From contig JAYNQW010000004.1 in the NCBI GenBank assembly GCA_038114465.1, forward strand, positions 89,528 to 153,527: 64,000 bases of DNA, written 5' to 3'. This stretch comes from Rhodospirillaceae bacterium (GTDB lineage: Bacteria; Pseudomonadota; Alphaproteobacteria; Rhodospirillales; CALINB01). A program made the translations under genes and the position numbers. This document shows positions 1-64,000 of this stretch, one piece after another. Positions within the stretch are counted from its first letter, which is position 1, and each line of letters opens with the position of its first letter. The notes beneath the pieces were generated by a model. The model had not been told where the DNA came from, searched no databases, and saw only the letters and a list, made by a program, of their open reading frames with translations.

Positions 1-2
1 GC

Positions 3-878
3 CTCGGCATTGATTATGAATCCGTTAAAGCCGTAAACCCGGGTATCGTTTACGCCAGCATTTCCGGCTTCGGCCAGGATGGGCCCTATGTCAAACGGCC
101 CGGATTTGATCAAATCGCGCAAGGTGTCGGCGGTTTGATGTCGATCACCGGCGAGCCCGGCAAAGGCCCGATGCGGGTTGGCATTCCGATCTCCGATCTT
201 TGCAGCGGTTTATTTTGTGCCATGGGAATTTTATTGGCCTTGTTGCGCCGGGAGGAAACTGGTGAAGGCCAATGGATCCAAACCTCATTAGTGCAATCCA
301 TGGCCTTCATGCTTGATTTTCAGGCCGCCCGCTGGCTGATGAATGGCGAAGTCCCGCAGCAGGCCGGCAACCGCCATCCGACGGGAACGCCGACGGGCGT
401 CGTCGAAACCAAAGACGGGCACATTAATCTGGCTTCTTCCGGCAAGGTCATGTGGAAAAAACTTTGCATGCTGATGGAATTCGATGACTGGATCGATAAT
501 CCCGATTTCGCCGAAAGCAAGGATAGGTTTCGAAACCGGGAAAAAATATTTGATCGGCTAAACAAAACCATGCGCAAAGAAACAAGCGAATACTGGATCA
601 ACAAACTTAACGACGCGGGCATTCCGGCCGGTGCGATAAACTCCATCGATCAAACATTTAATGATCCGCAAGTGAAACATATCGGCATGTCGCAAAAAGT
701 TTCATCACCGGAGCTTGGTGAAATCGAACTTGTGGCTCAGCCGATTAAGATGAGCGACTCGACAAGCACGATTAACACACCGGCCCCTGAGCGCGGCGAG
801 CACACCGATGAAATTCTCACCGAACTGGGCATAAGCGCCGATGAAATCAAAGATCTACGGTCCCGAACCGTTATTTAG
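3..878 (+). CDS. CoA-transferase family III (CaiB/BaiF type), N-terminus cut by window edge
   Basis: The frame is open from base 3. The translation LGIDYESVKAVNPGIVYASISGFGQDGPYVKRPGFDQIAQGVGGLMSITGEPGKGPMRVGIPISDL aligns position-for-position with the full-length paralog at 10570..11763. Confidence 0.85.
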   Translation, partial: LGIDYESVKAVNPGIVYASISGFGQDGPYVKRPGFDQIAQGVGGLMSITGEPGKGPMRVGIPISDLCSGLFCAMGILLALLRREETGEGQWIQTSLVQSMAFMLDFQAARWLMNGEVPQQAGNRHPTGTPTGVVETKDGHINLASSGKVMWKKLCMLMEFDDWIDNPDFAESKDRFRNREKIFDRLNKTMRKETSEYWINKLNDAGIPAGAINSIDQTFNDPQVKHIGMSQKVSSPELGEIELVAQPIKMSDSTSTINTPAPERGEHTDEILTELGISADEIKDLRSRTVI

Positions 879-896
879 AGGAAAGGAATAAACGTC

Positions 897-1721
897 ATGG
901 CACCCGATGCAGTTGAAGAAATCGATGACATCGAAGAATATAATAAAATTGTTTATGAAACCGACGGTCCTGTCGCCAAAATTATTTTTAATAACCCTGA
1001 TCGCCGGAACGCCGTTTCGCCGGACATGATGCGGGCGGTCGACGCGGCCCTCGATAAGGTGATCGAGGACGATTCCGTTCGTGTGCTCGTGATTACCGGT
1101 GCCGGCGGCAAGTCATTTATCTCCGGCAGTGATATTTCCAAGTTTGACAAGCACCGTTCTTCACCCGAGCAAGTCGAAGCTTACAATCAACGCAGCAATC
1201 GCGTGCATGAAAAAATCGAGGGGATGGACAAGCCGACCATTGCCATGATCAACGGCTTTTGCATTGGCGGTGGCGCCGGATTTGCCCTCGATTGCGATAT
1301 CCGCATATGTTCAACGAAATCCCAATTTGGAATCCCGGCTGTTAAGCTGGGTCTTGGTTACCGGTATTCCAGCGTAAACCGCCTCTCCGAAATTGTCGGG
1401 CCTGCTTTTGCAAAGTTAATTTTGTTTACCGGCAGCCGGTTTACAGCCGAGGAAGCCTATCACATGGGCTTGGTTCACAAAGTCGTACCGGAAGAAGAGC
1501 TTGAAAGCACGGTGATGGAATTTGCCGAAACCATCGGCGGCAACGCGCCGTTAACGCTGAAATCCATCAAGACGATCATCAATAACATCGTTAAAGACCC
1601 GGACGACCGCGACATGGAAGAAGTCGAGCGTCAAATCGATGCGTGCTTCAAAAGCGAAGACTACATCGAAGGCCGCAAGGCATTCATGGAAAAACGCATT
1701 CCGCAATTTAAAGGAAAATAA
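897..1721 (+). CDS. Enoyl-CoA hydratase/isomerase (crotonase superfamily)
   Basis: 274 aa. Crotonase motifs VLVITGAGGKSFISGSDI and INGFCIGGGAGFALDCDIR. It starts 18 bp after the CoA-transferase stop and is a paralog of 9755..10543. Confidence 0.85.
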   Translation: MAPDAVEEIDDIEEYNKIVYETDGPVAKIIFNNPDRRNAVSPDMMRAVDAALDKVIEDDSVRVLVITGAGGKSFISGSDISKFDKHRSSPEQVEAYNQRSNRVHEKIEGMDKPTIAMINGFCIGGGAGFALDCDIRICSTKSQFGIPAVKLGLGYRYSSVNRLSEIVGPAFAKLILFTGSRFTAEEAYHMGLVHKVVPEEELESTVMEFAETIGGNAPLTLKSIKTIINNIVKDPDDRDMEEVERQIDACFKSEDYIEGRKAFMEKRIPQFKGK

Positions 1722-1730
1722 ATCACTCCC

Positions 1731-2789
1731 TTAAAGGGCGTCGACGATGGCCTGCCCGAGTTCCTGCGTGCTGGCCTTGCCGCCCATATCGGGCGTCATG
1801 GCAATCTTATCTTTAAGGACGATCTCGATTGCTTTGACAATTTGATCGGCCGCGTCCTTATGGCCGAGATGTTCAAGCATCATTGCCCCCGACCATATTT
1901 GGCCGATCGGATTGGAAATATTTTTTCCGGCAATGTCGGGGGCCGATCCGTGTACCGGCTCAAACATTGAGGGAAATTCTTTTTCCGGATTAATATTACC
2001 ACCCGGAGCAATCGCGATTGTGCCGGTTGCCGCCGGACCCAGGTCGGACAAGATATCGCCGAACAAATTACTGCCGACAACGACATCGAACCAATCCGGG
2101 TTGCGCACAAAATGCGCGGTGAGAATATCGATGTGAAATTGATCGGTTTTAATGTCAGGGTATTGCTCAGCAACCGCGGCGAACCGCTCATCCCAATAGG
2201 GCATGGTATGTTTAATGCCGTTTGATTTTGTTGCGGACGTTACATGTTTGGCCTCGCGTGATTTGGCAAGTTCAAACGCATATTTGATAATCCGGTCCGT
2301 CCCTTTACGCGTAAAAATGCTCAACTGCGAAACTTGCTCTTCATCTGTATCGGCGTACAACCGGCCGCCGATTTCAGAGTATTCCCCTTCATTATTTTCG
2401 CGCACCACATAAAAATCGATATCACCCGGCTTACGGCCTATGAGCGGACACGGCACCCCTTCGAAGAGACGTACAGGGCGCAGGTTCACGTATTGCTGGA
2501 ACTCGCGCCTGATCGGTATCAACAAACCCCACAACGAGACGTGATCCAAGACGCCCGGGAAACCGACAGCCCCGAGATAAATAGCATCATGACCCCGAAT
2601 TTGATCGAGTCCATCATCCGGCATCATCTGCCCGGTTTTAGCATAAACCTCGCAACTCCAATCGAACTCGTCCCAGGTAAAATTGATGCCTAATTTTCCA
2701 CCGATCGTATCCATAACGCGAATACCCTCGGGGACAACCTCCTTGCCGATGCCATCGCCGGGAATAACGGCAATTTTATAATCACTCAT
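1731..2789 (-). CDS. Tartrate dehydrogenase/decarboxylase-like (D-malate/tartrate branch of the isopropylmalate/isocitrate dehydrogenase family)
   Basis: 352 aa. Motifs IAVIPGDGIGKEVVPEG, YVNLRPVRLFEG and NLFGDILSDLGPA are typical of beta-decarboxylating dehydrogenases of the TtuC/DmlA type. Confidence 0.8.
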   Translation of the reverse strand: MSDYKIAVIPGDGIGKEVVPEGIRVMDTIGGKLGINFTWDEFDWSCEVYAKTGQMMPDDGLDQIRGHDAIYLGAVGFPGVLDHVSLWGLLIPIRREFQQYVNLRPVRLFEGVPCPLIGRKPGDIDFYVVRENNEGEYSEIGGRLYADTDEEQVSQLSIFTRKGTDRIIKYAFELAKSREAKHVTSATKSNGIKHTMPYWDERFAAVAEQYPDIKTDQFHIDILTAHFVRNPDWFDVVVGSNLFGDILSDLGPAATGTIAIAPGGNINPEKEFPSMFEPVHGSAPDIAGKNISNPIGQIWSGAMMLEHLGHKDAADQIVKAIEIVLKDKIAMTPDMGGKASTQELGQAIVDAL

Positions 2790-2821
2790 TTTATGTCCTG
2801 ATTACGGTTAAGCGTTTCGAT

Positions 2822-3607
2822 TTATTCTTCCGCGACAAAGGTATTGCGCAGCACACCGATATTGGTGATTTCAATTTCGCAAACATCGCCCGCTTTCATA
2901 TTGGGCGAAGCACCTTCCGCACCCATCCAAATCACATCGCCCGGATAGAGCGTCAGATAGCGAGTCATGGCGCTGATGTATGTCGGAATATCGAAAATCA
3001 TATTGTTGGTGGGAAATTCAATGGTGGTCTCACCATTGACCTTCACCGTGGTCGTTAATTTATCGAGATCGCCGACATCGGTTTCAATCCACGGCCCCAT
3101 AGGTTTAAAAGTATCCGTGTTTTTGCCGCGCCACATGGTGCGGTCACCCTTCTGCCAATCACGCTCACTGATATCGTTGCCAATGGTGTAACCGAATACG
3201 CAGGATAGTGCATCTTCCTTGGACAAATGCTTCGCTTTCTTACCGATTACGGCAACAATCTCACCTTCATAGTGAACCTGCTCACCGGCGTCTTTCGGAA
3301 TAACGACATTTTCCTCATGGCCGATCATGGCATTCACCGCGCGATATCCGATGTCAGGCTTTTCGGGGATGTTAGGCTCTTTGCCGATTCGTTTGGCGGT
3401 TTTGATCACATGTTCGGCGTAATTCAAACCGGCGGCATAAAAGGTCGGCGGAATGACCGGCGGCAGCCATTTGATATCATTCACGGAAACCGTATTGCCT
3501 GTTTTTTCCGGGTTTTCCCAGGGGATACCGTTCACTTCCTCAATCGTATCGCCGTCAACAATACCGTACGAAATTTTGCCCTTATGATCGTATCGCGCCC
3601 AACGCAT
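2822..3607 (-). CDS. Fumarylacetoacetate hydrolase (FAH) family protein
   Basis: 261 aa. FAH-fold motifs HYEGEIVAVIGKKA, GYTIGNDISERDWQ and PGDVIWMGAEG. Confidence 0.8.
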   Translation of the reverse strand: MRWARYDHKGKISYGIVDGDTIEEVNGIPWENPEKTGNTVSVNDIKWLPPVIPPTFYAAGLNYAEHVIKTAKRIGKEPNIPEKPDIGYRAVNAMIGHEENVVIPKDAGEQVHYEGEIVAVIGKKAKHLSKEDALSCVFGYTIGNDISERDWQKGDRTMWRGKNTDTFKPMGPWIETDVGDLDKLTTTVKVNGETTIEFPTNNMIFDIPTYISAMTRYLTLYPGDVIWMGAEGASPNMKAGDVCEIEITNIGVLRNTFVAEE

Positions 3608-3654
3608 GGCTTATTCTCCCTTATTTGAATTTTCTTCATGGGTTAAAACATTTT

Positions 3655-3975
3655 CTACCACATCAGCACAACAAATAATCCGACACCCGCTAAAACGCCC
3701 CATAAAATTGACCGCCGGGCCAGATAAAAGACCGCCAAGGCAGCACCAGCACCAGCCAGACGAATATCAAATGTTGCTTCCTGCAGCGTTCCGATAGGCA
3801 GAATAAGCATGCGCGCTACCAAACCGGCGATCAGGGCGTAGGCGATACAACTTACCCAATCAAAAACAGGACTGGTTGTTTCAAGCTGACCTGAGAAAGT
3901 AACACCGAGGGCCCGCCACATGTAGGTCGCAAGACCGGCACATAACGCCAACAACCAAGGCCAATACTCATCCAT
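3655..3975 (-). CDS. azlD: AzlD-like branched-chain amino acid transport protein, small subunit
   Basis: 106-aa polytopic hydrophobic protein. Its start overlaps the stop of the upstream AzlC-like gene by 8 bp. Confidence 0.65.
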   Translation of the reverse strand: MDEYWPWLLALCAGLATYMWRALGVTFSGQLETTSPVFDWVSCIAYALIAGLVARMLILPIGTLQEATFDIRLAGAGAALAVFYLARRSILWGVLAGVGLFVVLMW

Positions 3976-4744
3976 GGCCCTGCCCTTTCAACTTCATCGC
4001 CCGTTTGTTCATCATTCTGCCGCACACAAACCCGGCACTGCCTGCCACCAAACCCGTAGCGATTAACCCCCAATCCGGCGAAACAAGGTGAAAAAGCGGC
4101 CCCAATACCGCGCCCAAAACGGTCGCAATCGCGATTGATGGTTTGCTAATGCCGGCAAGGACAAGCAGCATGAAAAATATGGGATTGAGAAAGACCAATC
4201 CCAACGAAACCGGCCGCGGCACCGCACCCGCCAAAAAGTATCCCAAAGCCGCGCTCAACATGCCAGCGAACCAAATCGTCAGCGCAAATCCTAAATAATA
4301 AGGGAACCGTTCCTCACGTGGCATCAACGGCCCCCGTTGGATCAAATAGGCCCAACTGTTGATTGATAATAAATGGGCAGACAAGTAATAACGCCATGAC
4401 GGAACACCCGGATCACGAATGATCGGCATAACAGTGACAACCATCGGTAAAAACCGAACGTTTACCAATGACACGGTTGCCGTAATTACCAACAAGGACG
4501 CGCCCGTGCCGTAGAGTTCGATCATGGCGATCTGCCCCGGCAGCGCCCATGTGATGAATGTCGAAAACACGGCCAGCCAGACCGACAAATCGCTGTCACG
4601 AATCAGCGACCCGAACCCTAAATAACTGGCACTGAGGGCAAGGACCGGAATGCCGCATGCGGACACCGCACCGCCGAAGAAGGCGGACCTAAATGAGCCA
4701 TACTCATATTTATATGCCGATTGCTGTTCTTGATGGGGTGACAT
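3968..4744 (-). CDS. azlC: AzlC-like branched-chain amino acid transport protein, large subunit
   Basis: 258-aa multi-TM protein paired with the AzlD-like gene in the classical azlCD arrangement. Confidence 0.7.
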   Translation of the reverse strand: MSPHQEQQSAYKYEYGSFRSAFFGGAVSACGIPVLALSASYLGFGSLIRDSDLSVWLAVFSTFITWALPGQIAMIELYGTGASLLVITATVSLVNVRFLPMVVTVMPIIRDPGVPSWRYYLSAHLLSINSWAYLIQRGPLMPREERFPYYLGFALTIWFAGMLSAALGYFLAGAVPRPVSLGLVFLNPIFFMLLVLAGISKPSIAIATVLGAVLGPLFHLVSPDWGLIATGLVAGSAGFVCGRMMNKRAMKLKGQGHG

Positions 4745-4961
4745 AAATTTTTTGGAAGCCGATTAAGCATAATGATTAGGAATATAGGTGAAGGTATAGA
4801 ACCAGTCTGTTATTTTAAAAATGAAGAATTTTCTGTTCTCCGAGCAAATCAGCACACTGCCAATGCTCAAAACTTAAAAATATCAATTACTTCGGGGCTA
4901 TGCGAACCCGGTCCTGTTTATGGTACAGTGTTTTGGATAAGATAATTTGGACGGTACGATA

Positions 4962-5303
4962 ATGGCGCGTGGAGAAAACACACCCCCACCCCGGTATCAC
5001 GATCTTGGAGGACGCATGGCAGGTGCTATCGAAAAAACGGACCATATTCTCGAACCCTGGGAAAAGCGCGTCGATGTCCTGCGCAATCTTTTAGGGGATA
5101 AAACACGCCAAGTCCTAACAACAGACGAACTTCGCAACGCCATCGAAAACCTTGGCGAAAAAGCATACGATGATCATAGCTATTACGAACGTTGGATGGC
5201 GGCCTTGATGAATATTTTAAAAGATAAAGGTATGTTGACGCAGGACGAAATCGATCAACGCATGGCCGATATCCGTAGCCGCCTTGGTTTGGAGGAAGCA
5301 TAA
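4962..5303 (+). CDS. Nitrile hydratase beta-subunit N-terminal-half-like protein, copy 1
   Basis: 113 aa from the ATG at 4962 (the ORF track begins at a TTG at 4947). PPPRYHDLGG start, TTDELR and SYYERWMAAL resemble the first half of NHase beta. The stop overlaps the next start (TAATG). Confidence 0.75.
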   Translation: MARGENTPPPRYHDLGGRMAGAIEKTDHILEPWEKRVDVLRNLLGDKTRQVLTTDELRNAIENLGEKAYDDHSYYERWMAALMNILKDKGMLTQDEIDQRMADIRSRLGLEEA

Positions 5304-5650
5304 TGCCGAACCGCCCGCCACCACGTTATCACGATCTCGGCGGCCAAGATGCCGGACCGATTGAAATGGAAGAACACACCATCAAACCTTGGGTGCGCCG
5401 TTCCGATGCAGTCAAAAGCTTGCTATCCGATAAAAAGCGGCGTTTTTTAACAACTGACGAAACTCGCCACGAACTTGAAACCATGGGCGAAAACTTATAC
5501 TTCGGCTTGGAGTATGGCGAGCGGCGAATGATTGCGCTGATGAATGTCCTCACGAACAAAGGACTTCTAAGCCAAGAAGAGATCGATCAAAAAATTGAAG
5601 AAATATACGCACGCCTTGGTATCGAAAAGAAAATCGAGAAAAGCGCATGA
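5303..5650 (+). CDS. Nitrile hydratase beta-subunit N-terminal-half-like protein, copy 2 (possible beta-like accessory/activator)
   Basis: 115 aa. Paralog of copy 1 (RPPPRYHDLGG, TTDETR, EYGERRMIAL). It is translationally coupled on both sides (TAATG and ATGA overlaps). Confidence 0.7.
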   Translation: MPNRPPPRYHDLGGQDAGPIEMEEHTIKPWVRRSDAVKSLLSDKKRRFLTTDETRHELETMGENLYFGLEYGERRMIALMNVLTNKGLLSQEEIDQKIEEIYARLGIEKKIEKSA

Positions 5651-5931
5651 CAAACCAATTTAGTGTCGGTGATGAAATTATCGTTCGGGAGGCCTTCCCC
5701 CAGGGTCATATCCGCACGCCCCATTACATTCGAGGCAAAGAAGGCGTAATCACGGAAGTCCTCGGCGAGTACAACAACCCCGAAGAACTGGCCAAAGGCA
5801 TCAGAGATGCCCCGAAGAAAACCCTCTACCGGGTAAGGTTTGCACAAAAAACCGCTTGGCCGGATTACGATGGCCCTGAGAAGGATACGCTCGACCTCGA
5901 CATCTACGAGCATTGGCTCGAGGCAAAATAA
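5647..5931 (+). CDS. Nitrile hydratase beta-subunit C-terminal (SH3-like) half
   Basis: 94 aa. FSVGDEIIVRE, GHIRTPHYIRGKEGVI, LYRVRF and YEHWLE match the C-terminal domain of NHase beta. Confidence 0.75.
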   Translation: MTNQFSVGDEIIVREAFPQGHIRTPHYIRGKEGVITEVLGEYNNPEELAKGIRDAPKKTLYRVRFAQKTAWPDYDGPEKDTLDLDIYEHWLEAK

Positions 5932-5951
5932 AATACCAGGGAGAAAAATAG

Positions 5952-7253
5952 ATGACACACCCATCGGAGATGACCGTTCGCACCGCAAGGCAGGCCATTA
6001 AAAGCGGTCAACTCACATCGGAAAGTTTGGTGCGGGCCTATGCTGAGCGCATCGAAGAACGGGATGTCGACGTTAAAGCATGGGCATATTTTAATACCGA
6101 TCAGGCAATCGCCGCGGCCCAAGCCAGCGACAAGGCCGGGAACAAAGGTCCGATTGGCGGTATCCCTGTCGGCGTTAAGGATATTATCGACACCTTCGAT
6201 ATGCCGACCGAATACGGCTCACCCATTTTCAAAGGCAATCAGCCATCATCGGACGCAACCTGTGTTGCTTTAACGCGCGATGCGGGCGGTATCATCATGG
6301 GTAAAACGGCGACGACTGAGTTTGCCCATCAATTCCCGGCACCGACCCGCAACCCGCACAACACAGCCCACACGCCGGGGGGATCTTCAAGCGGCTCCGG
6401 CGCGGGCGTCGCCTCGTTCATGATTCCGCTGGCCTTCGGCACACAAACCGGCGGCTCGGTCATCCGCCCGGCCGCATTTTGCGGCGTCGTCGGCTACAAA
6501 CCGACATATGGCGAATTCGGTTTGAAAGGCGTGAAAGAAAACGCCCTGAGTTGCGATACCGTCGGCCTTTATGCCCGCTCTGTCGATGACATTGCTTTAT
6601 TCCGGGGGGCCTTATTGAAAAGCGATACGTCACCCCTGGCTGGAATTCCTTTGAATGGGCTCAAAATCGGTGTTTGCCGCTCTCATGCGTGGGACCAAGC
6701 CGACGAAACGACAAAAAATTGCATTGCCGAAGCAGCATCGCAATTATCCAAAGCGGGGGCAAACGTCAGCGATTACGACATGAGCGAAGCCGTCACCCTT
6801 TGTTCAAAATCGGCCAAAAGAACACGCAGTTACGAATTGCGGCGTTCCTTGGCTTATGAGTTCGCCAATCATTATGAAAAGATTAGTAAGGTTTGCCGCG
6901 AAGGTCGCCCAAAAGACGGCGAAAGTATTTCCCACGAACAATACCGCGAGGATCTCGCTCAAATGGCAAAATCCCGGTTGGCCTTTGCCGATGAAACCGC
7001 CGGGTATGACTTTCTCATCACACCATCGGCCACCGGCGAGGCGCCGAAAGGCTTGGAAACAACCGGCAATTCGGCCTTCAACGATATCTGGACGGCACTG
7101 CATGTGCCGACAGCCACAATACCGGCATTTAGCGGACCCAATAATTTACCCATCGGCCTTCAAGTTGTCGGCCATTACACACAAGATCAGCGGATGCTGG
7201 AGGCGGCACAGTCCGTTGCGTTCGCCCTCAATATTTACGAAAAAGCGGCATAA
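5952..7253 (+). CDS. Amidase (amidase-signature family)
   Basis: 433 aa. Amidase-signature stretch GGSSSGSGAGVA preceded by GIPVGVKD. It lies between the NHase beta pieces and the alpha subunit. Confidence 0.85.
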   Translation: MTHPSEMTVRTARQAIKSGQLTSESLVRAYAERIEERDVDVKAWAYFNTDQAIAAAQASDKAGNKGPIGGIPVGVKDIIDTFDMPTEYGSPIFKGNQPSSDATCVALTRDAGGIIMGKTATTEFAHQFPAPTRNPHNTAHTPGGSSSGSGAGVASFMIPLAFGTQTGGSVIRPAAFCGVVGYKPTYGEFGLKGVKENALSCDTVGLYARSVDDIALFRGALLKSDTSPLAGIPLNGLKIGVCRSHAWDQADETTKNCIAEAASQLSKAGANVSDYDMSEAVTLCSKSAKRTRSYELRRSLAYEFANHYEKISKVCREGRPKDGESISHEQYREDLAQMAKSRLAFADETAGYDFLITPSATGEAPKGLETTGNSAFNDIWTALHVPTATIPAFSGPNNLPIGLQVVGHYTQDQRMLEAAQSVAFALNIYEKAA

Positions 7254-7264
7254 AGGAATCGACA

Positions 7265-7912
7265 ATGGCAAGCCATGATCACGGCGACCATGATCACGAA
7301 CATGATCATGACAAAACATTTCAACCCGACGAGGAAGAAAGCCTCGGTCATTACGGTATTGCCGAAATGGCCGTGCGTGAACTGCTGCTTGAGCGCGGCG
7401 TTTTCACGGAAGATGAATTTAGATCGAAACTCGAGAAACTCGATAGCATTACGCCGGCGCTCGGCGCTAAGGTAATCGCCCGCGCCTGGACCGATCCAGA
7501 CTTTAAAAAGCGCTTGCTTGAAAACGGTTCCGAGGCGGTCAAGGACTTTGGTGTCGAGATGGGTTCGGTCGAGCTTTATGTCGTCGAGAACACACCCAAC
7601 GTTCACAATGTCATTGTGTGCACACTGTGCTCATGTTATCCGCGGCCCCTGCTTGGCGCACCGCCCGATTGGTACAAAAGCCGCAATTACCGGTCCCGCA
7701 CGGTCCGTGAGCCTCGTAAAGTACTGCAAGAATTTGGCACTGCTATATCCGATGATATTGAAGTCCGCGTGCACGATAGCGCCGCCGACCTGCGCTACTT
7801 GGTTCTGCCCATGCGCCCGTCGGGAACGGAAGATTATTCGGAAGAGCAACTCGAAGAATTGGTTAACCGGGACTCGATGATCGGCGTGACGGAAATCAAA
7901 TTTCCCCAATAA
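7265..7912 (+). CDS. nthA: Nitrile hydratase alpha subunit, cobalt type, with His/Asp-rich N-terminal extension
   Basis: 215 aa. Metal-binding VCTLCSCYPRPLLGAPPDWYKSRNYRSR (Thr in C-T-L-C-S-C indicates the Co type). C-terminal LPMRPSGTEDYSEEQLEELVNRDSMIGV. The N-terminus is MASHDHGDHDHEHDHD. Confidence 0.9.
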   Translation: MASHDHGDHDHEHDHDKTFQPDEEESLGHYGIAEMAVRELLLERGVFTEDEFRSKLEKLDSITPALGAKVIARAWTDPDFKKRLLENGSEAVKDFGVEMGSVELYVVENTPNVHNVIVCTLCSCYPRPLLGAPPDWYKSRNYRSRTVREPRKVLQEFGTAISDDIEVRVHDSAADLRYLVLPMRPSGTEDYSEEQLEELVNRDSMIGVTEIKFPQ

Positions 7913-7934
7913 AGCGGGCTCGGAAGGAATAGCA

Positions 7935-8846
7935 ATGCGGGTCATCTCACTCATCCCCAGCGCAACGGAAATCGTCGCGGCTCTCGGCTGCGCCGATCAA
8001 CTCGTCGGCCGGTCGCATGAATGTGATTTTCCAGAAAGCGTGAAAAAATTGCCAATATGCACGGCGCCGCGTTTGGATTTATCGGGATCGAGTGCGGATA
8101 TCGATAAACGCGTCAAAGATGCATTAAAAACGGCGATTGCCGTCTATGAAGTCGATGCCGAACTGCTGGAGGCACTGGACCCGGATGTCATCATCACGCA
8201 AAGCCAATGCGAAATTTGCGCCGTCAGCCTCAAAGATGTTGAAGCTGCCGTTTGCGACTGGACGGGTAAAAACGTTCAAATCGTTTCATTGGAACCGATG
8301 AGCCTCAATGATGTTTTTGAAGATATCAAACGGGTCGCCGCGGCCTTAAATGTTGAAACCGCGGGCGAGGGCCTAATCAAGAACATGAAGGGCCGAATTT
8401 CAGCCATTCAAGAAAAAACAAAAAATCTTCCAACGCATCCTAGAATTGCCTGCATTGAATGGACCGAGCCAATGATGGCTGCGGGCAACTGGGTACCGGA
8501 AATGGTTGCCATCGCCGGCGGTCAGGACCCCCTCGGCAAAGCCGGCGAACATTCACCTTGGATGGGCTGGGACGAGCTTCTTGAAGCAAAACCGGATGTC
8601 GTCGCGTTTATGCCCTGTGGCTACGATTTAACACGGACAAAGTCAGAAACGGATAGTGTCGTAAACGAACCTCAGTGGCAGGAACTGCCGGCCGTCAAAC
8701 AAGGCCGCACCTACATCACCAACGGCAGTGATTTTTTTAACCGCCCCGGCCCTCGATTGATCGAGTCCTTAGAAATCTTGGCGGAAATTCTTCACCCCGA
8801 GACCTTCCAGTTTGGCCACGAAGGCAAGGGCTGGCGCCCCCTTTAA
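7935..8846 (+). CDS. BtuF/TroA-like (class 8) substrate-binding-fold protein lacking a signal peptide
   Basis: 303 aa. It begins directly with the conserved MRVISLIPSATEIVAALGCADQLVG strand-helix of cobalamin/siderophore binding proteins, with no N-terminal hydrophobic leader. It starts 22 bp after the NHase alpha stop. Confidence 0.7.
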   Translation: MRVISLIPSATEIVAALGCADQLVGRSHECDFPESVKKLPICTAPRLDLSGSSADIDKRVKDALKTAIAVYEVDAELLEALDPDVIITQSQCEICAVSLKDVEAAVCDWTGKNVQIVSLEPMSLNDVFEDIKRVAAALNVETAGEGLIKNMKGRISAIQEKTKNLPTHPRIACIEWTEPMMAAGNWVPEMVAIAGGQDPLGKAGEHSPWMGWDELLEAKPDVVAFMPCGYDLTRTKSETDSVVNEPQWQELPAVKQGRTYITNGSDFFNRPGPRLIESLEILAEILHPETFQFGHEGKGWRPL

Positions 8847-8847
8847 C

Positions 8848-9114
8848 ATGAATGAAAAAAAAGCAACCCCAGTCCTTTGGATGGAAGCAGACGGTTCCCC
8901 AATATCTTGCGAAGAAAAAATCAAGGTCTTGGACGAAAACCTGGAGGAAATAAAACAGGTTTGCCAGGATGCGTTCGAAGATGCCGTTCTGATGGGATGC
9001 GATGAAACAAAAGTGCGGGAAATATTTAAATCCGTTATTAGCAAAATTGACAATCCCTATTCACAACAAGGGCCGAAAAAAAATGCCGATAACAATAAAC
9101 CCGTTCGATGCTGA
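8848..9114 (+). CDS. Hypothetical small acidic protein
   Basis: 88 aa from the ATG at 8848, one base after the upstream stop. No recognisable motif. Its end overlaps the start of the RraA-like gene. Confidence 0.4.
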   Translation: MNEKKATPVLWMEADGSPISCEEKIKVLDENLEEIKQVCQDAFEDAVLMGCDETKVREIFKSVISKIDNPYSQQGPKKNADNNKPVRC

Positions 9115-9739
9115 AATAATTTCCGATGAAGAACTAGCTTTATGGAAAACCGTTCCTTCAGCCGTTGCTTGCGATGCCATGAACCGAACCAACGGCATGA
9201 TCGCTGATATCCAATCGCTTGTACCGGATACCATCCTCGCCGGTCAGGCGTTGACTGTCCACGCCCCCAACGGCACCAATGCACCGCTCCACCACGCCGT
9301 GAAATGCGCCTTGCCGGGTTGCATCCTCGTCATCGATGCCAAGAACCTCAGAGACAAGGCCGTTTGGGGAAGTGTTGTGAACGCTTATGCTCTGACTTGC
9401 GGCGTCAGAGGGCTCATCTTTGACGGCTGTGTGCGGGATACGGCATTACTCAAGCAATCAGATATGCCAATATTCTGCCGTGGTTCGGCACCAAACGGAC
9501 CAACAAAAGAAGAAGTTGGTGGCGTTAACATCCCTATCACCTGTGGCGGAGTCACGGTTCATCCCGGCGATATCATTATCGGCGATGATGACGGCATCGC
9601 CGTTATTCCCTTTAAAACGCGTCAACCGGTGCTTGAAAAGTGCCAAGATCGCATGGCGGAAAAAGAAGACTGGAAAAAGAAAACCCAGGACGGGGTTTCG
9701 ACGGCGGAACTTTGGAAACTTACCCCACCGAAATCATAG
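9083..9739 (+). CDS. RraA-family protein (4-hydroxy-4-methyl-2-oxoglutarate aldolase / oxaloacetate decarboxylase-like)
   Basis: 218 aa from the internal ATG at 9083. WGSVVNAYALTCGVRGLIFDGCVRD and GDIIIGDDDGIAVIP are typical of RraA/HMG-aldolase proteins. Confidence 0.8.
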   Translation: MPITINPFDAEIISDEELALWKTVPSAVACDAMNRTNGMIADIQSLVPDTILAGQALTVHAPNGTNAPLHHAVKCALPGCILVIDAKNLRDKAVWGSVVNAYALTCGVRGLIFDGCVRDTALLKQSDMPIFCRGSAPNGPTKEEVGGVNIPITCGGVTVHPGDIIIGDDDGIAVIPFKTRQPVLEKCQDRMAEKEDWKKKTQDGVSTAELWKLTPPKS

Positions 9740-9754
9740 AAAATTTTCCGTAGA

Positions 9755-10543
9755 TTATTTACCGATGAAATTGGGCTTGCGTTTTTCCATGAACGCCCGC
9801 CGGCCTTCGATGTAATCCTGACTGTCAAAACAAGCCTTCACCATCGCTTCGCAAGTTCCCAAGTCCCGGTCATCGTCGTTCTTGACAATCTCACCGACGA
9901 TTTTCTTGATGGAAGCAACCGTCATGGGGGCATTGCCGGCGATCGTTTCGGCATAATCTTTGACAAAATCATCCAGCTCGGCATCCGGGACCACGCGATT
10001 AACCAAGCCCATACTGGCGGCTTCATCGGCGGCAAAACGCTTGCCGGTAAAAAATATTTCTTTCGTATAGGCCGGGCCGACAAGATCGGTCAGTTGGCGT
10101 ACCTTATCAAAAGCATAGCCCAATCCCAGCTTGGCGGCCGGAATACCAAAGCTCGATTTATCCGTACAAATTCGAATATCGCAGCAAATAGCCACCGCAA
10201 CCCCGCCGCCGATGCAATAACCTTGAATCATCGCAATGGTCGGCTTTGGAAAATTATAAAGGCCAAAATAAGCTTTGCGCCCTACCTCATCGTATTTTTT
10301 GATAGCCTCTTCAGACGCGCGTTCATCTTCGAACTTGGAAATATCTGCACCCGACACGAACGACTTGCCGCCGGCACCCGTGACGACAACCACCCGAACG
10401 TCATCGTCGTTCTTGAACGTTTCCAGCGCTTCCGTCACGCCCTCCCACATTTCCATAGAAACGGCATTGTGACGCTCGGGATTATTAAAAATGATCTTCC
10501 CTATCCCGCCTTCTTTTTCCATGAGGATCTTATCGGTTGCCAT
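9755..10543 (-). CDS. Enoyl-CoA hydratase/isomerase (paralog of 897..1721)
   Basis: 262 aa. VVVVTGAGGKSFVSGADI and IQGYCIGGGVAVAICCDIR. Roughly half the residues are identical to the 897..1721 product by eye. Confidence 0.85.
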   Translation of the reverse strand: MATDKILMEKEGGIGKIIFNNPERHNAVSMEMWEGVTEALETFKNDDDVRVVVVTGAGGKSFVSGADISKFEDERASEEAIKKYDEVGRKAYFGLYNFPKPTIAMIQGYCIGGGVAVAICCDIRICTDKSSFGIPAAKLGLGYAFDKVRQLTDLVGPAYTKEIFFTGKRFAADEAASMGLVNRVVPDAELDDFVKDYAETIAGNAPMTVASIKKIVGEIVKNDDDRDLGTCEAMVKACFDSQDYIEGRRAFMEKRKPNFIGK

Positions 10544-10569
10544 ATTTCGGGTCCTTCCGGGCTTGAAAC

Positions 10570-11763
10570 TTAAATAACGTTACGAGAACGGAGTTCGGCA
10601 AGCTGCTCTTCGCTGAAACCCAAACCCGATAAAATTTCATCTGTATTCTCGCCCCGTTCAGGTGGGGCCACTTTTAACGCGCTTTTCGACCGGTTCATAC
10701 GGATGGGTTGCGGCACCAATTCGATATCACCCATCGCTTCGCTCTTGACCGTCTCGCGAATTTTCAAATGTTCGACTTGCGGTTCCGCAAACACTTGATC
10801 GATAGTGTTGATCGCACCGCAGGGAATACTGGCGTCATTTAAGCGCTTCAGCCAATACTCTGTTGTATTTTCGGAAAAAAGCTCGTTGAGATCATCACAA
10901 AGCTGGTCGCGGTTTTTATCGCGGGATGCACCATCGACGTACTTCGGATCATCAATCCACACTTCTTTGTCGACTTCTTTGCAGAACCGGGCCCAAATCA
11001 CATCGCCGGCAACACCGAGATTCATATGGCCGTCTTTGGTTTTAAATACACCGGTCGGCATACTTTGCGGATGATTGTTACCGGCCTGTCCCGGAATTTC
11101 CTGATTGACCAGCCAACGGGCGGCTTGAAAATCGAGCATAAAAATCAATGATTGCAAAAGTGATGTGTTGACCCACTGTCCTTTGCCCGATTTTTCCCGC
11201 TCGATGATGGCAAGCAAAATTCCGTAAGAACAGAAAATGCCCGAACAAAGGTCAGCGATCGGGATGCCCACACGCATCGGGCCTCGGCCCGGCTCACCGG
11301 TAATCGACATCAGGCCGGCCATGCCTTGCGCAATTTGATCAAACCCCGGGCGTTTCGCATCGGGGCCGTCTTGACCGAAACCGGAAATACTGCCGAGGAT
11401 AACCCGGGGGTTGATGGCGGCAAGCGTGTCATAATCGATGCCTAAGCGTGCCTTGACATCAGGCCGAAAATTTTCGACGACAACATCGGCGTCTTTCACA
11501 AGCTTCTTAAAGATTTCGAGTCCGTCAGGCTCTTTCAGGTTGAGCGTTAAGCTGCGCTTATTCCGCTGCAGATTTTGGAAATCCGGCGTATGCCGGGGCG
11601 CGCCCAAAGCGCCATCGGCTTCCAAGGCCGAGGGCATTTCAACCTTGATCACATCAGCACCCCAATCGGCAAGCTGGCGTACACAGGTCGGGCCCGAACG
11701 CACACGGGTCAGATCGAGAACTTTAATGTGGTCTAAAACATCGGCTGCAGGGACGTGTGGCAT
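10570..11763 (-). CDS. CoA-transferase family III (CaiB/BaiF type), full length
   Basis: 397 aa. VLDLTRVRSGPTCVRQLADWGADVIKVE N-terminus and GFGQDGP...GLMSITGEPGRGPMRVGIPIADL core. Paralog of 3..878. Confidence 0.9.
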   Translation of the reverse strand: MPHVPAADVLDHIKVLDLTRVRSGPTCVRQLADWGADVIKVEMPSALEADGALGAPRHTPDFQNLQRNKRSLTLNLKEPDGLEIFKKLVKDADVVVENFRPDVKARLGIDYDTLAAINPRVILGSISGFGQDGPDAKRPGFDQIAQGMAGLMSITGEPGRGPMRVGIPIADLCSGIFCSYGILLAIIEREKSGKGQWVNTSLLQSLIFMLDFQAARWLVNQEIPGQAGNNHPQSMPTGVFKTKDGHMNLGVAGDVIWARFCKEVDKEVWIDDPKYVDGASRDKNRDQLCDDLNELFSENTTEYWLKRLNDASIPCGAINTIDQVFAEPQVEHLKIRETVKSEAMGDIELVPQPIRMNRSKSALKVAPPERGENTDEILSGLGFSEEQLAELRSRNVI

Positions 11764-11840
11764 GGAATCTCCCAGTCACAATTTATTTTGATTTCAATTC
11801 GGCCTTTGTCATAGCCAATCTGCTGGGCCCTCGACAAGCC

Positions 11841-13229
11841 TTAAGCGCGAAAATCCTTCATATCCGCCAAATCGGGCTTCTCAAAAAGCGCTGAACACCA
11901 GGCTTGAAGAACATCAGCCTGCTGGTCCGACCAGCCGCCGAACAGGACATTGGCGCGGAATTTTGCCTCCAGTTCTTCGCGGGTCAGAGGTTCCTTCACA
12001 CCGCCCCGAAGATGGGGCTGACGGACCTCCCGGGTACTGCCGTCATCGAGAGTCACAATCAAATGTCCTGAATAATTCTTAGGGTATTCATCATTGGGGT
12101 CGATTTCGTAAGTAATTTTCGAGGCAAGCTCGAGCACCTTCGGATCGGTTGTTCGCTCCTCGGTGAACTGCTTGAGACCTGCAGCCTGATCGATAATGCC
12201 GATGGCCGAACAGAAATGTCCGCTGAACTTTGCCGAATACGGTGTCGAAGGTTTTTGCTTTTCCGCTTCAGGCTCCCACAACCGGTGCACGGTCCCTTCG
12301 CCGACTTTCGCGATAATACTTTTTACCTTCGACGGATCGAGGCCCTCACGGCCCAATTTCACGGCACAATCAATAAAGGGCTGGGTCATCGTACCGCAGG
12401 CGTATGGTTTGAAAGCCGCCCTTTCCATTAAAAATTCTTGGCCAAGGCCATCCGTGATCGGCGAGAAATCGTATTCATGGTCTGGGTCGCCGAAGGCAAA
12501 ATAGAAACCGTGCTCGCCTTCGAGGACGGTGCGCGGACCTAAAAAGCCCCCCCGGCCCATTAGTGCGGCGCGAAGGCCGCACTGCGCGGACCAACCTGGA
12601 TGCATCCGTTTGGTCCATGTACCTTCCGCCAGATATTCAATGATACCGGATGCCAAGCTGGCGGCGATGCCTAACGCATTGGTTAAGTCTTTCGCCGAAT
12701 AACTTAACGCCGAACTGACCGCCGCCGTCGTTCCCATGGCGCCGATCACGGCCGTCGGGTGAAACCCGGCCCGGTGCACTGTGGTTTGCGCGACCAAGGC
12801 CATGCGGCACATGAGTTCGCAACCGACCACGATACCGCGCAGCGCATCGGCGCCGCTGAGGTTATAGCGTTCGCAGGCGGCAAGGGTCGCTGCGATCACC
12901 GGGGCGCCGGCATGAACCGGCGTACCTTCAAACGTATCGTCATAATCTTCGCCATGAGCGGCAGTACCGTTAATTAACGCCGCGCCGGCTGCATCCAAGC
13001 CTTGGGCATGACCGAACGCCGTACAACCACCCTCACCGTCCCAAGTTGTCGCAATTGCCTTCACGTAATCTTCATTACGCGCGGCGACGCATAATCCGGA
13101 AATATCCAAGACTATTTCCGATGCCTTGTTCCGGGCGGCGGCGGAAATACCGTCATTTTTAAGTGATGCCGCAAAATCGGCAAATATTTGCGAGGGAGAC
13201 AGGCCGGATGCCAGCGTTTTATTGCTCAT
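11841..13229 (-). CDS. MmgE/PrpD family protein (2-methylcitrate dehydratase-like)
   Basis: 462 aa from the ATG at 13229; the ORF-track start at 13316 adds an unlikely 29-aa leader. PrpD-family length and composition. Same strand as the downstream CoA-transferase/hydratase. Confidence 0.75.
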   Translation of the reverse strand: MSNKTLASGLSPSQIFADFAASLKNDGISAAARNKASEIVLDISGLCVAARNEDYVKAIATTWDGEGGCTAFGHAQGLDAAGAALINGTAAHGEDYDDTFEGTPVHAGAPVIAATLAACERYNLSGADALRGIVVGCELMCRMALVAQTTVHRAGFHPTAVIGAMGTTAAVSSALSYSAKDLTNALGIAASLASGIIEYLAEGTWTKRMHPGWSAQCGLRAALMGRGGFLGPRTVLEGEHGFYFAFGDPDHEYDFSPITDGLGQEFLMERAAFKPYACGTMTQPFIDCAVKLGREGLDPSKVKSIIAKVGEGTVHRLWEPEAEKQKPSTPYSAKFSGHFCSAIGIIDQAAGLKQFTEERTTDPKVLELASKITYEIDPNDEYPKNYSGHLIVTLDDGSTREVRQPHLRGGVKEPLTREELEAKFRANVLFGGWSDQQADVLQAWCSALFEKPDLADMKDFRA

Positions 13230-13397
13230 GATGTTAATCTCTGCTGAATGACGGGAAAGTATTTGATGTGCCTTCGACTTTACCGAATTTAAGTACCTTG
13301 GCAAATGGAATTTCATCGATTCAGGCTGTATTCAAGCGATCGAACACTATAAAAAATAGTCTTTGGTATTTAGCTGAATTAATTCGAAAATTTTGAA

Positions 13398-14261
13398 ATG
13401 AGCACGAACCTAAACGACGATCAAATTCACGCCGCGACTATCGCTGCATTATCCAATCAAGCACGCCAAATTGAAACACCCTGTGGTGACGGCAACATGG
13501 TTTGGCGCATTTGGGGAGATGGCCCGCCACTGGTTTGCTTTCATGGCGCGCATGGATCCTGGACGCACTGGTTCAACAACATTCCCGGCCTTGCCAAACA
13601 TTTTACAGTGATGGTGCCGGACTTGCCGGGTATGGGCGATTCGGCCATGCCACCGGAACCTTATACATTTGCGGATATTTCAAAAGTTGTTTCAGATTGC
13701 ATTGATCAAGTTATACCGAAACCACAATCGTTTGATGTCGCCGGCTTTTCCTTTGGTTCAACCATTGCCGGATTTATCGCCCACTATCAGGGTGACCGCG
13801 TTAAAAACTTAGCCCTTATCAGCTCAGGCGGCATGGGGCTCACGCGAACGGAACCGACAGGCCTGCGAAACTGGCGTAAAGCTGAAACCGAGGAAGAACG
13901 AGTTGCCGCAAACAGGCATAATCTCGGCGTATTAATGTTCGGCGATCACGGCAACATCGATGACCTCGCCGTCTATTTACAAAAGACGAATACCAGCCAA
14001 ACCCGGTTTAAGAGCCGTGTGATTAAAGAACGCTGGTCGATCCTGGTGGATATTCTGCCGAAGGTCAGCGCGCGTTTTATCGGCGTCTGGGGAGAGGTCG
14101 ATATTTACTCGAAAGGCCATATTCACGAACGCGAGGCCTATCTAAAAAATATTCAAAAAGACACGGCATTCCTCATGATCCCCGGCGCGGGTCATTGGGT
14201 CAATTATGAACACGCCGATACGGTCAACAGCTTCTTAATTGAATCTATCAATCGAGCTTGA
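13398..14261 (+). CDS. Alpha/beta-fold hydrolase
   Basis: 287 aa. LVCFHGAHGSW oxyanion region and GFSFGS nucleophile elbow (G-x-S-x-G). Confidence 0.75.
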   Translation: MSTNLNDDQIHAATIAALSNQARQIETPCGDGNMVWRIWGDGPPLVCFHGAHGSWTHWFNNIPGLAKHFTVMVPDLPGMGDSAMPPEPYTFADISKVVSDCIDQVIPKPQSFDVAGFSFGSTIAGFIAHYQGDRVKNLALISSGGMGLTRTEPTGLRNWRKAETEEERVAANRHNLGVLMFGDHGNIDDLAVYLQKTNTSQTRFKSRVIKERWSILVDILPKVSARFIGVWGEVDIYSKGHIHEREAYLKNIQKDTAFLMIPGAGHWVNYEHADTVNSFLIESINRA

Positions 14262-15081
14262 AGCCTTGATCTTTTAAATAAGCCGTAAAGTCATCCCGCT
14301 CCCGGATCGATAACCGGCGCGCTGCATTTTCGGTCCATCCATAACTGTCGGATACACCATATTTATCCAAATGCATTTGCCGATCGGGTGGAATAGCACG
14401 GCGTGCGTTCCGGCGTGTATCGTATGACTTTAATTCTTTTTCAAGATCGTCCTCGCGATATTGATCTTCATGAACAACAACCGATGGCGGCAGGCGCATC
14501 GAGAACATGGACTCCCCTTCTGGCCAGCCCGCTGCCATACCCGCAACTGGATAGACGCCCTCGGGCAGCTTCAGGATTGATGAAATTTCATAGACCTTTG
14601 TGCGAACATTACTGATAGCGCAACAGCCGATACCAATAGACTCGGCCGCCGCCATAAAACTCATCATGGCCAAGGCGGCATCGACGGCCGCGTTCATAAA
14701 CGTATCGACCGTGTTGTTTGCATAATCGTACCCTGTAAAGGCTGCAGCCTGTTGGCCCCGGCGCATATCGCCACAATACACCAGGGATACGGGCGCATGG
14801 GCAAACCACAGTGATTTTGGGTTTAACTCGAAGACCGCCTGGCGTACATCCTCATCTTTAAGCATGACGATTGAATACTGTTGCAGGTCCGATTTCGCCG
14901 GCGCCGATTGGGCACAGGCTAAAAGCGTTTCAATCACATCTTCCGGTACCGGATCGGGCTTGAATTTTCGGTATGAGCGGCGCGATAAAATCGATTTGAT
15001 CGCTCCCTGGGCCTCATCGTTCAAATCGTTCTCCGGCTTCAACCCAAAACGCTCTTCAAATAATTCCGATATTGTTGACAT
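14248..15081 (-). CDS. Nitroreductase family protein
   Basis: 277 aa from the ATG at 15081. ILSRRSYRKF FMN-binding motif. Its 3' end overlaps the convergent hydrolase gene by 14 bp. Confidence 0.7.
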   Translation of the reverse strand: MSTISELFEERFGLKPENDLNDEAQGAIKSILSRRSYRKFKPDPVPEDVIETLLACAQSAPAKSDLQQYSIVMLKDEDVRQAVFELNPKSLWFAHAPVSLVYCGDMRRGQQAAAFTGYDYANNTVDTFMNAAVDAALAMMSFMAAAESIGIGCCAISNVRTKVYEISSILKLPEGVYPVAGMAAGWPEGESMFSMRLPPSVVVHEDQYREDDLEKELKSYDTRRNARRAIPPDRQMHLDKYGVSDSYGWTENAARRLSIRERDDFTAYLKDQGFKLD

Positions 15082-15094
15082 GAAGTTTCCTCGT

Positions 15095-15829
15095 TTATTG
15101 AATTTGATCAATTTGGTCCGGATAATCTGTAAACACAGAGTGAACACCCCAAACCCGAAGTTTTGTCGCTCGTTTGTTTGAATTGACGGTATAACACCTG
15201 AGCGCATATCCGGAACTTAAAATTTCTTGCGCTGTTTTGGCATTTAACTGGTCGTGACGGCAATGCAAACCTTCACAAGCTAATTCCTTCAATATTTCTT
15301 TCCAGTTCGGCGGTATCTTGCCGACAATAAATGCGCGGTGAAACTCCGGCGCTTCTTCTTTTGCGGCAACAATACAATCCCGTTTAAAACTCGATATTAA
15401 TGGAGGCGGTGAAACATTTGACCAATGTTTCTTTAAAACAGCCGCAACACCATGACCGGATTCAATTTCCCGCCCCGGTGTGGATTTGATTTCGACATTG
15501 GCGCCGAGGTTTAAGTTTTTTAAAGTCACCAATGCTTCATCTAACGTCGGGATCCGTTCATTAGTGAATTCGTTTGAATACCATCTGCCGGCATCAAGCG
15601 GATGAATGCTTTCCCAATCCAAAGCCGATATTTTCCCTCGACCGTTGGTTGTTCGTTCAAGCGTTTCATCATGAAACAGGATCGGCACGCCATCCCGGGT
15701 CAGACGAACATCGAACTCAACCCAGCGAGCACCGATTGAAGCTGCCTTATGGAACGATACAAGGGTATTTTCAGGCGCGTGCCCGGCGGCACCACGGTGA
15801 CCGATCACAAAGGGTGTTGGCGACTTCAT
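15095..15829 (-). CDS. ugpQ: Glycerophosphodiester phosphodiesterase (UgpQ/GlpQ family, cytoplasmic)
   Basis: 244 aa. VIGHRGAAGHAPENT, WVEFDVRLTRDGVPILFHDETLERTT. Confidence 0.8.
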   Translation of the reverse strand: MKSPTPFVIGHRGAAGHAPENTLVSFHKAASIGARWVEFDVRLTRDGVPILFHDETLERTTNGRGKISALDWESIHPLDAGRWYSNEFTNERIPTLDEALVTLKNLNLGANVEIKSTPGREIESGHGVAAVLKKHWSNVSPPPLISSFKRDCIVAAKEEAPEFHRAFIVGKIPPNWKEILKELACEGLHCRHDQLNAKTAQEILSSGYALRCYTVNSNKRATKLRVWGVHSVFTDYPDQIDQIQ

Positions 15830-16003
15830 TGTATGGACAATATAAGCTTAAATCAGGATGTCACCCTTCAAAATTCAATGAAAATCATACACTTCTCAAG
15901 GAATTAGATGAAGGAAATATGGAAAAACGTTAAAGTAAGGCTGATTGTTGAAATACCGGTTTATGGTCTCCGCTATAGTCGGCTCTCGCTGGGGGAAAGC
16001 TAA

Positions 16004-18364
16004 ATGAAAAATGAAGCATCAAAAGCATCTGATCTCCTGAATCAGGCTGCATTAAATTATCACAGGGTGCCGACACCCGGGAAACTTGCCGTTATCGCGA
16101 CAAAACCTCTCGGCAATCAACGGGATTTGGCGCTGGCATACTCTCCTGGCGTTGCCGCAGCCTGCGAAGCTATCGTCGATGACCCGGCGGAAGCAGCCAC
16201 ACTGACAAGCCGGAATAATCTCGTTGCCGTTATCAGTAACGGCACGGCCGTTCTCGGGCTCGGTGATATTGGCCCCTTAGCCTCCAAACCCGTTATGGAG
16301 GGAAAAGCGGTCTTATTTAAAAAATTCGCCGGCATAAACGTTTTCGACATCGAAGTTAATGCAAAAGATCCGAAAAAGCTTATCGATACGATTGCAGCCC
16401 TTGAACCGACTTTCGGCGCCATCAATCTTGAAGACATTAAGGCACCGGAATGTTTTGAAGTTGAGAGCACGTTAAGAGAGCAACTTAACATTCCCGTATT
16501 CCATGACGATCAGCATGGCACGGCGATTATCGTCGGTGCTGCTATTCTCAATGGGCTTCGCGTCGTCGACAAGAAACTTGAAGACATCAAGCTTGTATCG
16601 ACGGGCGGAGGTTCTGCCGGTATCGCCTGTCTCAACCTGCTCGTCAGCATGGGGGTCAGGAAAGAAAATATTTACCTTATCGACCGTGTTGGTTTGGTCT
16701 ATGAAGGCCGCACAGAAGAGATGGATCCCTATAAAGCAGCCTTCGCCCAAAAAACCGAAGACCGCACCTTAGACGACGTGATTGACGGCGCAGATGTTTT
16801 TCTCGGCCTCTCCGCGCCGAAGCTTTTGACTCAAGACATGGTCAAGAGAATGGATAAAAAACCGGTGATCATGGCGCTGGCCAATCCCGAACCGGAAATT
16901 TCCCCGGAAGACGCTAAAGCCGCCAACCCTGATGCCGTCATCGCCACGGGACGGTCCGATTACCCCAACCAGGTCAACAATGTATTGTGTTTCCCATTTA
17001 TCTTTCGGGGTGCTCTCGATGTCGGCGCTACGACTATTAATGAAGAGATGAAAATTGCCTGCGTGCGTGCAATTGCAGACCTGACGATGGCTGAATCATC
17101 GGAAATCGTCGCCGCCGCCTATAGCGGCGAAGAACTGAAATTCGGGCCGGAATATCTCATTCCGAAACCATTTGACCCTCGATTGATTTTAGAAATCCCG
17201 CCTGCCGTGGCAAAGGCCGCTATAGATAGCGGCGTTGCCACAAGACCCATCGAGGATTTCGATGCCTATCGTGAAAAGTTAGCCCGGTTCGTTTTCCGAT
17301 CAGATATCCTCATGAAACCTTTGTTCGAGAAGGCAAAGCTCGACCCCAAACGAGTCGTCTTCGCCGAAGGAGAAGATGAACGCGTGTTACGGGCCGTTCA
17401 AATCGTCGTCGATGAAGGCCTTGCCAAACCGATTCTCATCGGCCGTCCTGAGGTCATTGACGCACGTATTGAGAAATTAGGCTCAAGAATCAAAGCGGAC
17501 GTTGATTTTGAAATCACAAATCCGGAAGACGATCCCCGTTACAACGACTACTGGCGCCAATACCACAGCATTACCGAACGCAAAGGCGTTTCGCCGGATG
17601 CAGCACGCACAATTATTCGAACAAACACAACGGCAATCGCGGCTATGATGGTCAAACGCGGCGAAGCCGATGCCATGATTTGCGGCAGCTATGGCCATTT
17701 TGATTTTCACTTAAAGTATGTGCTTGATGTTATCGGTTTAAGGGACGGCGTACGGGGCGTGTCTTCTCTCAGTATTCTCGTCATTAACAAAGGGACCTAC
17801 TTTTTCTGCGACACGTATGTCACTGCCGACCCATCTGCAGAAGAATTAAGTGAAATGACGATATTAGCCTCTGATTTTGTCAGCCGGTTTGGAATCATAC
17901 CGAAGGCGGCGATGATTTCTCATTCAATATTCGGCTCCTCGAACACGGAATCAGCGGTCAAGGTACGTCAAGCCGTCTCGATGCTGCGCAAACACGCTCC
18001 TAACCTTGAGGTTGATGGAGAGATGAACATTCATGTGGCCTTGGATGAAGATATCCGCGAACGGTTGTTCCCGAATTGTAATTTAAAAGGCCAGGCTAAT
18101 CTGTTCGTATTTCCAAATCTTGACGCCGCTAATAACACCTTTAATGCCGTCCGGGTTCTTGGAGACGGCCTGGCTGTAGGCCCAATCCTTCTCGGCGTCG
18201 CCTTACCAGCACATATTACGACGCCGTCCGTTACGGCGCGGGGCCTGGTGAATATGACCGCCCTTGCCGTTGCCGATGCCCAGCGTCTTGAGGCCCAAGG
18301 CGAAGGCAGCCAAATCAACATTGCATTTGACGGCCAGCACCCCTGCAGCGTCAACGAACAGTAA
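16004..18364 (+). CDS. maeB: NADP-dependent malic enzyme with C-terminal phosphate-acetyltransferase-like domain
   Basis: 786 aa. Malic-enzyme N-half ([36 protein letters not shown]) plus a PTA-like C-half. This is the MaeB architecture. Confidence 0.9.
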
Positions 18365-19156
18365 TTACCAGTCGTTTCTAAGCTCGCGAAGCTTCAAAAA
18401 TACCGTTTTTTCATCAGGATTTTCCGGTAAATCTGGAAATGCCTCGCGCAACTTCTCGATGACACCCGGGCTTTGCAGCCGATAAAAAGTATTCACTTCC
18501 TTTTCCAACGCCAGCGTGGTTACGAGTGCTTCATTGGTATCTTGGCCTTTGATATCTTGCAAAAGCTGTTGGGCCTTTTTGTTATCCGGCTCACGGTCAA
18601 GTGTGAATTGTAAGTTATTCTCGATATAATCATGTCCGGGATAAATTCTTGTATGATCAGGAAGTTTCGCCAATTGATTCACAAAAGTATCATAAAGCGA
18701 TTCCGGATGCCCCCCGCTTTTGCAATGTCCAGCACCCGCATTAAACATTGTATCGCCGCAAATAAGCGCGGGGTCATCAACATGGGCAAACAGGCAAACA
18801 TGACTCATCGTATGGCCTGGCGTGTCTAAGGCTTCCAGCTCGACAGATTTTCCGATCTTAATGACATCCCCTGCCTTAAGGCCACGTGATATATCGGGAA
18901 TCTTATCTTTGGCATTTTCATGAGCCAGCAATGATGCCCCCGTTGCTTTCATCATATCGGCGTTACCGCCTGTGTGATCGCCATGCTCATGCGTATTCAA
19001 TATTTGGGTAACGTCCCAACCTTTTTCCTTCGCCAAAGACAGGCACATTTCATGCTCAAGGGGATCAACCGCCAGGGCCTCTCCTGTTTCGGGACACACA
19101 ATCAAATAATTAAAATTCCGCCAGTTATTTCCGGTCCAAATTTGTTCAATGATCAT
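18365..19156 (-). CDS. gloB: Hydroxyacylglutathione hydrolase (glyoxalase II, MBL fold)
   Basis: 263 aa from the ATG at 19156. THEHGDHTGG metal motif. Its stop codon directly abuts the maeB stop. Confidence 0.8.
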   Translation of the reverse strand: MIIEQIWTGNNWRNFNYLIVCPETGEALAVDPLEHEMCLSLAKEKGWDVTQILNTHEHGDHTGGNADMMKATGASLLAHENAKDKIPDISRGLKAGDVIKIGKSVELEALDTPGHTMSHVCLFAHVDDPALICGDTMFNAGAGHCKSGGHPESLYDTFVNQLAKLPDHTRIYPGHDYIENNLQFTLDREPDNKKAQQLLQDIKGQDTNEALVTTLALEKEVNTFYRLQSPGVIEKLREAFPDLPENPDEKTVFLKLRELRNDW

Positions 19157-19261
19157 TATGCGGCTCCCTTGAAAGCAATTTATGCGACGGCATGGAGCGT
19201 TATCATACTCCAAACGAGAATGATTACACAAACAAGGGGAGCGAACCGGACAGCAAAGTTA

Positions 19262-20578
19262 TTACCGCTCGAGCATCGCCTTGTTGAATGAGCGTAAAAA
19301 CGGATCCAGTAAGTATTCCAATACCGTCCGTTTGCCAGTCTGAATGTTTGTTGTGACTTGCATACCGGGGAACAGTTGATACTTTAAATTCCCTCGCCTG
19401 AAATGGTCGCTTTTGGTTTCAATGCGGACCTTATAAAAAGGCTGGCCTTCCTCGGAAACCAGTGTATCCGGGCTGACTTGGACAACCTGCCCTGAAAGAT
19501 TGCCGTATCGCATGGCGTCGGCCGAAGCCAGCATCACCAGAGCCTGCTAGCCTTTACGCACATATCCAATATCTTGCGTCGGCAGCTTCGCTTCGATGAT
19601 CAGACGATCACCTGCCGGCACAATATCTACAACCGTAAATCCCGGTTTAAGGCCCCCCCCGACTGTCACCACATACAGTGTTTTCACCACACCATCGACA
19701 GGCGAACGCAGAACGGTTCGTTTCAGGTTATCTTCAAATTTTTGAATGCGCTGTAATAACTCATTGTAATTCAGCCGCGCTTCTTCGAGTTTTTTGCCCG
19801 TCTCAACAGCATGCTCGCTTTCGACGTTATCAAGCTTCGTCTGAGCTTCGTTCAAGGCAGATTTATTCCGTTCTAAAGTGGCAACATCTTCTTCAATTTT
19901 ACCCTGCATCTTGCTTCGGTCACGAAGCAGGTTCAAATGATTATAACGGTTTGTTAAATCATCTTTCAGCAAATCTTCGCTGATTTTAATTTGTTCGTTT
20001 AATAGCGACAAGCTGCGCCGTTGGTTTTTGATTCGTGCCGTTGTCTCTTTAATGTTTTGCCGCCGTTGTAAAACAACCTCTTTTTGACTGACGATATCGC
20101 TCTGGCGTTGACGTTTTCGTTTAGCGAATTGTTCTTTCGCCTGTTTCACGAGCAGGGGCTGACTTTTAGAAAGATCGTCGGGATATACCGGCTCTTTCAG
20201 CCCCGCCGCCTCGGCTTCCAACGATGCAATCGTCACTTGCAAAGAATTAAGTCGAACTCGCAGCTCACCAACGCCTGCCCCACTTGCCGTTGGCTCCAAT
20301 GTGATCAACGGCTGGCCTTTTTTTACGTGATCGCCTTCTCGAACGGCAATCTTTCGAACGATGCCGCCTTCGAGGTGCTGAATACTTTTTACCTGCGTCG
20401 AGGGAATGACCTCGCCGGTCGCCATACTGACGATATCAAGCTTTCCAATGGAGGCCCAAATAAAGAAGGATAAGCATAAAGCTACGCACAATCCCAAAAA
20501 TATATGGGTTGTTTTCGTGACATCATCTTCTTGGTCTTGAGCGGATGCCTGAATTTTTAATGATGGGTGGTCGTTCAT
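19262..20578 (-). pseudogene. HlyD-family type I secretion membrane-fusion protein interrupted by an in-frame TAG
   Basis: The 343-aa and 91-aa ORFs are in the same frame, separated by a single amber codon at 19547..19549 (...DIGYVRKG*QALVMLASADAMRYGNLSGQVVQV...). The joined product has the HlyD N-terminal TM, coiled coil and C-terminal LEYLLDPF ending. Confidence 0.8.
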
Positions 20579-22301
20579 TGTGCTGCTTCACCTGTACCGG
20601 GCTTGGCGGCTCCCGCCGCCGTCGGTTGTCCGGCTGTGGAGCCGGGTTCATTCTTGGGAGCATAATGGACTTTCGGAACGGGTTTACTATTAAGGTCAAT
20701 CGTTCCATGAGCCCCTTTTAATATTTTTGGATCATGTGTAATGGCGATAATGGTGTGCTTGCGCCGTGCTAGTTCGTTCATAACACCGTACAAGGCTGAA
20801 CAACCGTCTTGATCCAACCCCTCGGTAGGCTCATCCATGACAGCCAGGCGGCCACCCGTTGACAGGCCCCTGGCCAGCGCCAAACGCCGGCGAATACCAA
20901 GCGATAAATGACGCCCATCATGGGTAATGGGCGCTTCAAACCCTTTTTCGCTCTCATCAATAAAATGACGGAGTCCTGCCAAATCGATTACACGGTTCAA
21001 ACCGGCATTATCAATATCCGGATTGGCCACCCGAATATTTTCTTCGATGGTTGCATTTAAAAACGTGGGTTCCTGCGGAAGATAAATCACTTGCCGGCGC
21101 CACCATTCCGGCGTCACCTGGCGCAGCTCCAGGCCGTCGACCAGTATTTGCCCGCGTGTAGGCTCTAACAGCCCAACCAAGAGCCGGGCCAAGGTTGTTT
21201 TTCCGGTACCGTTTGAACCATTCACCACTAAAATTGCGCCGGGCTTTAAGTCGACCGTAAGCGATTCAAACAAAGGGTTGTTCGTGCTGGGATAAGCAAA
21301 TGACAAATCCCGTAATTCTAATGCGCCTTGATATTCGGCTTTAACCGAACCGCTGACAGGTTCCAAAGGAACACGGGAAAATTCAGCCAGCAAAGACAAG
21401 GACCGCTGTGCCTTAGCGAAAGTTTCACCGAGTTGAGACAATCGTGATATTGGCTGCAAAGCCCGCGCAGCTAAAATATTTGCACCGATCATCGCACCGA
21501 TATCCAATTTGCCTTGGACGACCAATGTCGCACCGACGGCAATTACGGCGACGCTCATCAATGCTGTCGCGGACTGGGTCACCGATTGAATGAGGCCCTG
21601 GCGCATGGCGATGTGCTGGCGCAAGCCTTGAGTGCGCTGTAGTTGTTTTTCCCAGGCTTGACGCAAAAATGAGCCGGCATTGAAAGCGCGGACAGTTTCA
21701 AACTCACGATTGGCCGTACTGACTAAACCGCTCGCTGAACCTGACGCTTCAATCAGGGCATCCGTCCCACTGCGCAATGAAGCCGCCATAACGGCACCAA
21801 AAATGAAGACACCGGCCAAAAAGATGATCACGATCCATGCAATTAGAGGGCTTAAAAAAAATAATGCGCCGACAAAGAGCAGAGAGAATGGAACATCAAG
21901 AACAACCGAAATATTCGCCGGCGCATAGGCCGTTTCGACAGCGGTCGCGCCATTAACGATTTCACGGCGAATGCCTTCAGGAATCCGTTGCAAGGCGACA
22001 GGCTTCGCTTGCGTCAGCACATGAAATCCGGAAATAGCAGCTTTTTGATCCGGGCTTTTACTTATTCCACGCGCCAGGCGCATGCGAAGTTGCCGGAAAA
22101 AAACTCCATGACCACGGCGATTAGAACGCCGGTTGTCAACGTGACCAATGTGGCGTTAACGCCATGTGCAACGTAACGGTTTAGAACTTGGATGACGAAT
22201 AACGGAGTCGCCAATGCCAATAGGTTTGCAAACACAGAAGCTATCAGAATTTCCGTCGCAATGACCGGATGGCTAAAAAGACGTTGATATAATTCCTTCA
22301 T
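20575..22301 (-). pseudogene. Type I secretion ABC transporter (PrtD/HasD-like, no C39 domain) with a frameshift
   Basis: The 79-aa N-terminal TM piece (22062..22301) and the 502-aa body (Walker A GSNGTGKT, signature LSLGIRRRL, Walker B LAVMDEP) are in different frames. Removing one base from the A7 run at 22097..22103 (T7 on the coding strand) joins them as ...VMEFFRQLRMRLARG... Confidence 0.8.
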
Positions 22302-22349
22302 TATTCGCTTTTCAAAAATTCTATTTGATCGCCGTTAAAAAAAACGTAT

Positions 22350-23024
22350 TTATTCTTCAAGCCACATCCGAATGAGATTGCCATAAACTTTTAACAGCAA
22401 GCCTTCTTCTTCTGATCCTGGATGCTTCTTGGTAATCATTTCACATGCTTTATTCATCTCAAATAACATTTGCCGGTGTGACACATCCCTAATCATACTT
22501 TGAATCCAGACGACGGAAGCAATTCGAACGCCGCTCGTCACTTTCTTAACTGTATGAAGTGTATTTGCCGGATAAACGATCGCATCACCCATTGGTAGCT
22601 TAAGCTCAGCATCGCCGACATCGGTTTTGACAAATAATTCACCCCCCTCATAACTTTCAGGGTCACTCAACAATACTGACACCGCGATATCGGAGCGCAC
22701 CATCGGGTCACTGCCCATGATGGGATTATCCGTATGAAAGCCGTAATACATGCCGGGTTCGTGACGGTTCACAATAGGCCGAGTCATTTTTGCCGGCATG
22801 CTAACAGCATTAACAGCCTCGCTATTCCAAAGCGCATCGAGAATCATTTTTTGCAATTCAGAAAATGACGCGGTCTTTTGAGCATCAACATGAAGGTTGT
22901 TTTTTACAAATTGCGCAGAAGGACCGGCCGTCTTCTTACCTTCGATGTATTTCGCACCGTCGATAATTTCTTTTGCTTTTTTTAGCTGCTCTTGATTGAG
23001 TAATTTTTGAACATGCAAAAACAT
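22350..23024 (-). CDS. PKHD-type Fe(II)/2-oxoglutarate hydroxylase (PiuC/YbiX-like), intact
   Basis: 224 aa. YYGFHTDNP (H-x-D) and YPANTLHTV distal His. It lies inside the T1SS operon, between the OMP and ABC genes. Confidence 0.75.
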   Translation of the reverse strand: MFLHVQKLLNQEQLKKAKEIIDGAKYIEGKKTAGPSAQFVKNNLHVDAQKTASFSELQKMILDALWNSEAVNAVSMPAKMTRPIVNRHEPGMYYGFHTDNPIMGSDPMVRSDIAVSVLLSDPESYEGGELFVKTDVGDAELKLPMGDAIVYPANTLHTVKKVTSGVRIASVVWIQSMIRDVSHRQMLFEMNKACEMITKKHPGSEEEGLLLKVYGNLIRMWLEE

Positions 23025-23117
23025 CTTTGGCTCCGAGCTGTAACGCGTTAACGGCTCCTGATTATAAGGGCTTTATAAGTAAACAAAGCGGATACAGTGT
23101 GACAAATTAATTCCGCA

Positions 23118-24447
23118 CTATTGTGCCGGTTTCGCAGGCCGCATAACTGCCTTAGCTGCCAATTTGCCCATGACAGCAAGAAGCGTAAACGCAGCAATAT
23201 CAACATCCCGCTCGGCCGACGCGGCATCACTCTCCGCGTTTACGAGGTTTGTCTCGCCGTTTAGTACATCCAACAAAGACCGCTTGCCCAATTTACGTTC
23301 TTTGCGAGCTAAGGTTAAAAATTCCGCCGCAATATTTGCCTGATTTCGCAATAACATGGCATTTTCACGTGCTGTATTTAAATTATCCCATGCATCACGA
23401 ACCTGTTGTTCAACTTTCCCCTTTGCATCGACATAACGGCCGGTCGCTGAATCAGCGCCTCTTTTTGATGCCCGAAGCGAATTTACGGCCGTAAAGCCGA
23501 GATTGAAGGGGTAAATAAATTGCACCATGCTGAGAAAGTCTTGTTCCCCACCCTAAAGTACCGCCGACATCCTTAGCAACTTTTGACTGCAATACTGCTT
23601 GAAACCGGGGGAAAAATTCATTTGCCCGCGTTAGATTGACATCTTCTTTCGAAATCAAGCTGGCAAAATGCGCGGCTTGCAGTTGCGGATTATGATCCAA
23701 TGCAATTGCAATAGCTTCCTTAATGCTTGAAGGCAACATATCACCGGGGAAGGCCGGTTTTACGAGTCCTTGATAACCAGGCGGTTCGGATTCAAAAACT
23801 TCCCGGTAGGCGTTGCGGGCAACCTTAAGATCACCATTGGCACGAACGCGGCGGGCTTGAGCACCGGCTAGCTGAACCTTCGCCTGCAAGACATCTGTCG
23901 ACAGCCCAGCGCCGCGTTTGACAAGGGCGTCTTCAAGTTCTGATTGCTTTTTGATGTTCTGTTCAGATTTCTGTGAAAACGAAAGAACATCATACGTACG
24001 GATCATATTGAGGTAAGCCGTAACGGATTGCAGTAACCGGTTTTGAATGGCTGCTGACAAGTTTGCGTTGGCTTGATCCATCGTCAAGCTCGCGGTGCAC
24101 ACTTGAGCATTCGTTGAGCCGAAATCCCATAAAAGCTGTGTAATGCTGAGATCTAATTGGCGGGTCGGCGCACGCGTATCAGCGCCGGGCTGAATTTGGC
24201 GTTCGTAGCCATATTGTGCATCGACATTTAACTGCGGGAACCAACCACCTAAAGCGACACGCGTCCGCTCACGCGCGGCGACCATGTCGGCTCTGGCAGC
24301 GTTGACCAAGTCATCTTTCTTCAAAAGACCCGGCACAAGTTCAGACAACGGTTTCGCCTGCGCAGAAACGCTTAAAAAAATTAAAGCTAAACCGGTTGCC
24401 AGCAAGCTTCGGTAGAAACTCGCTAAACCATTGGTAAATGTGGACAT
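23118..24447 (-). pseudogene. TolC-family type I secretion outer-membrane protein with a frameshift
   Basis: The N-terminal 331-aa ORF has a signal peptide (...LSVSAQA) and TolC repeats. The C-terminal 136-aa ORF is in another frame. TolC-like sequence switches frame near the G/C runs at about 23540..23556 (GGGTGGGG on the coding strand). Confidence 0.75.
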
Positions 24448-24702
24448 TTCCCGCCCTTATCGTAACGACACGGCACTGTACCACGGTATGCAATATTCAA
24501 AATATACGTAAAACCCACAAATTCCTTACTTTTATGAAATCGTGTTGCATTTCTACAACATCCTGAAATTGCACCACCAATTATGATACAAGCAATTGAT
24601 ATATAACAGGATTTTTTGCGACCGCCTTAGCGAAATACTAAATGCAACCTGACAGGGCTAGTCTCGGTCTCGAATCATACAAATTAGCTGCCCATCGAAA
24701 AT

Positions 24703-25719
24703 TTATAGCGTTCCCCATAATTGCGAATCGCGGTCTTCATCGCGCCAGACACCGGCTTCTTTACGCTCCTGGCGCCGCTTCGCGTGCCATCCTTTATAGG
24801 GCACATAATTGGGGTTCGACGGGGTATCGCTTTCAAGCATTTGCCGCGCAAGTTTCTTCGAGATCGGTTTGGGATTATCGCGCACGGAATAACCCCATCC
24901 TTTTAACAACGGACCAACAACGGCCTCTAAGGCTTCGCAATCACGGTCAGAAAGCCGTGTCTTATACATTTCACAATAATCGGTCGTAATCGGCTTCAAA
25001 ATGCTTGCGTGCAATGCATCGCCCCCACCCCAGTTTTTGGCCGAGTCCGACTGATGATGGTTCAGCATTTGCGGCGAATACTCTTCGCCAAGGAATTCAC
25101 AGAGCTTTCTTAATTCCTCTTCCGGCGCAGCACACAATTTTTCATAATGAATTTCATAATAAGAATTTGAATCCAGTTCCGCGCCTGATTCTTTAGCCGC
25201 CGAAACAAACATTTCCCACATTTGAGCGCCCGAATAAAGCGAGTAAGGCCAAAGCCGCGAGTCCGCAATATCAATTGCCATGTCCCGGCCATCTCGAATG
25301 ATATGTACAAACTGAGCGTCGGGGTAATCAGACTTAATCTCCTCCATCCAAAAACAGTTGCGAGGCGTCTTTTCACCCCAACGGGATTTTCCTGTGTCAC
25401 GCGCGTACTTACGGTGCAAAGCATCATAAAGCCCGGCAAACGATGGATCGGCCGATTCTTCAACCATTTCATCGGCCGATAACTGAGACGTCCAATCTTT
25501 GATGGATGGTGCCGCGAGAATATCTTCCGCCAGTGCTTTTAAATTAGCCTTATTGTTTAAATCGCCGTAGCTATAAAGATAAGGCCTCACCATTTCATAA
25601 AGCCATGCTGGCGACGGGACACCGATTCGCGGATGCGCATCCAAGATCAGCCGCATGAGCGTTGAGCCCGACCGGGGGGCACTCACAACAAAGATAGGTT
25701 TTTCACCAGTTACGGGCAT
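24703..25719 (-). CDS. Sulfotransferase family protein
   Basis: 338 aa from the ATG at 25719. PAPS 5'-phosphosulfate-binding loop VVSAPRSGSTLMRLILD. Confidence 0.75.
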   Translation of the reverse strand: MPVTGEKPIFVVSAPRSGSTLMRLILDAHPRIGVPSPAWLYEMVRPYLYSYGDLNNKANLKALAEDILAAPSIKDWTSQLSADEMVEESADPSFAGLYDALHRKYARDTGKSRWGEKTPRNCFWMEEIKSDYPDAQFVHIIRDGRDMAIDIADSRLWPYSLYSGAQMWEMFVSAAKESGAELDSNSYYEIHYEKLCAAPEEELRKLCEFLGEEYSPQMLNHHQSDSAKNWGGGDALHASILKPITTDYCEMYKTRLSDRDCEALEAVVGPLLKGWGYSVRDNPKPISKKLARQMLESDTPSNPNYVPYKGWHAKRRQERKEAGVWRDEDRDSQLWGTL

Positions 25720-25823
25720 TCGAATTCGTCCTCTCTGAGCCGGGTTGATTGCATAAGAATTTAGCGTTACCACCATTATAGCCACAGCATGGAAAAAACC
25801 AAATCGAGTCTAGGATCGTTGTT

Positions 25824-26009
25824 TTGACGTCAACAGATTCTTCTCAAACACGATGGCGGTGCCCTCTCTGTCACCGATTTGCCGAACCCATAGACGTGCA
25901 CGGCCATGTCCAATGCGGCTCATGCGGGCAAAACGCCGACCCCTGCTGTAGCGGGGAAACGGCTTACTGCACAACATTGAAACCGTCCGGGCTTCAAATC
26001 AAAGATTAA
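25824..26009 (+). CDS. Possible small Cys-rich (zinc-ribbon-like) protein
   Basis: 61 aa with a TTG start and no clear SD. C-P-L-C ... C-G-S-C spacing suggests a 4-Cys ribbon. Support is weak. Confidence 0.25.
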   Translation: MTSTDSSQTRWRCPLCHRFAEPIDVHGHVQCGSCGQNADPCCSGETAYCTTLKPSGLQIKD

Positions 26010-26105
26010 ATATCCTCACCTTCCTACATTCCATTTGACCCATTCTGTTCGCGTGATCACACTGCGGTATGCGATAGTTTTAATTTTTTCACAGGGAGAA
26101 TTACC

Positions 26106-26486
26106 ATGGATCAAGCAATGTTTGAGAAAGGCCTTTCCGTTCGCCGTAGTGTATTAGGCAATGATTATGTCGATGCCCGTATGGCCGAACTGGACGATTT
26201 CAGCCGCGACCTAAATCAGCTCGTCACTTCCTATGCTTGGGGTGAAGTTTGGGACCGCCCGGGGCTTCCAAAAAAAGTACGCAGCATGCTTTGTCTGGCT
26301 ATGCTCAGCGCACTAAACCGGCCCCATGAAATTAAAACGCACCTCCGGGGCGCCCTCAATAACGGCCTGACAAAAGACGAAATCAAAGAGGTCTTTCTTC
26401 AGGTTGCCGTGTATTGCGGTGCACCGGCGGCTGTCGACAGCTTTCGGATTGCCCGGCAATTCTTCGCCGAACAAGACGATTGTTAA
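26106..26486 (+). CDS. Carboxymuconolactone decarboxylase family protein (PcaC-like)
   Basis: 126 aa. YAWGEVWDRPGLPKKVRSMLCLAMLSALNRPHEIKTHLRGALNNGLTKDEIKEV is typical of gamma-CMD proteins. Confidence 0.8.
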   Translation: MDQAMFEKGLSVRRSVLGNDYVDARMAELDDFSRDLNQLVTSYAWGEVWDRPGLPKKVRSMLCLAMLSALNRPHEIKTHLRGALNNGLTKDEIKEVFLQVAVYCGAPAAVDSFRIARQFFAEQDDC

Positions 26487-26648
26487 GATTTAAGCGCTTT
26501 TCAATTCATCCCTAGACAAACAGGGATTCGACCCCATTTAATAAGGATTGTCGGATATGAGGCATTGCGTGCATATTTGATTTTTGGGCACCCCATATCC
26601 CAATGTCGCTGAAGGATTGCGAAAAGAACGAATAGAGGACTGAGAACC

Positions 26649-27479
26649 ATGTTTATTCAAACGGAAACGACGTCAAACCCGGCAACGCTCAAATTCTTAC
26701 CCGGAGACACCGTCATGCCCAGTGGATCGGCTGCATTTGCCAACACTGAAAATGCCGAAAATTCACCATTGGCAAAACGGTTGTTTGAAATCGACGGCGT
26801 CGTTCGTGTTCTATTGGAATCCGAATCGATCTCAATTAACAAAGCCGAAGACAAGGATTGGGATATTCTAAAACCGGCCATTCTTGGCGCTATTATGGAT
26901 CATTACACATCCGGCGATCAGGTCGTGACGGATGACGCCAACAATTCCGATAATAATAGCACCGATGGTGCCAGCAGCGAGATCATTGGCAAGATTGAAG
27001 AGCTCATTGAAACACGCATCCGCCCTGCAACATCACAGGGAGGCGGCGATGTTATCTTCCGCGAATTCAAAGACGGTATCGTTTATCTGGAGATGTTGGG
27101 TTCCGCAATCGGCCTGCAAGCTGGCATTGAAAATATGCTCCGGCATTACATCCCTGAAGTTCAAGGCGTAAGAGACTATCGTGATAATATTCCGAAACCG
27201 GGATTGGAAACGCCTCTCGCGGCTGCCGTACAAACTGTTTTGGATGAGAAAATCAATCCTGCCGTCGCATCCCATGGCGGGCATATCTCCTTAATCGATG
27301 TTCAGGAAAGCACGGCCTACATCCGCCTTGAAGGCGGCTGCCAGGGCTGCGGCATGGCCAATGTCACGCTCAAAGAAGGCGTCGAAAAAGAAATTCTAGC
27401 CTCTGTGCCGGGCATTACGACTGTCTTGGATTCGACGGATCACGCTTCCGGCAATAATCCGTATTATTCCGGCAGCTAA
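26649..27479 (+). CDS. Nfu/NifU-type Fe-S scaffold, three-domain variant
   Basis: 276 aa. Nfu_N domain (MFIQTETTSNPATLKFLPG), a middle NifU-like domain without a CxxC (GGGDVIFREFKDGIVYLEMLGSAIG), and a C-terminal NfuA-like domain with GGCQGCGMANVTLKEGVE. Confidence 0.75.
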   Translation: MFIQTETTSNPATLKFLPGDTVMPSGSAAFANTENAENSPLAKRLFEIDGVVRVLLESESISINKAEDKDWDILKPAILGAIMDHYTSGDQVVTDDANNSDNNSTDGASSEIIGKIEELIETRIRPATSQGGGDVIFREFKDGIVYLEMLGSAIGLQAGIENMLRHYIPEVQGVRDYRDNIPKPGLETPLAAAVQTVLDEKINPAVASHGGHISLIDVQESTAYIRLEGGCQGCGMANVTLKEGVEKEILASVPGITTVLDSTDHASGNNPYYSGS

Positions 27480-27489
27480 TTAATAGAGA

Positions 27490-29022
27490 TTACTCTTTGA
27501 GTGTCGCGCCCGTAGCGGCGTCCTCTCTCTTCGACTGATAAGCCCGCCAGAAGCCATAAGCGGCCGTTGCAATCGCCATGGCCATAATCACCACCGCTAT
27601 GGGACGGGTCATGACAGCCATTAAATCGCCCTGATGAATTGTGAGCGCTTTATTGAAGTTGCCCTCGACAATCGGTCCCATAACGAAGGCCAGCACGATT
27701 GGCACCGTCGGGATATCGATCTTTTCAAAGTAGTACGCCATCGCGGACATAATCAGCACCATGACAACATGTGCCCAGTAATTCGAATAAGCATAGGTGC
27801 CGATCAAAATCATAATCATGACGAAGGGACCGAGGATACGCCGCGGCACTTTGGCAATCGGACCCCAGACACGCATGCCGACGAGACCGACAAACAGAAG
27901 CATAAAGTTACAAACAATTAATCCGATAAAGATGGCCAGAACCAGCGACGTGCTTTCTTTAAAGAGCAACGGTCCCGGCACGATGCCTTTTGTTACCAAA
28001 ACACCGATGAGAATAGCTGCCGTACCTGAACCGGGGATACCCAACGATAACGACGGCACCAACGTTCCGGCAACAACGGCATTGTTTGCCGATTCGGGGG
28101 CTGCAACACCTTCGACAATCCCCGTACCCATAAGATGACGGCGCTTTGACCAGCGTTTTTCTTCGTTATAGGCAATGAGTGAACCAACCGATGCCCCCGC
28201 ACCTGGGATGGCGCCAATGGCGGTACCGATCAGGCTGTTACGAATCCATGTCGGGATCAGAAGTTTCACTTCTTCACCGGTAATTCTGTTGTTTTCCTTT
28301 TCTGCCGTTAGATCGGCAACTTGGCCTTTTTCAATTGTTTTACGATGATCAATGAGGAGCCGGAAGGCTTCCGGACCCGCCAAGAGCCCAATGACGATAA
28401 CGACCAACGGAAGTCCGTCCATGAGCGGTCCAAGGTCAAAGGTAAACCGCATCCCGCCGAAGCCTGAGCTGCCAATAGTTGCTAAAAAGAGGCCGATACC
28501 GGCGGCCAAAAACCCTTTTGCCGGGTCCTTGCCGAAAAAAGAACCGATGATCGAGATCCCGAACACGCCCAAGGCAAACATTTCGCCGGGGCCGAATTTC
28601 AAGGCGATATTCGCCAGTGCAACACCGGAAACGATAAAAATGAGTGTACTGGATAAACCACCGATGACACCGGAAAACAACGACACTTTCAGCGCCTTTA
28701 ACGCTTTGCCCTGTTGGGTCATCGTGTAGCCGTCCAAGACGGTCACAGCCCCTGCGGGTGTACCTGGCGTTCGAATAAGAATTGCCGGGATAGAGCCACC
28801 GTATTCAGCGGCAGAATACACCGCGACACAAAACAAAATTGCGTCCGGCGCCGACATGACAAAGGTTATTGGGAATAATAAGGCCAACGATTGCGAACTG
28901 CCGAAACCCGGCAATGCGCCAAGAATGATACCTAGAATAACACCGCCGAATAAGGCGACTAATGATACCGGACCGAATACCAATCCTGCCGCCGGTCCAA
29001 TGTGAGAGAAAAAACCTTCCAT
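27490..29022 (-). CDS. tctA: Tripartite tricarboxylate transporter large permease
   Basis: 510-aa polytopic membrane protein downstream of the tctC and tctB homologs. Confidence 0.85.
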   Translation of the reverse strand: MEGFFSHIGPAAGLVFGPVSLVALFGGVILGIILGALPGFGSSQSLALLFPITFVMSAPDAILFCVAVYSAAEYGGSIPAILIRTPGTPAGAVTVLDGYTMTQQGKALKALKVSLFSGVIGGLSSTLIFIVSGVALANIALKFGPGEMFALGVFGISIIGSFFGKDPAKGFLAAGIGLFLATIGSSGFGGMRFTFDLGPLMDGLPLVVIVIGLLAGPEAFRLLIDHRKTIEKGQVADLTAEKENNRITGEEVKLLIPTWIRNSLIGTAIGAIPGAGASVGSLIAYNEEKRWSKRRHLMGTGIVEGVAAPESANNAVVAGTLVPSLSLGIPGSGTAAILIGVLVTKGIVPGPLLFKESTSLVLAIFIGLIVCNFMLLFVGLVGMRVWGPIAKVPRRILGPFVMIMILIGTYAYSNYWAHVVMVLIMSAMAYYFEKIDIPTVPIVLAFVMGPIVEGNFNKALTIHQGDLMAVMTRPIAVVIMAMAIATAAYGFWRAYQSKREDAATGATLKE

Positions 29023-29040
29023 CAGAAACCTTTCATCGCC

Positions 29041-29550
29041 TTAAAAAAATTCGATGTGATTTGTGAGAATCTTCACCGGAAATGCGACATTCAATAAAAT
29101 GACAAATGAGAAGTAGAAAAACAGCGAAACAACCAGCGACAACAAGCCGACCTTAATGATCCGTGTCTTGAGTTTATCAAACCACCGGGTGATCAATAAA
29201 ATAAACATGAAAAGAAATGTGCAGGCCTCAAATCCAAGCACGGGCAACAAAAATATAAAGGCCAGGACTAAAGCAATGATATACGTAAATTGAACAAGGT
29301 CGATTGTTACTGTTTCACCTTCACCGGAAGCCACAGAGCCGCCAAAGAATAATTCTTTACCCCGGCGAAAAATAATGGATGCGCAAAAAAACAGCGAAAA
29401 GCCCAAAACAATACGGGGGAAAAAAGCATCGCCCGGATAACCCGGCAACATTGAAGGCGGAAAAGTGCTTGTATAATAAAACAAATATCCAAGCCCAATG
29501 GTGATCAGTAACACTGATACAAAATCAGCCGTTCCTTTTTGAAGAGTCAT
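29041..29550 (-). CDS. tctB: Tripartite tricarboxylate transporter small membrane subunit
   Basis: 169-aa protein with 4 TM segments, between tctC and tctA. Confidence 0.7.
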   Translation of the reverse strand: MTLQKGTADFVSVLLITIGLGYLFYYTSTFPPSMLPGYPGDAFFPRIVLGFSLFFCASIIFRRGKELFFGGSVASGEGETVTIDLVQFTYIIALVLAFIFLLPVLGFEACTFLFMFILLITRWFDKLKTRIIKVGLLSLVVSLFFYFSFVILLNVAFPVKILTNHIEFF

Positions 29551-29719
29551 GACAAACCCGATTGCTGGTTAAACAAACAAAGACTTTATCTTGAACATAT
29601 GAGTGATAAAGAAACCACCCGGTTGGTTCGCAGAGAATACTACGGCCTACCGGGTGGTTCAATCTTTGGTCATCTCTTGACGCATCATTTTAGCGTTCAA
29701 GAAATAGAAACGATCGTGA

Positions 29720-30709
29720 TTAGCTTCCCGCTTTCAGGATGCCCAACTTGATCATCAGTTTCCGGGTCGCTTTTTTACCGGCGCCGAACTCTTTATTGAG
29801 CTCCTTAGTATTGTCGTTATAGCCCGGAATCACGTGCGGCTGTTTGCTCAAATATTTTTTATAAGCTTCTGTTCCTCGAAGCTTGCTCAAAGAGCCCTTC
29901 AACGTTTTCATGGCCTCTTTCGGCGTACCTTTCCGGACCATGAAGCCTTGGAATTGGTGCGGGATCTTGTAGTTGATTCCAAGATCAGACGGCACTGGAA
30001 CGTCTTTCCAAAGCGGGTCATCCAGGCGCTTCTCATTGAGAAGCAGTAACGCCCGGGCTTTGCCGGCTTTAATATGAGAATTCCACTTGCCGGGCTGAGC
30101 AAAACCGATGATGAGGTGCTTACCAATAACGTCCTTCACGACGTCACCCGTACCTTTGTACGGCACAAACCGAACTTTGATGCCGGCAGTCTTGTGAATG
30201 AGTTCTTGGTGACGATGGTGGACAGAACCGATTTTGTTACTGCCCATAGCATATTTAAACGGCGCTTTTTTTGCCGCTTTAATCCAGTCCTTGTACGTTT
30301 TCCAAGGGCTGTCAGCATGCACGGCAATAGCATAGAGATGCTGTTCCATGACCGCGAGGATATCAAAGTCTTTTTCGCTGTACTTAAAATGCGGCAGGTT
30401 GAAATAACCCGTAAAGCTCGCACTGATGTGCAACAGTGTATGGCCGTCGTTCGGTTTATTCGCAACATAAACAACAGGCTCATGGTTGGAGCCACCGCTC
30501 TTGAACTGAACCTTAACTGGGTTTTTCAAATCTTTGCGAAGATGATCCGCAACCAAGTGACACCAAACCGCAGCACCGGAACCCGGCGATGTGGCGCAAA
30601 TGAAATCAATCGGTTTGCTTGGAAATTTCGCAGCCGCCGGACCAACGAGTCCCAACGACAAAATGCCAGCAAATGCAGACATAAGGGTAACTTTGCTTAG
30701 AGTACGCAT
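29720..30709 (-). CDS. tctC: Tripartite tricarboxylate transporter substrate-binding protein (Bug family)
   Basis: 329 aa from the ATG at 30709. Signal peptide MRTLSKVTLMSAFAGILSLGLVGPAAA, Bug-family length, followed by tctB and tctA. Confidence 0.8.
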   Translation of the reverse strand: MRTLSKVTLMSAFAGILSLGLVGPAAAKFPSKPIDFICATSPGSGAAVWCHLVADHLRKDLKNPVKVQFKSGGSNHEPVVYVANKPNDGHTLLHISASFTGYFNLPHFKYSEKDFDILAVMEQHLYAIAVHADSPWKTYKDWIKAAKKAPFKYAMGSNKIGSVHHRHQELIHKTAGIKVRFVPYKGTGDVVKDVIGKHLIIGFAQPGKWNSHIKAGKARALLLLNEKRLDDPLWKDVPVPSDLGINYKIPHQFQGFMVRKGTPKEAMKTLKGSLSKLRGTEAYKKYLSKQPHVIPGYNDNTKELNKEFGAGKKATRKLMIKLGILKAGS

Positions 30710-30856
30710 GTAAACCTCCCGTTTTCTCTTAAGCTCATTATTCAAATTTCGCCCCAGGGCTAAATCCCTGGAAAAACTTACCTTTGTTGTATCCGCCCCC
30801 TCCCCGGGTTGGCAACTCATATTTGCCCTCAATTTCCCGGGGAAAGCGCATTTTTC

Positions 30857-31504
30857 CTACTTTTTCGGGCCGAATCCCTTCTCGAAATGGGGCCCGCTCA
30901 TGGTGCCGTCGATGGCTTTACCGATGATTCCGTGGGATAAATCCTTCATGGCAATAAATATGACATCCTCTTTGCTGGTTGAAACCATCGTATGAGGCGC
31001 ATTTGCCGGGACGTATATCAACGTGCCAGCCGGAGCCAGCGATTTTTTCCCGTTAATCACACACCGGAGGGTGCCCTGAACCACGAAGTTGAACTGCTCG
31101 TTGGGGTGCGAGTGCATCCGCGAGCCAGTTCCACGGGGCTTGCGAATGTAGCCGATGAGCATCCGCTCACCCTCGACAACACCGCCGTGAGACGTGGAAT
31201 AACCTGTCCCCGCCGGAACTTTCTTAAGCTTGGCGAAGGGGAAATAATATTTACCGCGGCCGGCTTTAACTGCACCTTCGGTTTTCGTCTTACGGGACGA
31301 TTTTTTCTTCGCGGCTTTCCGCTTTGCCGGTTTTTTCTTAGCAGTCTTTTTTGCTGTTTTTCTTTTTGCCGGTTTACGGGCCGTTTTCTTCTTAGCCGGT
31401 TTTCTTTTTACGGAACGCTTTGCCGTTTTTTTAGCAACTTTTCTCTTCGACTTTTTCACCACTGTTTTTCTTTTTCTCGTCGTCTTTTTCGCTCGTTTTG
31501 CCAC
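30857..31504 (-). CDS. Cupin-domain protein with N-terminal histone-H1/AlgP-like Lys/Ala-rich tail
   Basis: 215 aa. GTG start 9 nt downstream of an AAGGAG SD. Residues 2-76 are K/R/A/T low complexity (AKKTAKRSVKRKPAKKKTARKPAKRKTAKKTAKKKPAKRKAAKKK). The C-terminal cupin has GTGSRMHSHPNEQFNFVVQG and GTLIYVPANAPH. Confidence 0.8.
   Translation of the reverse strand: MAKRAKKTTRKRKTVVKKSKRKVAKKTAKRSVKRKPAKKKTARKPAKRKTAKKTAKKKPAKRKAAKKKSSRKTKTEGAVKAGRGKYYFPFAKLKKVPAGTGYSTSHGGVVEGERMLIGYIRKPRGTGSRMHSHPNEQFNFVVQGTLRCVINGKKSLAPAGTLIYVPANAPHTMVSTSKEDVIFIAMKDLSHGIIGKAIDGTMSGPHFEKGFGPKK
31276..31501 (-). repeat. Lys/Ala-rich low-complexity coding repeat (degenerate AAG/AAA/GCx periodicity)
   Basis: Degenerate short repeats visible in the DNA (gccggtttt / ctttttgc units) encode the KKxAKK tail of the cupin gene. 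Confidence 0.7.
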
Positions 31505-31675
31505 GGGTATTTTCTCCTTTAGAGTGGTTTATTTCAAAAAAGGCTATCGGTTCATTAAGTGAACCGTCATTGCATTACACTTTACTCGAAACGGTTTCGA
31601 CACTCAAATTTTAAGATCACCTAAAATGGCGAACTTAAATTGACAGATTCATCCTTTCAGGGTTTGTATGAATTT

Positions 31676-33424
31676 ATGGAAAACCTCGCAGAAATTGAAA
31701 AGATTGAAACCGATGTCTTGATCATCGGCGCCGGTGTTGCCGGTATGATATCGGCGGAAGGTGCGATACGTTGCGGCATCGTGCCTTCCGTAATTACGAA
31801 AGGGACATATGCTTCTGGCAGTTCATCTATGGCCCGCGGTGGTCATTCTATTGCGATCGGCCATTCGAACCCGGACGATAACCCTGAAATTTTTTTCGAA
31901 GACACCCTCAAGGGTGGCTATGGGCTTAACAACCCAAGGCTCGCAAAAATCATGTGCGAGGAAGCCACGGACCGGACATTAGAACTTGATGCCTGGGGCC
32001 TCGGTTTAGCCAGAACCGAAGATGGCCGCTACGATCAAAAGCAAGGCGCCTATCCCCATCGGTTTGCCCGTCTCGTCCATTGTGGCCGCTTGATGGGAAA
32101 GCCCCTCATGGCGGCGCTTTCCAAAAAAACCAAAGGTGATGGTGTCGATCCACTTCAGCATGTGATGCTTGTCGATCTGCTGAAGGATGGCGATCGCGTT
32201 GTTGGCGCGTGGGGCTTTCGATATCGCGAAGGGGTTCCCATCGTTATTCACGCCCGCTCAACGGTTCTAACGACGGGCGGTGCGCCGCAAATTCATGAAC
32301 TCAACGATTCTCCGCCGACGATCACCGGCGACGGCTACGCCATGGCACTGCAAGCCGGTGCTGAACTGATCGACATGGAATTCATCGACTATCAGATGAT
32401 TACGGCAGCCCCACCAAAACTTGCCGGGTATCCACCCCACGCCAGCGGCTTTCTCAATGAGGGCGGATATTTAATCAACAAAGACGGCGAGCGGTTCATG
32501 GCCAAGTACGATCCCGACAAAATGGAACGCTCAACACGTTCCCTTTTGAACCGGGCCGTTGCCATGGAACTTTTCGAGGGCCGTGGAACCGAAAACAATG
32601 CCGTCTGTGTCGACATTCGCCATGTCTTTGAAGAAGCAAACCATGGAGCCTCCGGCGATATTATCGCCATGTTCAAAAAAAGCGGCGTGGATATGGAAAA
32701 CGGATTCCTGGAAGTAACCAGTGGCCCGCACACCTATCTCGGCGGTGTACGCATTGATGAATGGGGCCGCACATCTGTACCGGGACTATATGCGGGCGGT
32801 GAAGCCGCTGGCGGCATTCATGGCGCCAACCGGCTCGGCGGTGCCGCGCTGATCGATAGTTACGTCTTCGGATTTCGCTCGGGTATTACCGCGGCATGCG
32901 AAAGCCGCGAAACAGACCAGCCTGACCCGAACAGTGGCGGATGGCAATCTATCATGGAAGACTTTGCCGAACGCTATCACCGAAAAGAAACCTCGCTTAC
33001 GGTTGACGATTGGAGACGCGAAATCCAAACAGAGATCGTTAAAAATATCGGCCAAGTCCGAAGTGCGGACAGGCTTCAGCAAGGACTGGACCGACTTGAC
33101 GAATTAGAAAAATCATTTGATGAAATCGGCGTTAGCGGAGATACCGTTCGTGAACGATGTGACAATCTCCGCAAAATTTATGAAACCCAAAAACTGATTC
33201 AAGTCGCACGGATGCTCGGCACCGCCGCATTGCATAGGGAAGAAAGCCGGGGCGGCCATTTCCGGGTTGATTTCCCAGAACAAGATGATGAAAATTTTCT
33301 CGGCAACATTGTGCTGAGAGCTGAAAACGGTGGCATTCAACACGAGCTTCGACCGGTACCGAGCTTAACTGATGAGGCACCCCTGCCCCCCGGCGTCATT
33401 CCGACACAGGCTAAGGTCGCGTAA
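31676..33424 (+). CDS. FAD-dependent oxidoreductase of the fumarate reductase/succinate dehydrogenase/L-aspartate oxidase flavoprotein family
   Basis: About 582 aa from the ATG at 31676 (the track starts at a TTG at 31640). DVLIIGAGVAGM dinucleotide fold and GLYAGGEAAGGIHGANRLGG. There is no adjacent Fe-S or membrane-anchor subunit. Confidence 0.75.
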   Translation: MENLAEIEKIETDVLIIGAGVAGMISAEGAIRCGIVPSVITKGTYASGSSSMARGGHSIAIGHSNPDDNPEIFFEDTLKGGYGLNNPRLAKIMCEEATDRTLELDAWGLGLARTEDGRYDQKQGAYPHRFARLVHCGRLMGKPLMAALSKKTKGDGVDPLQHVMLVDLLKDGDRVVGAWGFRYREGVPIVIHARSTVLTTGGAPQIHELNDSPPTITGDGYAMALQAGAELIDMEFIDYQMITAAPPKLAGYPPHASGFLNEGGYLINKDGERFMAKYDPDKMERSTRSLLNRAVAMELFEGRGTENNAVCVDIRHVFEEANHGASGDIIAMFKKSGVDMENGFLEVTSGPHTYLGGVRIDEWGRTSVPGLYAGGEAAGGIHGANRLGGAALIDSYVFGFRSGITAACESRETDQPDPNSGGWQSIMEDFAERYHRKETSLTVDDWRREIQTEIVKNIGQVRSADRLQQGLDRLDELEKSFDEIGVSGDTVRERCDNLRKIYETQKLIQVARMLGTAALHREESRGGHFRVDFPEQDDENFLGNIVLRAENGGIQHELRPVPSLTDEAPLPPGVIPTQAKVA

Positions 33425-33430
33425 CGCCAA

Positions 33431-35173
33431 TCAGTGAATTTCAGGTTCCGGTGTCGGCGCACCCGCTTCGAGATAATCAAAATCACACCCCTGATCCGCT
33501 TGGCCGATATGATCCAAGAACATCTTGGTGTAACCACGCTCATAAACAGGGGCTGGTTTTTTCCATTTCGCCCGGCGCGCTTCTAGTTCTTTATCGGATA
33601 TATCGAGGTGAATGCGGCGCTGATCAACATCGACCTCAATAAAATCGCCTGTCTCGACAAACGCCAGTGGTCCGCCGATGTGTGACTCCGGTGCAACATG
33701 CAGAATACAAGCACCGTAACTGGTACCGCTCATGCGCGAGTCCGAGATCCGCAGCATGTCGCGCACGCCTTGCTTCAGTAATTTCTTCGGAATTGGCATC
33801 ATGCCCCATTCCGGCATGCCCGGACCGCCTTGCGGACCGGCTTTTTGCAGGACCAAAACCGAGTCTTCCGTAACTTCAAGATCGTCGCGATCAATTTCAG
33901 CCGCCATGTGGTTATAGTCACGAAACACAAGCGCCGGGCCTCTGTGTTTCAGGTATTTTTGATCGGCGGCAGCGGGCTTCATCACACAACCATCCGGCGC
34001 CAGATTGCCGTAAAGCACCGCCGTCGCCCCTTCGGCATAAATCGGATCGCTTAAAGGGTGAATCACATCGGACCGGTGAACTTTTGCAGTCTTGATATCT
34101 TCGCCTAACGTTTGGCCGCTGACAGTTTTGCACGAAAGTTTCAATAGGCTTTTTATTTCACTTAACACGGCGGGTAGGCCGCCTGCCGCGTGGAACTCTT
34201 CCATGAGAAACTCACCCGACGGCTTGATATTCGCAATGACCGGTGTCGTGCGCGAAATTTCATCGAAACGCTTTAGGGACATCTGCAAGCCGGCACGCCG
34301 GGCCATCGCAATGATATGTATGATAGCGTTTGTCGAACCGCCAAGCGCCATGTGAACGGCAATACCGTTATCGAATGAATCCTGCGTCAAGATGTCGCTT
34401 GGCTTGAGGTCTTCCCAAACCATATCGACGATACGCCGGCCGGATTCCGTAGCCATGCGTTTATGACTTGAATCCGGCGCCGGGATAGAAGAAGCGCCCG
34501 TTAACGTCAGGCCGATTGTTTCCGTCACCGCCGTCATTGTCGATGCTGTCCCCATGACCTGACAATGGCCGTACGAGCGTGCAATACCGCTTTCGATATC
34601 CTCCCAATCTTTTTCCGTGATATTGCCGGCACGAAGTTCGGCCCAATATTTCCAGGTACTGGTCCCCATACCCAGGGCTTCACCACGCCATTGACCGCCG
34701 AGCATGGGGCCCGCTGGCACAAAGATGGCTGGCAAATTCATGCTTAACGCGCCCATCACAAGCCCAGGCGTTGTTTTATCGCATCCACCAAGCAAAACAG
34801 CGCCGTCAACCGGGTGCGAGCGCAATAATTCTTCCGTCTCCATCGCCAAAAAATTTCGGTAGAGCATCGTCGTTGGTTTAACGAAAGGCTCAGATAATGA
34901 AATCGCCGGCAGTTCGATTGGAAACCCGCCAGCCTGAAGAACGCCTTTTTTAACTTCTTCCGCCCGCTGGCGGAGGTGGGTATGACAAGGGTTGATGTCG
35001 CTCCAAGTATTGATAATCCCGATCACCGGTTTACCGATAAAATCGTCGCGATCATGGCCGATTTGCTTCAAACGCGCCCGGTGCGCAAAGGAACGCAGGT
35101 CGGTCGCGCCGAACCATCGATGGCTCCGTAAATCTTCCGGCTTCATTTTTAGTTTCTTTTTAGGCATTCTCAT
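33431..35173 (-). CDS. IlvD/Edd-family dehydratase (sugar-acid/dihydroxy-acid dehydratase)
   Basis: 580 aa. LRSHRWFG, GIINTWSDINPCHTHL and LLGGCDKTTPG Fe-S ligand regions. The start is uncertain (Met1, Met3 or Met10). Confidence 0.85.
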   Translation of the reverse strand: MRMPKKKLKMKPEDLRSHRWFGATDLRSFAHRARLKQIGHDRDDFIGKPVIGIINTWSDINPCHTHLRQRAEEVKKGVLQAGGFPIELPAISLSEPFVKPTTMLYRNFLAMETEELLRSHPVDGAVLLGGCDKTTPGLVMGALSMNLPAIFVPAGPMLGGQWRGEALGMGTSTWKYWAELRAGNITEKDWEDIESGIARSYGHCQVMGTASTMTAVTETIGLTLTGASSIPAPDSSHKRMATESGRRIVDMVWEDLKPSDILTQDSFDNGIAVHMALGGSTNAIIHIIAMARRAGLQMSLKRFDEISRTTPVIANIKPSGEFLMEEFHAAGGLPAVLSEIKSLLKLSCKTVSGQTLGEDIKTAKVHRSDVIHPLSDPIYAEGATAVLYGNLAPDGCVMKPAAADQKYLKHRGPALVFRDYNHMAAEIDRDDLEVTEDSVLVLQKAGPQGGPGMPEWGMMPIPKKLLKQGVRDMLRISDSRMSGTSYGACILHVAPESHIGGPLAFVETGDFIEVDVDQRRIHLDISDKELEARRAKWKKPAPVYERGYTKMFLDHIGQADQGCDFDYLEAGAPTPEPEIH

Positions 35174-35209
35174 TCCGTCGACTGGTTGAATTAGCTAAAA
35201 CTAAGCATA

Positions 35210-36088
35210 ATGCCTAAACATTTGACAGAACAACAGATCACTCGTTACCGCGCCGATGGATTTCTCCATCCCTTTGAAGCTTTTTCTTCGGCGCAGGCAG
35301 CGAAATACCGCGATCATATCGATGCCTATGAAAAGCAAATCGGCGGTTCAGCGATGGGCTTCAAAGGTAAGTATCGCGCTAATCCTCATTTGTTGTGTCC
35401 ATGGGCCGACACGTTGGTTCGTTTGCCATCCATTGTCGATCTGGTTGAGGACCTGATCGGTCCCGACATTCTCTTATTTTCAAGCCGGTTTTTTATCAAA
35501 GAGCCCCACTCACCCGAAAATGCCGCATGGCATCAGGATGCGCCCTATATCGGCCTCAGGCCCTATGATGCCGTTTACGCCTGGGTAGCGATTTCTGATG
35601 TTCCCTTAGAAAGTGGGCCGCTGGAGTTGTTGAAAGGCAGTCATATTCGCGGCTTCCTCGATCATAAAGCCAACATGGTGGAACATAGTCTCACGGCAAG
35701 CGGCCAAGCCATCGTCGATAAAATCGATATGAGCGCACGCGAAACGGTTGTTTTAAAAGCTGGCCAGTTTTCTTTTCACCACACCTGCTGTGCCCATCAA
35801 TCGGGTGCGAACAATTCAGACATCCGCCGTATCGGAATCGCTTTAAATTACATACCGACACATGTCCGTCATTATGGCCCCGGCCCCATGCCGGCTACGT
35901 TGATTCGCGGTGAGGACACATACAGACATTTTGATCTTAAGCCGTCGCCGAAGACGAATTTCGATGATGAGGCCGTTGCCTGCCACGCCCAGGCTTTTGA
36001 AATCTGGAACCGAAATTATTTTGAACAAATGCGCCGGGCTGATGCCCACGATACGCCCTCTTCACCGGGCGCGGCCGTTCCCGCATAA
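35210..36088 (+). CDS. Phytanoyl-CoA dioxygenase (PhyH) family Fe(II)/2OG oxygenase
   Basis: 292 aa. YRADGFLHPFEAFS N-terminus, AAWHQDAPY (H-x-D), distal FHHTCCAHQSGAN. Confidence 0.75.
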   Translation: MPKHLTEQQITRYRADGFLHPFEAFSSAQAAKYRDHIDAYEKQIGGSAMGFKGKYRANPHLLCPWADTLVRLPSIVDLVEDLIGPDILLFSSRFFIKEPHSPENAAWHQDAPYIGLRPYDAVYAWVAISDVPLESGPLELLKGSHIRGFLDHKANMVEHSLTASGQAIVDKIDMSARETVVLKAGQFSFHHTCCAHQSGANNSDIRRIGIALNYIPTHVRHYGPGPMPATLIRGEDTYRHFDLKPSPKTNFDDEAVACHAQAFEIWNRNYFEQMRRADAHDTPSSPGAAVPA

Positions 36089-36110
36089 TATTTAAAGCCA
36101 AAATTGCCCT

Positions 36111-36138
36111 AAAAACCCGAAGAATTAAGGGTTTTTTT
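36111..36138 (+). terminator. Weak rho-independent terminator after the PhyH-family gene
   Basis: AAAAACCC (36111-36118) pairs with GGGTTTTT (36129-36136) and is followed by a T run. The stem is AT-rich. Confidence 0.4.
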
Positions 36139-36241
36139 GCCTCTATGGCCGTTGCGGCCCCCCGAGCCATTGTTTATAGTGACCGCAAATTTCCAAGGCA
36201 GAAAACAAAATCCACCTGCCCACATAAACAAAGGTTTTTTT

Positions 36242-36257
36242 ATCCCCCTGAGGGGAT
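36242..36257. promoter_or_regulatory. Inverted repeat ATCCCC-N4-GGGGAT just upstream of the IclR-family gene
   Basis: Perfect 6-bp arms, 22 bp upstream of the ATG at 36279. It could be an operator or a 5'-UTR hairpin. Confidence 0.25.
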
Positions 36258-36278
36258 CCAGTTGGAGGAAGTGATCGG

Positions 36279-37052
36279 ATGAAGCCGGTCCGTTCTGTCG
36301 AGCGCGCAATCGCTATTTTATTCCTGGTTGTTCAAAGCGACCGGCCGATGGGGCTTTCTGAAATTAGCCGGACCATCGGCCTCGACAAGGCAACGTCGCT
36401 GCGGCTTCTGTCCACATTGGCCTCGGCCAAACTTGTCCAACAGGACGCGATTACGCGACGGTATATGCCTGGAGCCAATATCTCGAGGTTATACAGTTCT
36501 TGGCGAAGCGATCTCCGGCATATCAGCCGGCCGCATTTGGAGCCGCTTTTACGCCAAGTTCAGGAATCTGTTTGTCTGGTTTGTCCGCGCGGCACCGAAC
36601 GGGTCACAATTGAAGCAATTGCCGCCTCCCATGAACTCTGCGTTGTCCCGGCCATTGGGAGCGCCGTGCCGATTTACGCCGGCGCATCGGGCCAAGTTCT
36701 TATGGCCTACTTGCCGGAGTCCGAGCGGGAACGCATTATCAAGGCGACAAACTTGCACCCGGTCGTTCCGGGATCGGGTTCGGATCGAAAATCATATCTT
36801 GCGAAACTTGAAAAAGTCCGTAACCAGGGCTTTGCTTACAGCATTGGCGATGTAACGCCGGGCGGCTCCGCTATATCAGCGCCGGTGTTTGACTCCGATG
36901 CAAACATTGTTGCCACTGTTGTGGTTCGAGGACCGCAAACACGGCTTATGGAAAAAGAGCTAATTGCAATGGCGCCCCATGTGATAAAGACGGCCAGCGA
37001 CATTAGTCAGGAATTAGGATATGGGCATTTGCAAAAAGCAGCGATGAGTTGA
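36279..37052 (+). CDS. IclR-family transcriptional regulator
   Basis: 257 aa. N-terminal wHTH (SVERAIAILFLVVQSDRPMGLSEISRTIGLDKATSLRLLSTL) plus a C-terminal IclR effector domain. Confidence 0.85.
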   Translation: MKPVRSVERAIAILFLVVQSDRPMGLSEISRTIGLDKATSLRLLSTLASAKLVQQDAITRRYMPGANISRLYSSWRSDLRHISRPHLEPLLRQVQESVCLVCPRGTERVTIEAIAASHELCVVPAIGSAVPIYAGASGQVLMAYLPESERERIIKATNLHPVVPGSGSDRKSYLAKLEKVRNQGFAYSIGDVTPGGSAISAPVFDSDANIVATVVVRGPQTRLMEKELIAMAPHVIKTASDISQELGYGHLQKAAMS

Positions 37053-37118
37053 TATCGATCGACGTTCCATACCATACAGTCCCCTATTTAAAATTCTGGA
37101 TAACGAGGAAAAGACACC

Positions 37119-38897
37119 ATGAAAATGACGACGGAAGAAGCATTTGTAAAAGTACTGCAAAGGCATGGTATCGAGCATGCTTTCGGCATTATCGGGTCGG
37201 CGATGATGCCGGTTTCCGATTTGTTTCCGAAAGCAGGTATTACGTTTTGGGACTGCGCGCATGAGTGCAATGCCGGAATGATGTCCGACGGCTTTACGCG
37301 CTCCAGCGGCAAAATGAGCATGATGATTGCGCAAAACGGCCCGGGCATTACGAACTTTGTGACACCGGTCAAAACTGCGTATTGGAATCACACCCCGCTT
37401 CTCCTCGTCACACCGCAAGCCGCGAATAAAACAATGGGCCAAGGCGGTTTCCAGGAAATTCCGCAAATGGCCGTGTTTGAAGACATGGTTTGTTATCAAG
37501 AAGAGGTTCTGGATCCGTCACGCGTCGCCGAAGTGCTCAATCGGGTAATTGAACAAGCATGGCGCGGCAGCGCACCGGCACAAATCAACGTACCGCGTGA
37601 TTTTTGGACGCAGGTCATTGATATTGAGTTGCCCGAAACGATTAAAATCGAACCATCCGCCGGCGGCAGCGCTTCTATTAAGGAAGCTGCCAAAATACTG
37701 TCGGAAGCTAAGTTTCCCGTAATTTTGAACGGCGCGGGCGTTGTCTTAAGCGGCGGCATTCCCGCTTCGGCCGCCTTAGCTGAGAAACTGAGCGCACCGG
37801 TATGTTGTGGTTATCAGCACAACGACGCCTTCCCCGGCAGCCACCCGCTGTCCGTCGGCCCGCTTGGCTATAATGGATCAAAAGCGGCTATGGAGCTCAT
37901 TTCCAAGGCCGACGTCGTATTGGCGTTAGGAACACGCCTGAACCCGTTTTCGACATTGCCCGGCTATGGAATTGATTATTGGCCGAAAGACGCCAAAGTC
38001 ATTCAGGTTGATATGAACGCAGACCGGATTGGCCTCACGAAAAAAGTCACCGTTGCAATCCAGGGTGATGCTCGGTTGGTTGCCGAGCAGTTAGCCAAAA
38101 GTGTCGCGCCTACAGCCGATAAGAAATCGCGCGAAGACCGCGAGGCCTTAATCCATCAAACCCGTTCGGCCTGGCAACAGCAACTTTCTTCAATGGATCA
38201 TGAAGACGACGATCCAGGCACGACATGGAATGAACGCTGCCGCAAACGCGAGCCCGAAAAAATGTCGGCGCGCATGGCCTGGCGGGCGATTCAAGCCGCC
38301 CTGCCGCAGGAAGCGATTATTTCATCCGATATCGGCAATAACTGCGCGATCGGCAATGCCTATCCGACCTTCGAAGAGGGCCGCAAATACCTCGCACCGG
38401 GCTTGTTCGGGCCATGTGGCTACGGCTTTCCGGCTATTCTGGGTGCGAAAATTGCATGTCCCGATACACCCGTCGTCGGATTTGCCGGTGATGGCGCATT
38501 TGGTATTTCCATGAATGAAATGACCGCCTGTGGCCGCGATCCGTGGCCGCCGATTACAATGGTCATTTTCCGCAACTACCAATGGGGTGCGGAAAAACGC
38601 AACACGACACTCTGGTTTGACGATAACTTCGTCGGTACCGAGCTCGATCTCGATGTCAAATATGCCGACATCGCCAAGGCCTGCGGAGTGAATGGCGTAC
38701 AGGTCAGCACCATGGAAGAGTTGACCGAGCAACTGGCTAAAGCGATCGATGCGCAAATGAAGGATAAGAAAACAACCTTCCTGGAAGTCTTGTTAAATCA
38801 AGAACTCGGCGAGCCATTCCGGCGCGATGCCATGAAAAAACCGGTCACGGTTGCCGATATCGATCCTAAAGATATGCGGCCACAGCAAACGGCTTAA
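37119..38897 (+). CDS. xsc: Sulfoacetaldehyde acetyltransferase (ThDP-dependent)
   Basis: 592 aa. The N-terminus MKMTTEEAFVKVLQRHGIEHAFGIIGSAMMPVSDLFPKAGITFWDCAHE... is one I recognise as characteristic of Xsc. ThDP motif GFAGDGAFGISMNE. This is recognition from memory, not a search. Confidence 0.8.
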   Translation: MKMTTEEAFVKVLQRHGIEHAFGIIGSAMMPVSDLFPKAGITFWDCAHECNAGMMSDGFTRSSGKMSMMIAQNGPGITNFVTPVKTAYWNHTPLLLVTPQAANKTMGQGGFQEIPQMAVFEDMVCYQEEVLDPSRVAEVLNRVIEQAWRGSAPAQINVPRDFWTQVIDIELPETIKIEPSAGGSASIKEAAKILSEAKFPVILNGAGVVLSGGIPASAALAEKLSAPVCCGYQHNDAFPGSHPLSVGPLGYNGSKAAMELISKADVVLALGTRLNPFSTLPGYGIDYWPKDAKVIQVDMNADRIGLTKKVTVAIQGDARLVAEQLAKSVAPTADKKSREDREALIHQTRSAWQQQLSSMDHEDDDPGTTWNERCRKREPEKMSARMAWRAIQAALPQEAIISSDIGNNCAIGNAYPTFEEGRKYLAPGLFGPCGYGFPAILGAKIACPDTPVVGFAGDGAFGISMNEMTACGRDPWPPITMVIFRNYQWGAEKRNTTLWFDDNFVGTELDLDVKYADIAKACGVNGVQVSTMEELTEQLAKAIDAQMKDKKTTFLEVLLNQELGEPFRRDAMKKPVTVADIDPKDMRPQQTA

Positions 38898-38910
38898 AGC
38901 TGTTACCGCT

Positions 38911-38952
38911 AAAAAAAGTAAAAGGCCGCGATCTGATCGCGGCCTTTTTTTT
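38911..38952. terminator. Bidirectional rho-independent terminator between convergent xsc and the dehydrogenase gene
   Basis: GGCCGCGAT (38924-38932), loop CTG, ATCGCGGCC (38936-38944). An A-rich run lies upstream and T8 downstream. Confidence 0.85.
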
Positions 38953-38969
38953 GTGTGTTATAATTTTTC

Positions 38970-39929
38970 TTAAAGAATGTCTTTGTTCACGACCAAACTG
39001 GGGTCGAGCTTGCCGTCGAATACGGCTAAGACATTCCGCGCACAAACTTCCGCCATACGCTGGCCACACTCGACGGTAAACGCACCGCAGTGCGGAGAAA
39101 TGACAATATTATCGAGCTTAAACAGAGGGTTATTCGCCTCCGGCGGCTCAGGATCAAACACATCCAACGCCGCCGCAGCCAATTTGCCTGACGACAGGGC
39201 TTCACATAAATCACTTTCGTTGACCATGCCGCCTCGCGAGACGTTCACAATAAACGCGCCATCCTTCATGGTTGAAATTTCTTTTGCCGTGATCAAGTTT
39301 TCCGTTTCCGGTGTCTTCGGTACGTGGATGGAAACATAATCCGCATCCGGCAAAGCCTTGTGAAAGTCTTCAACCGGCTCGTAACCAGCTTTCTTCACAT
39401 CTTCCGCCGACACAAACGGATCTGAAATAAGCACCGTCATACCGAATGCCGCACACCGCTGTGCAACCTCTCGACCAATACGTCCAAAACCGGCAACGAG
39501 AACTTTCTTATTTAAGAGTTCCGTTTGCGAAAACGAATCGCGGATTTTGAAATTTCCATCCCGGGTCGCATTGTCATAGGCGACGAGTTTTTTCGCCATC
39601 GCCAACATCATTGCAAGCGTATGCTCAGCAACAGCTGTTGCGTTCACGTTACCAACCAAAGCCAGGGGTATTTTTCGCGCCGTCAATGCATCAACATCGA
39701 CCGCTTCATATCCGACGCCATGACGCGCCACAATTTTAAGGTTCGGCGCGGCATCGACAACCTCTTGGTTGATTTTCGTCATGCGTACGATGATGGCATC
39801 CGTTTCCGGAAGATGGTCGAAAATTTCCGGCACGTGCTCCGCTAATTCCGTAAATTCAACATCTGGTGCATCACGCAAAATTTGCAGCCCGGCATTGTGA
39901 ATTTTGCCGAGCACAAGAACTTTTTTCAT
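38970..39929 (-). CDS. D-isomer-specific 2-hydroxyacid dehydrogenase (SerA/GhrB-like)
   Basis: 319 aa. NAD fold VLVAGFGRIGREVAQR, and VNVSRGGMVNE ... ISPHCG catalytic region. Confidence 0.85.
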   Translation of the reverse strand: MKKVLVLGKIHNAGLQILRDAPDVEFTELAEHVPEIFDHLPETDAIIVRMTKINQEVVDAAPNLKIVARHGVGYEAVDVDALTARKIPLALVGNVNATAVAEHTLAMMLAMAKKLVAYDNATRDGNFKIRDSFSQTELLNKKVLVAGFGRIGREVAQRCAAFGMTVLISDPFVSAEDVKKAGYEPVEDFHKALPDADYVSIHVPKTPETENLITAKEISTMKDGAFIVNVSRGGMVNESDLCEALSSGKLAAAALDVFDPEPPEANNPLFKLDNIVISPHCGAFTVECGQRMAEVCARNVLAVFDGKLDPSLVVNKDIL

Positions 39930-39963
39930 TAAGATTTCTCTCTTTCCGTTAGTGAATTAAAAA

Positions 39964-40422
39964 CTAGCTGTCTTCGCCGGCGATAAAAGCACCGCTTTTT
40001 TTACCGTCGACGGCATCGCCGGCAACGTAATAACCAACATCTTTAGCTGCAAAATACACCGCATCTTCTTCATCGGTTGTCACGACGTAATGCTCTTCAT
40101 TCGCCGGGATATGGATCAGCTGACCGGGACCCGCGATTCCTTCCTTATCGCCGACCTTGTATTTTACTTTTCCCTTCAATACGAGATTGAATTGCTCATT
40201 AGCATGGGTATGCAAACGAGATCCCGTTCCTTTCGGTTTATTAACAAGAACGACTTGAAGCTTCTTGCCGCGAACGGCTGCACCGATTGAAGAAGAATAA
40301 TGAGGACCAATCATAAACTGATCCATGTCGCCCATATTGAACAGGCAATTATCGGCACTGGCCCGAGTTACCAGCTTGTCGGTTTCTTCGTGAATGTTTT
40401 CATATTTTTCTTCGTCACTCAT
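39964..40422 (-). CDS. Cupin_2 (KdgF-like) protein, tandem copy 3 (most divergent)
   Basis: 152 aa. GTGSRLHTHANEQFNLVLKG and GQLIHIPANEEH. Confidence 0.8.
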   Translation of the reverse strand: MSDEEKYENIHEETDKLVTRASADNCLFNMGDMDQFMIGPHYSSSIGAAVRGKKLQVVLVNKPKGTGSRLHTHANEQFNLVLKGKVKYKVGDKEGIAGPGQLIHIPANEEHYVVTTDEEDAVYFAAKDVGYYVAGDAVDGKKSGAFIAGEDS

Positions 40423-40437
40423 TGTTTGCCTCCCAAT

Positions 40438-40881
40438 TTAATCCGATTTAACACCGGGTGCGACATACGCACCGGTGTTCTTGCCGTCAACGGGATCGCC
40501 ATACATTAAATGCGACGTATCCTTCACGGCGTAATATTCAACATCGTTATCTTCCGCCGCGACCGTGTAATGAGGCGTATCGGCCGGAATATAAATTAAG
40601 GTACCAGGCGTCGCGACAGATTCCACATCACCGACGCGAACCTTCAGTTTTCCTTTTAATACGTAATTAAACTGCTCATTCGGATGGGTATGCAGTCTCG
40701 AACCGGTTCCCGGTTTTTTACGCACAACTGCAACTTGCACTTTGTTGCCTTCGACGATGCCGCCGCGGGCGGATGAGTAGTGTTCTCCGATCCCGAACTC
40801 TTCAAGATTGAAGAGATCGAAGAAACAGTTGCCATTCCCGGCTTTGTGAGAATGTTGATTAATTTTTTTATCTTCAGCCAT
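40438..40881 (-). CDS. Cupin_2 (KdgF-like) protein, tandem copy 2
   Basis: 147 aa. GTGSRLHTHPNEQFNYVLKG and GTLIYIPADTPH. About three-quarters of residues are identical to copy 1 by eye. Confidence 0.8.
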   Translation of the reverse strand: MAEDKKINQHSHKAGNGNCFFDLFNLEEFGIGEHYSSARGGIVEGNKVQVAVVRKKPGTGSRLHTHPNEQFNYVLKGKLKVRVGDVESVATPGTLIYIPADTPHYTVAAEDNDVEYYAVKDTSHLMYGDPVDGKNTGAYVAPGVKSD

Positions 40882-40923
40882 TGATTACTTACCTCAATCA
40901 TTAAAATGGTCGTTGACTTAGCA

Positions 40924-41361
40924 CTAACCGTCTTTGGGCTCGATATAAGCACCCGTGTTCTTGCCGTCGACCGCTTCGCCATGCATCAAATAAGACGTAT
41001 CTTTAATTGCGTAGTATTCAACATCGCCGTCTTGTGTCGCGACCGTGTAATGAGGAATATTCGCCGGGATATATACCAGCGTCCCCGCCCGGGCTAACCC
41101 TTCGACGTCACCGATCTTTACCTTGAGCGTTCCCTTGAGAACATAATTGAATTGTTCATTCGCATGCGTATGAAGCCGCGAACCTGTTCCCGGTTTTTTC
41201 CGAACGATCGCGACTTGGACCTTATCGCCTTCGACAATCCCGCCACGGCCCGACGAATAATTCTCGCCGATCCCGAATTCTTTAAGATTAAATAAATCGA
41301 AAAAACAATTGCCGTCGCCGGCCTTATAGGAATTTTGGTTGATTTTTTCTTTATCCGCCAT
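40924..41361 (-). CDS. Cupin_2 (KdgF-like) protein, tandem copy 1
   Basis: 145 aa. GTGSRLHTHANEQFNYVLKG and GTLVYIPANIPH. Confidence 0.8.
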   Translation of the reverse strand: MADKEKINQNSYKAGDGNCFFDLFNLKEFGIGENYSSGRGGIVEGDKVQVAIVRKKPGTGSRLHTHANEQFNYVLKGTLKVKIGDVEGLARAGTLVYIPANIPHYTVATQDGDVEYYAIKDTSYLMHGEAVDGKNTGAYIEPKDG

Positions 41362-41465
41362 TGGCCTCCCTTTTAATTGTTCTTTTTTTATAACAATAAA
41401 TTATTTTTTCCGATATCGCTACTTTCACGCTGCTACAGGCAAAAATAAAACCGGGTTTGCTTTTG

Positions 41466-42230
41466 TCACGCTTTATATTTTTTAGCCAAGGCCGCTGTTT
41501 CCCGGGAGAGTATGGCAAGGTCCGCACCAACACCGATATAAGCATACCCTTTTTCGAGACATGCCCGAATAAGGTCCTCTGAAGGCCATAATGTGCCTGC
41601 GGGCTTATTCACGGCCTGGCATTTGGCAAACCCCTCATCCAGTAGCGCTAATACATCCGGATGGGTCATTTGGCCGATCATGCCCATCTCGGCGGATAAA
41701 TCAGCGGGACCAAAAAAGAATCCGTCAACACCGTCGACGGCAGCAATTTCTTCAATATTGGCCAATCCTTTCTTCGACTCAATCTGCATTAACCGGCAGA
41801 TGGCTTCATCGGCCTCATGAACATAGTTTGGGTTCTTTCCAAACCGGTTGCCCCGCTGCATTAATGAGACGCCGCGGATCCCTTCCGGCGGATACCGGGT
41901 TGCTGCAACACATTCACGCGCATCATCGGCCGTTTCAACCATCGGAAAAACAAGCGACTGTGCGCCAGCATCCAGGAGCCTTTTCACAATCACGGGCTCC
42001 CGCCATGGCGGGCGCACTAAGGCTGAGCAGTCATTTTGCGCTAAGGCCTGAAGCTGACCGAGAACGGAAGCAATATCGTTGGGCGAATGTTCCATATCCA
42101 CACAGACCCAATCGAAGCCTGCATCGGAAAGAACATCGGCGACCCAATTACTGCAGAGCGTGCTCCACAGGCCGATTTGCTGCTCGCCCTTAATCAGTCG
42201 TTCTTTAAAACGGTTGGTAAACTTCGCCAT
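41466..42230 (-). CDS. HpcH/HpaI-family 2-keto-3-deoxy-acid aldolase
   Basis: 254 aa. GLWSTLCSNWVADVLSDAGFDWVCVDMEHSPND and RYPPEGIRGV are typical of HpaI/GarL/RhmA aldolases. Confidence 0.85.
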   Translation of the reverse strand: MAKFTNRFKERLIKGEQQIGLWSTLCSNWVADVLSDAGFDWVCVDMEHSPNDIASVLGQLQALAQNDCSALVRPPWREPVIVKRLLDAGAQSLVFPMVETADDARECVAATRYPPEGIRGVSLMQRGNRFGKNPNYVHEADEAICRLMQIESKKGLANIEEIAAVDGVDGFFFGPADLSAEMGMIGQMTHPDVLALLDEGFAKCQAVNKPAGTLWPSEDLIRACLEKGYAYIGVGADLAILSRETAALAKKYKA

Positions 42231-42253
42231 TTTTTAACTTTAGCCTAAAACAC

Positions 42254-42278
42254 CACAGCCCGGCAAAGCCGGGCTGTG
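42254..42278 (-). terminator. Intercistronic 11-bp GC-rich hairpin (attenuator/partial terminator or mRNA-stabilising element)
   Basis: CACAGCCCGGC-AAA-GCCGGGCTGTG between the amidohydrolase stop and the aldolase start. On the minus strand it is followed by GGTGTTTT. Confidence 0.4.
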
Positions 42279-42302
42279 AATGAAACGATAAAGTCAGAAG
42301 AC

Positions 42303-43625
42303 CTATTTATCCGCGATCTTCCAATCGAGATAATCTTTCTGAATGACCCGGACATCCTTGCCCGGCCGGCGGTCAACCATCAGTTGACCTTCTTTAAAGA
42401 CCATTTGAAGCTTTTTGCGGTCTTGCAGAATTTTAATGTTTTTCAGCGGATCGCCATCCACAACGACGATATCGGCAAGCTTTCCTTTTTCGAGGGTGCC
42501 GATTTCATCTTCCATATGCAGCGCTTCGGCGGCGTTTTTCGTTGCCGTCATGATCGCGTCCATCGGTTTCATGCCAAGATCGGTATAAATTTCAAGCTCA
42601 TAAGCATTAGTACCGAAGCCCGGTTCGTAACCCATGTCCGTACCCATGGCAATTTTGACGCCGCTTTCGTACATCACTTGGAAGGTGTTGAAGCAATCCG
42701 GTTGAATCCGTTTCATCTTCACCAAGATAAATTCTGCCGTACCGATTTCCCGGCGGATATCGATGGCATGGTCCGTGCGGTGTGCCAAGGTCGGCGTCAC
42801 GGGGACTTGTGCATCGACAATGCGGGCAATCGAGTCGTCATCATGAAACACCATATGCTCAATCGTATCGGCGCCGGCTTTCAAAGCCATCCGATGGGCA
42901 TCCGGTGTAAAGCAGTGAATGGAGGCAAAATGCTCAACGGCATGCGCTTCATCGACCACGGCGTCGAGCTCTTCTTGCGTATGGTTACGAACGGTCGGCT
43001 CTTCTTTATCGGTGCCGCCGCCACCCGAAGCACAGGTTTTGATCCAGTCACAGCCGGTGAGCAGATTTTTCCGCGCCAAACCGCGTAAGGCATCGGCACC
43101 GTCTGCCGTCGTTCCCGGCGGGCGAATCGCCGCACGCGGCAGGATGAGATCCAAGTGCGAGCCCGTGCCGACGGCAAAGGCACCAATCACGAGACGGGGA
43201 CCAGCCATAACGCCATTATTAATAGCATCGCGAACCGCGCACATTTCCTCCGTCACGAGGCCCCACGGGGTGATGAAACCGAGGTCACGCAACGTCGTAA
43301 AGCCCATTTCCAAGCAGAGTTGAGCATGAAACAGTGCATAAAGTTGTTGCAGCTGCGGTGTAATTTCCCATTGCGCAACGCGGTAATTATTAAAAGTTAA
43401 ATTATTAAACATGCAAAGATGGATATGAAGATCCATCATGCCCGGCATCAATGTCGCTTTCGGCACATTAATAACCTCAGCACCTTTCGGCACCTTGACT
43501 TTGCTGGCGGGACCAACAGCTTGAATTTTTTTGCCTTTAATTACGATGACAGGGTTCTTAACGACTTCGCCTCCGTTGCCGTCAATTAATCGCCCACCTT
43601 TAATAACTGTTACATTAGCCGCCAT
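42303..43625 (-). CDS. Amidohydrolase-superfamily metal-dependent hydrolase (COG1228-like)
   Basis: 440 aa. N-terminal beta-sandwich IKGGRLIDGNG and the H-x-H metal motif PGMMDLHIHL. Confidence 0.8.
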   Translation of the reverse strand: MAANVTVIKGGRLIDGNGGEVVKNPVIVIKGKKIQAVGPASKVKVPKGAEVINVPKATLMPGMMDLHIHLCMFNNLTFNNYRVAQWEITPQLQQLYALFHAQLCLEMGFTTLRDLGFITPWGLVTEEMCAVRDAINNGVMAGPRLVIGAFAVGTGSHLDLILPRAAIRPPGTTADGADALRGLARKNLLTGCDWIKTCASGGGGTDKEEPTVRNHTQEELDAVVDEAHAVEHFASIHCFTPDAHRMALKAGADTIEHMVFHDDDSIARIVDAQVPVTPTLAHRTDHAIDIRREIGTAEFILVKMKRIQPDCFNTFQVMYESGVKIAMGTDMGYEPGFGTNAYELEIYTDLGMKPMDAIMTATKNAAEALHMEDEIGTLEKGKLADIVVVDGDPLKNIKILQDRKKLQMVFKEGQLMVDRRPGKDVRVIQKDYLDWKIADK

Positions 43626-43953
43626 TAGAGATATCCCTCCAAAAAGTCAGATTTACATATTATCCACACGCCCCAGACTAGGGCGTGAGTCATTAGCGAA
43701 GATTCAAGTGAAACCGAAAAAAGCTTCCCCGGATTAAACTTGGTTTTCAGCCGTTTTATAACGCGGACAAAACAATCGTCAATCTTGAAACATCACCATC
43801 GGTTTACCTTGTGCACCGATCTCATGATTGTGGAAAATCTTCCACGCAATAAAAGCGCCTCTTTTCCAATTGAAACAATGCCTTAGTTGAAATTGCCCGC
43901 ACGAACCAAGAGAACTATATTCTTACCAAACCACACAGCCATAGGATCACACC

Positions 43954-45075
43954 ATGCAAACCCGAATTCCCTGCGTCCACATGCGGGGCGGTACATCAAA
44001 AGGCCCGTTTTTTCATCTCTCAGACTTACCGGCCGACGAAGCAACCCGTGACGCAGTCCTGCTCTCCGCCATGGGCTCACCGGATATTTTGCAAACCAAT
44101 GGGATTGGCGCGGCAACGCCCCTAACAAGTAAAGTTGCCATCATAAGCAAGTCAAAGCGTGATGATGCGGATTTGGATTATTTGTTTGCTCAGGTTGCGC
44201 TCGACAAACCTGTTGTCGATACAAACCCGAACTGTGGCAACATGCTCTCCGCCGTCGGCCCCTTCGGACTGGAAGAGGGCTTAATCAAAGCTGGTGATCC
44301 GGAAACCATCGTGAAGATATACAATGTCAACACGGATACGCTCATCGAGGCTGTCATCCAAACGCCCGGCGGCAATGTGACTTACGATGGCGATGCTTCT
44401 ATTGACGGTGTTCCCGGTACCGCCGCACCGGTCATTTTAAACTTTTTAAACGCAGCCGGATCAAAATGTTCTTCAATGCTGCCAACGGGCAAACCCAAAG
44501 ACATCATTGACGGCATCGAAGTATCTTGTGTCGATGTCGCCATGCCGATGGTTTTCGTCAAAGCCGAAGACATGGGCAAAACCGGGCACGAAAGCAAAGC
44601 GGAACTCGATGCGGATAAAGAATTTTACAAAAAACTAGAAGATATTCGGCGAAAGGCTTCAAAACTCATGGGCCTCGGAGATGCTTCAGACAAAGTCATT
44701 CCAAAATTCGGCATCGTTGCCGCCCCCAAGAACGGTAGCATAACCGCACGTTACTTTGTTCCCTTTACTTGCCATGCCGCGTTCGCCGTCACGGGAAGTT
44801 GTTGCGTCGCTTCTGCTGCCATCACGCCGGGAACGGTTGCCAATGATGTCGCCAAAATCGGCAACGCCGATAAGCAAATCGTGACTCTAGAACATCCAAG
44901 CGGATCAATTGACGTCAATGTTGAATTTGGCATGAAAGACGGTTTTCCCGATGTCAATCGCGTCGGCATTCTCAGAACGTGCCGCCGGTTATTCGAGGGA
45001 CATGTTCTCATTCCTGAATCAGTTTGGCGCGGGCATGAGTCTGATGCACCCAAACATCAGGCCGCGGCAGAATAG
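43954..45075 (+). CDS. PrpF-family isomerase (2-methylaconitate isomerase / 4-oxalomesaconate tautomerase-like)
   Basis: 373 aa. IPCVHMRGGTSKGPFF, TSKVAIISKS and NCGNMLSAVGPF. Confidence 0.8.
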   Translation: MQTRIPCVHMRGGTSKGPFFHLSDLPADEATRDAVLLSAMGSPDILQTNGIGAATPLTSKVAIISKSKRDDADLDYLFAQVALDKPVVDTNPNCGNMLSAVGPFGLEEGLIKAGDPETIVKIYNVNTDTLIEAVIQTPGGNVTYDGDASIDGVPGTAAPVILNFLNAAGSKCSSMLPTGKPKDIIDGIEVSCVDVAMPMVFVKAEDMGKTGHESKAELDADKEFYKKLEDIRRKASKLMGLGDASDKVIPKFGIVAAPKNGSITARYFVPFTCHAAFAVTGSCCVASAAITPGTVANDVAKIGNADKQIVTLEHPSGSIDVNVEFGMKDGFPDVNRVGILRTCRRLFEGHVLIPESVWRGHESDAPKHQAAAE

Positions 45076-46668
45076 TTATAAGTTGCCAGGTTTCGGCGAC
45101 TTCCCGTACAAAAATGTCATGTTAATCCGGTGATTTTCATAACCCGGTTTAAAATCGATATCGTCTGTTCCGTGTAAAACATTTGAATGGAACAATACGG
45201 CTCGGTTGCAACCGTACGGCACATGAAATGATTCGGCATCCGGCTCAGCAATCACCTTCTGGAATTCGCTTTGCTTTTGCTCGCTCATTTCGCCAAGAAA
45301 CTCTCTTGATACTTTCTTGTTCCACATAACCAATCCGCCGGTTTTCGGATCGTTGTTTGCCTCATCCGGCGTAATCCAAAAATTAATACTGGCCGCGCCG
45401 TCATCACAATGCACGCCAAGGCCGGATTTATTTTTAAAATACTTGTATGCCCAACAGGACGTAAACGGATATGCCCCGAATAACTTCGGAAATGCGCTCT
45501 TGATATCCATGGCAATTTGAAAAATCAAAGGACAGGAAAACCCTGTCATCAAATTTGTTTCGATCTCATCTTCGTAATCGAGCAGACTCCAAACCGTTGA
45601 ATTGAGACAGAACGCTCTTAATGCTTGCAGCGCCTCATCACGCAATAATCCGTCAAAGAACGTGAATCCGTGCGGGTTTTCGAAAAATTGCGCCTCGATT
45701 TCCTCCGTATCAAGCGAAGGCGATAGCGTACCTCCCTCAATGAGCGGGCTGTTTTCATGATAAACAATGCGATTATACGTATTTTGCAAAAGCTGCGATG
45801 CCGGTGGATTTAATGCACTCAATTTTCCTTCGTAACAATCTCCAAGGCGATCATAAATCTCTCGGTATTCATCGATCAGGGTTAGATAATCTTTCGAAAC
45901 TTTTTTCTGATTAATAAGATGATTGAGTTGATCGATGTCATGCTTAAGCTTCGTTTTGTTATAGCGGTTAAATTCCACAAACTCGTCTAATGGGCGCGGC
46001 CCTATTGCCCGAAATGCCTTGATAGGCTCAATAAAATGCCGGGCCGCTTCCTCAAACTTCCCTTTTGCAACAAGCACCAACCCCAAGTCCGTGAAAACCT
46101 CTGTCGATTGTGGATCCAGACGAAGGCAATTCCGGTATGCGGCTTCCGCTTCATCGAACTGCTTTGCGGTCACAAAGGCATTGCCCAAATTTCGATACGC
46201 GCCGGCATGATCTGGAGAATTTTGAATTACTTGCCGATATCGATGAACGGCATTTTCAATATCACCAGACTCCAAAAGCGCGTTGCCTAAGTTCAATAAA
46301 ATTTCCGTATTATCAGGATCGCCCGATAATGCCTGCTCTAATACGGGGATGGCGTCCGCCGGTCGCCCAAGATCAATCAAAACCAAGCCCAAATTTGCAC
46401 CGGCCTGTGTCAAGGATGGGTCCAATACAATCGATTGTTGAAAATGATCGGCCGCACTTTCCAACCGGCCGAGCATGTATTGAGCGTTACCAAGCAAGCA
46501 ATGAAAATCCGGATCATCCGGCTTTGCCGCAATGGCTTTCAGTAGATGTGTTTCGGCAAGCTCGGCAGAATCTTTTTCGAAGGCAATCAATGCGGCGAGA
46601 TAATTTGCTTCGGCATCATCAGGAGCGGCGGCAAGAATTCGATTGCACACATCTTCCGCCTCAGCCAT
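45076..46668 (-). CDS. TPR-repeat protein with C-terminal putative Fe(II)/2OG-oxygenase-like domain
   Basis: 530 aa. The N-terminal ~200 aa are TPR repeats. The C-terminus has GVHCDDGAASINFW (H-x-D) and AVLFHSNVLHGT. Its stop abuts the PrpF-family stop. Confidence 0.6.
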   Translation of the reverse strand: MAEAEDVCNRILAAAPDDAEANYLAALIAFEKDSAELAETHLLKAIAAKPDDPDFHCLLGNAQYMLGRLESAADHFQQSIVLDPSLTQAGANLGLVLIDLGRPADAIPVLEQALSGDPDNTEILLNLGNALLESGDIENAVHRYRQVIQNSPDHAGAYRNLGNAFVTAKQFDEAEAAYRNCLRLDPQSTEVFTDLGLVLVAKGKFEEAARHFIEPIKAFRAIGPRPLDEFVEFNRYNKTKLKHDIDQLNHLINQKKVSKDYLTLIDEYREIYDRLGDCYEGKLSALNPPASQLLQNTYNRIVYHENSPLIEGGTLSPSLDTEEIEAQFFENPHGFTFFDGLLRDEALQALRAFCLNSTVWSLLDYEDEIETNLMTGFSCPLIFQIAMDIKSAFPKLFGAYPFTSCWAYKYFKNKSGLGVHCDDGAASINFWITPDEANNDPKTGGLVMWNKKVSREFLGEMSEQKQSEFQKVIAEPDAESFHVPYGCNRAVLFHSNVLHGTDDIDFKPGYENHRINMTFLYGKSPKPGNL

Positions 46669-46918
46669 TTGGCCGGACCGCCGCAGTTCATCGGCATTAT
46701 CTAATGCCTGCTCGATCTCGAGTGATTGAATTTCAGTTTTCTCCTATCCCATGGAGTGAAGGCAGAAAAACAGCTTCGTTCAAAATATAACAAACGAAAC
46801 CGAATACAACTATGCCAACGATTTTTCATGAATGCCTATGAGACGGGTCAATCGGGTTTTAGGCAATTGATTGCGGGTGTATAGTTCTATTCATCACATT
46901 TTTTGAGGACACATCGCC

Positions 46919-48388
46919 ATGAAACCGATGAACCTGCTTTTCATCATGTCGGACCAGCACAGCAACAAAATTTTAGGGTGCCACGGCCATCCGATTATCA
47001 AAACGCCTCATATGGACCGGCTTGCCGAACGAGGAACACGGTTTACCGATGCCTATTCCCAATCACCGGTCTGTGTACCTGCAAGAGCTTCCATCGCGAC
47101 GGGCTTGTATGTTCACGAAAACAAAAATTGGTGTAACGCCCATTCTTATACCGGCGAAATCAAGGGGTGGGGACACCGGCTTCAAGAGGGCGGCCATCAT
47201 GTGCTTTCGATTGGCAAGTTGCATTATCGCAACGAGACCGATCCGACAGGGTTTGATGAACAAATCATCCCCATGCATGTTGTCGAAGGGGTCGGCGATC
47301 TGTTAGGATCCGTTCGTGATCAAATTCCCTTACCCGTACGCCATAAAGGCAAAACGCTGAGCGAGCGTATTGGCCCCGGTGAATCGACATATACGAAATA
47401 CGATAGCGATATTACAGAAAAAACCTGCGGTTGGCTGAGAACGGAGGCGCCTAAACATCAAGATAAACCATGGTGCCTTTTTTCTTCCCTTGTTTGCCCC
47501 CACCCGCCCTTCATCGCACCACCGGAATTTTACGCGCTCTATAATCCGGAAGAAATGCCGTTCGACAAAGGTGTTGGTGATGAAGATTTCAAACGCCACC
47601 CCTGGGTCGAGGAGCAACGCAATTGCCAATTCTTCGATCAGCATTTCAGGAATGAAACGCGCAAAATCGCCATTGCCTCTTATTTCGGCACGACATCGTT
47701 TTTCGACGATAATCTTGGAAAAATCATGCGCGCCCTGGAAGAAACGGGACTCGATCAAAGCACCCGGGTCGTTTACACGAGCGACCATGGTGAGAACCTC
47801 GGCACCCGCGGGCTATGGGGCAAATCCAACTTATACGAAGAACCCGCCGCCATACCGATGATCATTGCCGGACCGGATATCCCCGAAGGCCATGTCTGCA
47901 CCACCCCGGTTTCTCATGTCGATTGTTACCAGACAATCCTTCACGGGGTCGGTTTGCCCCTAAACGATAAAGAAAAATCGATGCCGGGCCGGTCGATGTT
48001 TGAAATTGCTTCTAATCACAATGACCCCGAACGCATTGCTTTCTCCGAATATCACGCCATGGCAGCGGCAACCGGCGCGTTCATGCTGCGCAAAGGCCGC
48101 TATAAACTAATTTACTATGTTGATTACAAGCCTGAATTATTTGATTTGGAAGCTGACCCGGAAGAAACCATCAATCTTGTAAGTGATCCGGCGCACAAAG
48201 ATACGCTGAGTGATATCGAGCAAGAATTACGCAAGATTATCAACCCTGAGAAAACTGACCGGGAAGCCAAAGCTAGCCAAGCGGCCATCATTGAAAAACA
48301 TGGCGGACGCGAAGCCATTATTCAACAAGGGGGCTTTGGAAATACCCCGGCACCCGGGGAAAAACCAGTATTTGCGGCTGGTCCGTAG
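46919..48388 (+). CDS. Cys-type sulfatase (formylglycine-dependent), no signal peptide
   Basis: 489 aa. LLFIMSDQHS metal site and SPVCVPARASIATG (C-x-P-x-R). The N-terminus has no hydrophobic leader. Confidence 0.85.
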   Translation: MKPMNLLFIMSDQHSNKILGCHGHPIIKTPHMDRLAERGTRFTDAYSQSPVCVPARASIATGLYVHENKNWCNAHSYTGEIKGWGHRLQEGGHHVLSIGKLHYRNETDPTGFDEQIIPMHVVEGVGDLLGSVRDQIPLPVRHKGKTLSERIGPGESTYTKYDSDITEKTCGWLRTEAPKHQDKPWCLFSSLVCPHPPFIAPPEFYALYNPEEMPFDKGVGDEDFKRHPWVEEQRNCQFFDQHFRNETRKIAIASYFGTTSFFDDNLGKIMRALEETGLDQSTRVVYTSDHGENLGTRGLWGKSNLYEEPAAIPMIIAGPDIPEGHVCTTPVSHVDCYQTILHGVGLPLNDKEKSMPGRSMFEIASNHNDPERIAFSEYHAMAAATGAFMLRKGRYKLIYYVDYKPELFDLEADPEETINLVSDPAHKDTLSDIEQELRKIINPEKTDREAKASQAAIIEKHGGREAIIQQGGFGNTPAPGEKPVFAAGP

Positions 48389-48512
48389 ACCCTATTTTTG
48401 CCACATTTTTAAGGCACTCTTGTTGAATACCGCTTCTTTCGTTACTAATAGAGACGGTATAAAACCGGATAACAATAAAATAAATATCATCACGCAATAG
48501 GGAGGAAATCGA

Positions 48513-49553
48513 ATGCGATTTTCATTAAAGACGACAGCTAAATTAAGTCTTGTCGGCTTCGCCGGCTTGGCTTTGATGGGCGGCACCATGGATGCTGCGC
48601 ATGCTTGGAAGCCCTCGAAAAAGCTCGAAATTGTAACTCATGTAGCAACCGGTTCTTCGACATACGCTTTTGCAAAAGCCGTCGAAAAATCGATCAAGAA
48701 ACAACTTAAACATGGTGTCAAAGTGACCTCGATCCGCGGTGCACGCGGCGACCGGGCTCGCCGTCATCTGCGCATCAAAAACAAAGGCAATAATCACATG
48801 ATGCAAGTGATTACGCCTTCGCAGGTTAACAACCCCATTCTCGCAGAACAAAAAACGCGTCCGTGGCACTTTGAGCCGCTGGCCGTTATGGTTGTAACCC
48901 CGCTTTTGTTTACGGTGAATGCCAAAGAATCCCGTTTTGGCAAAGGACCGTACAAATCGATGAAGCAGGTTTTTGACATCGCCAAGAAGAAACCGATGAA
49001 ACTTATCCATGGCGGAAACTCCATGGGTACGGTGGCATCCCTCGTTCATATTATGATCGAGAAAGAACTCGGCATTAAAATGACGTTCACGCCGTTTGAA
49101 TCCGTCGGCATCACAGAGCTGCTGGGTAACCACATTGATTTCATCATGCAAAATCCGGCGCAGGTCAATAACTTGGTCAAAGCCGGCCGCTTTAAGATTC
49201 TCGGCGCTTCCGAGAAACTCGGCGGCTACCCGAATGTTAAAACCTACGCCGAACAAGGCTTCAATTTTAAAGTCTTGAAACAGTATCGCGGTTTGTGGAT
49301 GCCGAAAGGCGTGTCAAAAGAAGCCATCAAATACTGGATGGCCGCTTTGCAAAAAGTTCGCAAGGATAAAGATTTTGTAAACTATGTTACGAAAAACAAT
49401 CTGACAGCTGTTTGGACACCTCGTGCCAAGCTTGCAAAAATGCTTAAAGAAGAATTCGACGCCTATTGGGAACTTGATCACAAGCTCAACCTGATCGGTA
49501 AGAAGATCAAAAAAATGGGCAAAAAGAAAAAGAAGAAAAAGAAAAGCAGTTAA
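48513..49553 (+). CDS. Orphan Bug/TctC-family periplasmic solute-binding protein with poly-lysine C-terminus
   Basis: 346 aa. GGGAGG SD, signal peptide ending AAHA, and a C-terminal GKKIKKMGKKKKKKKKSS. Confidence 0.75.
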   Translation: MRFSLKTTAKLSLVGFAGLALMGGTMDAAHAWKPSKKLEIVTHVATGSSTYAFAKAVEKSIKKQLKHGVKVTSIRGARGDRARRHLRIKNKGNNHMMQVITPSQVNNPILAEQKTRPWHFEPLAVMVVTPLLFTVNAKESRFGKGPYKSMKQVFDIAKKKPMKLIHGGNSMGTVASLVHIMIEKELGIKMTFTPFESVGITELLGNHIDFIMQNPAQVNNLVKAGRFKILGASEKLGGYPNVKTYAEQGFNFKVLKQYRGLWMPKGVSKEAIKYWMAALQKVRKDKDFVNYVTKNNLTAVWTPRAKLAKMLKEEFDAYWELDHKLNLIGKKIKKMGKKKKKKKKSS

Positions 49554-49564
49554 CAAATTAAAGC

Positions 49565-49607
49565 TTACCCCCGCTCGGTTCCCAAACCAGCGGGGGTAAT
49601 GCTTTTT
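49565..49607 (+). terminator. Rho-independent terminator
   Basis: TTACCCCCGCT (49565-49575) pairs with AGCGGGGGTAA (49589-49599), followed by TGCTTTTT. Confidence 0.8.
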
Positions 49608-49736
49608 AGAAACACTTTCCCTTTACGAATTCGATTTTTTCCCTAACATTGATAAATCAATGAAATTGGGCCACAACCCAACACGAAATACTCGCTTCAT
49701 CTCAAGCAAAAATTCTTCAACGGGGAGACACTTGCC

Positions 49737-51419
49737 TTGACGAAAACCAGCCAAGCTCTCGTTCAAACAATGATTGACGCAGGTGCTCAAAGGGCCTTCA
49801 CCTTGCCGGGGCTCGGCATTACATGGACCTTAGACGCCTTTCATGAAAAAAAGGATGAATTTGATGTCATCCTGACCCGGACGGAGCAAATCGCATCCGT
49901 GATGGCCCAGGTCACCGGCCGCCTGACTGGCCGACCCGGTGTATTTATGGGGCAAGGCCCGTTTGCCTCGACAATTGGCGGCTTCGGTATTCTTGAAGCG
50001 TATTTTTCCGGCTCGCCGATGGTGATCCTCACCGAAACGTCCGATTATGACGGCTTCGGTCAGTACGGCGTCTACCAAACCATGACCGGTGATTACGGCG
50101 GCGCGGATATTCAATCCATGCTCAAGGGCATGACGAAATACAGCACCTATGCGACCGAACCGCAGGATGCCGTCTACGGACTACAGATGGCATTCAAGCA
50201 CGCGACCTTGCCCCGCAGTGGGCCGGCAGCCGTGATTATGAAAAGCGGCATTGTCCGGCAAGATGTTCCCGAAGATGCACGTGCAAAACTTTATCCGATA
50301 GACGGTTATCTTGCCTACACCCCGCCCGTGGTCGACAAATCCGCAATCGAAAAAATTGCAACCCTGATTAACGAAGCAAAAAACCCTGCCATTATTGCCG
50401 GGAACGGCGTATTGGCCGCAAACGCGACTAAAACATTGCACGCCATTGCCGAGAAAACCGGCGCCATGGTGGCGACCAGCTACAATGCCAAAGGGTGCGT
50501 GGATGAAACCGCTGATTTTGCCGTCGGCATGATGGGAACCTGGGGCTGCAAAACCGCCAATCGGTCCGTTGCTTCCGCCGATGTCATTATCATGGTTGGC
50601 GTCAGCATGGGACCGGATTACACCCGGTTCCGCGATGCCGATATGATACGCCCCGGCGATCAAACCTTGGTTCAAATCGATATCGATCCGCGTAATGCCG
50701 GCTGGGTGTATCCGGTAGACCTGGCCGTGACAGCCGATGCCGCCGATGCCTTGCAGGCCTTGAGCGAGACTTCGCTGAAATCCGACTCACGGGATCAACG
50801 GGTCAAACACATTGCAAAGATCAAAGATGAAACCGGCTACAATGCCGTTCCCGATCTTCCGGCGGCACAAGGCAGCGTTCATCACGTTGACGTCGTAAAG
50901 GCATTTCAAAAATTCTTAGGCCCTGATGATTATTTAACGTTGGATGCCGGTGCCAACCGCATTTGGACGACAAACAGTCTGCGCATTAAACACCCCGGCC
51001 AGCTGGTCGTTCCCGGCGGAATCGGCGGTATGGGCTGGGGCCCCCCGGCGGCGGCGGCCGTCAAATTGGTGCATCCGGACAAACGTGTCACCAGTCTTGC
51101 CGGTGACGGTGGCTTTTCAACATCCATGCAGGTTTTATCGACCTGCATTCAGCAAGATTTATCGGTTGTCTTTGTAGTTTCAAACAATCAAGGGCTTGGC
51201 ATGGTTCGCGACAATACCGGCGATAATCATGTCGCCGTTGATTTTGATAATGTTGATTTTGCCAAAGTCGCCGAAGGTTTTGGGTGCCGGGGCATGACCG
51301 TCACACAACCCGATCAAATTTGTGATGCCCTTGAAGAGGCTCACCGCGCCGGCGGCCCCGTCGTCGTTAATGTGAGTGTTGATCCCGAAGCAAGTCACCA
51401 CTTAGCAATGGATGCATAA
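49737..51419 (+). CDS. ThDP-dependent enzyme (acetolactate synthase/benzoylformate decarboxylase-like)
   Basis: 560 aa. TTG start 9 nt after GGGGAG. ThDP motif LAGDGGFSTSMQVLSTCIQQDLSVVFVVSNNQG. Confidence 0.8.
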   Translation: MTKTSQALVQTMIDAGAQRAFTLPGLGITWTLDAFHEKKDEFDVILTRTEQIASVMAQVTGRLTGRPGVFMGQGPFASTIGGFGILEAYFSGSPMVILTETSDYDGFGQYGVYQTMTGDYGGADIQSMLKGMTKYSTYATEPQDAVYGLQMAFKHATLPRSGPAAVIMKSGIVRQDVPEDARAKLYPIDGYLAYTPPVVDKSAIEKIATLINEAKNPAIIAGNGVLAANATKTLHAIAEKTGAMVATSYNAKGCVDETADFAVGMMGTWGCKTANRSVASADVIIMVGVSMGPDYTRFRDADMIRPGDQTLVQIDIDPRNAGWVYPVDLAVTADAADALQALSETSLKSDSRDQRVKHIAKIKDETGYNAVPDLPAAQGSVHHVDVVKAFQKFLGPDDYLTLDAGANRIWTTNSLRIKHPGQLVVPGGIGGMGWGPPAAAAVKLVHPDKRVTSLAGDGGFSTSMQVLSTCIQQDLSVVFVVSNNQGLGMVRDNTGDNHVAVDFDNVDFAKVAEGFGCRGMTVTQPDQICDALEEAHRAGGPVVVNVSVDPEASHHLAMDA

Positions 51420-51437
51420 AAATCTAAGGAGAAAAGT

Positions 51438-51989
51438 ATGAGCCGATTAGAAACATTAACCCCTGAGACGATGACGGAAGAACAGCGTAAAGTTCATGAT
51501 GACATCGTTGCCGGACCGCGCGGCAAAATGACGTTGCCAATGAACGCTTGGCTGCGCAGTCCGCCATTTGCCGATGGCGCGCAAAACTTAGGGGCGTTCA
51601 TCCGCTGGGGCTCAACCCTCGATGCCCGGCACGTCGAGCTCGCCATTCTCATTATGTTGCGCTATTGGACAGCACAACCGGCTTGGTATTCGCATGTTCA
51701 GCACGGCCTGAAAGCCGGTTTGGAGCTGGAAATCATTGACGCGATTAAGGAAATCAAACGGCCGGATTTCAAACGATCCGATGATGAGGCCTTGTTTGAT
51801 TTTTGCGTTTCGCTCATTCTTGACCACGAAGTGCCCGACGAAGCTTATGATGCTGCCGTAAAAGAATTCGGGGAACGGGGCGTTATGGAGATCATCGGCG
51901 TGATCGGTTATTACTGCATCACATCGATGACCTTAAAGGCCTTTCGTGTTCCCATGCAGGAAGGTGTCGAACCTCAGCTTAAGGACTAG
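51438..51989 (+). CDS. Carboxymuconolactone decarboxylase/AhpD-like family protein
   Basis: 183 aa with a strong AAGGAG SD. All-helical CMD-family pattern (RHVELAILIMLRYW..., MEIIGVIGYYCITSM). Confidence 0.65.
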   Translation: MSRLETLTPETMTEEQRKVHDDIVAGPRGKMTLPMNAWLRSPPFADGAQNLGAFIRWGSTLDARHVELAILIMLRYWTAQPAWYSHVQHGLKAGLELEIIDAIKEIKRPDFKRSDDEALFDFCVSLILDHEVPDEAYDAAVKEFGERGVMEIIGVIGYYCITSMTLKAFRVPMQEGVEPQLKD

Positions 51990-51997
51990 CTTTTCGT

Positions 51998-52804
51998 TTA
52001 CGCGCCCTGGCTATCAACAAATTTTTCCAATTCAATTGTCGATTCGACAGAAACAAATCGGGCAGGCCCTTCAGTAACTTTTAATGAAATTTTGCTGCCT
52101 TTTGGAATCTCAATAACATCATCACGGCTACATTGCTGGCAATCGCCGTCAACACTGACTTCAAGACCGCCCCGCACCAGATAAATGAACCGTTCATGTT
52201 CACTGGTATGCAGGGGTTCTTCATGTCCCATGGGCATATCGCAAAAGCCAAAATTTAACCGTTCGCCCATGACACGGCGGATGGTTTTGGCCGAATTTGC
52301 CGGCGCGTCGAAGGAATCTATAATGTTGTAATAGGGTGTCCCAAAACCATCGAAAATGGCCGTGGATTTCTCCGGGTCTTTTTCTTCACCGGGCCATTCA
52401 CCCTTGGCATGTTTCGCCCAGACTTCTTCTTCGACAGGCGGTGCATCCGGCAGCGGCTCATCAACGGCGGCGCCCACCATCGACCACGTCGGCTCTTTAA
52501 TCGCGAGATAACACATATCCCCTTCTTCGGCGGCTTTGAGCTGATGCTGCGCGCTCGGCGGCACATGCATTAGTGTTCCCGGCATGATCATGCGGCGATC
52601 CTTGCCGCACAAAGCATTCGCTTTTCCTTCAAGGATGAAGATCATGTAATCATTAGGGTGATAATGGGCTACCGATCCCGTGCTGGTTTCTTTTCGAACG
52701 TGCGCAAAGTAAATATATTTTCCGACGATTTTTCGAGTTTGCCCCGTAGACAAATGAACCGCACGCGTCCGGGCTTCATAGTTTTCGAACCGGTGAAATG
52801 TCAT
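51998..52804 (-). CDS. Bicupin protein (same subfamily as the single-domain cupins), copy B
   Basis: 268 aa. The N-domain has STGSVAHYHPNDYMIFILEG and GTLMHVPPSAQH. The C-domain has LHTSEHERFIYLVRG. Confidence 0.75.
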   Translation of the reverse strand: MTFHRFENYEARTRAVHLSTGQTRKIVGKYIYFAHVRKETSTGSVAHYHPNDYMIFILEGKANALCGKDRRMIMPGTLMHVPPSAQHQLKAAEEGDMCYLAIKEPTWSMVGAAVDEPLPDAPPVEEEVWAKHAKGEWPGEEKDPEKSTAIFDGFGTPYYNIIDSFDAPANSAKTIRRVMGERLNFGFCDMPMGHEEPLHTSEHERFIYLVRGGLEVSVDGDCQQCSRDDVIEIPKGSKISLKVTEGPARFVSVESTIELEKFVDSQGA

Positions 52805-52841
52805 CGTAGCCTCCCTCAGTTTTAATTTATTAATTCGTTAT

Positions 52842-53639
52842 TTATTGATCGATTTTTTCTTCCAAATACGGCATCGAAATAACGGATGCGTAACGAACAG
52901 GTCCTTTCGTTACTTTAGCGGAAAATTTACTCCCTTTCGGAATCTCTAAAACGTCGCCGGGCTCACACGATTTGGCCTCACCGGCAATATATGTCTCCAA
53001 ATGTCCATTAATGAGATAGATAAATTCCTCATGGTCCGTTTTAGGACGCTCGATTTTAGTACCCTCCGGCATATCAGAAAACTCGAACGCGAGCCTCTGC
53101 CCCTCAACCCGCCGAATTCGATTTAATGAAATCGATGGCGCATCAAACGAATCAATCACCGGATAATAACAATGATTTAACCCGTCGAGTATCGCGGAAG
53201 ATTGTTCAGGATTTTTTTCACCGCCCGGCCACTCCCCGGCGGCATATTGCTTAGCGACGTCTTCAACATCCGGCGCCTTATCTGGCAGAGCCTCATCTTC
53301 AGCAACACCCACCATCGACCAGGTTTGGTCTTTAATATAAAGATATTGCATATCTTCTTCTTCGGTTGCCTTAACGGAATGACGGGCGTTTGGCGGAATA
53401 TGAACGAACGTGCCCGCGGGAACCACACGGCGATCCCGACCGACGACGATATTCGCCTTTCCTTTGATGACGAAAACAAGCAATTCGTTGGGGTGATAAT
53501 GAAGCTCTGAACCGGTGCCCGCGGCCTTTGTGACATGGCAAAAGAACATGTACTGGCCTTCAATTTTACGGTTCTGTGCCGTTGTTAAGTGAATCGCGTG
53601 GGCGCGTGCTTTATAATCTTCAAACCGGTGGTATGGCAT
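52842..53639 (-). CDS. Bicupin protein, copy A (tandem paralog)
   Basis: 265 aa from the ATG at 53639. That start (MPYHRFEDYKARAH) aligns with MTFHRFENYEARTR of copy B. GTGSELHYHPNELLVFVIKG. Confidence 0.75.
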   Translation of the reverse strand: MPYHRFEDYKARAHAIHLTTAQNRKIEGQYMFFCHVTKAAGTGSELHYHPNELLVFVIKGKANIVVGRDRRVVPAGTFVHIPPNARHSVKATEEEDMQYLYIKDQTWSMVGVAEDEALPDKAPDVEDVAKQYAAGEWPGGEKNPEQSSAILDGLNHCYYPVIDSFDAPSISLNRIRRVEGQRLAFEFSDMPEGTKIERPKTDHEEFIYLINGHLETYIAGEAKSCEPGDVLEIPKGSKFSAKVTKGPVRYASVISMPYLEEKIDQ

Positions 53640-53791
53640 AGAATGATCACTCCCTTTCACCGCTCATCATATACTCCTTTTAATCGATCGCAAATCCTGC
53701 GCCATATGCACATGGAACCCATCGGCAAAAAAACCGCATGATATAAACAAATTTTGCGTTTAAATTTAGATATTTAGTATACGCAGGCCGG

Positions 53792-54565
53792 TTAAGTGAG
53801 TTGATCCATGAATTCAACCAGCTTAATACACGTCTCCGCACCATGACGTTTCGTCATTTGCAGGCGGCCTGTTTCTGAAGACAGCACTTCACTCAAATCA
53901 GCAAATAAGTCTTTCAATAACCATTGAAATGTCGATTGGGTAAGCTGCAAACTCAGCAAGTCCTGCGCCGATATTTTTTCTGAAGCACCGGAATGATCGT
54001 TAACGAGGTCGACAAACCACGTGGCACTTTCATCGATGCTCTCCAAGTGAAGAGCTAAAGCCACTAAAGCATCAAGCGCCACATGCTGGGCATCTTTATC
54101 GCCGTAAATTTTATTCCAATCGATATTTTCTAAACTGCCATTGGCACGCTTGATGATTTCTTTCGTCATTTCCTGATAACGCTCTATCAGGCTGCGGCCC
54201 AGCAATATGTGGAGAACCGTAAAAAAACCGGGCAATACGGATCGGGATAATTGATGGTCGTCTTTAATGGCTTCGTGAGGATTAACGAGACGGTGTTCAA
54301 ATGCGCGAACGATCAAGCGGCCGAAAAAATTTTCCCGCTTATCGTCTTGCACGCCGAGTGTGCGCAAAACCCTGAGATAGTCCTCAATGTCCATCTGTGT
54401 ATGTTCAGTTTTATCGGCGGCTTTTGCTGGCTTTGGCTTTGCCTTAGCGGTTGTCGTCTTTTGGGCAACTTTGCCATGATCCGTTGCAGGTATAAAAAGT
54501 TCAGCAGGAGCCTCTTCGGCAGGCTGTGCTTTCTTTTGTAAGGAGGCCCCGGATTTATTCGCCAT
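53792..54565 (-). CDS. Hypothetical protein with disordered Lys/Ala/Pro-rich N-terminus
   Basis: 257 aa with no motif I recognise. The N-terminal ~55 aa are low complexity (TTTAKAKPKPAKAADK) and the remainder looks helical. Confidence 0.5.
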   Translation of the reverse strand: MANKSGASLQKKAQPAEEAPAELFIPATDHGKVAQKTTTAKAKPKPAKAADKTEHTQMDIEDYLRVLRTLGVQDDKRENFFGRLIVRAFEHRLVNPHEAIKDDHQLSRSVLPGFFTVLHILLGRSLIERYQEMTKEIIKRANGSLENIDWNKIYGDKDAQHVALDALVALALHLESIDESATWFVDLVNDHSGASEKISAQDLLSLQLTQSTFQWLLKDLFADLSEVLSSETGRLQMTKRHGAETCIKLVEFMDQLT

Positions 54566-54831
54566 GGCGTTTCATTAACCTTCACGTCGTTTCGCTAAAC
54601 CAAATTTCCAAGCAAAGTTCGATTTTGCCCGGATATGTCTACAGGGGTCCTATAAGCTAAATATATTAACAAATAATATAATTAGCACAATATATTGGGT
54701 CCGCATTGCCGAGCACGGGGCAATGAAGAAATCGTCTTTATTTTTTTATGGAGAACCTGGCCGGGCCGATAATGTGCCATAAACCAACCGGTTTAGCGAA
54801 CGAATTTCACAATAACAAACAAGACCAACGT

Positions 54832-54866
54832 AATTCCTTTCAATTTTAATCAAATTGAATGGAATT
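54832..54866. promoter_or_regulatory. Imperfect 15-bp inverted repeat upstream of selA
   Basis: AATTCCTTTCAATTT-TAATC-AAATTGAATGGAATT (one mismatch), about 90 bp upstream of the selA ATG in an AT-rich 390-bp spacer. Confidence 0.25.
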
Positions 54867-54954
54867 TTATATTTGTGATTCGACTTGCTTGACGATCCAA
54901 GTGATGAGCCCTAGCTTACACACGTCTCATAAACCGTCGGGACCGTGTGTACCC

Positions 54955-56388
54955 ATGACTTCCTCCAAAGCCGCTTTGGCTACCATCCCTTCTGTCGATG
55001 CTATTCTGAGATTGCCGTCTATTGAAGCGCTCATTGACACCCATGGGCGAGCGCTTGTAACCGATGCAGCACGGACGACACTTTCGGACCTTCGAAAAAA
55101 AATAACGGCAGAAAACGAATCGTCACAAATCGCCACGGACGAAGAATCGATATCGGCGGTGATATCAAGATTGTTGAAATCGTGGTCCGAACCCAGCTTG
55201 CAAAATGTTTTCAATCTTACCGGCACGGTCCTGCATACAAATCTCGGCCGGGCTTTGCTACCCGAAGTCGCCATCGATGCCATGGTGGCGGCCGGCCGGC
55301 AAGCATCCAACCTGGAATTTAATCTCGCAACCGGCAAGCGCGGCGACCGGGACGATCACTTCAACGAAATTATTTGCCGCTTAACGGGGGCTGAAGACGC
55401 GACGGTTGTAAACAACAATGCCGCCGCTGTCTTATTATGCTTAAACACTTTGGCTCTTCGTAAGGAGGTGCCTGTGTCGCGCGGGGAATTGATCGAAATC
55501 GGCGGATCGTTCCGCATGCCCGATATTATGAGCCGGGCGGGCTGCAAACTGATTGAGGTCGGCACGACAAACCGGACCCATCTGAAAGACTTTGAAGGCG
55601 CAATCAACGAACGGACGGCGCTTTTGATGAAGGTTCACACCAGCAACTATGCCATTGAGGGTTTCACCAAGGCAGTGCCTGAAAAAGAATTGGCCTCTCT
55701 CGCGCACAAAAACGATATTCCGTTTATCGTCGATTTGGGTAGCGGCACCCTGACTGATTTAACCCAATTCGGCCTACCGCACGAACCGATGGCCCAGGAA
55801 ACATTCGCTCAAGGCGCAGATGTCGTAACTTTCAGCGGTGATAAGCTTCTCGGCGGCCCTCAAGCCGGCATTATCGCCGGGCGGGCCGATCTGATCGCAA
55901 AAATTAAAAGCAATCCGATGAAACGGGCGATGCGACTCGATAAAGTTACGATTGCCGCCCTCACCGCCGTGCTGCAGCTATATTTGAATCCCGAAAAATT
56001 AGCGGAACGCTTGCCGACAATTAGATTACTTTCGCGGCCCCAGGATGAAATCAATAAACTTGCTGTTCAAGTACAACCGCATTTGCAAGATTGGCTTGGC
56101 CCCGATTTTCATACCACCATTGAGGATTGCCACAGCCAAATCGGCAGCGGCTCCCTGCCCTTGGCAAAACTGCCAAGTGCTGCTCTCGTTATTCGTTCTA
56201 AGGAGGGCAAACGAAAATCGGGTGCCTTGATGCGCCGTCTTGCCGATGCTCTGCGGAAACTCCCCTGCCCGGTGATCGGCCGCATTCAGGACAATGCGTT
56301 ATGGCTCGATCTGCGCTGTCTTGAAGATGAAGAAGGATTTGCCGCTCAGCTTTCCGCCAAACATGTTCCCATCGAGACGCAATCATGA
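54955..56388 (+). CDS. selA: L-seryl-tRNA(Sec) selenium transferase
   Basis: 477 aa from the ATG at 54955. IPSVDAILRLP N-terminus and the PLP-lysine motif FSGDKLLGGPQAG. ATGA overlap with selB. Confidence 0.9.
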   Translation: MTSSKAALATIPSVDAILRLPSIEALIDTHGRALVTDAARTTLSDLRKKITAENESSQIATDEESISAVISRLLKSWSEPSLQNVFNLTGTVLHTNLGRALLPEVAIDAMVAAGRQASNLEFNLATGKRGDRDDHFNEIICRLTGAEDATVVNNNAAAVLLCLNTLALRKEVPVSRGELIEIGGSFRMPDIMSRAGCKLIEVGTTNRTHLKDFEGAINERTALLMKVHTSNYAIEGFTKAVPEKELASLAHKNDIPFIVDLGSGTLTDLTQFGLPHEPMAQETFAQGADVVTFSGDKLLGGPQAGIIAGRADLIAKIKSNPMKRAMRLDKVTIAALTAVLQLYLNPEKLAERLPTIRLLSRPQDEINKLAVQVQPHLQDWLGPDFHTTIEDCHSQIGSGSLPLAKLPSAALVIRSKEGKRKSGALMRRLADALRKLPCPVIGRIQDNALWLDLRCLEDEEGFAAQLSAKHVPIETQS

Positions 56389-58322
56389 TTGTCGCAACGG
56401 CAGGACATATCGATCACGGCAAAACACTACTGGTCAAAGCCCTGACCGGGGTCGAAACGGACCGGTTACCGGATGAGAAGCGTCGCGGCCTGACGATCGA
56501 CCTTGGCTTCGCTTACCAAGATATCGGCCAAAAAGACATCTTGGGGTTTGTCGATGTCCCTGGCCATGAAAAATTCGTCCGCAACATGCTGGCCGGTGTC
56601 ACCAATATTGACTTTGCTCTTCTTATTGTTGCCGCCGATGATGGCGTGATGCCGCAAACGATTGAACACTTAGAAATTCTCAATTTACTGGGCATCAATA
56701 ACGGCGCTATCGTCATCACAAAAATAGACCGTGTTGAAAAAAACCGCGTTAACGAAGTCGATGATGAAATCGAACAGTTGTTACAAGGTTCAACATTGCA
56801 AAACGCTCCGGTTTTTTATGTCTCAGCGTTGACAGGCGATGGCATCGAGACACTTAAATCTTATTTATATGAGGCCGCCGAAACAACCGAACAACGGCAA
56901 TCCAAGGGTCACTTTCGTCTCGCCGTTGATCGTTGCTTCACGCTATCCGGTGCAGGCCTTGTCATCACCGGGTCCGTCTTTTCCGGTGAAGTACACAATG
57001 GTGATCAACTCATTGTTTCGCCGCACGGCATGCCGGCGCGGGTTCGCAGCCTACATGCCCAAAACCAGGAATCCGATACAGGGCACGCCGGGCAACGTTG
57101 CGCCCTGAATATCACGGGGCGCGACCTCAAAAAATCAGCCGTGCAACGTGGCGATTGGATTGTCTCTAAGCCCGCGCACATCCCCTCCGACCGCATCGAT
57201 GTTTATGTGAAGGTACTGGCCGGAGAATCCAAACCGATCCGCCATTGGACCCCTGTGCATATCCATATAGGTGCCGCCGACATATCGGGACGAGTCGCAA
57301 TACTAGAAGGCGGCTCAATCCCTTCGGGAGGGACCGGCTACGCTCAGCTGGTCTTGGATGAAAAAACCAATGTTCTTTTTGGGGACCGTTTCATCTTACG
57401 CGATCAATCTGCACGCCGGACGATCGGCGGAGGATATATACTCGATCCCTTCGCACCCAAACGCGGTCGAGCCCGGCCCGAGCGCCTCGAACAGCTGTTA
57501 GCAATGGATGACAAAGATCCAAAAACCGCTTTGGTTAAACTTTTAGAAGTTTCACCAAAAAGCATCCAAGTGAATCAGTTCCTTGCCGCACGCGGCATTA
57601 CGGAAGCAGAGGAAAATATCATCACAGAACCGGCGGATACGGTCATATTCGGATCTGATGAAAATCGCTTTGCCGCATCGAAAAATCATTGGGATGAATT
57701 AGGCGAAGAAATTAATGCCGTATTGAAAAAATGGCACAAAGAACGGCCAGAGAGCCCCGGGTTAACAGTTGAACAGATCAGAAAACGCCTGAGCATCCGT
57801 CAAATCGCCGGCGCGCTTGAAGCCGCCATTGAAACACGGGTTGCTGAAAAACATTTAACCCGTCATAGCGAGCTGATCAGCGTGGCAGGGCACAGGCCAG
57901 CCATTCCACCGCAAGAAGAGGCGCTGTGGAAACGCGTTCAACCGATCCTCGAAGAGGCCGGCATCAGACCGCCGACGGTCCGCGAGCTCGCAAACGTTCT
58001 CGACATGAAACCCGATCAATTGCAAAAATTTCTGGACCGTACCGCCCGGCGGGGGCTCGTTCAATCCGTCGCGAAAAACCGGTATTTCACGTTGAACGCG
58101 CTGAATGAGCTGGGGTCCATGGCACAGGAGTTATCCGAAGCCAACAACGGCGGGGCTTTCAACGCTGCCGCATTTCGCGACCGCTCGGGGATCGGCCGCA
58201 ATCTAACGATCGAATTGCTTGAACACTTCGATAAGGTTAAATTGACCAAACGCCAGGGAGACCTGCGCACTGTCGTTCAACCCGTCGATAAAATTTTCCC
58301 GACACCTACGGAGACTCCATAA
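56385..58322 (+). CDS. selB: Selenocysteine-specific translation elongation factor
   Basis: 645 aa. G-domain AGHIDHGKT, DVPGHEKF and ITKIDRV, plus a long C-terminal winged-helix extension. Confidence 0.9.
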   Translation: MIVATAGHIDHGKTLLVKALTGVETDRLPDEKRRGLTIDLGFAYQDIGQKDILGFVDVPGHEKFVRNMLAGVTNIDFALLIVAADDGVMPQTIEHLEILNLLGINNGAIVITKIDRVEKNRVNEVDDEIEQLLQGSTLQNAPVFYVSALTGDGIETLKSYLYEAAETTEQRQSKGHFRLAVDRCFTLSGAGLVITGSVFSGEVHNGDQLIVSPHGMPARVRSLHAQNQESDTGHAGQRCALNITGRDLKKSAVQRGDWIVSKPAHIPSDRIDVYVKVLAGESKPIRHWTPVHIHIGAADISGRVAILEGGSIPSGGTGYAQLVLDEKTNVLFGDRFILRDQSARRTIGGGYILDPFAPKRGRARPERLEQLLAMDDKDPKTALVKLLEVSPKSIQVNQFLAARGITEAEENIITEPADTVIFGSDENRFAASKNHWDELGEEINAVLKKWHKERPESPGLTVEQIRKRLSIRQIAGALEAAIETRVAEKHLTRHSELISVAGHRPAIPPQEEALWKRVQPILEEAGIRPPTVRELANVLDMKPDQLQKFLDRTARRGLVQSVAKNRYFTLNALNELGSMAQELSEANNGGAFNAAAFRDRSGIGRNLTIELLEHFDKVKLTKRQGDLRTVVQPVDKIFPTPTETP

Positions 58323-58350
58323 ATGCCGGGAAAAATTTTGAATGAATTCA

Positions 58351-58390
58351 GGAAGGGAATCGGGCCCGGTGGCTCGGACGGACTTCAAAT
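58351..58390 (+). pseudogene. selC: 5' half of tRNA-Sec (selC) ending at the 3' edge of the anticodon loop
   Basis: GGAAGGGA (8-nt acceptor strand), AT, CGGGCC-CGGT-GGCTCG (6-bp D stem with 4-nt loop, a tRNA-Sec hallmark), G, ACGGA, then the loop CTTCAAA with the TCA anticodon at 58385-58387. The expected TCCGT stem, variable arm and T arm are absent; TTTTAAAGCCCTG follows instead. Confidence 0.7.
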
Positions 58391-58595
58391 TTTAAAGCCC
58401 TGTTTTTACTGATTCACACCAGTTAACACATTCTTTTATTTTCAATATGTTAGCTGGTTACTTGTGCCTTCATTTACCCTCTAAAACTACCCCTTTCTAA
58501 TCCGTTGGGTGCCAATTTACTCATTATTATCTAATAACGCAGCCACCCAAATATCAGGCGCGTTTTTGAATGATGAATTCAGAAAGGAGTTAGCT

Positions 58596-59803
58596 ATGCC
58601 GACAGAAACTACCCGAAAGAAGCTTTATAATGAAGTCTGGGAACGGCCAATGGTTAAAGTCGCTGCCGATTATGGTATTTCTGATGTTGTACTGAAAAAG
58701 ATTTGCAAAAAATTCAACATTCCAGTGCCTGGCCGCGGCTATTGGGCCAAACTAGCTGCTGGTAAATCAGTAAGCCGTATTCAATTACCTCCAATCGGCG
58801 GGGATGATGGAAAAATCATAATTTCTGGCATGCCTAAGAGCCAATTGCCGACAAACGTAATCGAAGCTAAATATCAAGCTGAAATATTTGAAAGTTTGAA
58901 CGACAATAATATCGATGTCGAAGGTTTTTACTACCCGACCCACTCCTTAATAACAAAAACTAGAAATAAGCTGGAAAAACGTAAGGCTGACAAACAGGGT
59001 CTGGTCCACCTTCATAATAAATCAGATTTTTGGCTTTCCATATCTCCTGCCAGCCTTGATCGCGTTGCAATATTTCTAAATGTATTTGTTCACGAATCTG
59101 AAAACAAAGGGTTTCAGTTCAAACCCCATGATGATGGGTTAAATATTGTTGTCAATAATGAATCCATAAGCCTTTCTATCGAAGAAAAGCTCGATAAGTC
59201 TCCACATGAACTTACAGAAAAGAGATCAATAAAATAAACAGGTGGGATAAGCGACATAGTTATCTTGATGAAAGTCCCTGGAAATCCAGCGCAAGGTTGA
59301 GAGATAACAACATCTCTAAATGGAATTACACGCCAAACGGTAAACTCGTGATAAAACTGGATCAATACTATAACGATGGCATTCGCCGGCGTTTCTTTGA
59401 TGCAAAAATACAAAAAATTGAAAGTCATCTAAACAACATAATGGTTTCCCTTGTGGCCTGCGCAGCGGCCGCACATGAAAGAAAAATTGAAGCTGAACGC
59501 CGCCACCAAGAGTATTTGGTTGTACAGGCCAAGAGAGAAGAAAACCGTCGGAAACAGGAAATCGAGGAAATTCGAGTCAAATTTTTGGTGAAACGTTTAG
59601 ATGAATGGAAGGACCTTCAGAGTATTAAAGCTTTTATCACTGATGTCGCTAAAACAGCGCCTGATATGCCTGAAGGCGAACGGCAAGCTGTATTAAACTG
59701 GGTTGACTGGGCCCAGGATTATGCGGAAAGACTAAACCCGATTAACCGCTATTATTTTGACCTAGAAAAAATCGATAAATTAAAGTCTTGGGAATTGAGT
59801 TAG
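58596..59803 (+). pseudogene. Hypothetical protein (GRGYWAK motif N-domain plus charged coiled-coil C-domain), apparently frameshifted
   Basis: The ATG at 58596 follows a GGAG SD. Frame A ends ...SPHELTEKRSIK*. Frame B is open from 59210 and reads TLQKEINKINRWDKRH...NISKWNYTPNGKL. A 1-nt shift in the A-run near 59215-59222 would join them into a protein of about 400 aa. Confidence 0.55.
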
Positions 59804-59923
59804 AAACGACCCCTGGGATTTACCAGCTCTTGGGTAACTTAAAAGATCGACTCAGTGTGAAATGTGACAAATGCATTGAATTGATACCCGAATATGATCC
59901 AAGGCGATCAATCAATTGACAGG

Positions 59924-60178
59924 TTAGAAAACCTTATTGTGATCCCTGCCCTCGCCGCCATGGGACTCTTTCTTTCTCATCATCAAGAGTAACTCATAGA
60001 CAATTAGCCCACCACCTATGCCGCCAACTCCATAAAGGATAAGCACGCGTACGATTTGCTCCATGGCGTGCTTTGTAGGTGTTAATACGACTAAACCCTG
60101 ATCTAAAACGGCAACAACTGCTATTCCCAATAAGGCGAAGAAATACATCAGGGGATCGTGTTTCATTTTTTCAGTCAT
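59924..60178 (-). CDS. Small two-TM membrane protein
   Basis: 84 aa with two hydrophobic helices. It lies 13 bp downstream of the CPBP gene on the same strand. Confidence 0.5.
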   Translation of the reverse strand: MTEKMKHDPLMYFFALLGIAVVAVLDQGLVVLTPTKHAMEQIVRVLILYGVGGIGGGLIVYELLLMMRKKESHGGEGRDHNKVF

Positions 60179-60190
60179 CCTTAAGCTACC

Positions 60191-60853
60191 TTATACGAAG
60201 TGCCATACATCAATAGCGTAGTGGGCAATGATGGGCGGAATGATAGAGCGTGTTGAAATAAATAATACCATAAGAATAACACCACTGACAAAGGCCCCAA
60301 CAACATTAGGCACTCCATTTGACCAATGCGTTAAGGCGAATATAAGTGATGAGGCAATAGTGAGAATGGTTGAACTGCTCGTAAATTGCTCGATCACCCC
60401 CCTTAATACGCTTCGAGAAGAAAATTCTTCAGCAAATGCATTAAGTGCTAACCCAAAAGTGAGATCGATCCAGTAAAGGGGTGCAGAATTAACCCCTGGG
60501 TACGTAAACAGCGCTGTGCCTGGTATGAGATTTACAAGCGGTTGGCGGATAACAAATTCAACTGCAAAAAGCAGAACAATAGCAATCAGTGTGAACAATG
60601 CTGATTTGATGATGGGTGCTCTTGATTGCCCTTCATCTCCTCGTATCCAGTTGAACGATTGTTTTACATATTCCCGGAAGCTCGGCATCAATAAAACAAT
60701 CGCAAGAACCAATGCCTTGGATATGTAATCAGCCAGCAGCCACTGCTCTGGTGTTTCGGCTGAAATGTAGAAAACGTCATTAATATAAAGTGGTGCAAAT
60801 AAGAGCCCCAATAAGGCAATTTCTTGGCTGCGAGAAGGAGCTTGGCGTGGCAT
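60191..60853 (-). CDS. CPBP-family intramembrane glutamic endopeptidase (CAAX protease/Abi-like)
   Basis: 220 aa, polytopic. Motifs AEEFSSRSVLRG (EExxxR), FALTHW (FxxxH) and AHYAIDVW (HxxxD/N). Confidence 0.8.
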   Translation of the reverse strand: MPRQAPSRSQEIALLGLLFAPLYINDVFYISAETPEQWLLADYISKALVLAIVLLMPSFREYVKQSFNWIRGDEGQSRAPIIKSALFTLIAIVLLFAVEFVIRQPLVNLIPGTALFTYPGVNSAPLYWIDLTFGLALNAFAEEFSSRSVLRGVIEQFTSSSTILTIASSLIFALTHWSNGVPNVVGAFVSGVILMVLFISTRSIIPPIIAHYAIDVWHFV

Positions 60854-61002
60854 GTTCTACTTCTGTTTTATATTTGTTCTCAAATTTGTACTAACTATGT
60901 TCTTTGTTCTCATGCAAATCATACAAATTGAATTATGACTTAATTATCAACCGAATCTATACAAAAGTATAAGTTTCAATGGTTTACGCCAGAAATTTAT
61001 AG

Positions 61003-61392
61003 CTACTTTTTGCGTTTATCTTTTCCTGAAAAATTTTTCTTAAATTGCCTTCGCCGGTCCGGGCCGATGTAAGTGATGTTGCTGTCACAGTCCCTTATTA
61101 CGATGAAATTTTTTAATTGATCGCCAGACAAAAAGTTCATCATTCCTTTTGGTTGCTTTTCACCAATGACAAGCAGATCCATTGAAATTCCAAAATATTG
61201 ACTAAGGGCAATCAAAGTTAAGATGCTTGGTTCTCGCTCTCCACGCTCATATTTTAAAATGGTATCTGTTCTGAGCCCGATAACTTCGGCAATATCTTTT
61301 GCGGTCAATCGATGACGTTCGCGGAGCTTGCGAAGGTTTACACCAAATCGCTCAGAAGCTGCTTTTTCAGGGGTAGCCCTTTTTTTTGCCAT
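61003..61392 (-). CDS. XRE-family helix-turn-helix regulator
   Basis: 129 aa. LRKLRERHRLTAKDIAEVIGLRTDTILKYERGEREPSILTLIALSQYFGIS. Divergent from the integrase gene. Confidence 0.8.
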   Translation of the reverse strand: MAKKRATPEKAASERFGVNLRKLRERHRLTAKDIAEVIGLRTDTILKYERGEREPSILTLIALSQYFGISMDLLVIGEKQPKGMMNFLSGDQLKNFIVIRDCDSNITYIGPDRRRQFKKNFSGKDKRKK

Positions 61393-61505
61393 CAGCTTAT
61401 TTTGACATCTACAAATGAGAACATTTCAACAATACAAAATGTCTGGTTTATAGCCAACCTTTTCCGCCTTCAGTAAGGTTCTTCAAAAATTCATGGGAGG
61501 CAACT

Positions 61506-63287
61506 ATGGACCGAATTGAGCTGATCAACCGAGGCAAGGAGTATTATCTGCAGGCAACAATCCCCGATGATCTGATTGAAGAAATTGGAAAGCCAGTTAT
61601 AGAAATTCCCCTTAATACAACTGACATTGTGCTCGCACGAGATCGGTTCTTCGTTGAGCGGCTTAAATTGGCGCAATCAATACGTGCTGGGAGGAAGCTT
61701 TTTGACCTAGAAGAATTAAATACGGCATTCGGCCAGGATATTAGCAAGCTATGCAAAAAGCTGTTCAATGACAAAGTCAAAAAACTTTTATGGGAGCAAG
61801 GCCGAAACTTAGAGCTTGAAATTAAAAATTGGCAAAATGACCTTTATGCTAATGAGTGGTCAGACAAGAACAACAAGTCAGTATTGGAAATTCTATCTGA
61901 CATTGGGATGATATTACCCTGTGAATCTTTATGTTTTGAGCTTGCCCGCAAACAGATAGCCCGAACTATTTTATCCGCATTGACGCTTGCCGAGAATCTC
62001 AAGAGCGGTGGAGATGAAATTGATGCTGAACTAACTCAGCTTATATCGTTACCCGATAAGACTGCTCCACAGGACAGGTCCGTTGTTCCAATTGAACGTG
62101 AAATTGACATTACCGTAGATCAAATGATTGAGCTTTTTTTAAGCGAAAAGCGTATGAGGTGGGCGAACCCTGACGCGCTAGGCACTTATAAAATTGCGTT
62201 TAGGGCCTTACGGGAAATTGTCGGGGCTGAACGAAAGATTAAGCACATTACCCGAGCCGATGGGATCCGAATGCAAGACATTCTGTCACGTATTCCCAAA
62301 AACCCTACACACCTTTACCCACACTTAACGCTTGAACAAGCAGCCAAACAAGCAGAAACCGAAGGCATTGAATCGATAACAAAACGCTCTTCAAGAGGAC
62401 ATCTTATAAAAATATGCTCAATTCTGAATTGGGCCGTGAAAGCCCTTTATTTAAGTGCAAATCCATTAAGGGGCTTTGGGTCATCTTTAAAAGGTGAAAT
62501 GAGTGTGCGCCGCTGGCGGCCATTTACGATTGGTGAAATGAATGAATTATTTCAATCACCAGTTTTCACAGGGTGCAAAAGCGACCGTTACCCTTTGGAG
62601 GCCGGAGAATACAAAGTTACCGATAGCCGGTATTGGGTTCCCTTGATTGCGCCATGGACCGGAATGCGCCTCATGGAAATTTGCCAATTAGAGGAATCCG
62701 ATATTCAAATTCATGCCGGTATCGATGTGATCAGTGTTTCAAAAGTATCCCTCGAAGGTGAAGGAGATGACACCAAAGCTGTTAAGTCAGAGGCCGGCAA
62801 TAGGTTAATTCCAATACACCCTGAACTTGTTAAGCTTGGGTTCCTTGATTTTGTTAAAGAAAGGCGGAAGACTGGGAAAATTAGATTATTTCCGGAGGTT
62901 TCCCTTTATAAAAACCGCCGTTACGTTACGTCATTTAGCCCTTGGTTTCGGCGTGTCTTGAACAGCCTCGGCTATAAAGACAAGCGTTTAGTTTTCCATT
63001 CTTTCAGGCACAGCTTTCGTGATGCCCTAAGAGAGGGGGAAGTTAACCAAGAGGCCGTTTGGAAACTTGGCGGCTGGAGCCCGAATAGCCGCGGCACTGA
63101 TGCACACTATGGGGAAGGCTTAAGTGTTAAGTCACTTTATAAGGCGATCAAAAATATTGAGTATCCTGGGTTGGAAGTTTCACATTTATACCGAGAAGAT
63201 TTAGATGCATTCAATACCGAGAACACAGGCCCATTTACTGTTACGCGGTACAAAAACATGGGTAAGGGTGTTTGGCAAGTTGAGTAA
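61506..63287 (+). CDS. int: Tyrosine-type site-specific integrase (large, 593 aa)
   Basis: GGGAGG SD. C-terminal catalytic signatures TGMRLMEICQL (Arg), HSFRHSFRD (H-x-x-R) and GTDAHYGEG (Tyr). Long N-terminal extension. Confidence 0.85.
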   Translation: MDRIELINRGKEYYLQATIPDDLIEEIGKPVIEIPLNTTDIVLARDRFFVERLKLAQSIRAGRKLFDLEELNTAFGQDISKLCKKLFNDKVKKLLWEQGRNLELEIKNWQNDLYANEWSDKNNKSVLEILSDIGMILPCESLCFELARKQIARTILSALTLAENLKSGGDEIDAELTQLISLPDKTAPQDRSVVPIEREIDITVDQMIELFLSEKRMRWANPDALGTYKIAFRALREIVGAERKIKHITRADGIRMQDILSRIPKNPTHLYPHLTLEQAAKQAETEGIESITKRSSRGHLIKICSILNWAVKALYLSANPLRGFGSSLKGEMSVRRWRPFTIGEMNELFQSPVFTGCKSDRYPLEAGEYKVTDSRYWVPLIAPWTGMRLMEICQLEESDIQIHAGIDVISVSKVSLEGEGDDTKAVKSEAGNRLIPIHPELVKLGFLDFVKERRKTGKIRLFPEVSLYKNRRYVTSFSPWFRRVLNSLGYKDKRLVFHSFRHSFRDALREGEVNQEAVWKLGGWSPNSRGTDAHYGEGLSVKSLYKAIKNIEYPGLEVSHLYREDLDAFNTENTGPFTVTRYKNMGKGVWQVE

Positions 63288-63386
63288 TTCACAAATGCTT
63301 TTCAATTTCTTATGGCATGGAGTTATCACCCGAGGACAGAAAACTAACAATGAGATCTTTAGATTGTTCAGATCGGCCTTAATACA

Positions 63387-64000
63387 TTGCAAACTCCCCT
63401 GAACCTTTATTTCCAGGACCTACAGGTCGGGCAGCTTCGATACCAAGTTGGCGGAGAATTAGAATTTATCTATCACACTGACTGGCTTGGGTGGGAACAT
63501 GCATTCCCTGTTTCACTTTCTCTACCACTCAAAGCGAAACCGCATATTGGCAATAATGTTACAACTGTGTTTGACAATCTCCTTCCAGATAAGGTCGAGA
63601 CTCGTCTTAGATTGTCAGAGATTGTCGAGGCAAATGGGTATGATGTTTACAGTCTCTTAGCCAAGATTGGGCGTGATTGTGCGGGAGCAATACAGCTACT
63701 CCCTGAAGGTGAAGAGCCAACTTCAAATGAAGCTGTCAAAGGCCGATCGATAGATGATCAAAACATTGCTGAAATGTTAAACAATCTTTCGACGCTATCA
63801 TTAGGAATTGGCCCTAGTGAGGATTTCAGAATCACATTAGCCGGGGCCCAAGAAAAAACAGCCTTATTATTTTGGAAGGATAAATGGCATATTCCAGAAC
63901 AAGCAAGCCCGACAACGCATATTATCAAGCCTGAAATAGGAATTCTAAACAATGGGCTCAACCTAACCCAAAGTGTTGATAATGAATTTTTTTGTTTAAC
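63387..64000 (+). CDS. hipA: HipA-family serine/threonine kinase toxin, N-terminal part (runs off the window)
   Basis: This ORF is absent from the ORF track because it has no stop in the window. The frame is open from 63363 and the likely start is the TTG at 63387. AFPVSLSLPL, FDNLLPD, IGRDCAGAIQLLPE, FRITLAGAQEKTALL, PTTHIIKPEIG and SVDNEFFCL match the HipA N-terminal domains. Confidence 0.8.
   Translation, partial: MQTPLNLYFQDLQVGQLRYQVGGELEFIYHTDWLGWEHAFPVSLSLPLKAKPHIGNNVTTVFDNLLPDKVETRLRLSEIVEANGYDVYSLLAKIGRDCAGAIQLLPEGEEPTSNEAVKGRSIDDQNIAEMLNNLSTLSLGIGPSEDFRITLAGAQEKTALLFWKDKWHIPEQASPTTHIIKPEIGILNNGLNLTQSVDNEFFCL

Follow-up and report, generated by a model that had tools for sequence, protein, structure and literature searches.

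A cobalt-type split-beta nitrile hydratase locus with a duplicated beta N-half and a malonamidase-E2-like amidase in marine Rhodospirillaceae

In a 64,000-nt stretch of DNA from a marine Rhodospirillaceae MAG (hereafter, the window), we identified a nitrile hydratase (NHase) locus encoding an enzyme of the three-subunit, split-beta cobalt class, composed of a beta N-half, a beta C-half and alpha. The locus encodes two paralogous N-halves, N1 and N2, together with an amidase. The explanation that we favor, with a probability of about one half, is that a single operon encodes a split-beta Co-NHase in which N1 and N2 would both be working subunits, within a carboxylate-nitrile pathway. The locus is a variant of the known three-piece Co-NHase type and not a new kind of system; the traits specific to its clade are the N-half duplication, the malonamidase-E2-like amidase and a downstream cytoplasmic TroA-like protein.

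Organization and domain content of the locus

The locus comprises the following features.

4745..4961, plus strand: AT-rich intergenic leader, presumably with the promoter; ORF-free for about 200 nt between the divergent azlC and N1
4962..5303, plus strand: N1, stand-alone N-terminal half of NHase beta (AnhD-like; PF21006)
5303..5650, plus strand: N2, paralog of the beta N-half with fixed derived changes (PF21006)
5647..5931, plus strand: C, stand-alone SH3-like C-terminal half of NHase beta (AnhE-like; PF02211)
5952..7253, plus strand: amidase-signature enzyme of the malonamidase E2 type (PF01425)
7265..7912, plus strand: Co-type NHase alpha with a His/Asp-rich N-terminus and CSCYP-Arg (PF02979)
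7935..8846, plus strand: TroA/BtuF-like binding protein, cytoplasmic, without a signal peptide (PF01497)
8848..9114, plus strand: small Cys-containing ORF with no assigned function, conserved in L001-L004

Initiated at ATG, the N1 product has 113 aa (118 aa from an alternative TTG start at 4947), and those of N2, the C-half, the amidase and alpha have 115, 94, 433 and 215 aa, respectively. N1 and N2 overlap in TAATG at 5301-5305, and N2 and C overlap in ATGA at 5647-5650, exactly as described in an earlier sequence-only reading of this DNA; a GGAGG precedes N2 at 5291-5295, and N2 is translationally coupled to N1 and C on both sides. The motifs cited in that reading (PPPRYHDLGG, SYYERW versus EYGERR, GHIRTPHYIRGKEG and VCTLCSCYP) were all found in the translations, and the order N1-N2-C-amidase-alpha, with the amidase gene between the beta pieces and alpha, was as it had stated. 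The functional unit is longer than it had proposed, as the TroA-like gene and the small Cys ORF also belong to it; both come after alpha in every full-length relative. No terminator-like site was found on the plus strand within the gene cluster. Within the leader, a single weak sigma-70-like match at 4934-4963 did not exceed the shuffle expectation, the fold was not unusual (z = +1.3), and the Rfam search matched no family.

Family searches had been suggested alongside the earlier reading, and in Pfam each product matched the expected NHase or amidase family above the gathering score. N1 and N2 match only NHase_beta_N (PF21006; 66.6 and 49.7 bits, cut-off 21.5), and the third product matches only NHase_beta_C (PF02211; 80.8 bits), which agrees with their previous assignment to the N-half or the C-half of beta alone. 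On the 226-position beta model TIGR03888, N1 covers positions 4-98, N1 and N2 overall span 3-98, and the C-half covers 137-224; against PDB beta chains, the C-half matches residues about 120-225. Each piece is a separate ORF with its own start and stop codon, and this arrangement is conserved in at least nine loci.

The alpha product, named nitrile hydratase subunit alpha by NCBI, scored 265.5 bits against PF02979 (cut-off 27.2) and 249.7 bits against the NCBIfam model TIGR01323, 0.15 bits short of the cut-off of 249.85. Its metal motif, VCTLCSCYPRP, aligns to the Co-NHase alphas PDB 4ob1 and 1v29. Under the rule that Thr plus Tyr in C-T-L-C-S-C-Y denotes cobalt and Ser plus Thr denotes iron, the subunit is of the Co type, as had been read from VCTLCSCYP. 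Its identity to a homolog on a Streptomyces plasmid is about 52%, and the His-rich N-terminus and the basic residue after CSCYP are kept across the clade.

Distribution of the split-beta layout

In the 80 genome loci of highest similarity, which span many phyla, N-half/C-half/alpha is the dominant layout, and it is present in 67 of the 95 sources analysed. The split beta had been taken as unusual, yet it is the dominant layout of a large alpha clade; nor are the characterised examples limited to thiocyanate hydrolase (SCNase) and ToyJKL, because AnhD/AnhE/AnhA of Streptomyces canus (ScNHase) has also been characterised (PMC7329996). An identical six-gene order is shared by L001-L005 and L098-L101, a narrow marine clade of about 10 loci in which the order is constant. 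This exact gene order with assigned roles was not found in the literature searched. At the P0213 locus, the closest relative that carries an amidase, one N-half suffices, so that the pathway as such does not require N2.

Divergence of the two N-halves

N1 and N2 are paralogs, as had been proposed, although their identity is 53% over 107 aa (E = 4e-43) instead of the roughly 40% estimated by eye. They form an exclusive clade in the tree (76% bootstrap), and the duplication is lineage-specific, within this marine clade. N1 orthologs occur in L001-L005 and L098-L101, and N2 without N1 was never seen among the loci examined. Both copies are under purifying selection, with similar dN and saturated dS.

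Fixed differences between the two copies are confined to seven positions. Wherever the copies differ fixedly and single-N relatives agree, N1 carries the ancestral residue, and its pocket is of the ancestral type (Leu51, Tyr69 and Trp72). The fixed changes in N2 are Glu to Val in WEK, Leu51Thr, Tyr69Gly/Ala and Trp72Arg, and N2 is the derived copy at the WEK Glu and at positions 51 and 72. We take positions 51 and 72 to belong to the substrate pocket, on the basis of the P. thermophila NHase literature and the sequence alignment made here. The previously noted difference between EYGERR and SYYERW is real and is better read as a conserved alteration of the pocket at positions 69 and 72. Six columns are invariant or nearly so in 139 related stand-alone N-halves (both HDLGG glycines, Arg52, Glu56, Tyr63 and Tyr68), and N2 retains all of them. 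An independent N-half duplication in L023 includes one copy with Tyr69His and Trp72Arg, the latter being, from the sequence comparison, convergent with N2. Positions 69 and 72 also vary in single-N enzymes (e.g., Arg72 in L087), so the changes in N2 at these positions are compatible with catalysis.

Paired N domains also occur as fused N-N proteins, which form large families, keep the catalytic motifs in both halves and serve as the sole N source in their own NN-C-alpha operons; for this last reason, two N domains per operon appear to be a structural design. An AlphaFold2 model of one fused N-N protein was of low confidence (pLDDT 60, pTM 0.57).

Role of N2

Judged by its sequence, N2 is most likely a second, pocket-remodelled beta-N subunit. 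Both N-halves would be beta-N-type subunits docking on alpha, with N1 keeping a hydrophobic ancestral pocket and N2 presenting a more polar, cationic one (Thr51, Gly/Ala69 and Arg72). The preferred particle would resemble AnhD2E2A2, its two N positions being occupied by N1 and N2 (alpha2 C2 N1 N2); alternatively, two isoforms could form, with either N1 alone or N2 alone at the N positions. In either assembly, one alpha/C pair would serve two substrate pockets, and the N-halves probably also help cobalt loading through subunit swapping, as in S. canus. A more specific proposal, which we consider unlikely as a whole, is that one alpha/C scaffold works with N1 (hydrophobic) and N2 (cationic) as interchangeable or co-assembled specificity subunits, giving an asymmetric alpha2 C2 N1 N2 enzyme whose two active sites would differ chemically; the N2 site and the malonamidase-like amidase would then constitute a hitherto unrecognised marine route for assimilating a natural cyano-carboxylate such as cyanoacetate, and the convergent Trp72Arg would point to a repeatable evolutionary path to new NHase specificities.

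It is possible, if doubtful, that N2 is instead a dedicated maturation factor while N1 stays in the mature enzyme, a duplicated dual-function N-half having subfunctionalised. N2 and apo-alpha would then form a transient complex (like AnhD2A, alpha-e2 or alpha(P14K)2) in which N2 would promote cobalt insertion and cysteine oxidation, and holo-alpha would subsequently pass to the N1/C scaffold. The N-half of ScNHase, AnhD, is itself a self-subunit-swapping chaperone; the activators known for Co-NHase and SCNase are small proteins that resemble beta; and in the SCNase-like locus L066, gamma is followed by a diverged second gene of the N-half type that is altered at positions 68, 69 and 72. Derived changes at pocket positions, which recur in L023, would be tolerable in a non-catalytic protein, and the window contains no other accessory or cobalt-transport gene. 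However, a search with the accessory model TIGR03889 gave nothing for N2 at E <= 1 and a weak hit for N1 (23.8 bits, cut-off 46); of the 139 related stand-alone N-halves, all match the beta model and 58 match TIGR03889 (best E 5.6e-10). The P15K-like protein of L066 is closer to N1 than to N2 (34.7 versus 14.1 bits). N2 keeps HDLGG, Arg52 and Tyr68; of these features, HDxGG and Arg52 are missing from the Pantoea accessory protein, and HDxGG and Tyr68 from the P15K-like protein. Furthermore, N2 lies between N1 and C, coupled in translation, and not after alpha, the N-N fusions hold catalytic motifs in both halves, and most members of the clade, among them P0213 with the same amidase, mature their enzyme without a second N-half. 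The earlier suggestion that N2 is a metallochaperone thus finds no support in family membership, there being no TIGR03889 match and the motifs being kept. Retention of Arg52 and Tyr68 is nevertheless compatible with chaperone activity, since AnhD is subunit and chaperone alike, and both options of the earlier reading, the metallochaperone and a four-component enzyme, stay viable.

It is improbable that N2 is a redundant duplicate that differs from N1 in neither specificity nor maturation role and was kept through dosage or through neutral drift into an obligate N1-N2 heterodimer. Such redundancy would fit the equal evolutionary rates of N1 and N2, the small number of fixed differences and the occurrence of N-N fusions; an N homodimer core could readily become a heterodimer after duplication, provided that the two-fold core of the particle consists of the N-halves, as we assume from NHase quaternary structure. 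Against this, the fixed differences are non-random and include two presumed pocket positions, Trp72Arg arose independently in L023, and the N2-specific residues are invariant across seven N2 sequences that share 73-81% identity.

Thiocyanate hydrolysis (SCN- to COS and NH3) in place of nitrile hydration is very improbable as the activity of the enzyme: the three-piece order of N-half, C-half and alpha/gamma, the His/Asp-rich N-terminus and CSCYPRP shared with SCNase gamma (2dd4_C, 199.6 bits, aligned from residue 5) and the top PDB match of N2, SCNase beta, are outweighed by an alpha that scores 230.5 bits against TIGR03887 (cut-off 291.45), which is also below its score for the NHase alpha model, and that shares only 53% identity with the L066 gamma (SCNase-like) and has no counterpart of the insertion which that gamma carries before the metal motif, by the absence from N1 and N2 of the ~45-aa N-terminal extension (their alignment to SCNase beta, a protein of 157 aa, covers its residues 48-143), by the clade-wide occurrence of CSCYP-Arg and the His-rich tail, and by an embedded amidase that would have no role in thiocyanate hydrolysis.

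Amidase and likely substrate

The amidase matches PF01425 (Amidase) at 255.9 bits, and no NCBIfam amidase equivalog reaches its cut-off with this protein. Its best PDB relative is malonamidase E2 (MAE2; 262 bits, query 13-420 against chain 8-404, with the next family at 134 bits), to which it is 40% identical over 395 aligned positions. In the HMMER alignment to MAE2 of Bradyrhizobium japonicum (1OCK), Lys62, cis-Ser131 (GGSSSGS), Ser155 and Arg158 (GGSVIRPAA) are conserved, the two enzymes having in common the Ser-cisSer-Lys triad and GGSVIRPAA with Arg158. In MAE2, Arg158 is the carboxylate-binding residue. This likeness, overlooked in the sequence-only reading, is the best clue to the substrate: because the amidase keeps Arg158, the substrate is probably a small nitrile with a carboxylate, such as cyanoacetate.

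The operon would convert nitrile to amide and then to acid and ammonia, for example cyanoacetate to malonamate and on to malonate and NH3, and the dicarboxylate product would enter flanking CoA-transferase and crotonase steps. Neighbouring genes are of the dicarboxylate type (CoA_transf_3, ECH, tartrate dehydrogenase, MmgE/PrpD and RraA-like). Part of this set is also found beside the loci of relatives, and the neighbourhood may in part reflect synteny among relatives instead of a functional link. MAE2-like amidases also occur in contexts without any NHase, and a link between MAE2 and NHase was not found in the literature searched. CSCYP-Arg is no evidence for an anionic substrate, because it is clade-wide and includes the ScNHase-type Streptomyces loci (N, C, alpha); the substrates of ScNHase are neutral neonicotinoids (PMC7329996).

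Comparison with known systems

The enzyme of S. canus CGMCC 13662 (Guo et al. 2019; 2020, PMC7329996) is, like the one described here, encoded by N, C and alpha genes without an accessory gene. Its order is anhD-anhE-anhA with no activator, and it forms an AnhD2E2A2 particle and an AnhD2A chaperone complex, the stoichiometry of the latter being based solely on gel filtration (PMC7329996). AnhA and the present alpha are both Co-type (CTLCSC), and Streptomyces loci with the S. canus layout (L026, L091) belong to the alpha clade of the present locus and carry CSCYP-Arg. The S. canus enzyme serves as the mechanistic model for an N-half that is both subunit and chaperone, but it has one N-half, whereas the present locus has two paralogs and a malonamidase-like amidase between the C-half and alpha.

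The previously noted likeness to ToyJKL and thiocyanate hydrolase is sound. All have the beta split into N- and C-halves, thiocyanate hydrolase being the more distant of the two. In ScnB/ScnA/ScnC of Thiobacillus thioparus (PDB 2DD4), the order is likewise N, C and alpha-like. The thiocyanate hydrolase system also includes a second diverged N-half-like protein, the activator P15K (with a P15K-like gene in L066), which follows the catalytic subunit, whereas the second N-half here precedes C. ToyJKL of Streptomyces rimosus has three subunits, its beta being two small proteins, a likeness by description and not by sequence; it acts on a nucleoside nitrile within an antibiotic cluster and has a single N-half and no amidase. 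Its gene order presumably places alpha first (toyJ-K-L). A recent review groups ToyJKL with ScNHase (PMC13243292). The Pantoea vagans pPag2 cluster (L090; amidase, nthA, nthB, accessory, cbtB, cbtA) shares a Co-type alpha, a same-operon amidase and a small beta-derived helper protein, but is canonical in its single-chain beta of 219 aa, CSCYP-Trp alpha and adjacent cobalt transporter genes.

Nitrile hydratases are major industrial biocatalysts, and their engineering has centred on two-subunit enzymes with separate activators. The three-piece form, which recent literature still labels novel (PMC13243292), prevails in a large and phylogenetically broad clade marked by CSCYP-Arg/Lys and a His-rich alpha N-terminus, and doubling of the N-half, as separate paralogs or fusions, is recurrent in nature. 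If the N-half is a swappable pocket module, the substrate range could be adjusted with the metal site untouched; if N2 is a specialised chaperone, it would represent an activator being born from a structural subunit. For NhlE, P14K and P15K, an origin from structural subunits has long been suspected. The amidase pairing further suggests how malonamate-type amides may arise physiologically and that marine Rhodospirillaceae may draw nitrogen from a nitrile.

Downstream genes and cobalt handling

Neither CbtAB nor HoxN was found in the 64,000-nt window, and the Pantoea accessory protein had no match in its six-frame translation. After alpha, the Streptomyces and Rhizobium plasmid loci carry an aquaporin and HoxN or CbtAB, whereas the present locus carries the TroA-like gene. 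The product matches PF01497 at 86.7 bits and NF038402 (TroA_like) at 24.3 bits, below the cut-off of 30, and begins right at the first beta strand. The gene is conserved after alpha in L001-L004 and, among the 95 sources, is restricted to this clade; a role in metal handling is possible. The small Cys ORF, which matches no Pfam family, encodes 78-88 aa, is conserved in L001-L004 (E = 4e-32) and is called as a gene there.

A translationally coupled operon encodes a cobalt-type nitrile hydratase with its beta subunit in pieces

Translation of the open reading frames placed five genes where the sequence-only reading had put them, and its TAATG (5301-5305) and ATGA (5647-5650) overlaps proved exact. 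Pfam searches, in which all five products scored far over the gathering thresholds, likewise bore out its assignment of two N-half-only proteins (N1 and N2), a C-half-only protein, an amidase and an alpha subunit of nitrile hydratase (NHase).

Genes of the cluster and directly downstream
4962-5303, +: N1, 113 aa from ATG; NHase_beta_N only (Pfam)
5303-5650, +: N2, 115 aa; NHase_beta_N only (Pfam)
5647-5931, +: C-half, 94 aa; NHase_beta_C only (Pfam)
5952-7253, +: amidase, 433 aa; Amidase (Pfam)
7265-7912, +: alpha subunit, 215 aa; NHase_alpha (Pfam)
7935-8846: TroA/BtuF-like protein directly after alpha; several conserved Cys
8848-9114: small Cys-containing ORF, 78-88 aa, following alpha; present in L001-L004, which share the window's gene order

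In the NCBIfam beta model (226 positions), N1 and N2 span positions 3-98 and the C-half spans 137-224. N2 is preceded by GGAGG, and an alternative TTG start for N1 at 4947 gives the 118-aa form found in one NCBI record; no riboswitch or structured leader was found upstream of N1. The two N-halves are 53% identical (E = 4e-43), higher than the roughly 40% estimated earlier by eye. In a marine Rhodospirillaceae metagenome-assembled genome (MAG) matching the window, both are annotated as hypothetical proteins. The analysis shows that a cobalt-type alpha subunit, a beta subunit in pieces and an amidase are encoded together in a translationally coupled unit that has no classical activator. This operon is real, conserved and under selection. 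It belongs to a known kind, the three-subunit cobalt NHase; what is new is the duplicated N-half, the embedded amidase resembling malonamidase E2 (MAE2) and the TroA-like partner. Neither duplicated N-halves nor an NHase paired with a malonamidase was found described in the literature searched, which left most subscription journals outside.

The split beta subunit is common and has a characterised precedent

The sequence-only reading had framed the split beta through thiocyanate hydrolase (SCNase) and ToyJKL; these are relatives, yet the frame was incomplete, the direct precedent being the NHase of Streptomyces canus (ScNHase), whose genes are anhD for the N-half, anhE for the C-half and anhA for alpha and which lacks an activator gene (PMC7329996). 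The native enzyme is AnhD2E2A2, and in an AnhD2A complex AnhD loads cobalt via self-subunit swapping (PMC7329996). A 2026 review still describes it as a novel three-subunit NHase and reports that it shares a branch with that of S. rimosus (PMC13243292).

Alpha homologs at 63-74% identity (L006 to L008) lie in loci of N-half, C-half and alpha with a single N-half, and one relative has the order N, C, amidase, alpha. A genome scan with the alpha alignment as query, taking one genome per species, returned at least 80 loci from Alpha-, Beta- and Gammaproteobacteria, Actinomycetota, Chloroflexota, Binatia, Nitrospinota and others, which we sorted by layout using our own N, C and alpha profiles. Furthermore, a phmmer search with N1 over 1.84 billion representative proteins recovered 895 clusters, mostly stand-alone proteins of 100-130 aa. 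Given that it is common among relatives and characterised in S. canus, the split beta itself is not the novelty.

Gene layouts, counted among the matches listed (a sample; A, alpha)
N-C-A: 67; dominant
N-N-C-A: 9; window clade, L023 and three fused-NN loci
C-A-N: 5; permuted order (L013, L022, L040, L057 and, at 3634-4920, L089)
N-C-A-N: 4; a real extra N (P15K-like) only in L066, the other three being weak matches inside alpha
N-A: 2; fusions

In the permuted Rhizobium plasmid locus L089, RefSeq calls the N-half an 'SH3-like domain-containing protein', apparently a mis-annotation, and genes for an aquaporin and CbtB/CbtA lie downstream. Natural N-half/alpha fusions via a His-rich linker occur in L017 (7668-8642), L020 (7620-8585) and protein P0112, with no C-half detectable within 8 kb; a 776-aa uncharacterised ORF precedes the fusion in L017. 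The last helix of each N-half (N1 residues 75-109, N2 residues 73-106) weakly matches the first helix of NHase_alpha (Pfam positions 3-37, E about 0.07-0.1), and our N-half profile weakly matches many alpha N-termini (about residues 33-60 in the window's alpha). Such similarities are hints of an old segment common to beta-N and alpha.

N2 arose by duplication within the window lineage and is constrained

The N2-type family is tiny, comprising eight clusters in a word-indexed search, and a metagenome scan added only four further N2-bearing contigs, all short. Every N2 locus has N1, N2 and C, followed by the amidase, alpha and TroA-like genes where the contig is long enough. N1 and N2 formed an exclusive clade with 76% bootstrap, and the N2 orthologs grouped at 99%, in a neighbour-joining tree (numpy implementation) that is distance-based only and whose support values are rough; the duplication therefore occurred inside the window lineage.

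Across 139 aligned stand-alone N-halves, six columns are invariant or nearly so, namely both Gly of HDxGG, Arg52, Glu56, Tyr63 and Tyr68 (numbered by our own alignment to the P. thermophila NHase beta subunit), and N2 retains all six. Non-synonymous divergence between orthologs was 0.139 for N1 versus 0.148 for N2 in one comparison and 0.237 versus 0.218 in another; since dS was saturated (at least 1, or undefined), these values are usable only as qualitative purifying selection and equal N1 and N2 dN. Judged from its sequence, N2 is a constrained, functional gene under purifying selection.

Fixed differences separate the N1 and N2 clades at just seven positions. N1 agrees with single-N relatives at the Glu of the WEK motif (12/12), Leu51 (10/12) and Trp72 (12/12), where N2 has Val, Thr and Arg, respectively; moreover, Tyr69 is replaced in N2 by Gly, Ala or Ser. 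We take positions 51 and 72 to line the substrate pocket, as is reported for the P. thermophila structure, and the residue roles at beta 48, 51, 52, 68 and 72 follow the primary structure papers. Variation at 69 and 72 is also seen among single-N enzymes (YFERTT types; Arg72 in L087), so an N-half that acts alone can tolerate such changes.

N-half duplication has occurred elsewhere

An Alphaproteobacteria MAG carries a tandem N-half duplication (L023, 6871-8603) with copies roughly 70% identical by eye. This duplication is independent and more recent, being nested in the L007/L016 clade (bootstrap 100%), and its second copy has Ile55Thr, Tyr69His and Trp72Arg, changes that are, at the residue level, convergent with the window's N2. 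Fused N-N proteins (199-207 aa) constitute a large family of more than 100 clusters, keep the YY(E/D)RW motif in both halves and supply the only N domains in operons of NN, C and alpha beside PxpABC-like genes. AlphaFold2 modelled one natural fused N-N protein at low confidence (pLDDT 60.5, pTM 0.57); the two N-terminal arms came out disordered. The fused N-N loci L092 (6001-7486), L093 (6001-7479) and L094 (6001-7476) belong to operons encoding a TPP enzyme, NN, C-half, alpha, PxpB, PxpC, PxpA and an OYE oxidoreductase, with an adjoining Leu/Ile/Val-type ABC transporter; their alpha subunits (199-201 aa) have no His-rich tail. Nearly all named entries for the NN protein at NCBI and JGI call it hypothetical.

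N2 as a second subunit or as a chaperone

The most likely reading, to which we give about even odds (roughly 0.5), is that N2 serves as a second subunit of the beta-N type, which would dock on alpha and provide a more polar, cationic pocket. It could share an AnhD2E2A2-like particle with N1 (alpha2 C2 N1 N2), or N1 and N2 could give rise to alternative isoforms; the N-halves together may retain an AnhD-like maturation role.

The main rival is the option, already raised in the sequence-only reading, that N2 has specialised into a beta-derived metallochaperone. Membership in the classical accessory family was rejected: the accessory model TIGR03889 does not match N2 (N1 matches weakly), and the family-invariant residues are retained. 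The canonical accessory protein of a Pantoea locus with full-length beta (L090) lacks HDxGG and has Ser at the Arg52 position, whereas N2 has HDxGG and Arg52. The chaperone role itself still draws support from the ScNHase precedent and from the P15K-like gene of L066, and we regard it as a tentative second choice. L066 (7262-9019, Actinomycetota) looks like a genuine thiocyanate hydrolase locus: its N-half is extended at length on the N-terminal side, a C-half is present, and the gamma subunit has an insertion ahead of the metal motif. Gamma is followed, in the P15K activator position, by a diverged N-half-like gene with Val68, His69 and Ser72. Its product lacks HDxGG and Tyr68, both kept by N2, and matches N1 better than N2. 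The question of whether N2 is a specificity module or a nascent activator is relevant to NHase engineering.

Neutral heterodimerisation of N1 and N2 is an unlikely explanation, less probable than either the subunit or the chaperone role. That the enzyme is a thiocyanate hydrolase is the least probable reading, rejected on account of curated scores, of the absent beta extension and gamma insertion and of the presence of the amidase.

Nearly all split-beta loci (the window and L001-L094) have CSCYP followed by Arg or Lys in alpha, usually with a His/Asp-rich N-terminus; CSCYP-Trp occurs in the canonical locus L090 and in L079. We had considered CSCYP-Arg a sign of an anionic substrate, by analogy with Arg136 of SCNase gamma. 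The argument was dropped because CSCYP-Arg is present in nearly all split-beta loci, Streptomyces loci of the ScNHase type among them, and ScNHase itself takes neutral neonicotinoids (PMC7329996).

The amidase and flanking genes suggest a cyano-carboxylate substrate

The best solved relative of the amidase is MAE2 (262 bits end to end, the next family reaching 134 bits; 40% identity), with Lys62, cis-Ser131, Ser155 and GGSVIRPAA with Arg158 conserved. The role assigned to MAE2 Arg158, carboxylate binding, follows the primary structure papers. An MAE2-like amidase with Arg158 points to a carboxylate-bearing amide. The pathway would run from nitrile to amide to acid and ammonia, and for the matching nitrile we infer a possible small cyano-carboxylate, cyanoacetate for example. 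A general linkage of MAE2-like amidases with NHase was rejected, as plasmid homologs lie in other contexts, adjoining hydantoinase/oxoprolinase-, polysaccharide-deacetylase- or xanthine-dehydrogenase-family genes.

Two pairs of CoA-transferase III and crotonase genes (135-3607 and 9755-13316) flank the cluster, as do genes for a tartrate dehydrogenase (TIGR02089, 549.7 bits, over the equivalog cut-off), an FAA-hydrolase, MmgE/PrpD and an RraA-like aldolase, a set that would suit a dicarboxylate product. Genes for CoA_transf_3 and MmgE/PrpD are found again next to relatives, among them one in the more distant HT1-32 genome; shared synteny is a possible reason for this instead.

The TroA-like gene and the small Cys-containing ORF were found in the window clade only; the former product has no signal peptide and the latter no Pfam family. 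At the position after alpha, plasmid-borne split loci have an aquaporin and CbtAB or HoxN cobalt transporters, whereas the window has the TroA-like gene and no aquaporin, CbtAB or HoxN anywhere along it. Because CbtAB and HoxN are missing from the window, the TroA-like protein may handle cobalt or corrinoids in the cytoplasm. In the P0213 locus, a relative with the amidase and a single N-half, alpha is likewise followed by an unannotated gene of 76 aa.

Other features of the window

ARAGORN called an 86-nt tRNA-Arg(GCG) at 9367-9452, inside the RraA-like ORF; this is probably a false positive, since an Rfam search of the whole window at gathering score detects no tRNA. selA (54859-56388) and selB (56385-58322) are present, with no tRNA-Sec gene detected. 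After selB, within 54859-64000, a stretch of low GC content (41-43% versus about 50%) carries a gene for an Rce1-like protease and a tyrosine integrase (61506-63287), features that make it a likely integrated element.

What the first reader, a model, noticed from the sequence alone, without database searches (positions are those of the whole stretch)
19262..24447. All three type I secretion genes in one operon are independently disrupted
Seen: (i) the HlyD-family MFP has a single in-frame TAG at 19547-19549, with HlyD-like sequence continuing in the same frame. (ii) The ABC gene changes frame at an A7 run at 22097-22103 (T7 on the coding strand), and deleting one base restores ...VMEFFRQLRMRLARG... 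(iii) The TolC-family gene changes frame near a GGGTGGGG run at about 23540-23556. About 55 other genes in the window are intact, so three lesions of different kinds concentrated in 5 kb point to real pseudogenisation of a secretion system rather than random error. No RTX/GGxGxD substrate gene is visible nearby, which fits loss of the cargo. Alternatives are homopolymer sequencing errors for the two frameshifts, or phase-variable slippage at the T7 tract.
Basis: seen in the sequence. Interest (0 to 1): 0.6.

Follow-up and report, generated by a model that had tools for sequence, protein, structure and literature searches.

The report
Decaying type I secretion gene cluster
A three-part protein-export machine in an uncultured Rhodospirillales bacterium is truly broken in all three genes; this is ordinary gene decay, caught while it is still happening in the natural population.

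Summary
There is a TAG in the HlyD-family adaptor at 19547-19549, a frameshift at the A7/T7 run (22097-22103) in the ABC gene, and a frameshift at about 23554 in the TolC-family gene.

They are not sequencing errors. The same lesions recur in about 20 independently assembled contigs from at least five projects, all 99.8-100% identical to the window.

Two details need correcting.
- The ABC gene needs one base added, not removed. Intact orthologues are 575 aa and read EFFFRQ.
- The TolC lesion is an extra A in TTT-A-GGG, not a slip in the G run.
- An intact 2OG-Fe(II) dioxygenase gene also sits between TolC and ABC.

The lesions vary within the population.
- The ABC tract is T7 on 31 contigs and T9 on 5, and never the in-frame T8.
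- TolC carries two alternative knock-outs.
- HlyD carries at least four, and a few haplotypes are still intact.

Polymorphism in the secretion genes is 19 non-synonymous to 4 synonymous, against 10:10 in flanking genes. Several sister species have their own HlyD lesions.

Verdict: recent, ongoing pseudogenisation. The phenomenon is ordinary but unusually well documented here. Phase variation and programmed frameshifting are unsupported.

The parts
23118..24447 (-). TolC-family outer-membrane channel pseudogene. It is 442 aa once the extra A at 23554 is removed.
   Evidence: Pfam OEP matches both fragments. The repaired protein scores 215.2 bits on TIGR01844, against a cut-off of 225.15. Two MAG haplotypes lack the +A lesion and instead carry CAG>TAG at 23589. 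One of them also lacks a C at 23256.
23554..23554 (-). One-base insertion (A on the coding strand) that shifts the TolC frame.
   Evidence: Present in the window and in 14 of 16 other contigs. Absent from GCA_040264635 and GCA_030836615, whose sequence reads through in one frame.
22350..23024 (-). Intact Fe2+/2-oxoglutarate (PKHD-type) dioxygenase gene lying between TolC and ABC. It is not part of the decay.
   Evidence: NF003974 scores 227.2 bits, above its cut-off of 143. It has no segregating SNPs across 16 contigs.
20575..22301 (-). Pseudogene of a type I secretion-type ABC permease/ATPase. It is 575 aa if the T7 run is restored to T8.
   Evidence: Pfam ABC_membrane and ABC_tran both match. 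The best NCBIfam match is TIGR03375 (LssB type) at 354.7 bits, covering profile positions 142-666 only. Intact 575-aa orthologues are 78-92% identical.
22097..22103 (-). T7 homopolymer (A7 on the plus strand), the site of the ABC frameshift. It is one base short of the in-frame T8.
   Evidence: Sister species have interrupted runs here (TTCTTTTTC, TTCTTCTTT, TTTTTCTTC, TTTTTCTTT) that encode FFF. In the population the T7 product is on 31 contigs and the T9 product on 5. The exact T8-repaired protein is not in the collection.
19262..20578 (-). HlyD-family type I secretion adaptor pseudogene. It is 438 aa if TAG is read as CAG.
   Evidence: The repaired protein scores 394.6 bits on TIGR01843, above its cut-off of 208.65. 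Intact 438-aa alleles exist on 4 contigs of the same population.
19547..19549 (-). In-frame TAG at codon 344 of HlyD, a C>T nonsense mutation of CAG (Gln).
   Evidence: The codon is CAG in ERZ27313074, GCA_030836615 and ERZ27313207, and Gln in the outgroups L011 and L012.
19653..19660 (-). G8 run (C8 on the plus strand) in HlyD, a second hotspot for lesions in other haplotypes.
   Evidence: The outgroup-like allele is G7-TCC (Val) and the window has G8-CC (Gly). ERZ27313074 has G8-TCC, a frameshift giving a 310-aa product. P0137 is a 316-aa frameshift allele at the same run.

Best explanation
The locus is a tripartite type I secretion system: a TolC-family channel, an ABC exporter and a HlyD-family adaptor. 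It is being lost by mutation in an uncultured Rhodospirillales population.

Shown:
- Each gene carries a disabling lesion relative to intact orthologues.
- The lesions are genuine alleles, seen in many independent assemblies.
- Different haplotypes carry different knock-outs of TolC and HlyD.
- Every sampled haplotype has an out-of-frame ABC tract.
- Polymorphism in the three genes is enriched for amino-acid changes, while neighbouring genes, including the dioxygenase embedded in the cluster, stay constrained.

Inferred:
- Synonymous changes turned the FFF codons into an uninterrupted T8 run, which slipped to T7. This was probably the first hit, because it is shared by all lineages.
- With export dead, TolC was then knocked out at least twice and HlyD at least four times.
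- The ultimate cause is probably that the exported protein is no longer needed. In a more distant relative, the homologous exporter sits beside a giant RTX adhesin-like protein.
For: Lesions and their repair:
- Searches show the lesions and how each is repaired.
- Intact orthologues are 575 aa and read EFFFRQ.

Reproducibility:
- Twenty distinct contigs from SRA/Logan, ENA, JGI and two NCBI MAGs are 99.76-100% identical to the window and carry the lesions.

Alternative lesions in other haplotypes:
- TolC: +A at 23554 in most contigs, and CAG>TAG at 23589 in the two MAGs, one of which also has -C at 23256.
- HlyD: TAG344, a G-run insertion, a G-run deletion (P0137), a C-terminal frameshift (P0141), and intact 438-aa alleles.
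- ABC tract: the T7 product is on 31 contigs and the T9 product on 5. The exact T8-repaired protein is not in the collection.

Selection signal:
- Segregating SNPs are 17 non-synonymous plus 2 stop-changing, against 4 synonymous, in the secretion genes. Flanking genes show 10:10 (Fisher p = 0.048).
- Coverage-normalised SNP density is about 2.3 times higher in the secretion genes.
- The window's HlyD carries six derived replacements plus the stop at positions where other haplotypes match the outgroups.
- dN to sister species is similar for secretion genes and flanking genes, so constraint was lost only recently.

Parallel lesions in other species whose ABC gene is intact:
- L127: HlyD CAA>TAA.
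- L130: HlyD +2 nt frameshift.
- L129: HlyD CAG>TAG.

Cargo type:
- In L128, the homologous ABC-HlyD pair lies just downstream of an 8719-aa protein with at least 10 GGxGxD repeats.
Against: - The excess of non-synonymous polymorphism is only marginally significant (p = 0.048) and rests on 43 SNPs.
- The order of events is inferred. The T tract is a hotspot, so T7 could have arisen more than once. Recombination is also evident: sites 19549 and 20274, taken with the outgroup state, fail the four-gamete test.
- Only 64 kb of the genome is visible, so a second intact system or a surviving cargo gene elsewhere cannot be excluded.
- No expression data are available.
- Metagenome contigs are consensus sequences, so a minority T8 allele would go unseen.
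- One of the 'parallel' cases, L011, comes from an assembly with suspicious TAA codons in the same sequence context in two conserved genes. It should be discounted.
Confidence: 0.88

Rival explanations
1. The frameshifts and the stop codon are sequencing or assembly errors in this one record, and the genes are really intact.
For: Two of the three lesions lie in or next to homopolymer-rich sequence: the T7 run and TTTAGGGTGGGG.
Against: The same T7, +A and TAG occur in 13-16 other contigs assembled independently by MEGAHIT, Logan, JGI and MAG pipelines from different samples. A C>T nonsense change is not a homopolymer artefact. The other roughly 60 ORFs in the window are clean.
Confidence: 0.01
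2. The T tract in the ABC gene is a phase-variation switch. Slippage toggles the exporter between OFF (T7 or T9) and ON (T8), and the system is still used by part of the population.
For: The tract is length-polymorphic, with the T7 product on 31 contigs and the T9 product on 5. It lies early in the ORF, as contingency tracts do.
Against: - No T8 allele appears among the 36 contigs on record.
- The only 575-aa cluster mate belongs to another species and has an interrupted tract.
- Every haplotype that could be scored also has a dead TolC, and most have a dead HlyD, through lesions that slippage cannot reverse.
- Sister species have interrupted runs at this site, so the tract is a recent accident and not a conserved switch.
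Confidence: 0.03
3. The ABC gene is decoded by programmed -1 ribosomal frameshifting or by transcriptional slippage on the U7/T7 run, so a full-length exporter is still made.
For: A -1 slip on GAG UUU UUU UCC would give EFFFRQ, exactly the ancestral peptide (derived). Low-level slippage on runs of 7 is known in bacteria (general knowledge; reviewed in PMC5009743, found but not read here).
Against: - The heptamer is not in the canonical X XXY YYZ phase.
- The 67 nt downstream fold no better than shuffled sequence (z = 0.14).
- Orthologues encode the protein in a single frame.
- The T9 allele would need the opposite shift.
- TolC and HlyD are broken at sites that are not slippery.
- At most this would give a trace of product with no working partners.
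Confidence: 0.02
4. Loss is adaptive, not neutral. Inactivating alleles were favoured, for example to escape a phage or toxin that uses the TolC-type channel, or to save the cost of exporting a giant adhesin. This would explain the many independent knock-outs here and in sister species.
For: - There are at least nine independent disabling events in 4.4 kb within a population that is 99.8-100% identical.
- HlyD is hit independently in L127, L130 and L129.
- All seven HlyD differences that distinguish the window haplotype are non-synonymous or nonsense.
Against: - The numbers fit neutral decay once the system is dead. pN/pS is about 1, as expected without constraint.
- SNP density is raised about 2.3-fold.
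- Four of the indels sit at the T8 and G7-8 hotspots.
- No test here separates positive selection from relaxed selection.
- This is a variant of the main explanation, not a contradiction of it.
Confidence: 0.15

Closest known systems
Tripartite type I secretion systems for RTX proteins and giant adhesins (HlyB-HlyD-TolC, LapB-LapC-LapE, LssB-LssD)
   Same: The three components are the same: an ABC permease/ATPase, a HlyD-family adaptor (TIGR01843 met) and a TolC-family channel. ABC and adaptor overlap by 4 bp, as in classical operons. JGI labels homologues as LapB. A 57%-identical ABC-adaptor pair in a Thalassospiraceae genome lies next to an 8719-aa RTX-repeat protein.
   Different: - The ABC protein lacks the N-terminal C39-like domain of HlyB, LapB and LssB. 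It aligns to LssB profile positions 142-666 only and falls below every curated subfamily cut-off.
- No cargo gene is adjacent.
- An unrelated dioxygenase gene is inserted between the TolC and ABC genes.
- All three genes are inactivated here.
Pseudogenised secretion and adhesin loci in niche-restricted bacteria, such as the Bordetella species and Salmonella Gallinarum/Pullorum lineages surveyed in PMC5045587 and PMC6449608 (both surfaced; abstracts only, not read in full)
   Same: A multi-gene accessory system accumulates frameshifts and nonsense codons while the surrounding core genes stay intact.
   Different: This organism is an uncultured environmental alphaproteobacterium with an otherwise compact, pseudogene-poor window. 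It is not a host-restricted pathogen undergoing genome-wide decay. The decay is also seen as standing polymorphism in metagenomes.
Homopolymer contingency loci (phase-variable genes of Neisseria, Haemophilus, Campylobacter; general knowledge)
   Same: There is a mononucleotide run inside the 5' part of an ORF, and its length differs between strains (T7 and T9).
   Different: No in-frame allele is observed. The tract is not conserved in relatives. The partner genes carry irreversible lesions.

Membership tests
Type I secretion system (ABC + MFP + OMP) | HlyD-family type I secretion adaptor | tested here: met
   The repaired 438-aa protein scores 394.6 bits on TIGR01843 (cut-off 208.65), aligned over profile positions 5-422 of 422. 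Pfam HlyD_3 and Biotin_lipoyl_2 also match.
Type I secretion system (ABC + MFP + OMP) | TolC-family outer-membrane channel | tested here: inconclusive
   The repaired 442-aa protein scores 215.2 bits on TIGR01844, just under the 225.15 cut-off. Pfam OEP matches both halves above threshold.
Type I secretion system (ABC + MFP + OMP) | ABC permease/ATPase belonging to a curated T1SS subfamily (LssB, HlyB or PrtD) | tested here: not met
   The best three NCBIfam hits are all T1SS subfamilies, but all fall below their cut-offs: LssB 354.7 against 693.1, HlyB 272.6 against 725.55, PrtD 259.5 against 510.15. The fold type (ABC_membrane plus ABC_tran) is met. It works like a T1SS exporter but belongs to none of the curated subfamilies.
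Type I secretion system (ABC + MFP + OMP) | N-terminal C39 peptidase or C39-like domain (HlyB, LapB and LssB classes) | tested here: not met
   The alignment to the LssB and HlyB profiles starts at profile positions 141-142, and the protein begins directly with the membrane domain.
Type I secretion system (ABC + MFP + OMP) | Identifiable cargo with RTX (GGxGxD) repeats or a C-terminal secretion signal | tested here: not met
   There is no GGxGxD array in any frame of the 64-kb window, only 3 isolated chance matches. None was found in L011 either. The rest of the genome could not be tested. A distant homologue has such a cargo adjacent.
Pseudogene (decaying gene) | Reading frame disrupted relative to intact orthologues | tested here: met
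   Intact orthologues are ABC 575 aa, HlyD 438 aa and TolC 423 aa in L012 and other loci. The window has 79+502, 343+91 and 331+136 aa fragments.
Pseudogene (decaying gene) | Lesions reproducible in independent data | tested here: met
   Twenty distinct contigs from at least five projects were examined. Per-site states are tabulated.
Pseudogene (decaying gene) | Relaxed selective constraint | tested here: met
   The ratio is 19 non-synonymous or stop-changing to 4 synonymous in the secretion genes, against 10:10 in flanking genes (Fisher p = 0.048). SNP density is 2.3 times higher. Support is modest because counts are small.
Pseudogene (decaying gene) | No functional product made | not testable with these tools
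   This needs transcript or protein data from the organism.
Phase-variable contingency locus | In-frame (ON) tract length present in the population, with the rest of the system intact | tested here: not met
   The T7 product is on 31 contigs, the T9 product on 5, and none corresponds to T8. TolC is dead in every scorable haplotype.
Programmed -1 ribosomal frameshift | Canonical slippery heptamer in phase, a downstream stimulatory structure, and conservation in orthologues | tested here: not met
   The heptamers are G UUU UUU and U UUU UCC, not X XXY YYZ. The downstream fold has z = 0.14. Orthologues are single-frame with interrupted runs.

The most novel reading that the evidence does not exclude
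The same secretion system is being discarded in parallel in several related Rhodospirillales species. Each has its own lesions, HlyD is usually hit first, and one population has been caught mid-process with many knock-out alleles segregating. If selection drives this and not drift, for example abandonment of a giant-adhesin, surface-attached lifestyle or escape from a TolC-targeting phage, the locus would be a natural example of repeated adaptive gene loss in free-living bacteria, readable directly from metagenomes.
Probability: 0.25. Interest if true: 0.45.

Novelty: new member of a known kind. Interest (0 to 1): 0.27.

Why it matters
On its own this is routine: an accessory secretion system turning into pseudogenes. 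Three things give it some value.
- It is a clean, checkable case in which public metagenomes serve as a second assembly. They rule out sequencing error and also reveal the order and multiplicity of hits: one shared ABC frameshift, then at least two TolC and at least four HlyD knock-outs.
- It shows how a synonymous change that completes a T8 run can create the hotspot that kills a gene.
- Annotators should mark the three genes as pseudogenes. NCBI and JGI currently name the fragments as if they were proteins.

The parallel HlyD lesions in sister species hint at a lineage-wide loss of this export function. That could be tied to lifestyle if whole genomes were examined.

Tried and rejected
- Metagenome scan with the dioxygenase protein. 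The JGI-based collection does not hold this population: one 80% hit, the rest distant YbiX-type homologues.
- Genome scan with the repaired ABC protein. It returned only the 78-79% sister species and distant ABC proteins. It gave the organism label (Rhodospirillales MAGs) but no closer genome.
- dN/dS against sister species. dS is saturated (above 1.4 or undefined), so no branch-specific ratio could be obtained. Only dN could be compared.
- The first SNP classification used a wrong codon phase for the second fragments of ABC and TolC. It was redone with checked frames, and only those numbers are used here.
- L130's apparent TolC split is a scaffold gap of Ns, not a lesion.
- L011's lesions are discounted. 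That assembly has TAA codons in the same TCGTTAAG context in both TolC and a conserved Ser of malic enzyme.
- Promoter and terminator scans gave counts equal to shuffled sequence, so operon boundaries could not be determined.
- Two literature searches found general precedents for pseudogenised secretion loci but nothing on this clade.

Full report
**What is in the sequence**

All relevant genes run on the minus strand. From upstream to downstream they are as follows.
- A sulfotransferase-family gene (25719..24703).
- A TolC/OEP gene in two overlapping frames: 24447..23452 (331 aa) and 23528..23118 (136 aa).
- An intact 224-aa 2OG-Fe(II)/PKHD dioxygenase gene (23024..22350).
- An ABC permease/ATPase gene in two frames: 22301..22062 (79 aa) and 22083..20575 (502 aa).
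- A HlyD-family adaptor gene (20578..19262) interrupted by TAG at 19549-19547.
- A hydroxyacylglutathione-hydrolase-like gene (19156..18365).

Repaired in silico, the adaptor passes the curated HlyD type I secretion model (TIGR01843, 394.6 bits against a cut-off of 208.65). The channel falls just short of the TolC model (215.2 against 225.15). The ABC protein is most like the LssB, HlyB and PrtD type I exporters, but it is below all their cut-offs and lacks their N-terminal C39-like domain.

The A7/T7 run is at 22097-22103 as stated. However, the downstream frame is -1 relative to the upstream frame. The gene is therefore restored by adding one T (T8, giving VMEFFFRQLRMRLARG), not by deleting one. 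Intact orthologues are exactly 575 aa and read (L/M)EFFFRQIRMRLA.

The TolC frameshift is not a slip in the G run. It is one extra A at 23554 (TTT-A-GGGTGGGG). Haplotypes without it read GGTLGGEQDFLSMVQF in one frame.

The three secretion genes are also not contiguous, because the dioxygenase gene sits between TolC and ABC.

**Are the lesions real?**

I looked up three intact neighbouring proteins in public assemblies: the dioxygenase, the hydrolase and the sulfotransferase. This choice is unbiased with respect to the state of the secretion genes. It returned 20 distinct contigs of the same population, 99.76-100% identical over the shared region. They come from several SRA/Logan runs, ENA assemblies, two JGI metagenomes and two NCBI MAGs labelled Rhodospirillaceae or Rhodospirillales bacterium.

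The window's three lesions recur in most of them. Sequencing or assembly error is excluded.

**Polymorphism of the lesions**

- ABC tract. It is T7 in 15 of 16 fetched contigs and T9 in one. In the 15-billion-protein collection, the 79-aa (T7) product is on 31 contigs and the 81-aa (T9) product on 5. The exact T8-repaired 575-aa protein is not in the collection. The only 575-aa cluster mate belongs to another species.
- TolC. The +A allele is in 14 of 16 contigs. The two NCBI MAGs lack it but carry CAG>TAG 35 nt upstream (23589), and one of them also lacks a C at 23256.
- HlyD. TAG344 is in 14 of 17 contigs. The other three have the ancestral CAG. Of those, one has a one-base insertion at the G run (19653-19660) and two are intact.
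- Further HlyD alleles in the protein collection are a G-run deletion (316 aa), a C-terminal frameshift (465 aa) and more intact 438-aa copies.

In total there are at least two independent hits in TolC and at least four in HlyD, with an out-of-frame ABC tract in every haplotype.

**Signature of relaxed constraint**

With frames checked, segregating SNPs in the three genes are 17 non-synonymous, 2 stop-changing and 4 synonymous. In about 15 kb of flanking genes they are 10 and 10 (Fisher p = 0.048). Coverage-normalised SNP density is about 2.3 times higher in the secretion genes, and the embedded dioxygenase gene has no SNP at all.

Polarising with two outgroups shows that the window's HlyD carries six derived amino-acid changes plus the stop, at positions where other haplotypes keep the outgroup state.

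Divergence from sister species is too deep for dS. dN for the secretion genes (0.11-0.19) resembles that of their neighbours (0.08-0.15), so constraint was lost recently.

**How the ABC lesion arose**

Sister species encode FFF with interrupted runs: TTCTTTTTC, TTCTTCTTT, TTTTTCTTC and TTTTTCTTT. In the window's lineage the codons must have become TTTTTTTTC, an uninterrupted T8, which then contracted to T7 and in one sublineage became T9.

T7 is shared by lineages that differ in their TolC and HlyD lesions. The simplest order is therefore ABC first, then TolC, then HlyD. This order is an inference. The tract is a hotspot, and the population recombines: sites 19549 and 20274, taken with the outgroup state, fail the four-gamete test.

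**Alternatives**

- Phase variation. It fails for lack of any in-frame allele, and because the partner genes are broken at sites that slippage cannot reverse.
- Programmed -1 frameshifting or transcriptional slippage. It would regenerate EFFFRQ, but the heptamer is not canonical, the downstream 67 nt fold no better than shuffles (z = 0.14), orthologues are single-frame, and T9 would need the opposite shift.
- Adaptive loss as opposed to neutral loss. This cannot be separated with these data.

**Wider context**

The gene order sulfotransferase-TolC-dioxygenase-ABC-HlyD-hydrolase is conserved in sister species whose ABC proteins are 78-92% identical.

| Locus | ABC identity to window | State of the secretion genes |
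|---|---|---|
| L012/L013 | 78% | All three intact; the dioxygenase gene is frameshifted, the reverse of the window |
| L127 | 92.5% | ABC intact, HlyD CAA>TAA, TolC not covered |
| L130 | 84% | ABC intact, HlyD +2 nt frameshift, TolC not scorable (scaffold gap) |
| L129 | 58% | ABC intact, HlyD CAG>TAG |
| L131, L132 | 59-60% | Intact |
| L011 | 87% | Lesions present, but the assembly looks unreliable |

In a Thalassospiraceae genome (L128), the homologous ABC-adaptor pair follows an 8719-aa protein with at least ten GGxGxD repeats near its C-terminus. This suggests the kind of cargo this exporter family handles.

No such gene is in the window. None is adjacent in the intact orthologous locus either, so its absence nearby does not by itself show cargo loss.

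**Verdict**

The pseudogenisation reading is well supported. The phenomenon is ordinary. What stands out is the quality of the population evidence and the hint of parallel loss across related species.

Noticed in passing
window 22350-23024 (-); L012 9285-9946; L013 1256-1917: The dioxygenase gene embedded in the cluster is intact and invariant in the window's population. In the sister species whose secretion genes are all intact, it is frameshifted (tblastn frames 3 to 2) and much more diverged, in two independent assemblies. The pattern is reciprocal, so the gene is functionally independent of the secretion system.
   Followed up: partly
L127 2272-3585; L130 7511-8868; L129 11683-12984: HlyD is independently broken in three other species whose ABC gene is intact: CAA>TAA, a +2 nt frameshift, and CAG>TAG. 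The two nonsense codons lie three codons apart, in the coiled-coil region rich in Gln, Lys and Arg.
   Followed up: partly
L011 7902-9224, 11725-13055, 14025-16361: This long contig (ctg5977) has a 14-bp tandem duplication in HlyD. It also has TAA codons in TolC and at a conserved Ser of malic enzyme, both within the same TCGTTAAG context. That suggests a systematic assembly or base-calling artefact and not real lesions.
   Followed up: partly
L128 1-9837: In Thalassospiraceae bacterium LMO-SO8, an 8719-aa protein with at least 10 GGxGxD repeats in its last ~900 residues lies directly upstream of a 57%-identical ABC-HlyD pair. It is a plausible model for the missing cargo.
   Followed up: partly
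window 4947-5931 (+): Three short consecutive ORFs match nitrile hydratase beta N-terminal, the N-terminal domain again, and the C-terminal domain. This is a split or duplicated beta-subunit arrangement, not obviously a pseudogene.
   Followed up: no
window 39964-41361 (-): Three tandem paralogous cupin-domain genes of 145-152 aa each.
   Followed up: no
window 32675 (+): One population contig (JGI 3300066022) has a 1-nt deletion in the FAD-binding dehydrogenase gene at this position, which splits its gene call (243 + 346 aa). No other contig shares it.
   Followed up: no
window 19549 and 20274 (-): Alleles at the HlyD stop codon and at G102/D102 occur in three combinations. With the outgroup state this makes all four gametes, indicating recombination (or recurrent mutation) within this near-clonal population.
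   Followed up: no
L011 2140-4828: Compared with the window, the sister species L011 has an ATP-grasp gene and a radical-SAM gene inserted between TctA and NifU.
   Followed up: no

What the first reader, a model, noticed from the sequence alone, without database searches (positions are those of the whole stretch)
30857..31504. Histone-H1/AlgP-like lysine-rich tail fused to a cupin, heading a tctCBA transporter operon
Seen: a GTG start with a well-spaced AAGGAG SD opens about 75 residues of KKxAKK-type repeats (about half Lys/Arg, the rest Ala/Thr/Pro/Ser). These are fused to a complete cupin (GTGSRMHSHPNEQFNFVVQG ... GTLIYVPANAPH). There is no alternative ATG before the cupin core. Established: such tails (AlgP, BpH1, Hc1, PhaF/PhaM-type) bind DNA or polyanions non-specifically. 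Inference: the protein may be a nucleoid- or polyanion-tethered cupin, or a small-molecule-sensing regulator built from a cupin and a basic tail. It sits first in line with tctC-tctB-tctA on the same strand and belongs to the same cupin subfamily as five other genes in this window.
Basis: partly seen in the sequence, partly recalled or inferred. Interest (0 to 1): 0.6.

Follow-up and report, generated by a model that had tools for sequence, protein, structure and literature searches.

The report
Cupin protein with long lysine-rich tail
A small metal-binding barrel protein (a cupin) really does begin with a translated string of about 72 mostly positively charged residues; relatives in more than 80 species keep some such charged tail at one end or the other, which probably sticks the protein to RNA, ribosomes or other negatively charged polymers, though nobody has tested this.

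Summary
ORF 30857..31504 encodes 215 aa from a GTG start with an AAGGAG SD 9 nt upstream. Residues 1-72 are 57% Lys/Arg and predicted disordered, and they are fused to a complete Cupin_2 barrel with an intact His/His/Glu/His site. The tail is translated: nine orthologous loci keep the GTG and SD, tails of 31-72 codons are all in frame, and no usable internal start exists.

The tail is the extreme case of a family trait. About 1500 homologs, mostly from uncultured Burkholderiales and Rhodospirillales, share a roughly 75-80% identical and itself cationic core (pI about 10). In 77 of 82 the N- and/or C-terminal tails carry a net charge of at least +4. Lys versus Arg tracks genomic GC, and acidic residues are nearly excluded.

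The most likely role is a non-specific electrostatic tether of an enzyme-like cupin to cytoplasmic polyanions, with ribosomes/RNA more likely than DNA or polyP. It is not an AlgP/PhaF/H1 homolog: it has no KPAA repeats and no detectable homology. The regulator reading has no support.

The cupin-tctCBA order is conserved only in this Rhodospirillales sub-clade. Elsewhere an Arg/Lys-carboxypeptidase-like amidohydrolase sits directly upstream. I rate it a new variant of a known kind, of moderate interest.

The parts
30857..31504 (-). Complete CDS of the tailed cupin (215 aa plus stop). It is identical to database protein P0001, named by NCBI 'MAG: cupin domain-containing protein [Rhodospirillaceae bacterium]'.
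31502..31504 (-). GTG start codon, conserved as GTG in all 9 orthologous loci of the Rhodospirillales clade.
31514..31519 (-). Shine-Dalgarno AAGGAG, 9 nt upstream of the GTG. A GGAG-type SD at equivalent spacing is present in all 9 orthologs.
31289..31504 (-). Polycationic tail, residues 1-72: K 43%, R 14%, A 17%, T 10%, P 4%, with never more than 3 residues between basic ones. It is predicted disordered and contains degenerate in-frame direct repeats spaced 27, 42, 54 and 96 nt apart.
30860..31288 (-). Conserved cupin core, residues 73-215, beginning TKTEGAVKAGRGKYYF. It is 75-80% identical in Burkholderiales homologs and cationic in its own right. For the stretch from residue 72 (144 aa), pI is 10.0 and net charge +13.
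30950..31138 (-). Pfam Cupin_2 match (residues 123-185). The putative metal ligands are H131, H133, E136 (motif GTGSRMHSHPNEQFNFVVQG) and H171 (GTLIYVPANAPH). H133, E136 and H171 are invariant and H131 at least 90% conserved across 40 family members.
31546..31584 (-). Conserved promoter-proximal block TAAAGTGTAATGCAATGACGGTTCACTTAATGAACCGAT, including the palindrome GGTTCA-N5-TGAACC at 31549-31565. It is conserved in all 9 orthologous loci and is a candidate -10 element plus operator of the cupin-tctCBA unit.
29720..30712 (-). tctC (TTT-family periplasmic receptor). It starts at an ATG preceded by GGGAGG, 144 nt after the cupin stop, with no terminator-like site between them on this strand.
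29041..29550 (-). tctB
27490..29022 (-). tctA
42303..43625 (-). Amidohydro_1 gene, 64% identical to the gene that lies directly upstream of the tailed cupin in 72 of 86 homologous loci. Here it is displaced about 11 kb and sits next to the acidic cupin paralogs. Its closest solved relatives are Arg/Lys carboxypeptidases and prolidases of the amidohydrolase superfamily.

Best explanation
The gene encodes a cytoplasmic, metal-binding monocupin that is probably a small-molecule enzyme. Its N-terminus has expanded into a 72-residue intrinsically disordered polycation, giving the whole protein a net charge of +53 and pI 11.3.

Shown:
- The tail is translated from the conserved GTG.
- It belongs to an orthogroup in which cationic disordered termini, at the N-end, the C-end or both, are nearly universal.
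- The folded core is itself cationic.

Inferred:
- The tail, together with the basic core, acts as a non-sequence-specific electrostatic tether. It would hold the cupin on abundant cytoplasmic polyanions: most likely ribosomes/RNA, otherwise DNA or polyphosphate.
- Affinity would be set by the number of charges. Tail length has been tuned by in-frame duplication and deletion of short Lys-codon-rich repeats.
- In this Rhodospirillales sub-clade the gene has moved from its usual position behind an amidohydrolase to the head of a tctCBA transporter unit. It is probably co-transcribed from a promoter with a conserved palindromic operator.
For: Translation of the tail:
- Nine orthologous loci all have a GTG start plus a GGAG-type SD. 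Tails of 31, 37, 42, 52, 52, 62, 66, 68 and 72 codons are all in frame. In seven of the nine loci both other frames contain stops; in L098 and L016 frame 2, and in L009 frame 3, has none.
- Indels between the window and L001 are 9, 15 and 6 nt.
- There is no usable internal start. The next ATG is codon 115, and the paralogs align from residue 78.

The tail as a family trait:
- 1521 homologs share a core about 75-80% identical, with total lengths of 150-215 aa.
- In 77 of 82 species-level loci the summed tail charge is at least +4, with a median of +10.
- N- and C-tail lengths are anticorrelated (Spearman -0.35, p=0.001).
- Tails contain 36% K+R but only 2.5% D+E.
- The K/(K+R) ratio falls from 0.82 to 0.49 as locus GC rises (Spearman -0.38, p=5e-4). 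Charge is therefore conserved rather than residue identity.
- Polybasic tails recur in remote relatives at 45-54% identity (P0129, P0152, P0157, P0169), while other branches are neutral or acidic.

Charge of the core:
- Core pI is 10.0 here and the family median is 9.8. The three tail-less window paralogs have pI 5.3-6.1.

Structure:
- In the AF2 model the tail has pLDDT about 50 with no secondary structure, while the barrel reaches 86-96.

Metal site:
- H133, E136 and H171 are invariant, and H131 is at least 90% conserved.

Published precedent:
- Lys-rich disordered regions bind DNA, RNA and polyP in AlgP and PhaF (PMC9239181, PMC12818456).
- Lys/Arg-rich LCRs are enriched in nucleic-acid-binding proteins of prokaryotes (PMC6821194).
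- A +25 GFP in E. coli diffuses up to 100-fold more slowly because it binds ribosomes (PMC5726854).

Origin by duplication:
- The tail contains degenerate direct repeats spaced 27, 42, 54 and 96 nt apart.
Against: - No binding, localisation or expression data exist for any family member. The mechanism rests on composition and analogy.
- The tail shows no homology to any characterised polyanion-binding domain.
- The gene contexts are those of small-molecule catabolism (amidohydrolase, AcnX, TctC, dehydratases). Nothing there explains why such an enzyme should be tethered.
- Frame conservation proves only that translation starts upstream. It does not prove that the tail is useful.
- Length hypervariability is also what neutral slippage would give.
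- The statistics on tail charge are not corrected for phylogenetic non-independence.
Confidence: 0.5

Rival explanations
1. Non-adaptive or only weakly functional low-complexity expansion. The tail would be a slippage-prone run of AAA/AAG-rich codons at the 5' end that is tolerated, or at most tunes expression or solubility, and has no binding partner.
For: - Tail length varies from 31 to 72 codons among orthologs whose cores are 86-99% identical.
- There is no positional sequence conservation.
- The tail contains degenerate in-frame repeats.
- Tail GC is 0.33-0.50 against 0.50-0.60 in the core.
- The tail alone has no homolog.
Against: - Positive charge is retained in 77 of 82 species over a GC range of 0.44-0.70, with Lys exchanged for Arg as GC rises.
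- Acidic residues are almost excluded, at 2.5%.
- Basic tails sit at either terminus, with inverse length correlation.
- Basic tails recur in remote relatives.
- The core is cationic too.
- No A-run exceeds 7 nt, so simple homopolymer slippage is not the driver.
Confidence: 0.2
2. Membrane tether. The polybasic tail would bind anionic phospholipids and hold the cupin at the inner face of the membrane next to the TctBA permease, forming a transport-metabolism couple.
For: - The cupin heads tctC-tctB-tctA here and in every locus of its sub-clade that extends far enough to show it.
- No terminator lies between them.
- It is established that polybasic stretches bind acidic lipids electrostatically (own knowledge).
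- A TctC-like protein in the window also ends in a poly-Lys run.
Against: - The tail has no hydrophobic or amphipathic element (no helix predicted).
- Only 11 of 86 homologous loci contain tctA at all. Basic tails are found throughout the family, so they predate the tctCBA linkage.
- Ribosomes and RNA are the more abundant polyanions and captured +25 GFP in vivo (PMC5726854).
Confidence: 0.12
3. Transcription regulator. The cupin would sense a small molecule and the basic tail would bind DNA to control the tctCBA unit.
For: - The architecture is superficially parallel to HTH-cupin regulators.
- It is the first gene of the unit.
- A conserved palindrome lies upstream.
Against: - There is no HTH or other DNA-reading domain.
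- The tail is hypervariable in length, in sequence and in which terminus carries it, so it cannot read a conserved palindrome.
- An IclR-family regulator encoded nearby (36279..37052) is a more ordinary candidate for that operator.
- In most genomes the gene is the second gene of an amidohydrolase operon (72 of 86 loci).
- The metal-ligand set typical of catalytic cupins is conserved.
Confidence: 0.06
4. Processed or regulated tail. The K/R-rich termini would be substrates of, or decoys for, the Arg/Lys-carboxypeptidase-like amidohydrolase that is the family's conserved neighbour, so tail length and therefore tethering would be adjusted after translation.
For: - Amidohydro_1 lies directly upstream on the same strand in 72 of 86 loci.
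- Its closest solved relatives are L-arginine carboxypeptidase Cc2672 (3mtw), a Zn-dependent arginine carboxypeptidase (3be7) and prolidases, at E about 1e-50.
- The last residue of the cupin is K or R in 100 of 146 unique C-tails (68%), against 38% K/R in the tails overall.
Against: - Similarity to the carboxypeptidases is at family level only. The NCBIfam hit scores 280 bits, below its cutoff of 500.
- Enzymes of this group are, to my knowledge, characterised on dipeptides and N-acyl amino acids, not on proteins.
- In this window the long tail is N-terminal, where a carboxypeptidase cannot reach it, and the amidohydrolase gene is 11 kb away.
- The C-terminal K/R enrichment is not phylogenetically corrected.
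Confidence: 0.05

Closest known systems
AlgP (AlgR3) and PhaF of Pseudomonas: folded or helical domain plus a disordered KPAA-repeat Lys-rich tail
   Same: - A long Lys/Ala-rich, predicted disordered, strongly cationic extension is appended to an unrelated folded domain. Net charges are AlgP +55 and PhaF +35 (PMC9239181), against +53 here.
- Repeat number is variable in both.
- Their tails bind DNA, RNA or polyP granules (PMC9239181, PMC12818456), which is the function inferred here.
   Different: - The tail here is N-terminal rather than C-terminal.
- It has no KPAA repeats (0), 4% Pro, and 14% Arg.
- There is no detectable sequence homology.
- The attached domain is a metal-binding cupin in an enzyme-operon context, not a phasin or helical domain.
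Lys-rich terminal extensions of bacterial nucleic-acid proteins (HU/Hlp, Ku, topoisomerase I, ribosomal proteins), as surveyed in PMC6821194
   Same: These are terminal, low-complexity, Lys/Arg/Ala-rich stretches of variable length that confer non-specific electrostatic binding.
   Different: In those cases the host domain already acts on nucleic acid. Here the host is a small cupin with no known link to nucleic acid.
Small single-domain metal cupins such as TM1459, KdgF and Sthe2323 (PDB 5wse, 5fq0, 4e2g)
   Same: These are the best structural matches to the core (Foldseek E about 1e-7, TM-score normalised to the target 0.65-0.78). They share the His/His/Glu/His metal-site layout.
   Different: - Sequence identity is only 14-25%.
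- The core here is about 30 residues longer, with the extra conserved segments TKTxGAxKAGxGKY and AGTGYSTSHGGVVEG.
- As far as the hit list shows, those proteins are 105-126 aa with no room for a tail.
HTH-cupin transcription regulators (XRE- or AraC-type with a cupin sensor domain)
   Same: Two-part layout: a putative DNA-contacting N-terminal part plus a C-terminal cupin.
   Different: There is no helix-turn-helix. The N-terminal part is disordered, hypervariable, and in many homologs absent or moved to the C-terminus.
Supercharged +25 GFP in the E. coli cytoplasm (PMC5726854)
   Same: It serves as a physical model. A soluble protein with a large net positive charge is captured by ribosomes/mRNA and diffuses up to 100-fold more slowly.
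   Different: It is an engineered surface-charged folded protein, not a natural disordered tail. The effect is weaker at high ionic strength.

Membership tests
Cupin superfamily / Pfam Cupin_2 (PF07883) | Profile match above the curated gathering score | tested here: met
   53.9 bits against a cutoff of 27.2, E 1.5e-14, residues 123-185.
Cupin superfamily / Pfam Cupin_2 (PF07883) | Two-motif metal site: G(X)5HXH(X)nE(X)6G and G(X)5PXG(X)2H | tested here: met
   GTGSRMHSHPNEQFNFVVQG and GTLIYVPANAPH are present, with N in place of the second-motif G. H133, E136 and H171 are invariant and H131 at least 90% conserved across 40 homologs. Metal binding itself was not tested.
Cupin superfamily / Pfam Cupin_2 (PF07883) | Double-stranded beta-helix fold | tested here: met
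   The AF2 model has 8 strands with pLDDT 86-96. The top Foldseek PDB hits are all small cupins at probability 1.00.
AlgP/PhaF KPAA-repeat (histone-H1-like) tail | Tandem KPAA (or KPVA/KTAAA) repeats | tested here: not met
   There are 0 KPAA and only 3 KPAK. Pro is 4% of the tail.
AlgP/PhaF KPAA-repeat (histone-H1-like) tail | Detectable sequence relationship to those tails | tested here: not met
   The tail-only search gave no hit at E<=0.001 among 1682 candidates. No non-cupin Pfam family matched at E<=0.01.
AlgP/PhaF KPAA-repeat (histone-H1-like) tail | Lys/Ala-rich, intrinsically disordered, high net positive charge | tested here: met
   K 43%, A 17%, R 14%. pLDDT is about 50 with no secondary structure. 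Whole-protein net charge is +53.
AlgP/PhaF KPAA-repeat (histone-H1-like) tail | Binds DNA, RNA or polyphosphate | not testable with these tools
   Needs EMSA, heparin binding or localisation experiments.
Eukaryotic linker histone H1 / chlamydial Hc1 | Winged-helix globular domain (H1) or Hc1 family profile; S/TPKK motifs | tested here: not met
   No such Pfam hit. There are 0 SPKK and 0 TPKK motifs.
HTH-cupin transcription regulators | A helix-turn-helix DNA-binding domain fused to the cupin | tested here: not met
   Only cupin-type Pfam families match. The N-terminal 72 residues are predicted unstructured.
tctCBA (tripartite tricarboxylate transporter) transcription unit | Same strand, short gaps, no intervening terminator, conserved gene order | tested here: met
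   The gap is 144 nt with no minus-strand terminator-like site. The order cupin-tctC-tctB-tctA is seen in L001, L096, L009 and L016, and as far as the contigs extend in L097 and L098.
tctCBA (tripartite tricarboxylate transporter) transcription unit | Co-transcription with tctCBA | not testable with these tools
   Needs RNA-seq or RT-PCR across the 144-nt gap.
Basic-tailed 'TKTxGA' cupin orthogroup (defined in this work) | Core at least ~70% identical, with the TKTxGAxKAGxGKY and AGTGYSTSHGGVVEG segments; cationic core; net-positive disordered terminus or termini | tested here: met
   Core identity is 100% to P0001 and 63-94% to the 39 aligned members. Core pI is 10.0. The tails carry net charge +40 (N-tail) and +1 (C-tail).

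The most novel reading that the evidence does not exclude
The whole protein, not just its tail, is built for a macromolecular polyanion. On this reading the orthogroup is a ribosome-, RNA- or nucleoid-resident cupin metalloenzyme, acting on or near nucleic acid or ribosomal components, or sequestered there as a regulated reservoir. Dwell time would be set by an evolvable polycationic terminus. That terminus could be trimmed by the Arg/Lys-carboxypeptidase-like amidohydrolase encoded next to it in most genomes.

Observations that do not exclude it:
- The core has pI about 10, whereas the paralogs are at pI 5-6.
- The core is about 80% identical between Alpha- and Betaproteobacteria, while the adjacent amidohydrolase is only 64% identical.
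- The amidohydrolase is directly upstream in 72 of 86 loci.
- C-termini end in K or R in 68% of unique tails.
Probability: 0.1. Interest if true: 0.7.

Novelty: new variant of a known kind. Interest (0 to 1): 0.42.

Why it matters
Polycationic disordered tails in bacteria are known mostly on proteins whose job already involves nucleic acid or storage granules: HU, Ku, AlgP, PhaF and ribosomal proteins. Here such a tail, up to +40 charges, sits on a small enzyme-like metal cupin whose neighbours are small-molecule catabolism and transport genes.

The trait is kept across more than 80 species while its length, its sequence and even the terminus that carries it vary. That makes the family a natural graded series (5 to 72 residues) for asking how net charge controls where a soluble enzyme sits in bacterial cytoplasm. 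It would be a natural counterpart to the engineered supercharged-GFP experiments.

If the tether is real, it would be an example of spatial control of metabolism by simple electrostatics. It would also be a caution that 'cupin domain-containing protein' annotations hide an uncharacterised, very strongly conserved orthogroup found mostly in uncultured Burkholderiales and Rhodospirillales.

If it is neutral slippage, it still documents how far a 5' coding low-complexity tract can grow without being purged.

Tried and rejected
Searches that led nowhere:
- An exact 20-mer from the core, scanned against metagenome contigs to harvest orthologous DNA, returned six chance matches in unrelated genes. 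That scan was wasted, and orthologous DNA was obtained by protein-identity look-ups instead.
- The tail-only protein search found no hit at E<=0.001.
- Rfam at E<=1 over 30500-31900 found no RNA family, so there is no known riboswitch or leader in the A-rich region.
- Tandem Repeats Finder found only a weak 14-nt, 2-copy array. The tail is not a recent perfect tandem array; degenerate repeats appeared only with the repeat finder.
- The PDB sequence search gave only weak cupin matches, the best being BacB and 5zbe at E about 1e-4. All NCBIfam hits were far below cutoff. No specific enzyme name can be assigned.
- The literature search for a bacterial cupin with a basic disordered tail returned nothing relevant.

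Ideas considered and rejected:
- Alternative starts. GTG at codons 15 and 16 have no SD, and ATG at codon 115 would delete about 40 conserved core residues.
- Signal peptide or Tat signal. There is no hydrophobic stretch anywhere in residues 1-72.
- The antisense 176-aa ORF at 30992..31522 (+). Its F/L/S/C-rich low-complexity translation mirrors the Lys codons, and the homology is on the minus strand.
- Gene fusion with a separate histone-like gene. Homologs with short tails show the basic segment contiguous with the core, and tail lengths form a graded series.
- Poly(A)-track ribosome sliding. The longest A run is 7 nt.
Full report
**1. What is in the sequence**

The ORF lies on the minus strand at 30857..31504 and encodes 215 aa.
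- It starts with GTG at 31502-31504. AAGGAG lies at 31514-31519, nine bases upstream.
- Residues 1-76 contain 32 Lys, 10 Arg, 12 Ala, 9 Thr and one acidic residue, which makes 55% K+R.
- In residues 1-72 there are never more than three residues between basic ones, and the pattern [KR][KR]x[AT][KR][KR] occurs ten times.
- Pfam Cupin_2 matches residues 123-185 at 53.9 bits against a cutoff of 27.2.
- Both cupin motifs are present, and H131, H133, E136 and H171 are placed as the usual metal ligands.
- The only in-frame starts before the cupin are GTG at codons 15 and 16, without an SD. The next ATG is codon 115.
- tctC, tctB and tctA follow on the same strand. The gap is 144 nt and no terminator-like site lies on that strand.

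**2. Is the tail translated?**

The protein is identical to a database entry that NCBI names 'MAG: cupin domain-containing protein [Rhodospirillaceae bacterium]' (P0001). I collected the DNA of eight further orthologous loci: L001, L095-L099, L009 and L016.
- All nine loci start with GTG preceded by a GGAG-type SD at the same spacing.
- Their tails are 31, 37, 42, 52, 52, 62, 66, 68 and 72 codons long and are all in frame. In seven of the nine loci both other frames contain stops; in L098 and L016 frame 2, and in L009 frame 3, has none.
- Between the window and L001 the tail differs by indels of 9, 15 and 6 nt.
- The window's paralogous cupins align from residue 78 onward, so starting at Met115 would remove conserved core.

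There is no downstream start, and the orthologs keep the basic region.

**3. The tail is the extreme of a family trait**

A search with the core alone found 1521 proteins. The listed top 120 hits are 76-100% identical to the core over 97-100% of its length, with total lengths of 150-215 aa. An alignment of 40 members has 72 invariant columns in the core, while both termini are unalignable but basic.

In the species-representative genomes the family sits in 168 places. These are almost all uncultured Burkholderiales/Betaproteobacteria and some Rhodospirillales MAGs, with one isolate, a Polynucleobacter. ORFs extracted from those loci show the following.
- In 77 of 82, the summed net charge of the N- and C-terminal tails is at least +4, with a median of +10 and a maximum of +39.
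- Members with 4-5-residue N-tails typically carry 9-19-residue C-tails such as ...RKRAAKK or ...RVARR.
- N- and C-tail lengths are inversely correlated (Spearman -0.35, p=0.001).
- Tails hold 36% K+R and only 2.5% D+E.
- The Lys share of basic residues falls from 0.82 at GC below 0.55 to 0.49 at GC above 0.62 (Spearman -0.38, p=5e-4). What is conserved is charge, not residue identity or position.

These statistics are not corrected for shared ancestry.

At 50% clustering the orthogroup collapses to one representative. Remote relatives at 45-54% identity again include polybasic versions. P0129 has a 49-residue KKTAKK-type N-tail, P0169 a roughly 75-residue basic N-tail, P0157 a K-rich C-tail, and P0152 has both. 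Other branches are neutral or acidic.

**4. The core is cationic too**

- The window protein has net charge +53 and pI 11.3.
- Its core alone has pI 10.0 and net charge +13. The family cores have a median pI of 9.8.
- The three tandem paralogs in the window (39964..41361, 38-46% identical) have acidic N-termini, no tails, and pI 5.3-6.1.

**5. Structure**

- AF2, run with the family alignment, gives a confident eight-stranded barrel (pLDDT 86-96). Residues 1-70 are unstructured, with pLDDT about 50 and no secondary structure.
- Foldseek against the PDB returns generic small monocupins (Sthe2323, TM1459, KdgF) at 14-25% identity.
- The PDB sequence search and NCBIfam give only weak, sub-threshold matches.

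No specific catalytic function can be assigned.

**6. Gene neighbourhood**

In the window's sub-clade the layout is conserved: IclR, an L-arabinonate-dehydratase-type IlvD/Edd gene and an Sdh/Frd-type flavoprotein lie divergently, followed by cupin-tctC-tctB-tctA. This is seen in L001, L096, L009 and L016, and as far as the contigs extend in L097, L098 and L095.

Upstream of the GTG all nine loci share the block TAAAGTrTAATGCAAT-N3/4-GGTTCAC-N4/5-GTGAACC (window 31546-31584). It looks like a -10 element plus a palindromic operator.

Outside this sub-clade the context differs.
- An Amidohydro_1 gene lies directly upstream on the same strand in 72 of 86 loci.
- Of the 88 loci plus the window, a CobW/COG0523 gene is present in 62, TctC in about 61-64, AcnX in 19, a 281-aa bicupin in 17, and tctA in only 12.
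- The window has the amidohydrolase ortholog (64% identical) at 42303..43625. It sits next to an HpcH-type aldolase and the acidic cupin paralogs. The bicupin ortholog is at 52842..53660.

So the tctCBA linkage is a local rearrangement, and the basic tails predate it. The amidohydrolase's closest solved relatives are the Arg/Lys carboxypeptidases Cc2672 and 3be7 and the Sgx9260 prolidases, at E about 1e-50.

**7. How the tail grew**

- The tail DNA holds degenerate direct repeats (69-94% identical) spaced 27, 42, 54 and 96 nt apart, all multiples of three.
- There is no recent perfect tandem array, and no A-run exceeds 7 nt.
- Together with the graded 31-72-codon series, this fits repeated in-frame duplication and deletion of short units followed by divergence.

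**8. Most likely mechanism**

Shown:
- The tail is translated, disordered and polycationic.
- It sits on a conserved, cationic, metal-site-bearing cupin.
- Charge is conserved family-wide.

Inferred: the termini tether the protein non-specifically to cytoplasmic polyanions.

Basis for the inference:
- Lys-rich disordered regions of AlgP and PhaF bind DNA, RNA and polyP granules, and mutating the lysines abolishes RNA binding (PMC9239181, PMC12818456).
- Lys/Arg-rich low-complexity regions are enriched in nucleic-acid-binding proteins of prokaryotes (PMC6821194).
- A +25 GFP in E. coli is captured mainly by ribosomes/mRNA, not DNA, and diffuses up to 100-fold more slowly (PMC5726854).

A +53 protein should behave at least as strongly, so ribosomes/RNA are a more likely address than the nucleoid. 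I put this at about 0.5.

Rivals:
- Tolerated slippage product, 0.2.
- Membrane tether beside TctBA, 0.12.
- Transcription regulator, 0.06.
- Tail processed by the neighbouring carboxypeptidase-like amidohydrolase, 0.05. The last residue is K or R in 68% of unique C-tails against 38% K/R in the tails overall. That is only a lead.

**9. Comparison with what is known**

The protein works like the AlgP/PhaF/H1-type tails but is not a member of that group. It has no KPAA repeats, 4% Pro, no S/TPKK motifs, no Pfam hit and no detectable homology. It is a member of Cupin_2. It is not an HTH-cupin regulator.

I found no paper describing a bacterial cupin with a polycationic tail. This is absence from the searched library, not proof of absence.

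**10. Verdict**

This is a real feature and a new variant of a known kind: a polycationic disordered tail on a new host domain, in an uncharacterised and very strongly conserved orthogroup. Interest is moderate at 0.42. The pattern is clean and offers a natural charge series for testing electrostatic localisation of enzymes. The tail chemistry itself is familiar, and no function has been demonstrated.

Noticed in passing
window 48513..49553 (+), C-terminus at about 49500-49550: A TctC-family ORF with a signal-peptide-like N-terminus ends in ...GKKIKKMGKKKKKKKKSS, including eight consecutive Lys. This is a second polybasic terminus in the same window, on what looks like a periplasmic protein.
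   Followed up: partly
window 31546..31584 (-), palindrome at 31549..31565: All 9 orthologous loci share the block TAAAGTrTAATGCAAT followed by GGTTCAC-N4/5-GTGAACC, in the divergent intergenic region between the cupin and the flavoprotein gene. It is a candidate -10 element plus operator. The IclR-family gene at 36279..37052 is a plausible binder, but this was not tested.
   Followed up: partly
window 39964..43625 (-): The minus strand here carries an Amidohydro_1 gene (42303..43625), an HpcH/HpaI-type aldolase (41466..42230) and three tandem acidic monocupin paralogs (40924..41361, 40438..40881, 39964..40422). A 2-hydroxyacid dehydrogenase follows at 38970..39929. In most other genomes the amidohydrolase is followed by the basic-tailed cupin instead.
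   Followed up: partly
window 42303..43625 (-), and the C-termini of family members (P0001-P0120, L003-L088): The family's conserved amidohydrolase neighbour is most similar to Arg/Lys carboxypeptidases (3mtw, 3be7). Family C-termini end in K or R in 100 of 146 unique tails, against 38% K/R in the tails overall. A link between the two is possible but has not been shown.
   Followed up: partly
window 51998..53660 (-): Two adjacent bicupin genes of 268 and 272 aa lie here. The second is 49% identical to a 281-aa bicupin that co-occurs with the basic-tailed cupin in 17 of the Burkholderiales-type loci. Both have weak, sub-threshold similarity to (S)-ureidoglycine aminohydrolase.
   Followed up: no
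window 30992..31522 (+): A 176-aa ATG-initiated ORF lies antisense to the cupin gene. Its F/L/S/C-rich translation over the tail region mirrors the Lys codons. It is a shadow ORF, not a gene.
   Followed up: yes
L001 6150..7826 and 8768..9758: In this otherwise syntenic MAG contig the flavoprotein gene is called as two pieces (98 + 423 aa) and tctC as two pieces (110 + 209 aa). In L002, L096 and the window each is a single gene. Frameshifts or assembly errors in that contig are the likely cause.
   Followed up: no
window 33431..35173 (-) and 43954..45075 (+): Two neighbours pass NCBIfam equivalog cutoffs: L-arabinonate dehydratase (985 bits against 882) and 4-oxalomesaconate tautomerase (496 against 440). 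With the sulfatase at 46919..48388, two TPP enzymes and several TctC genes, the window looks like an organic-acid and aromatic catabolic island.
   Followed up: no
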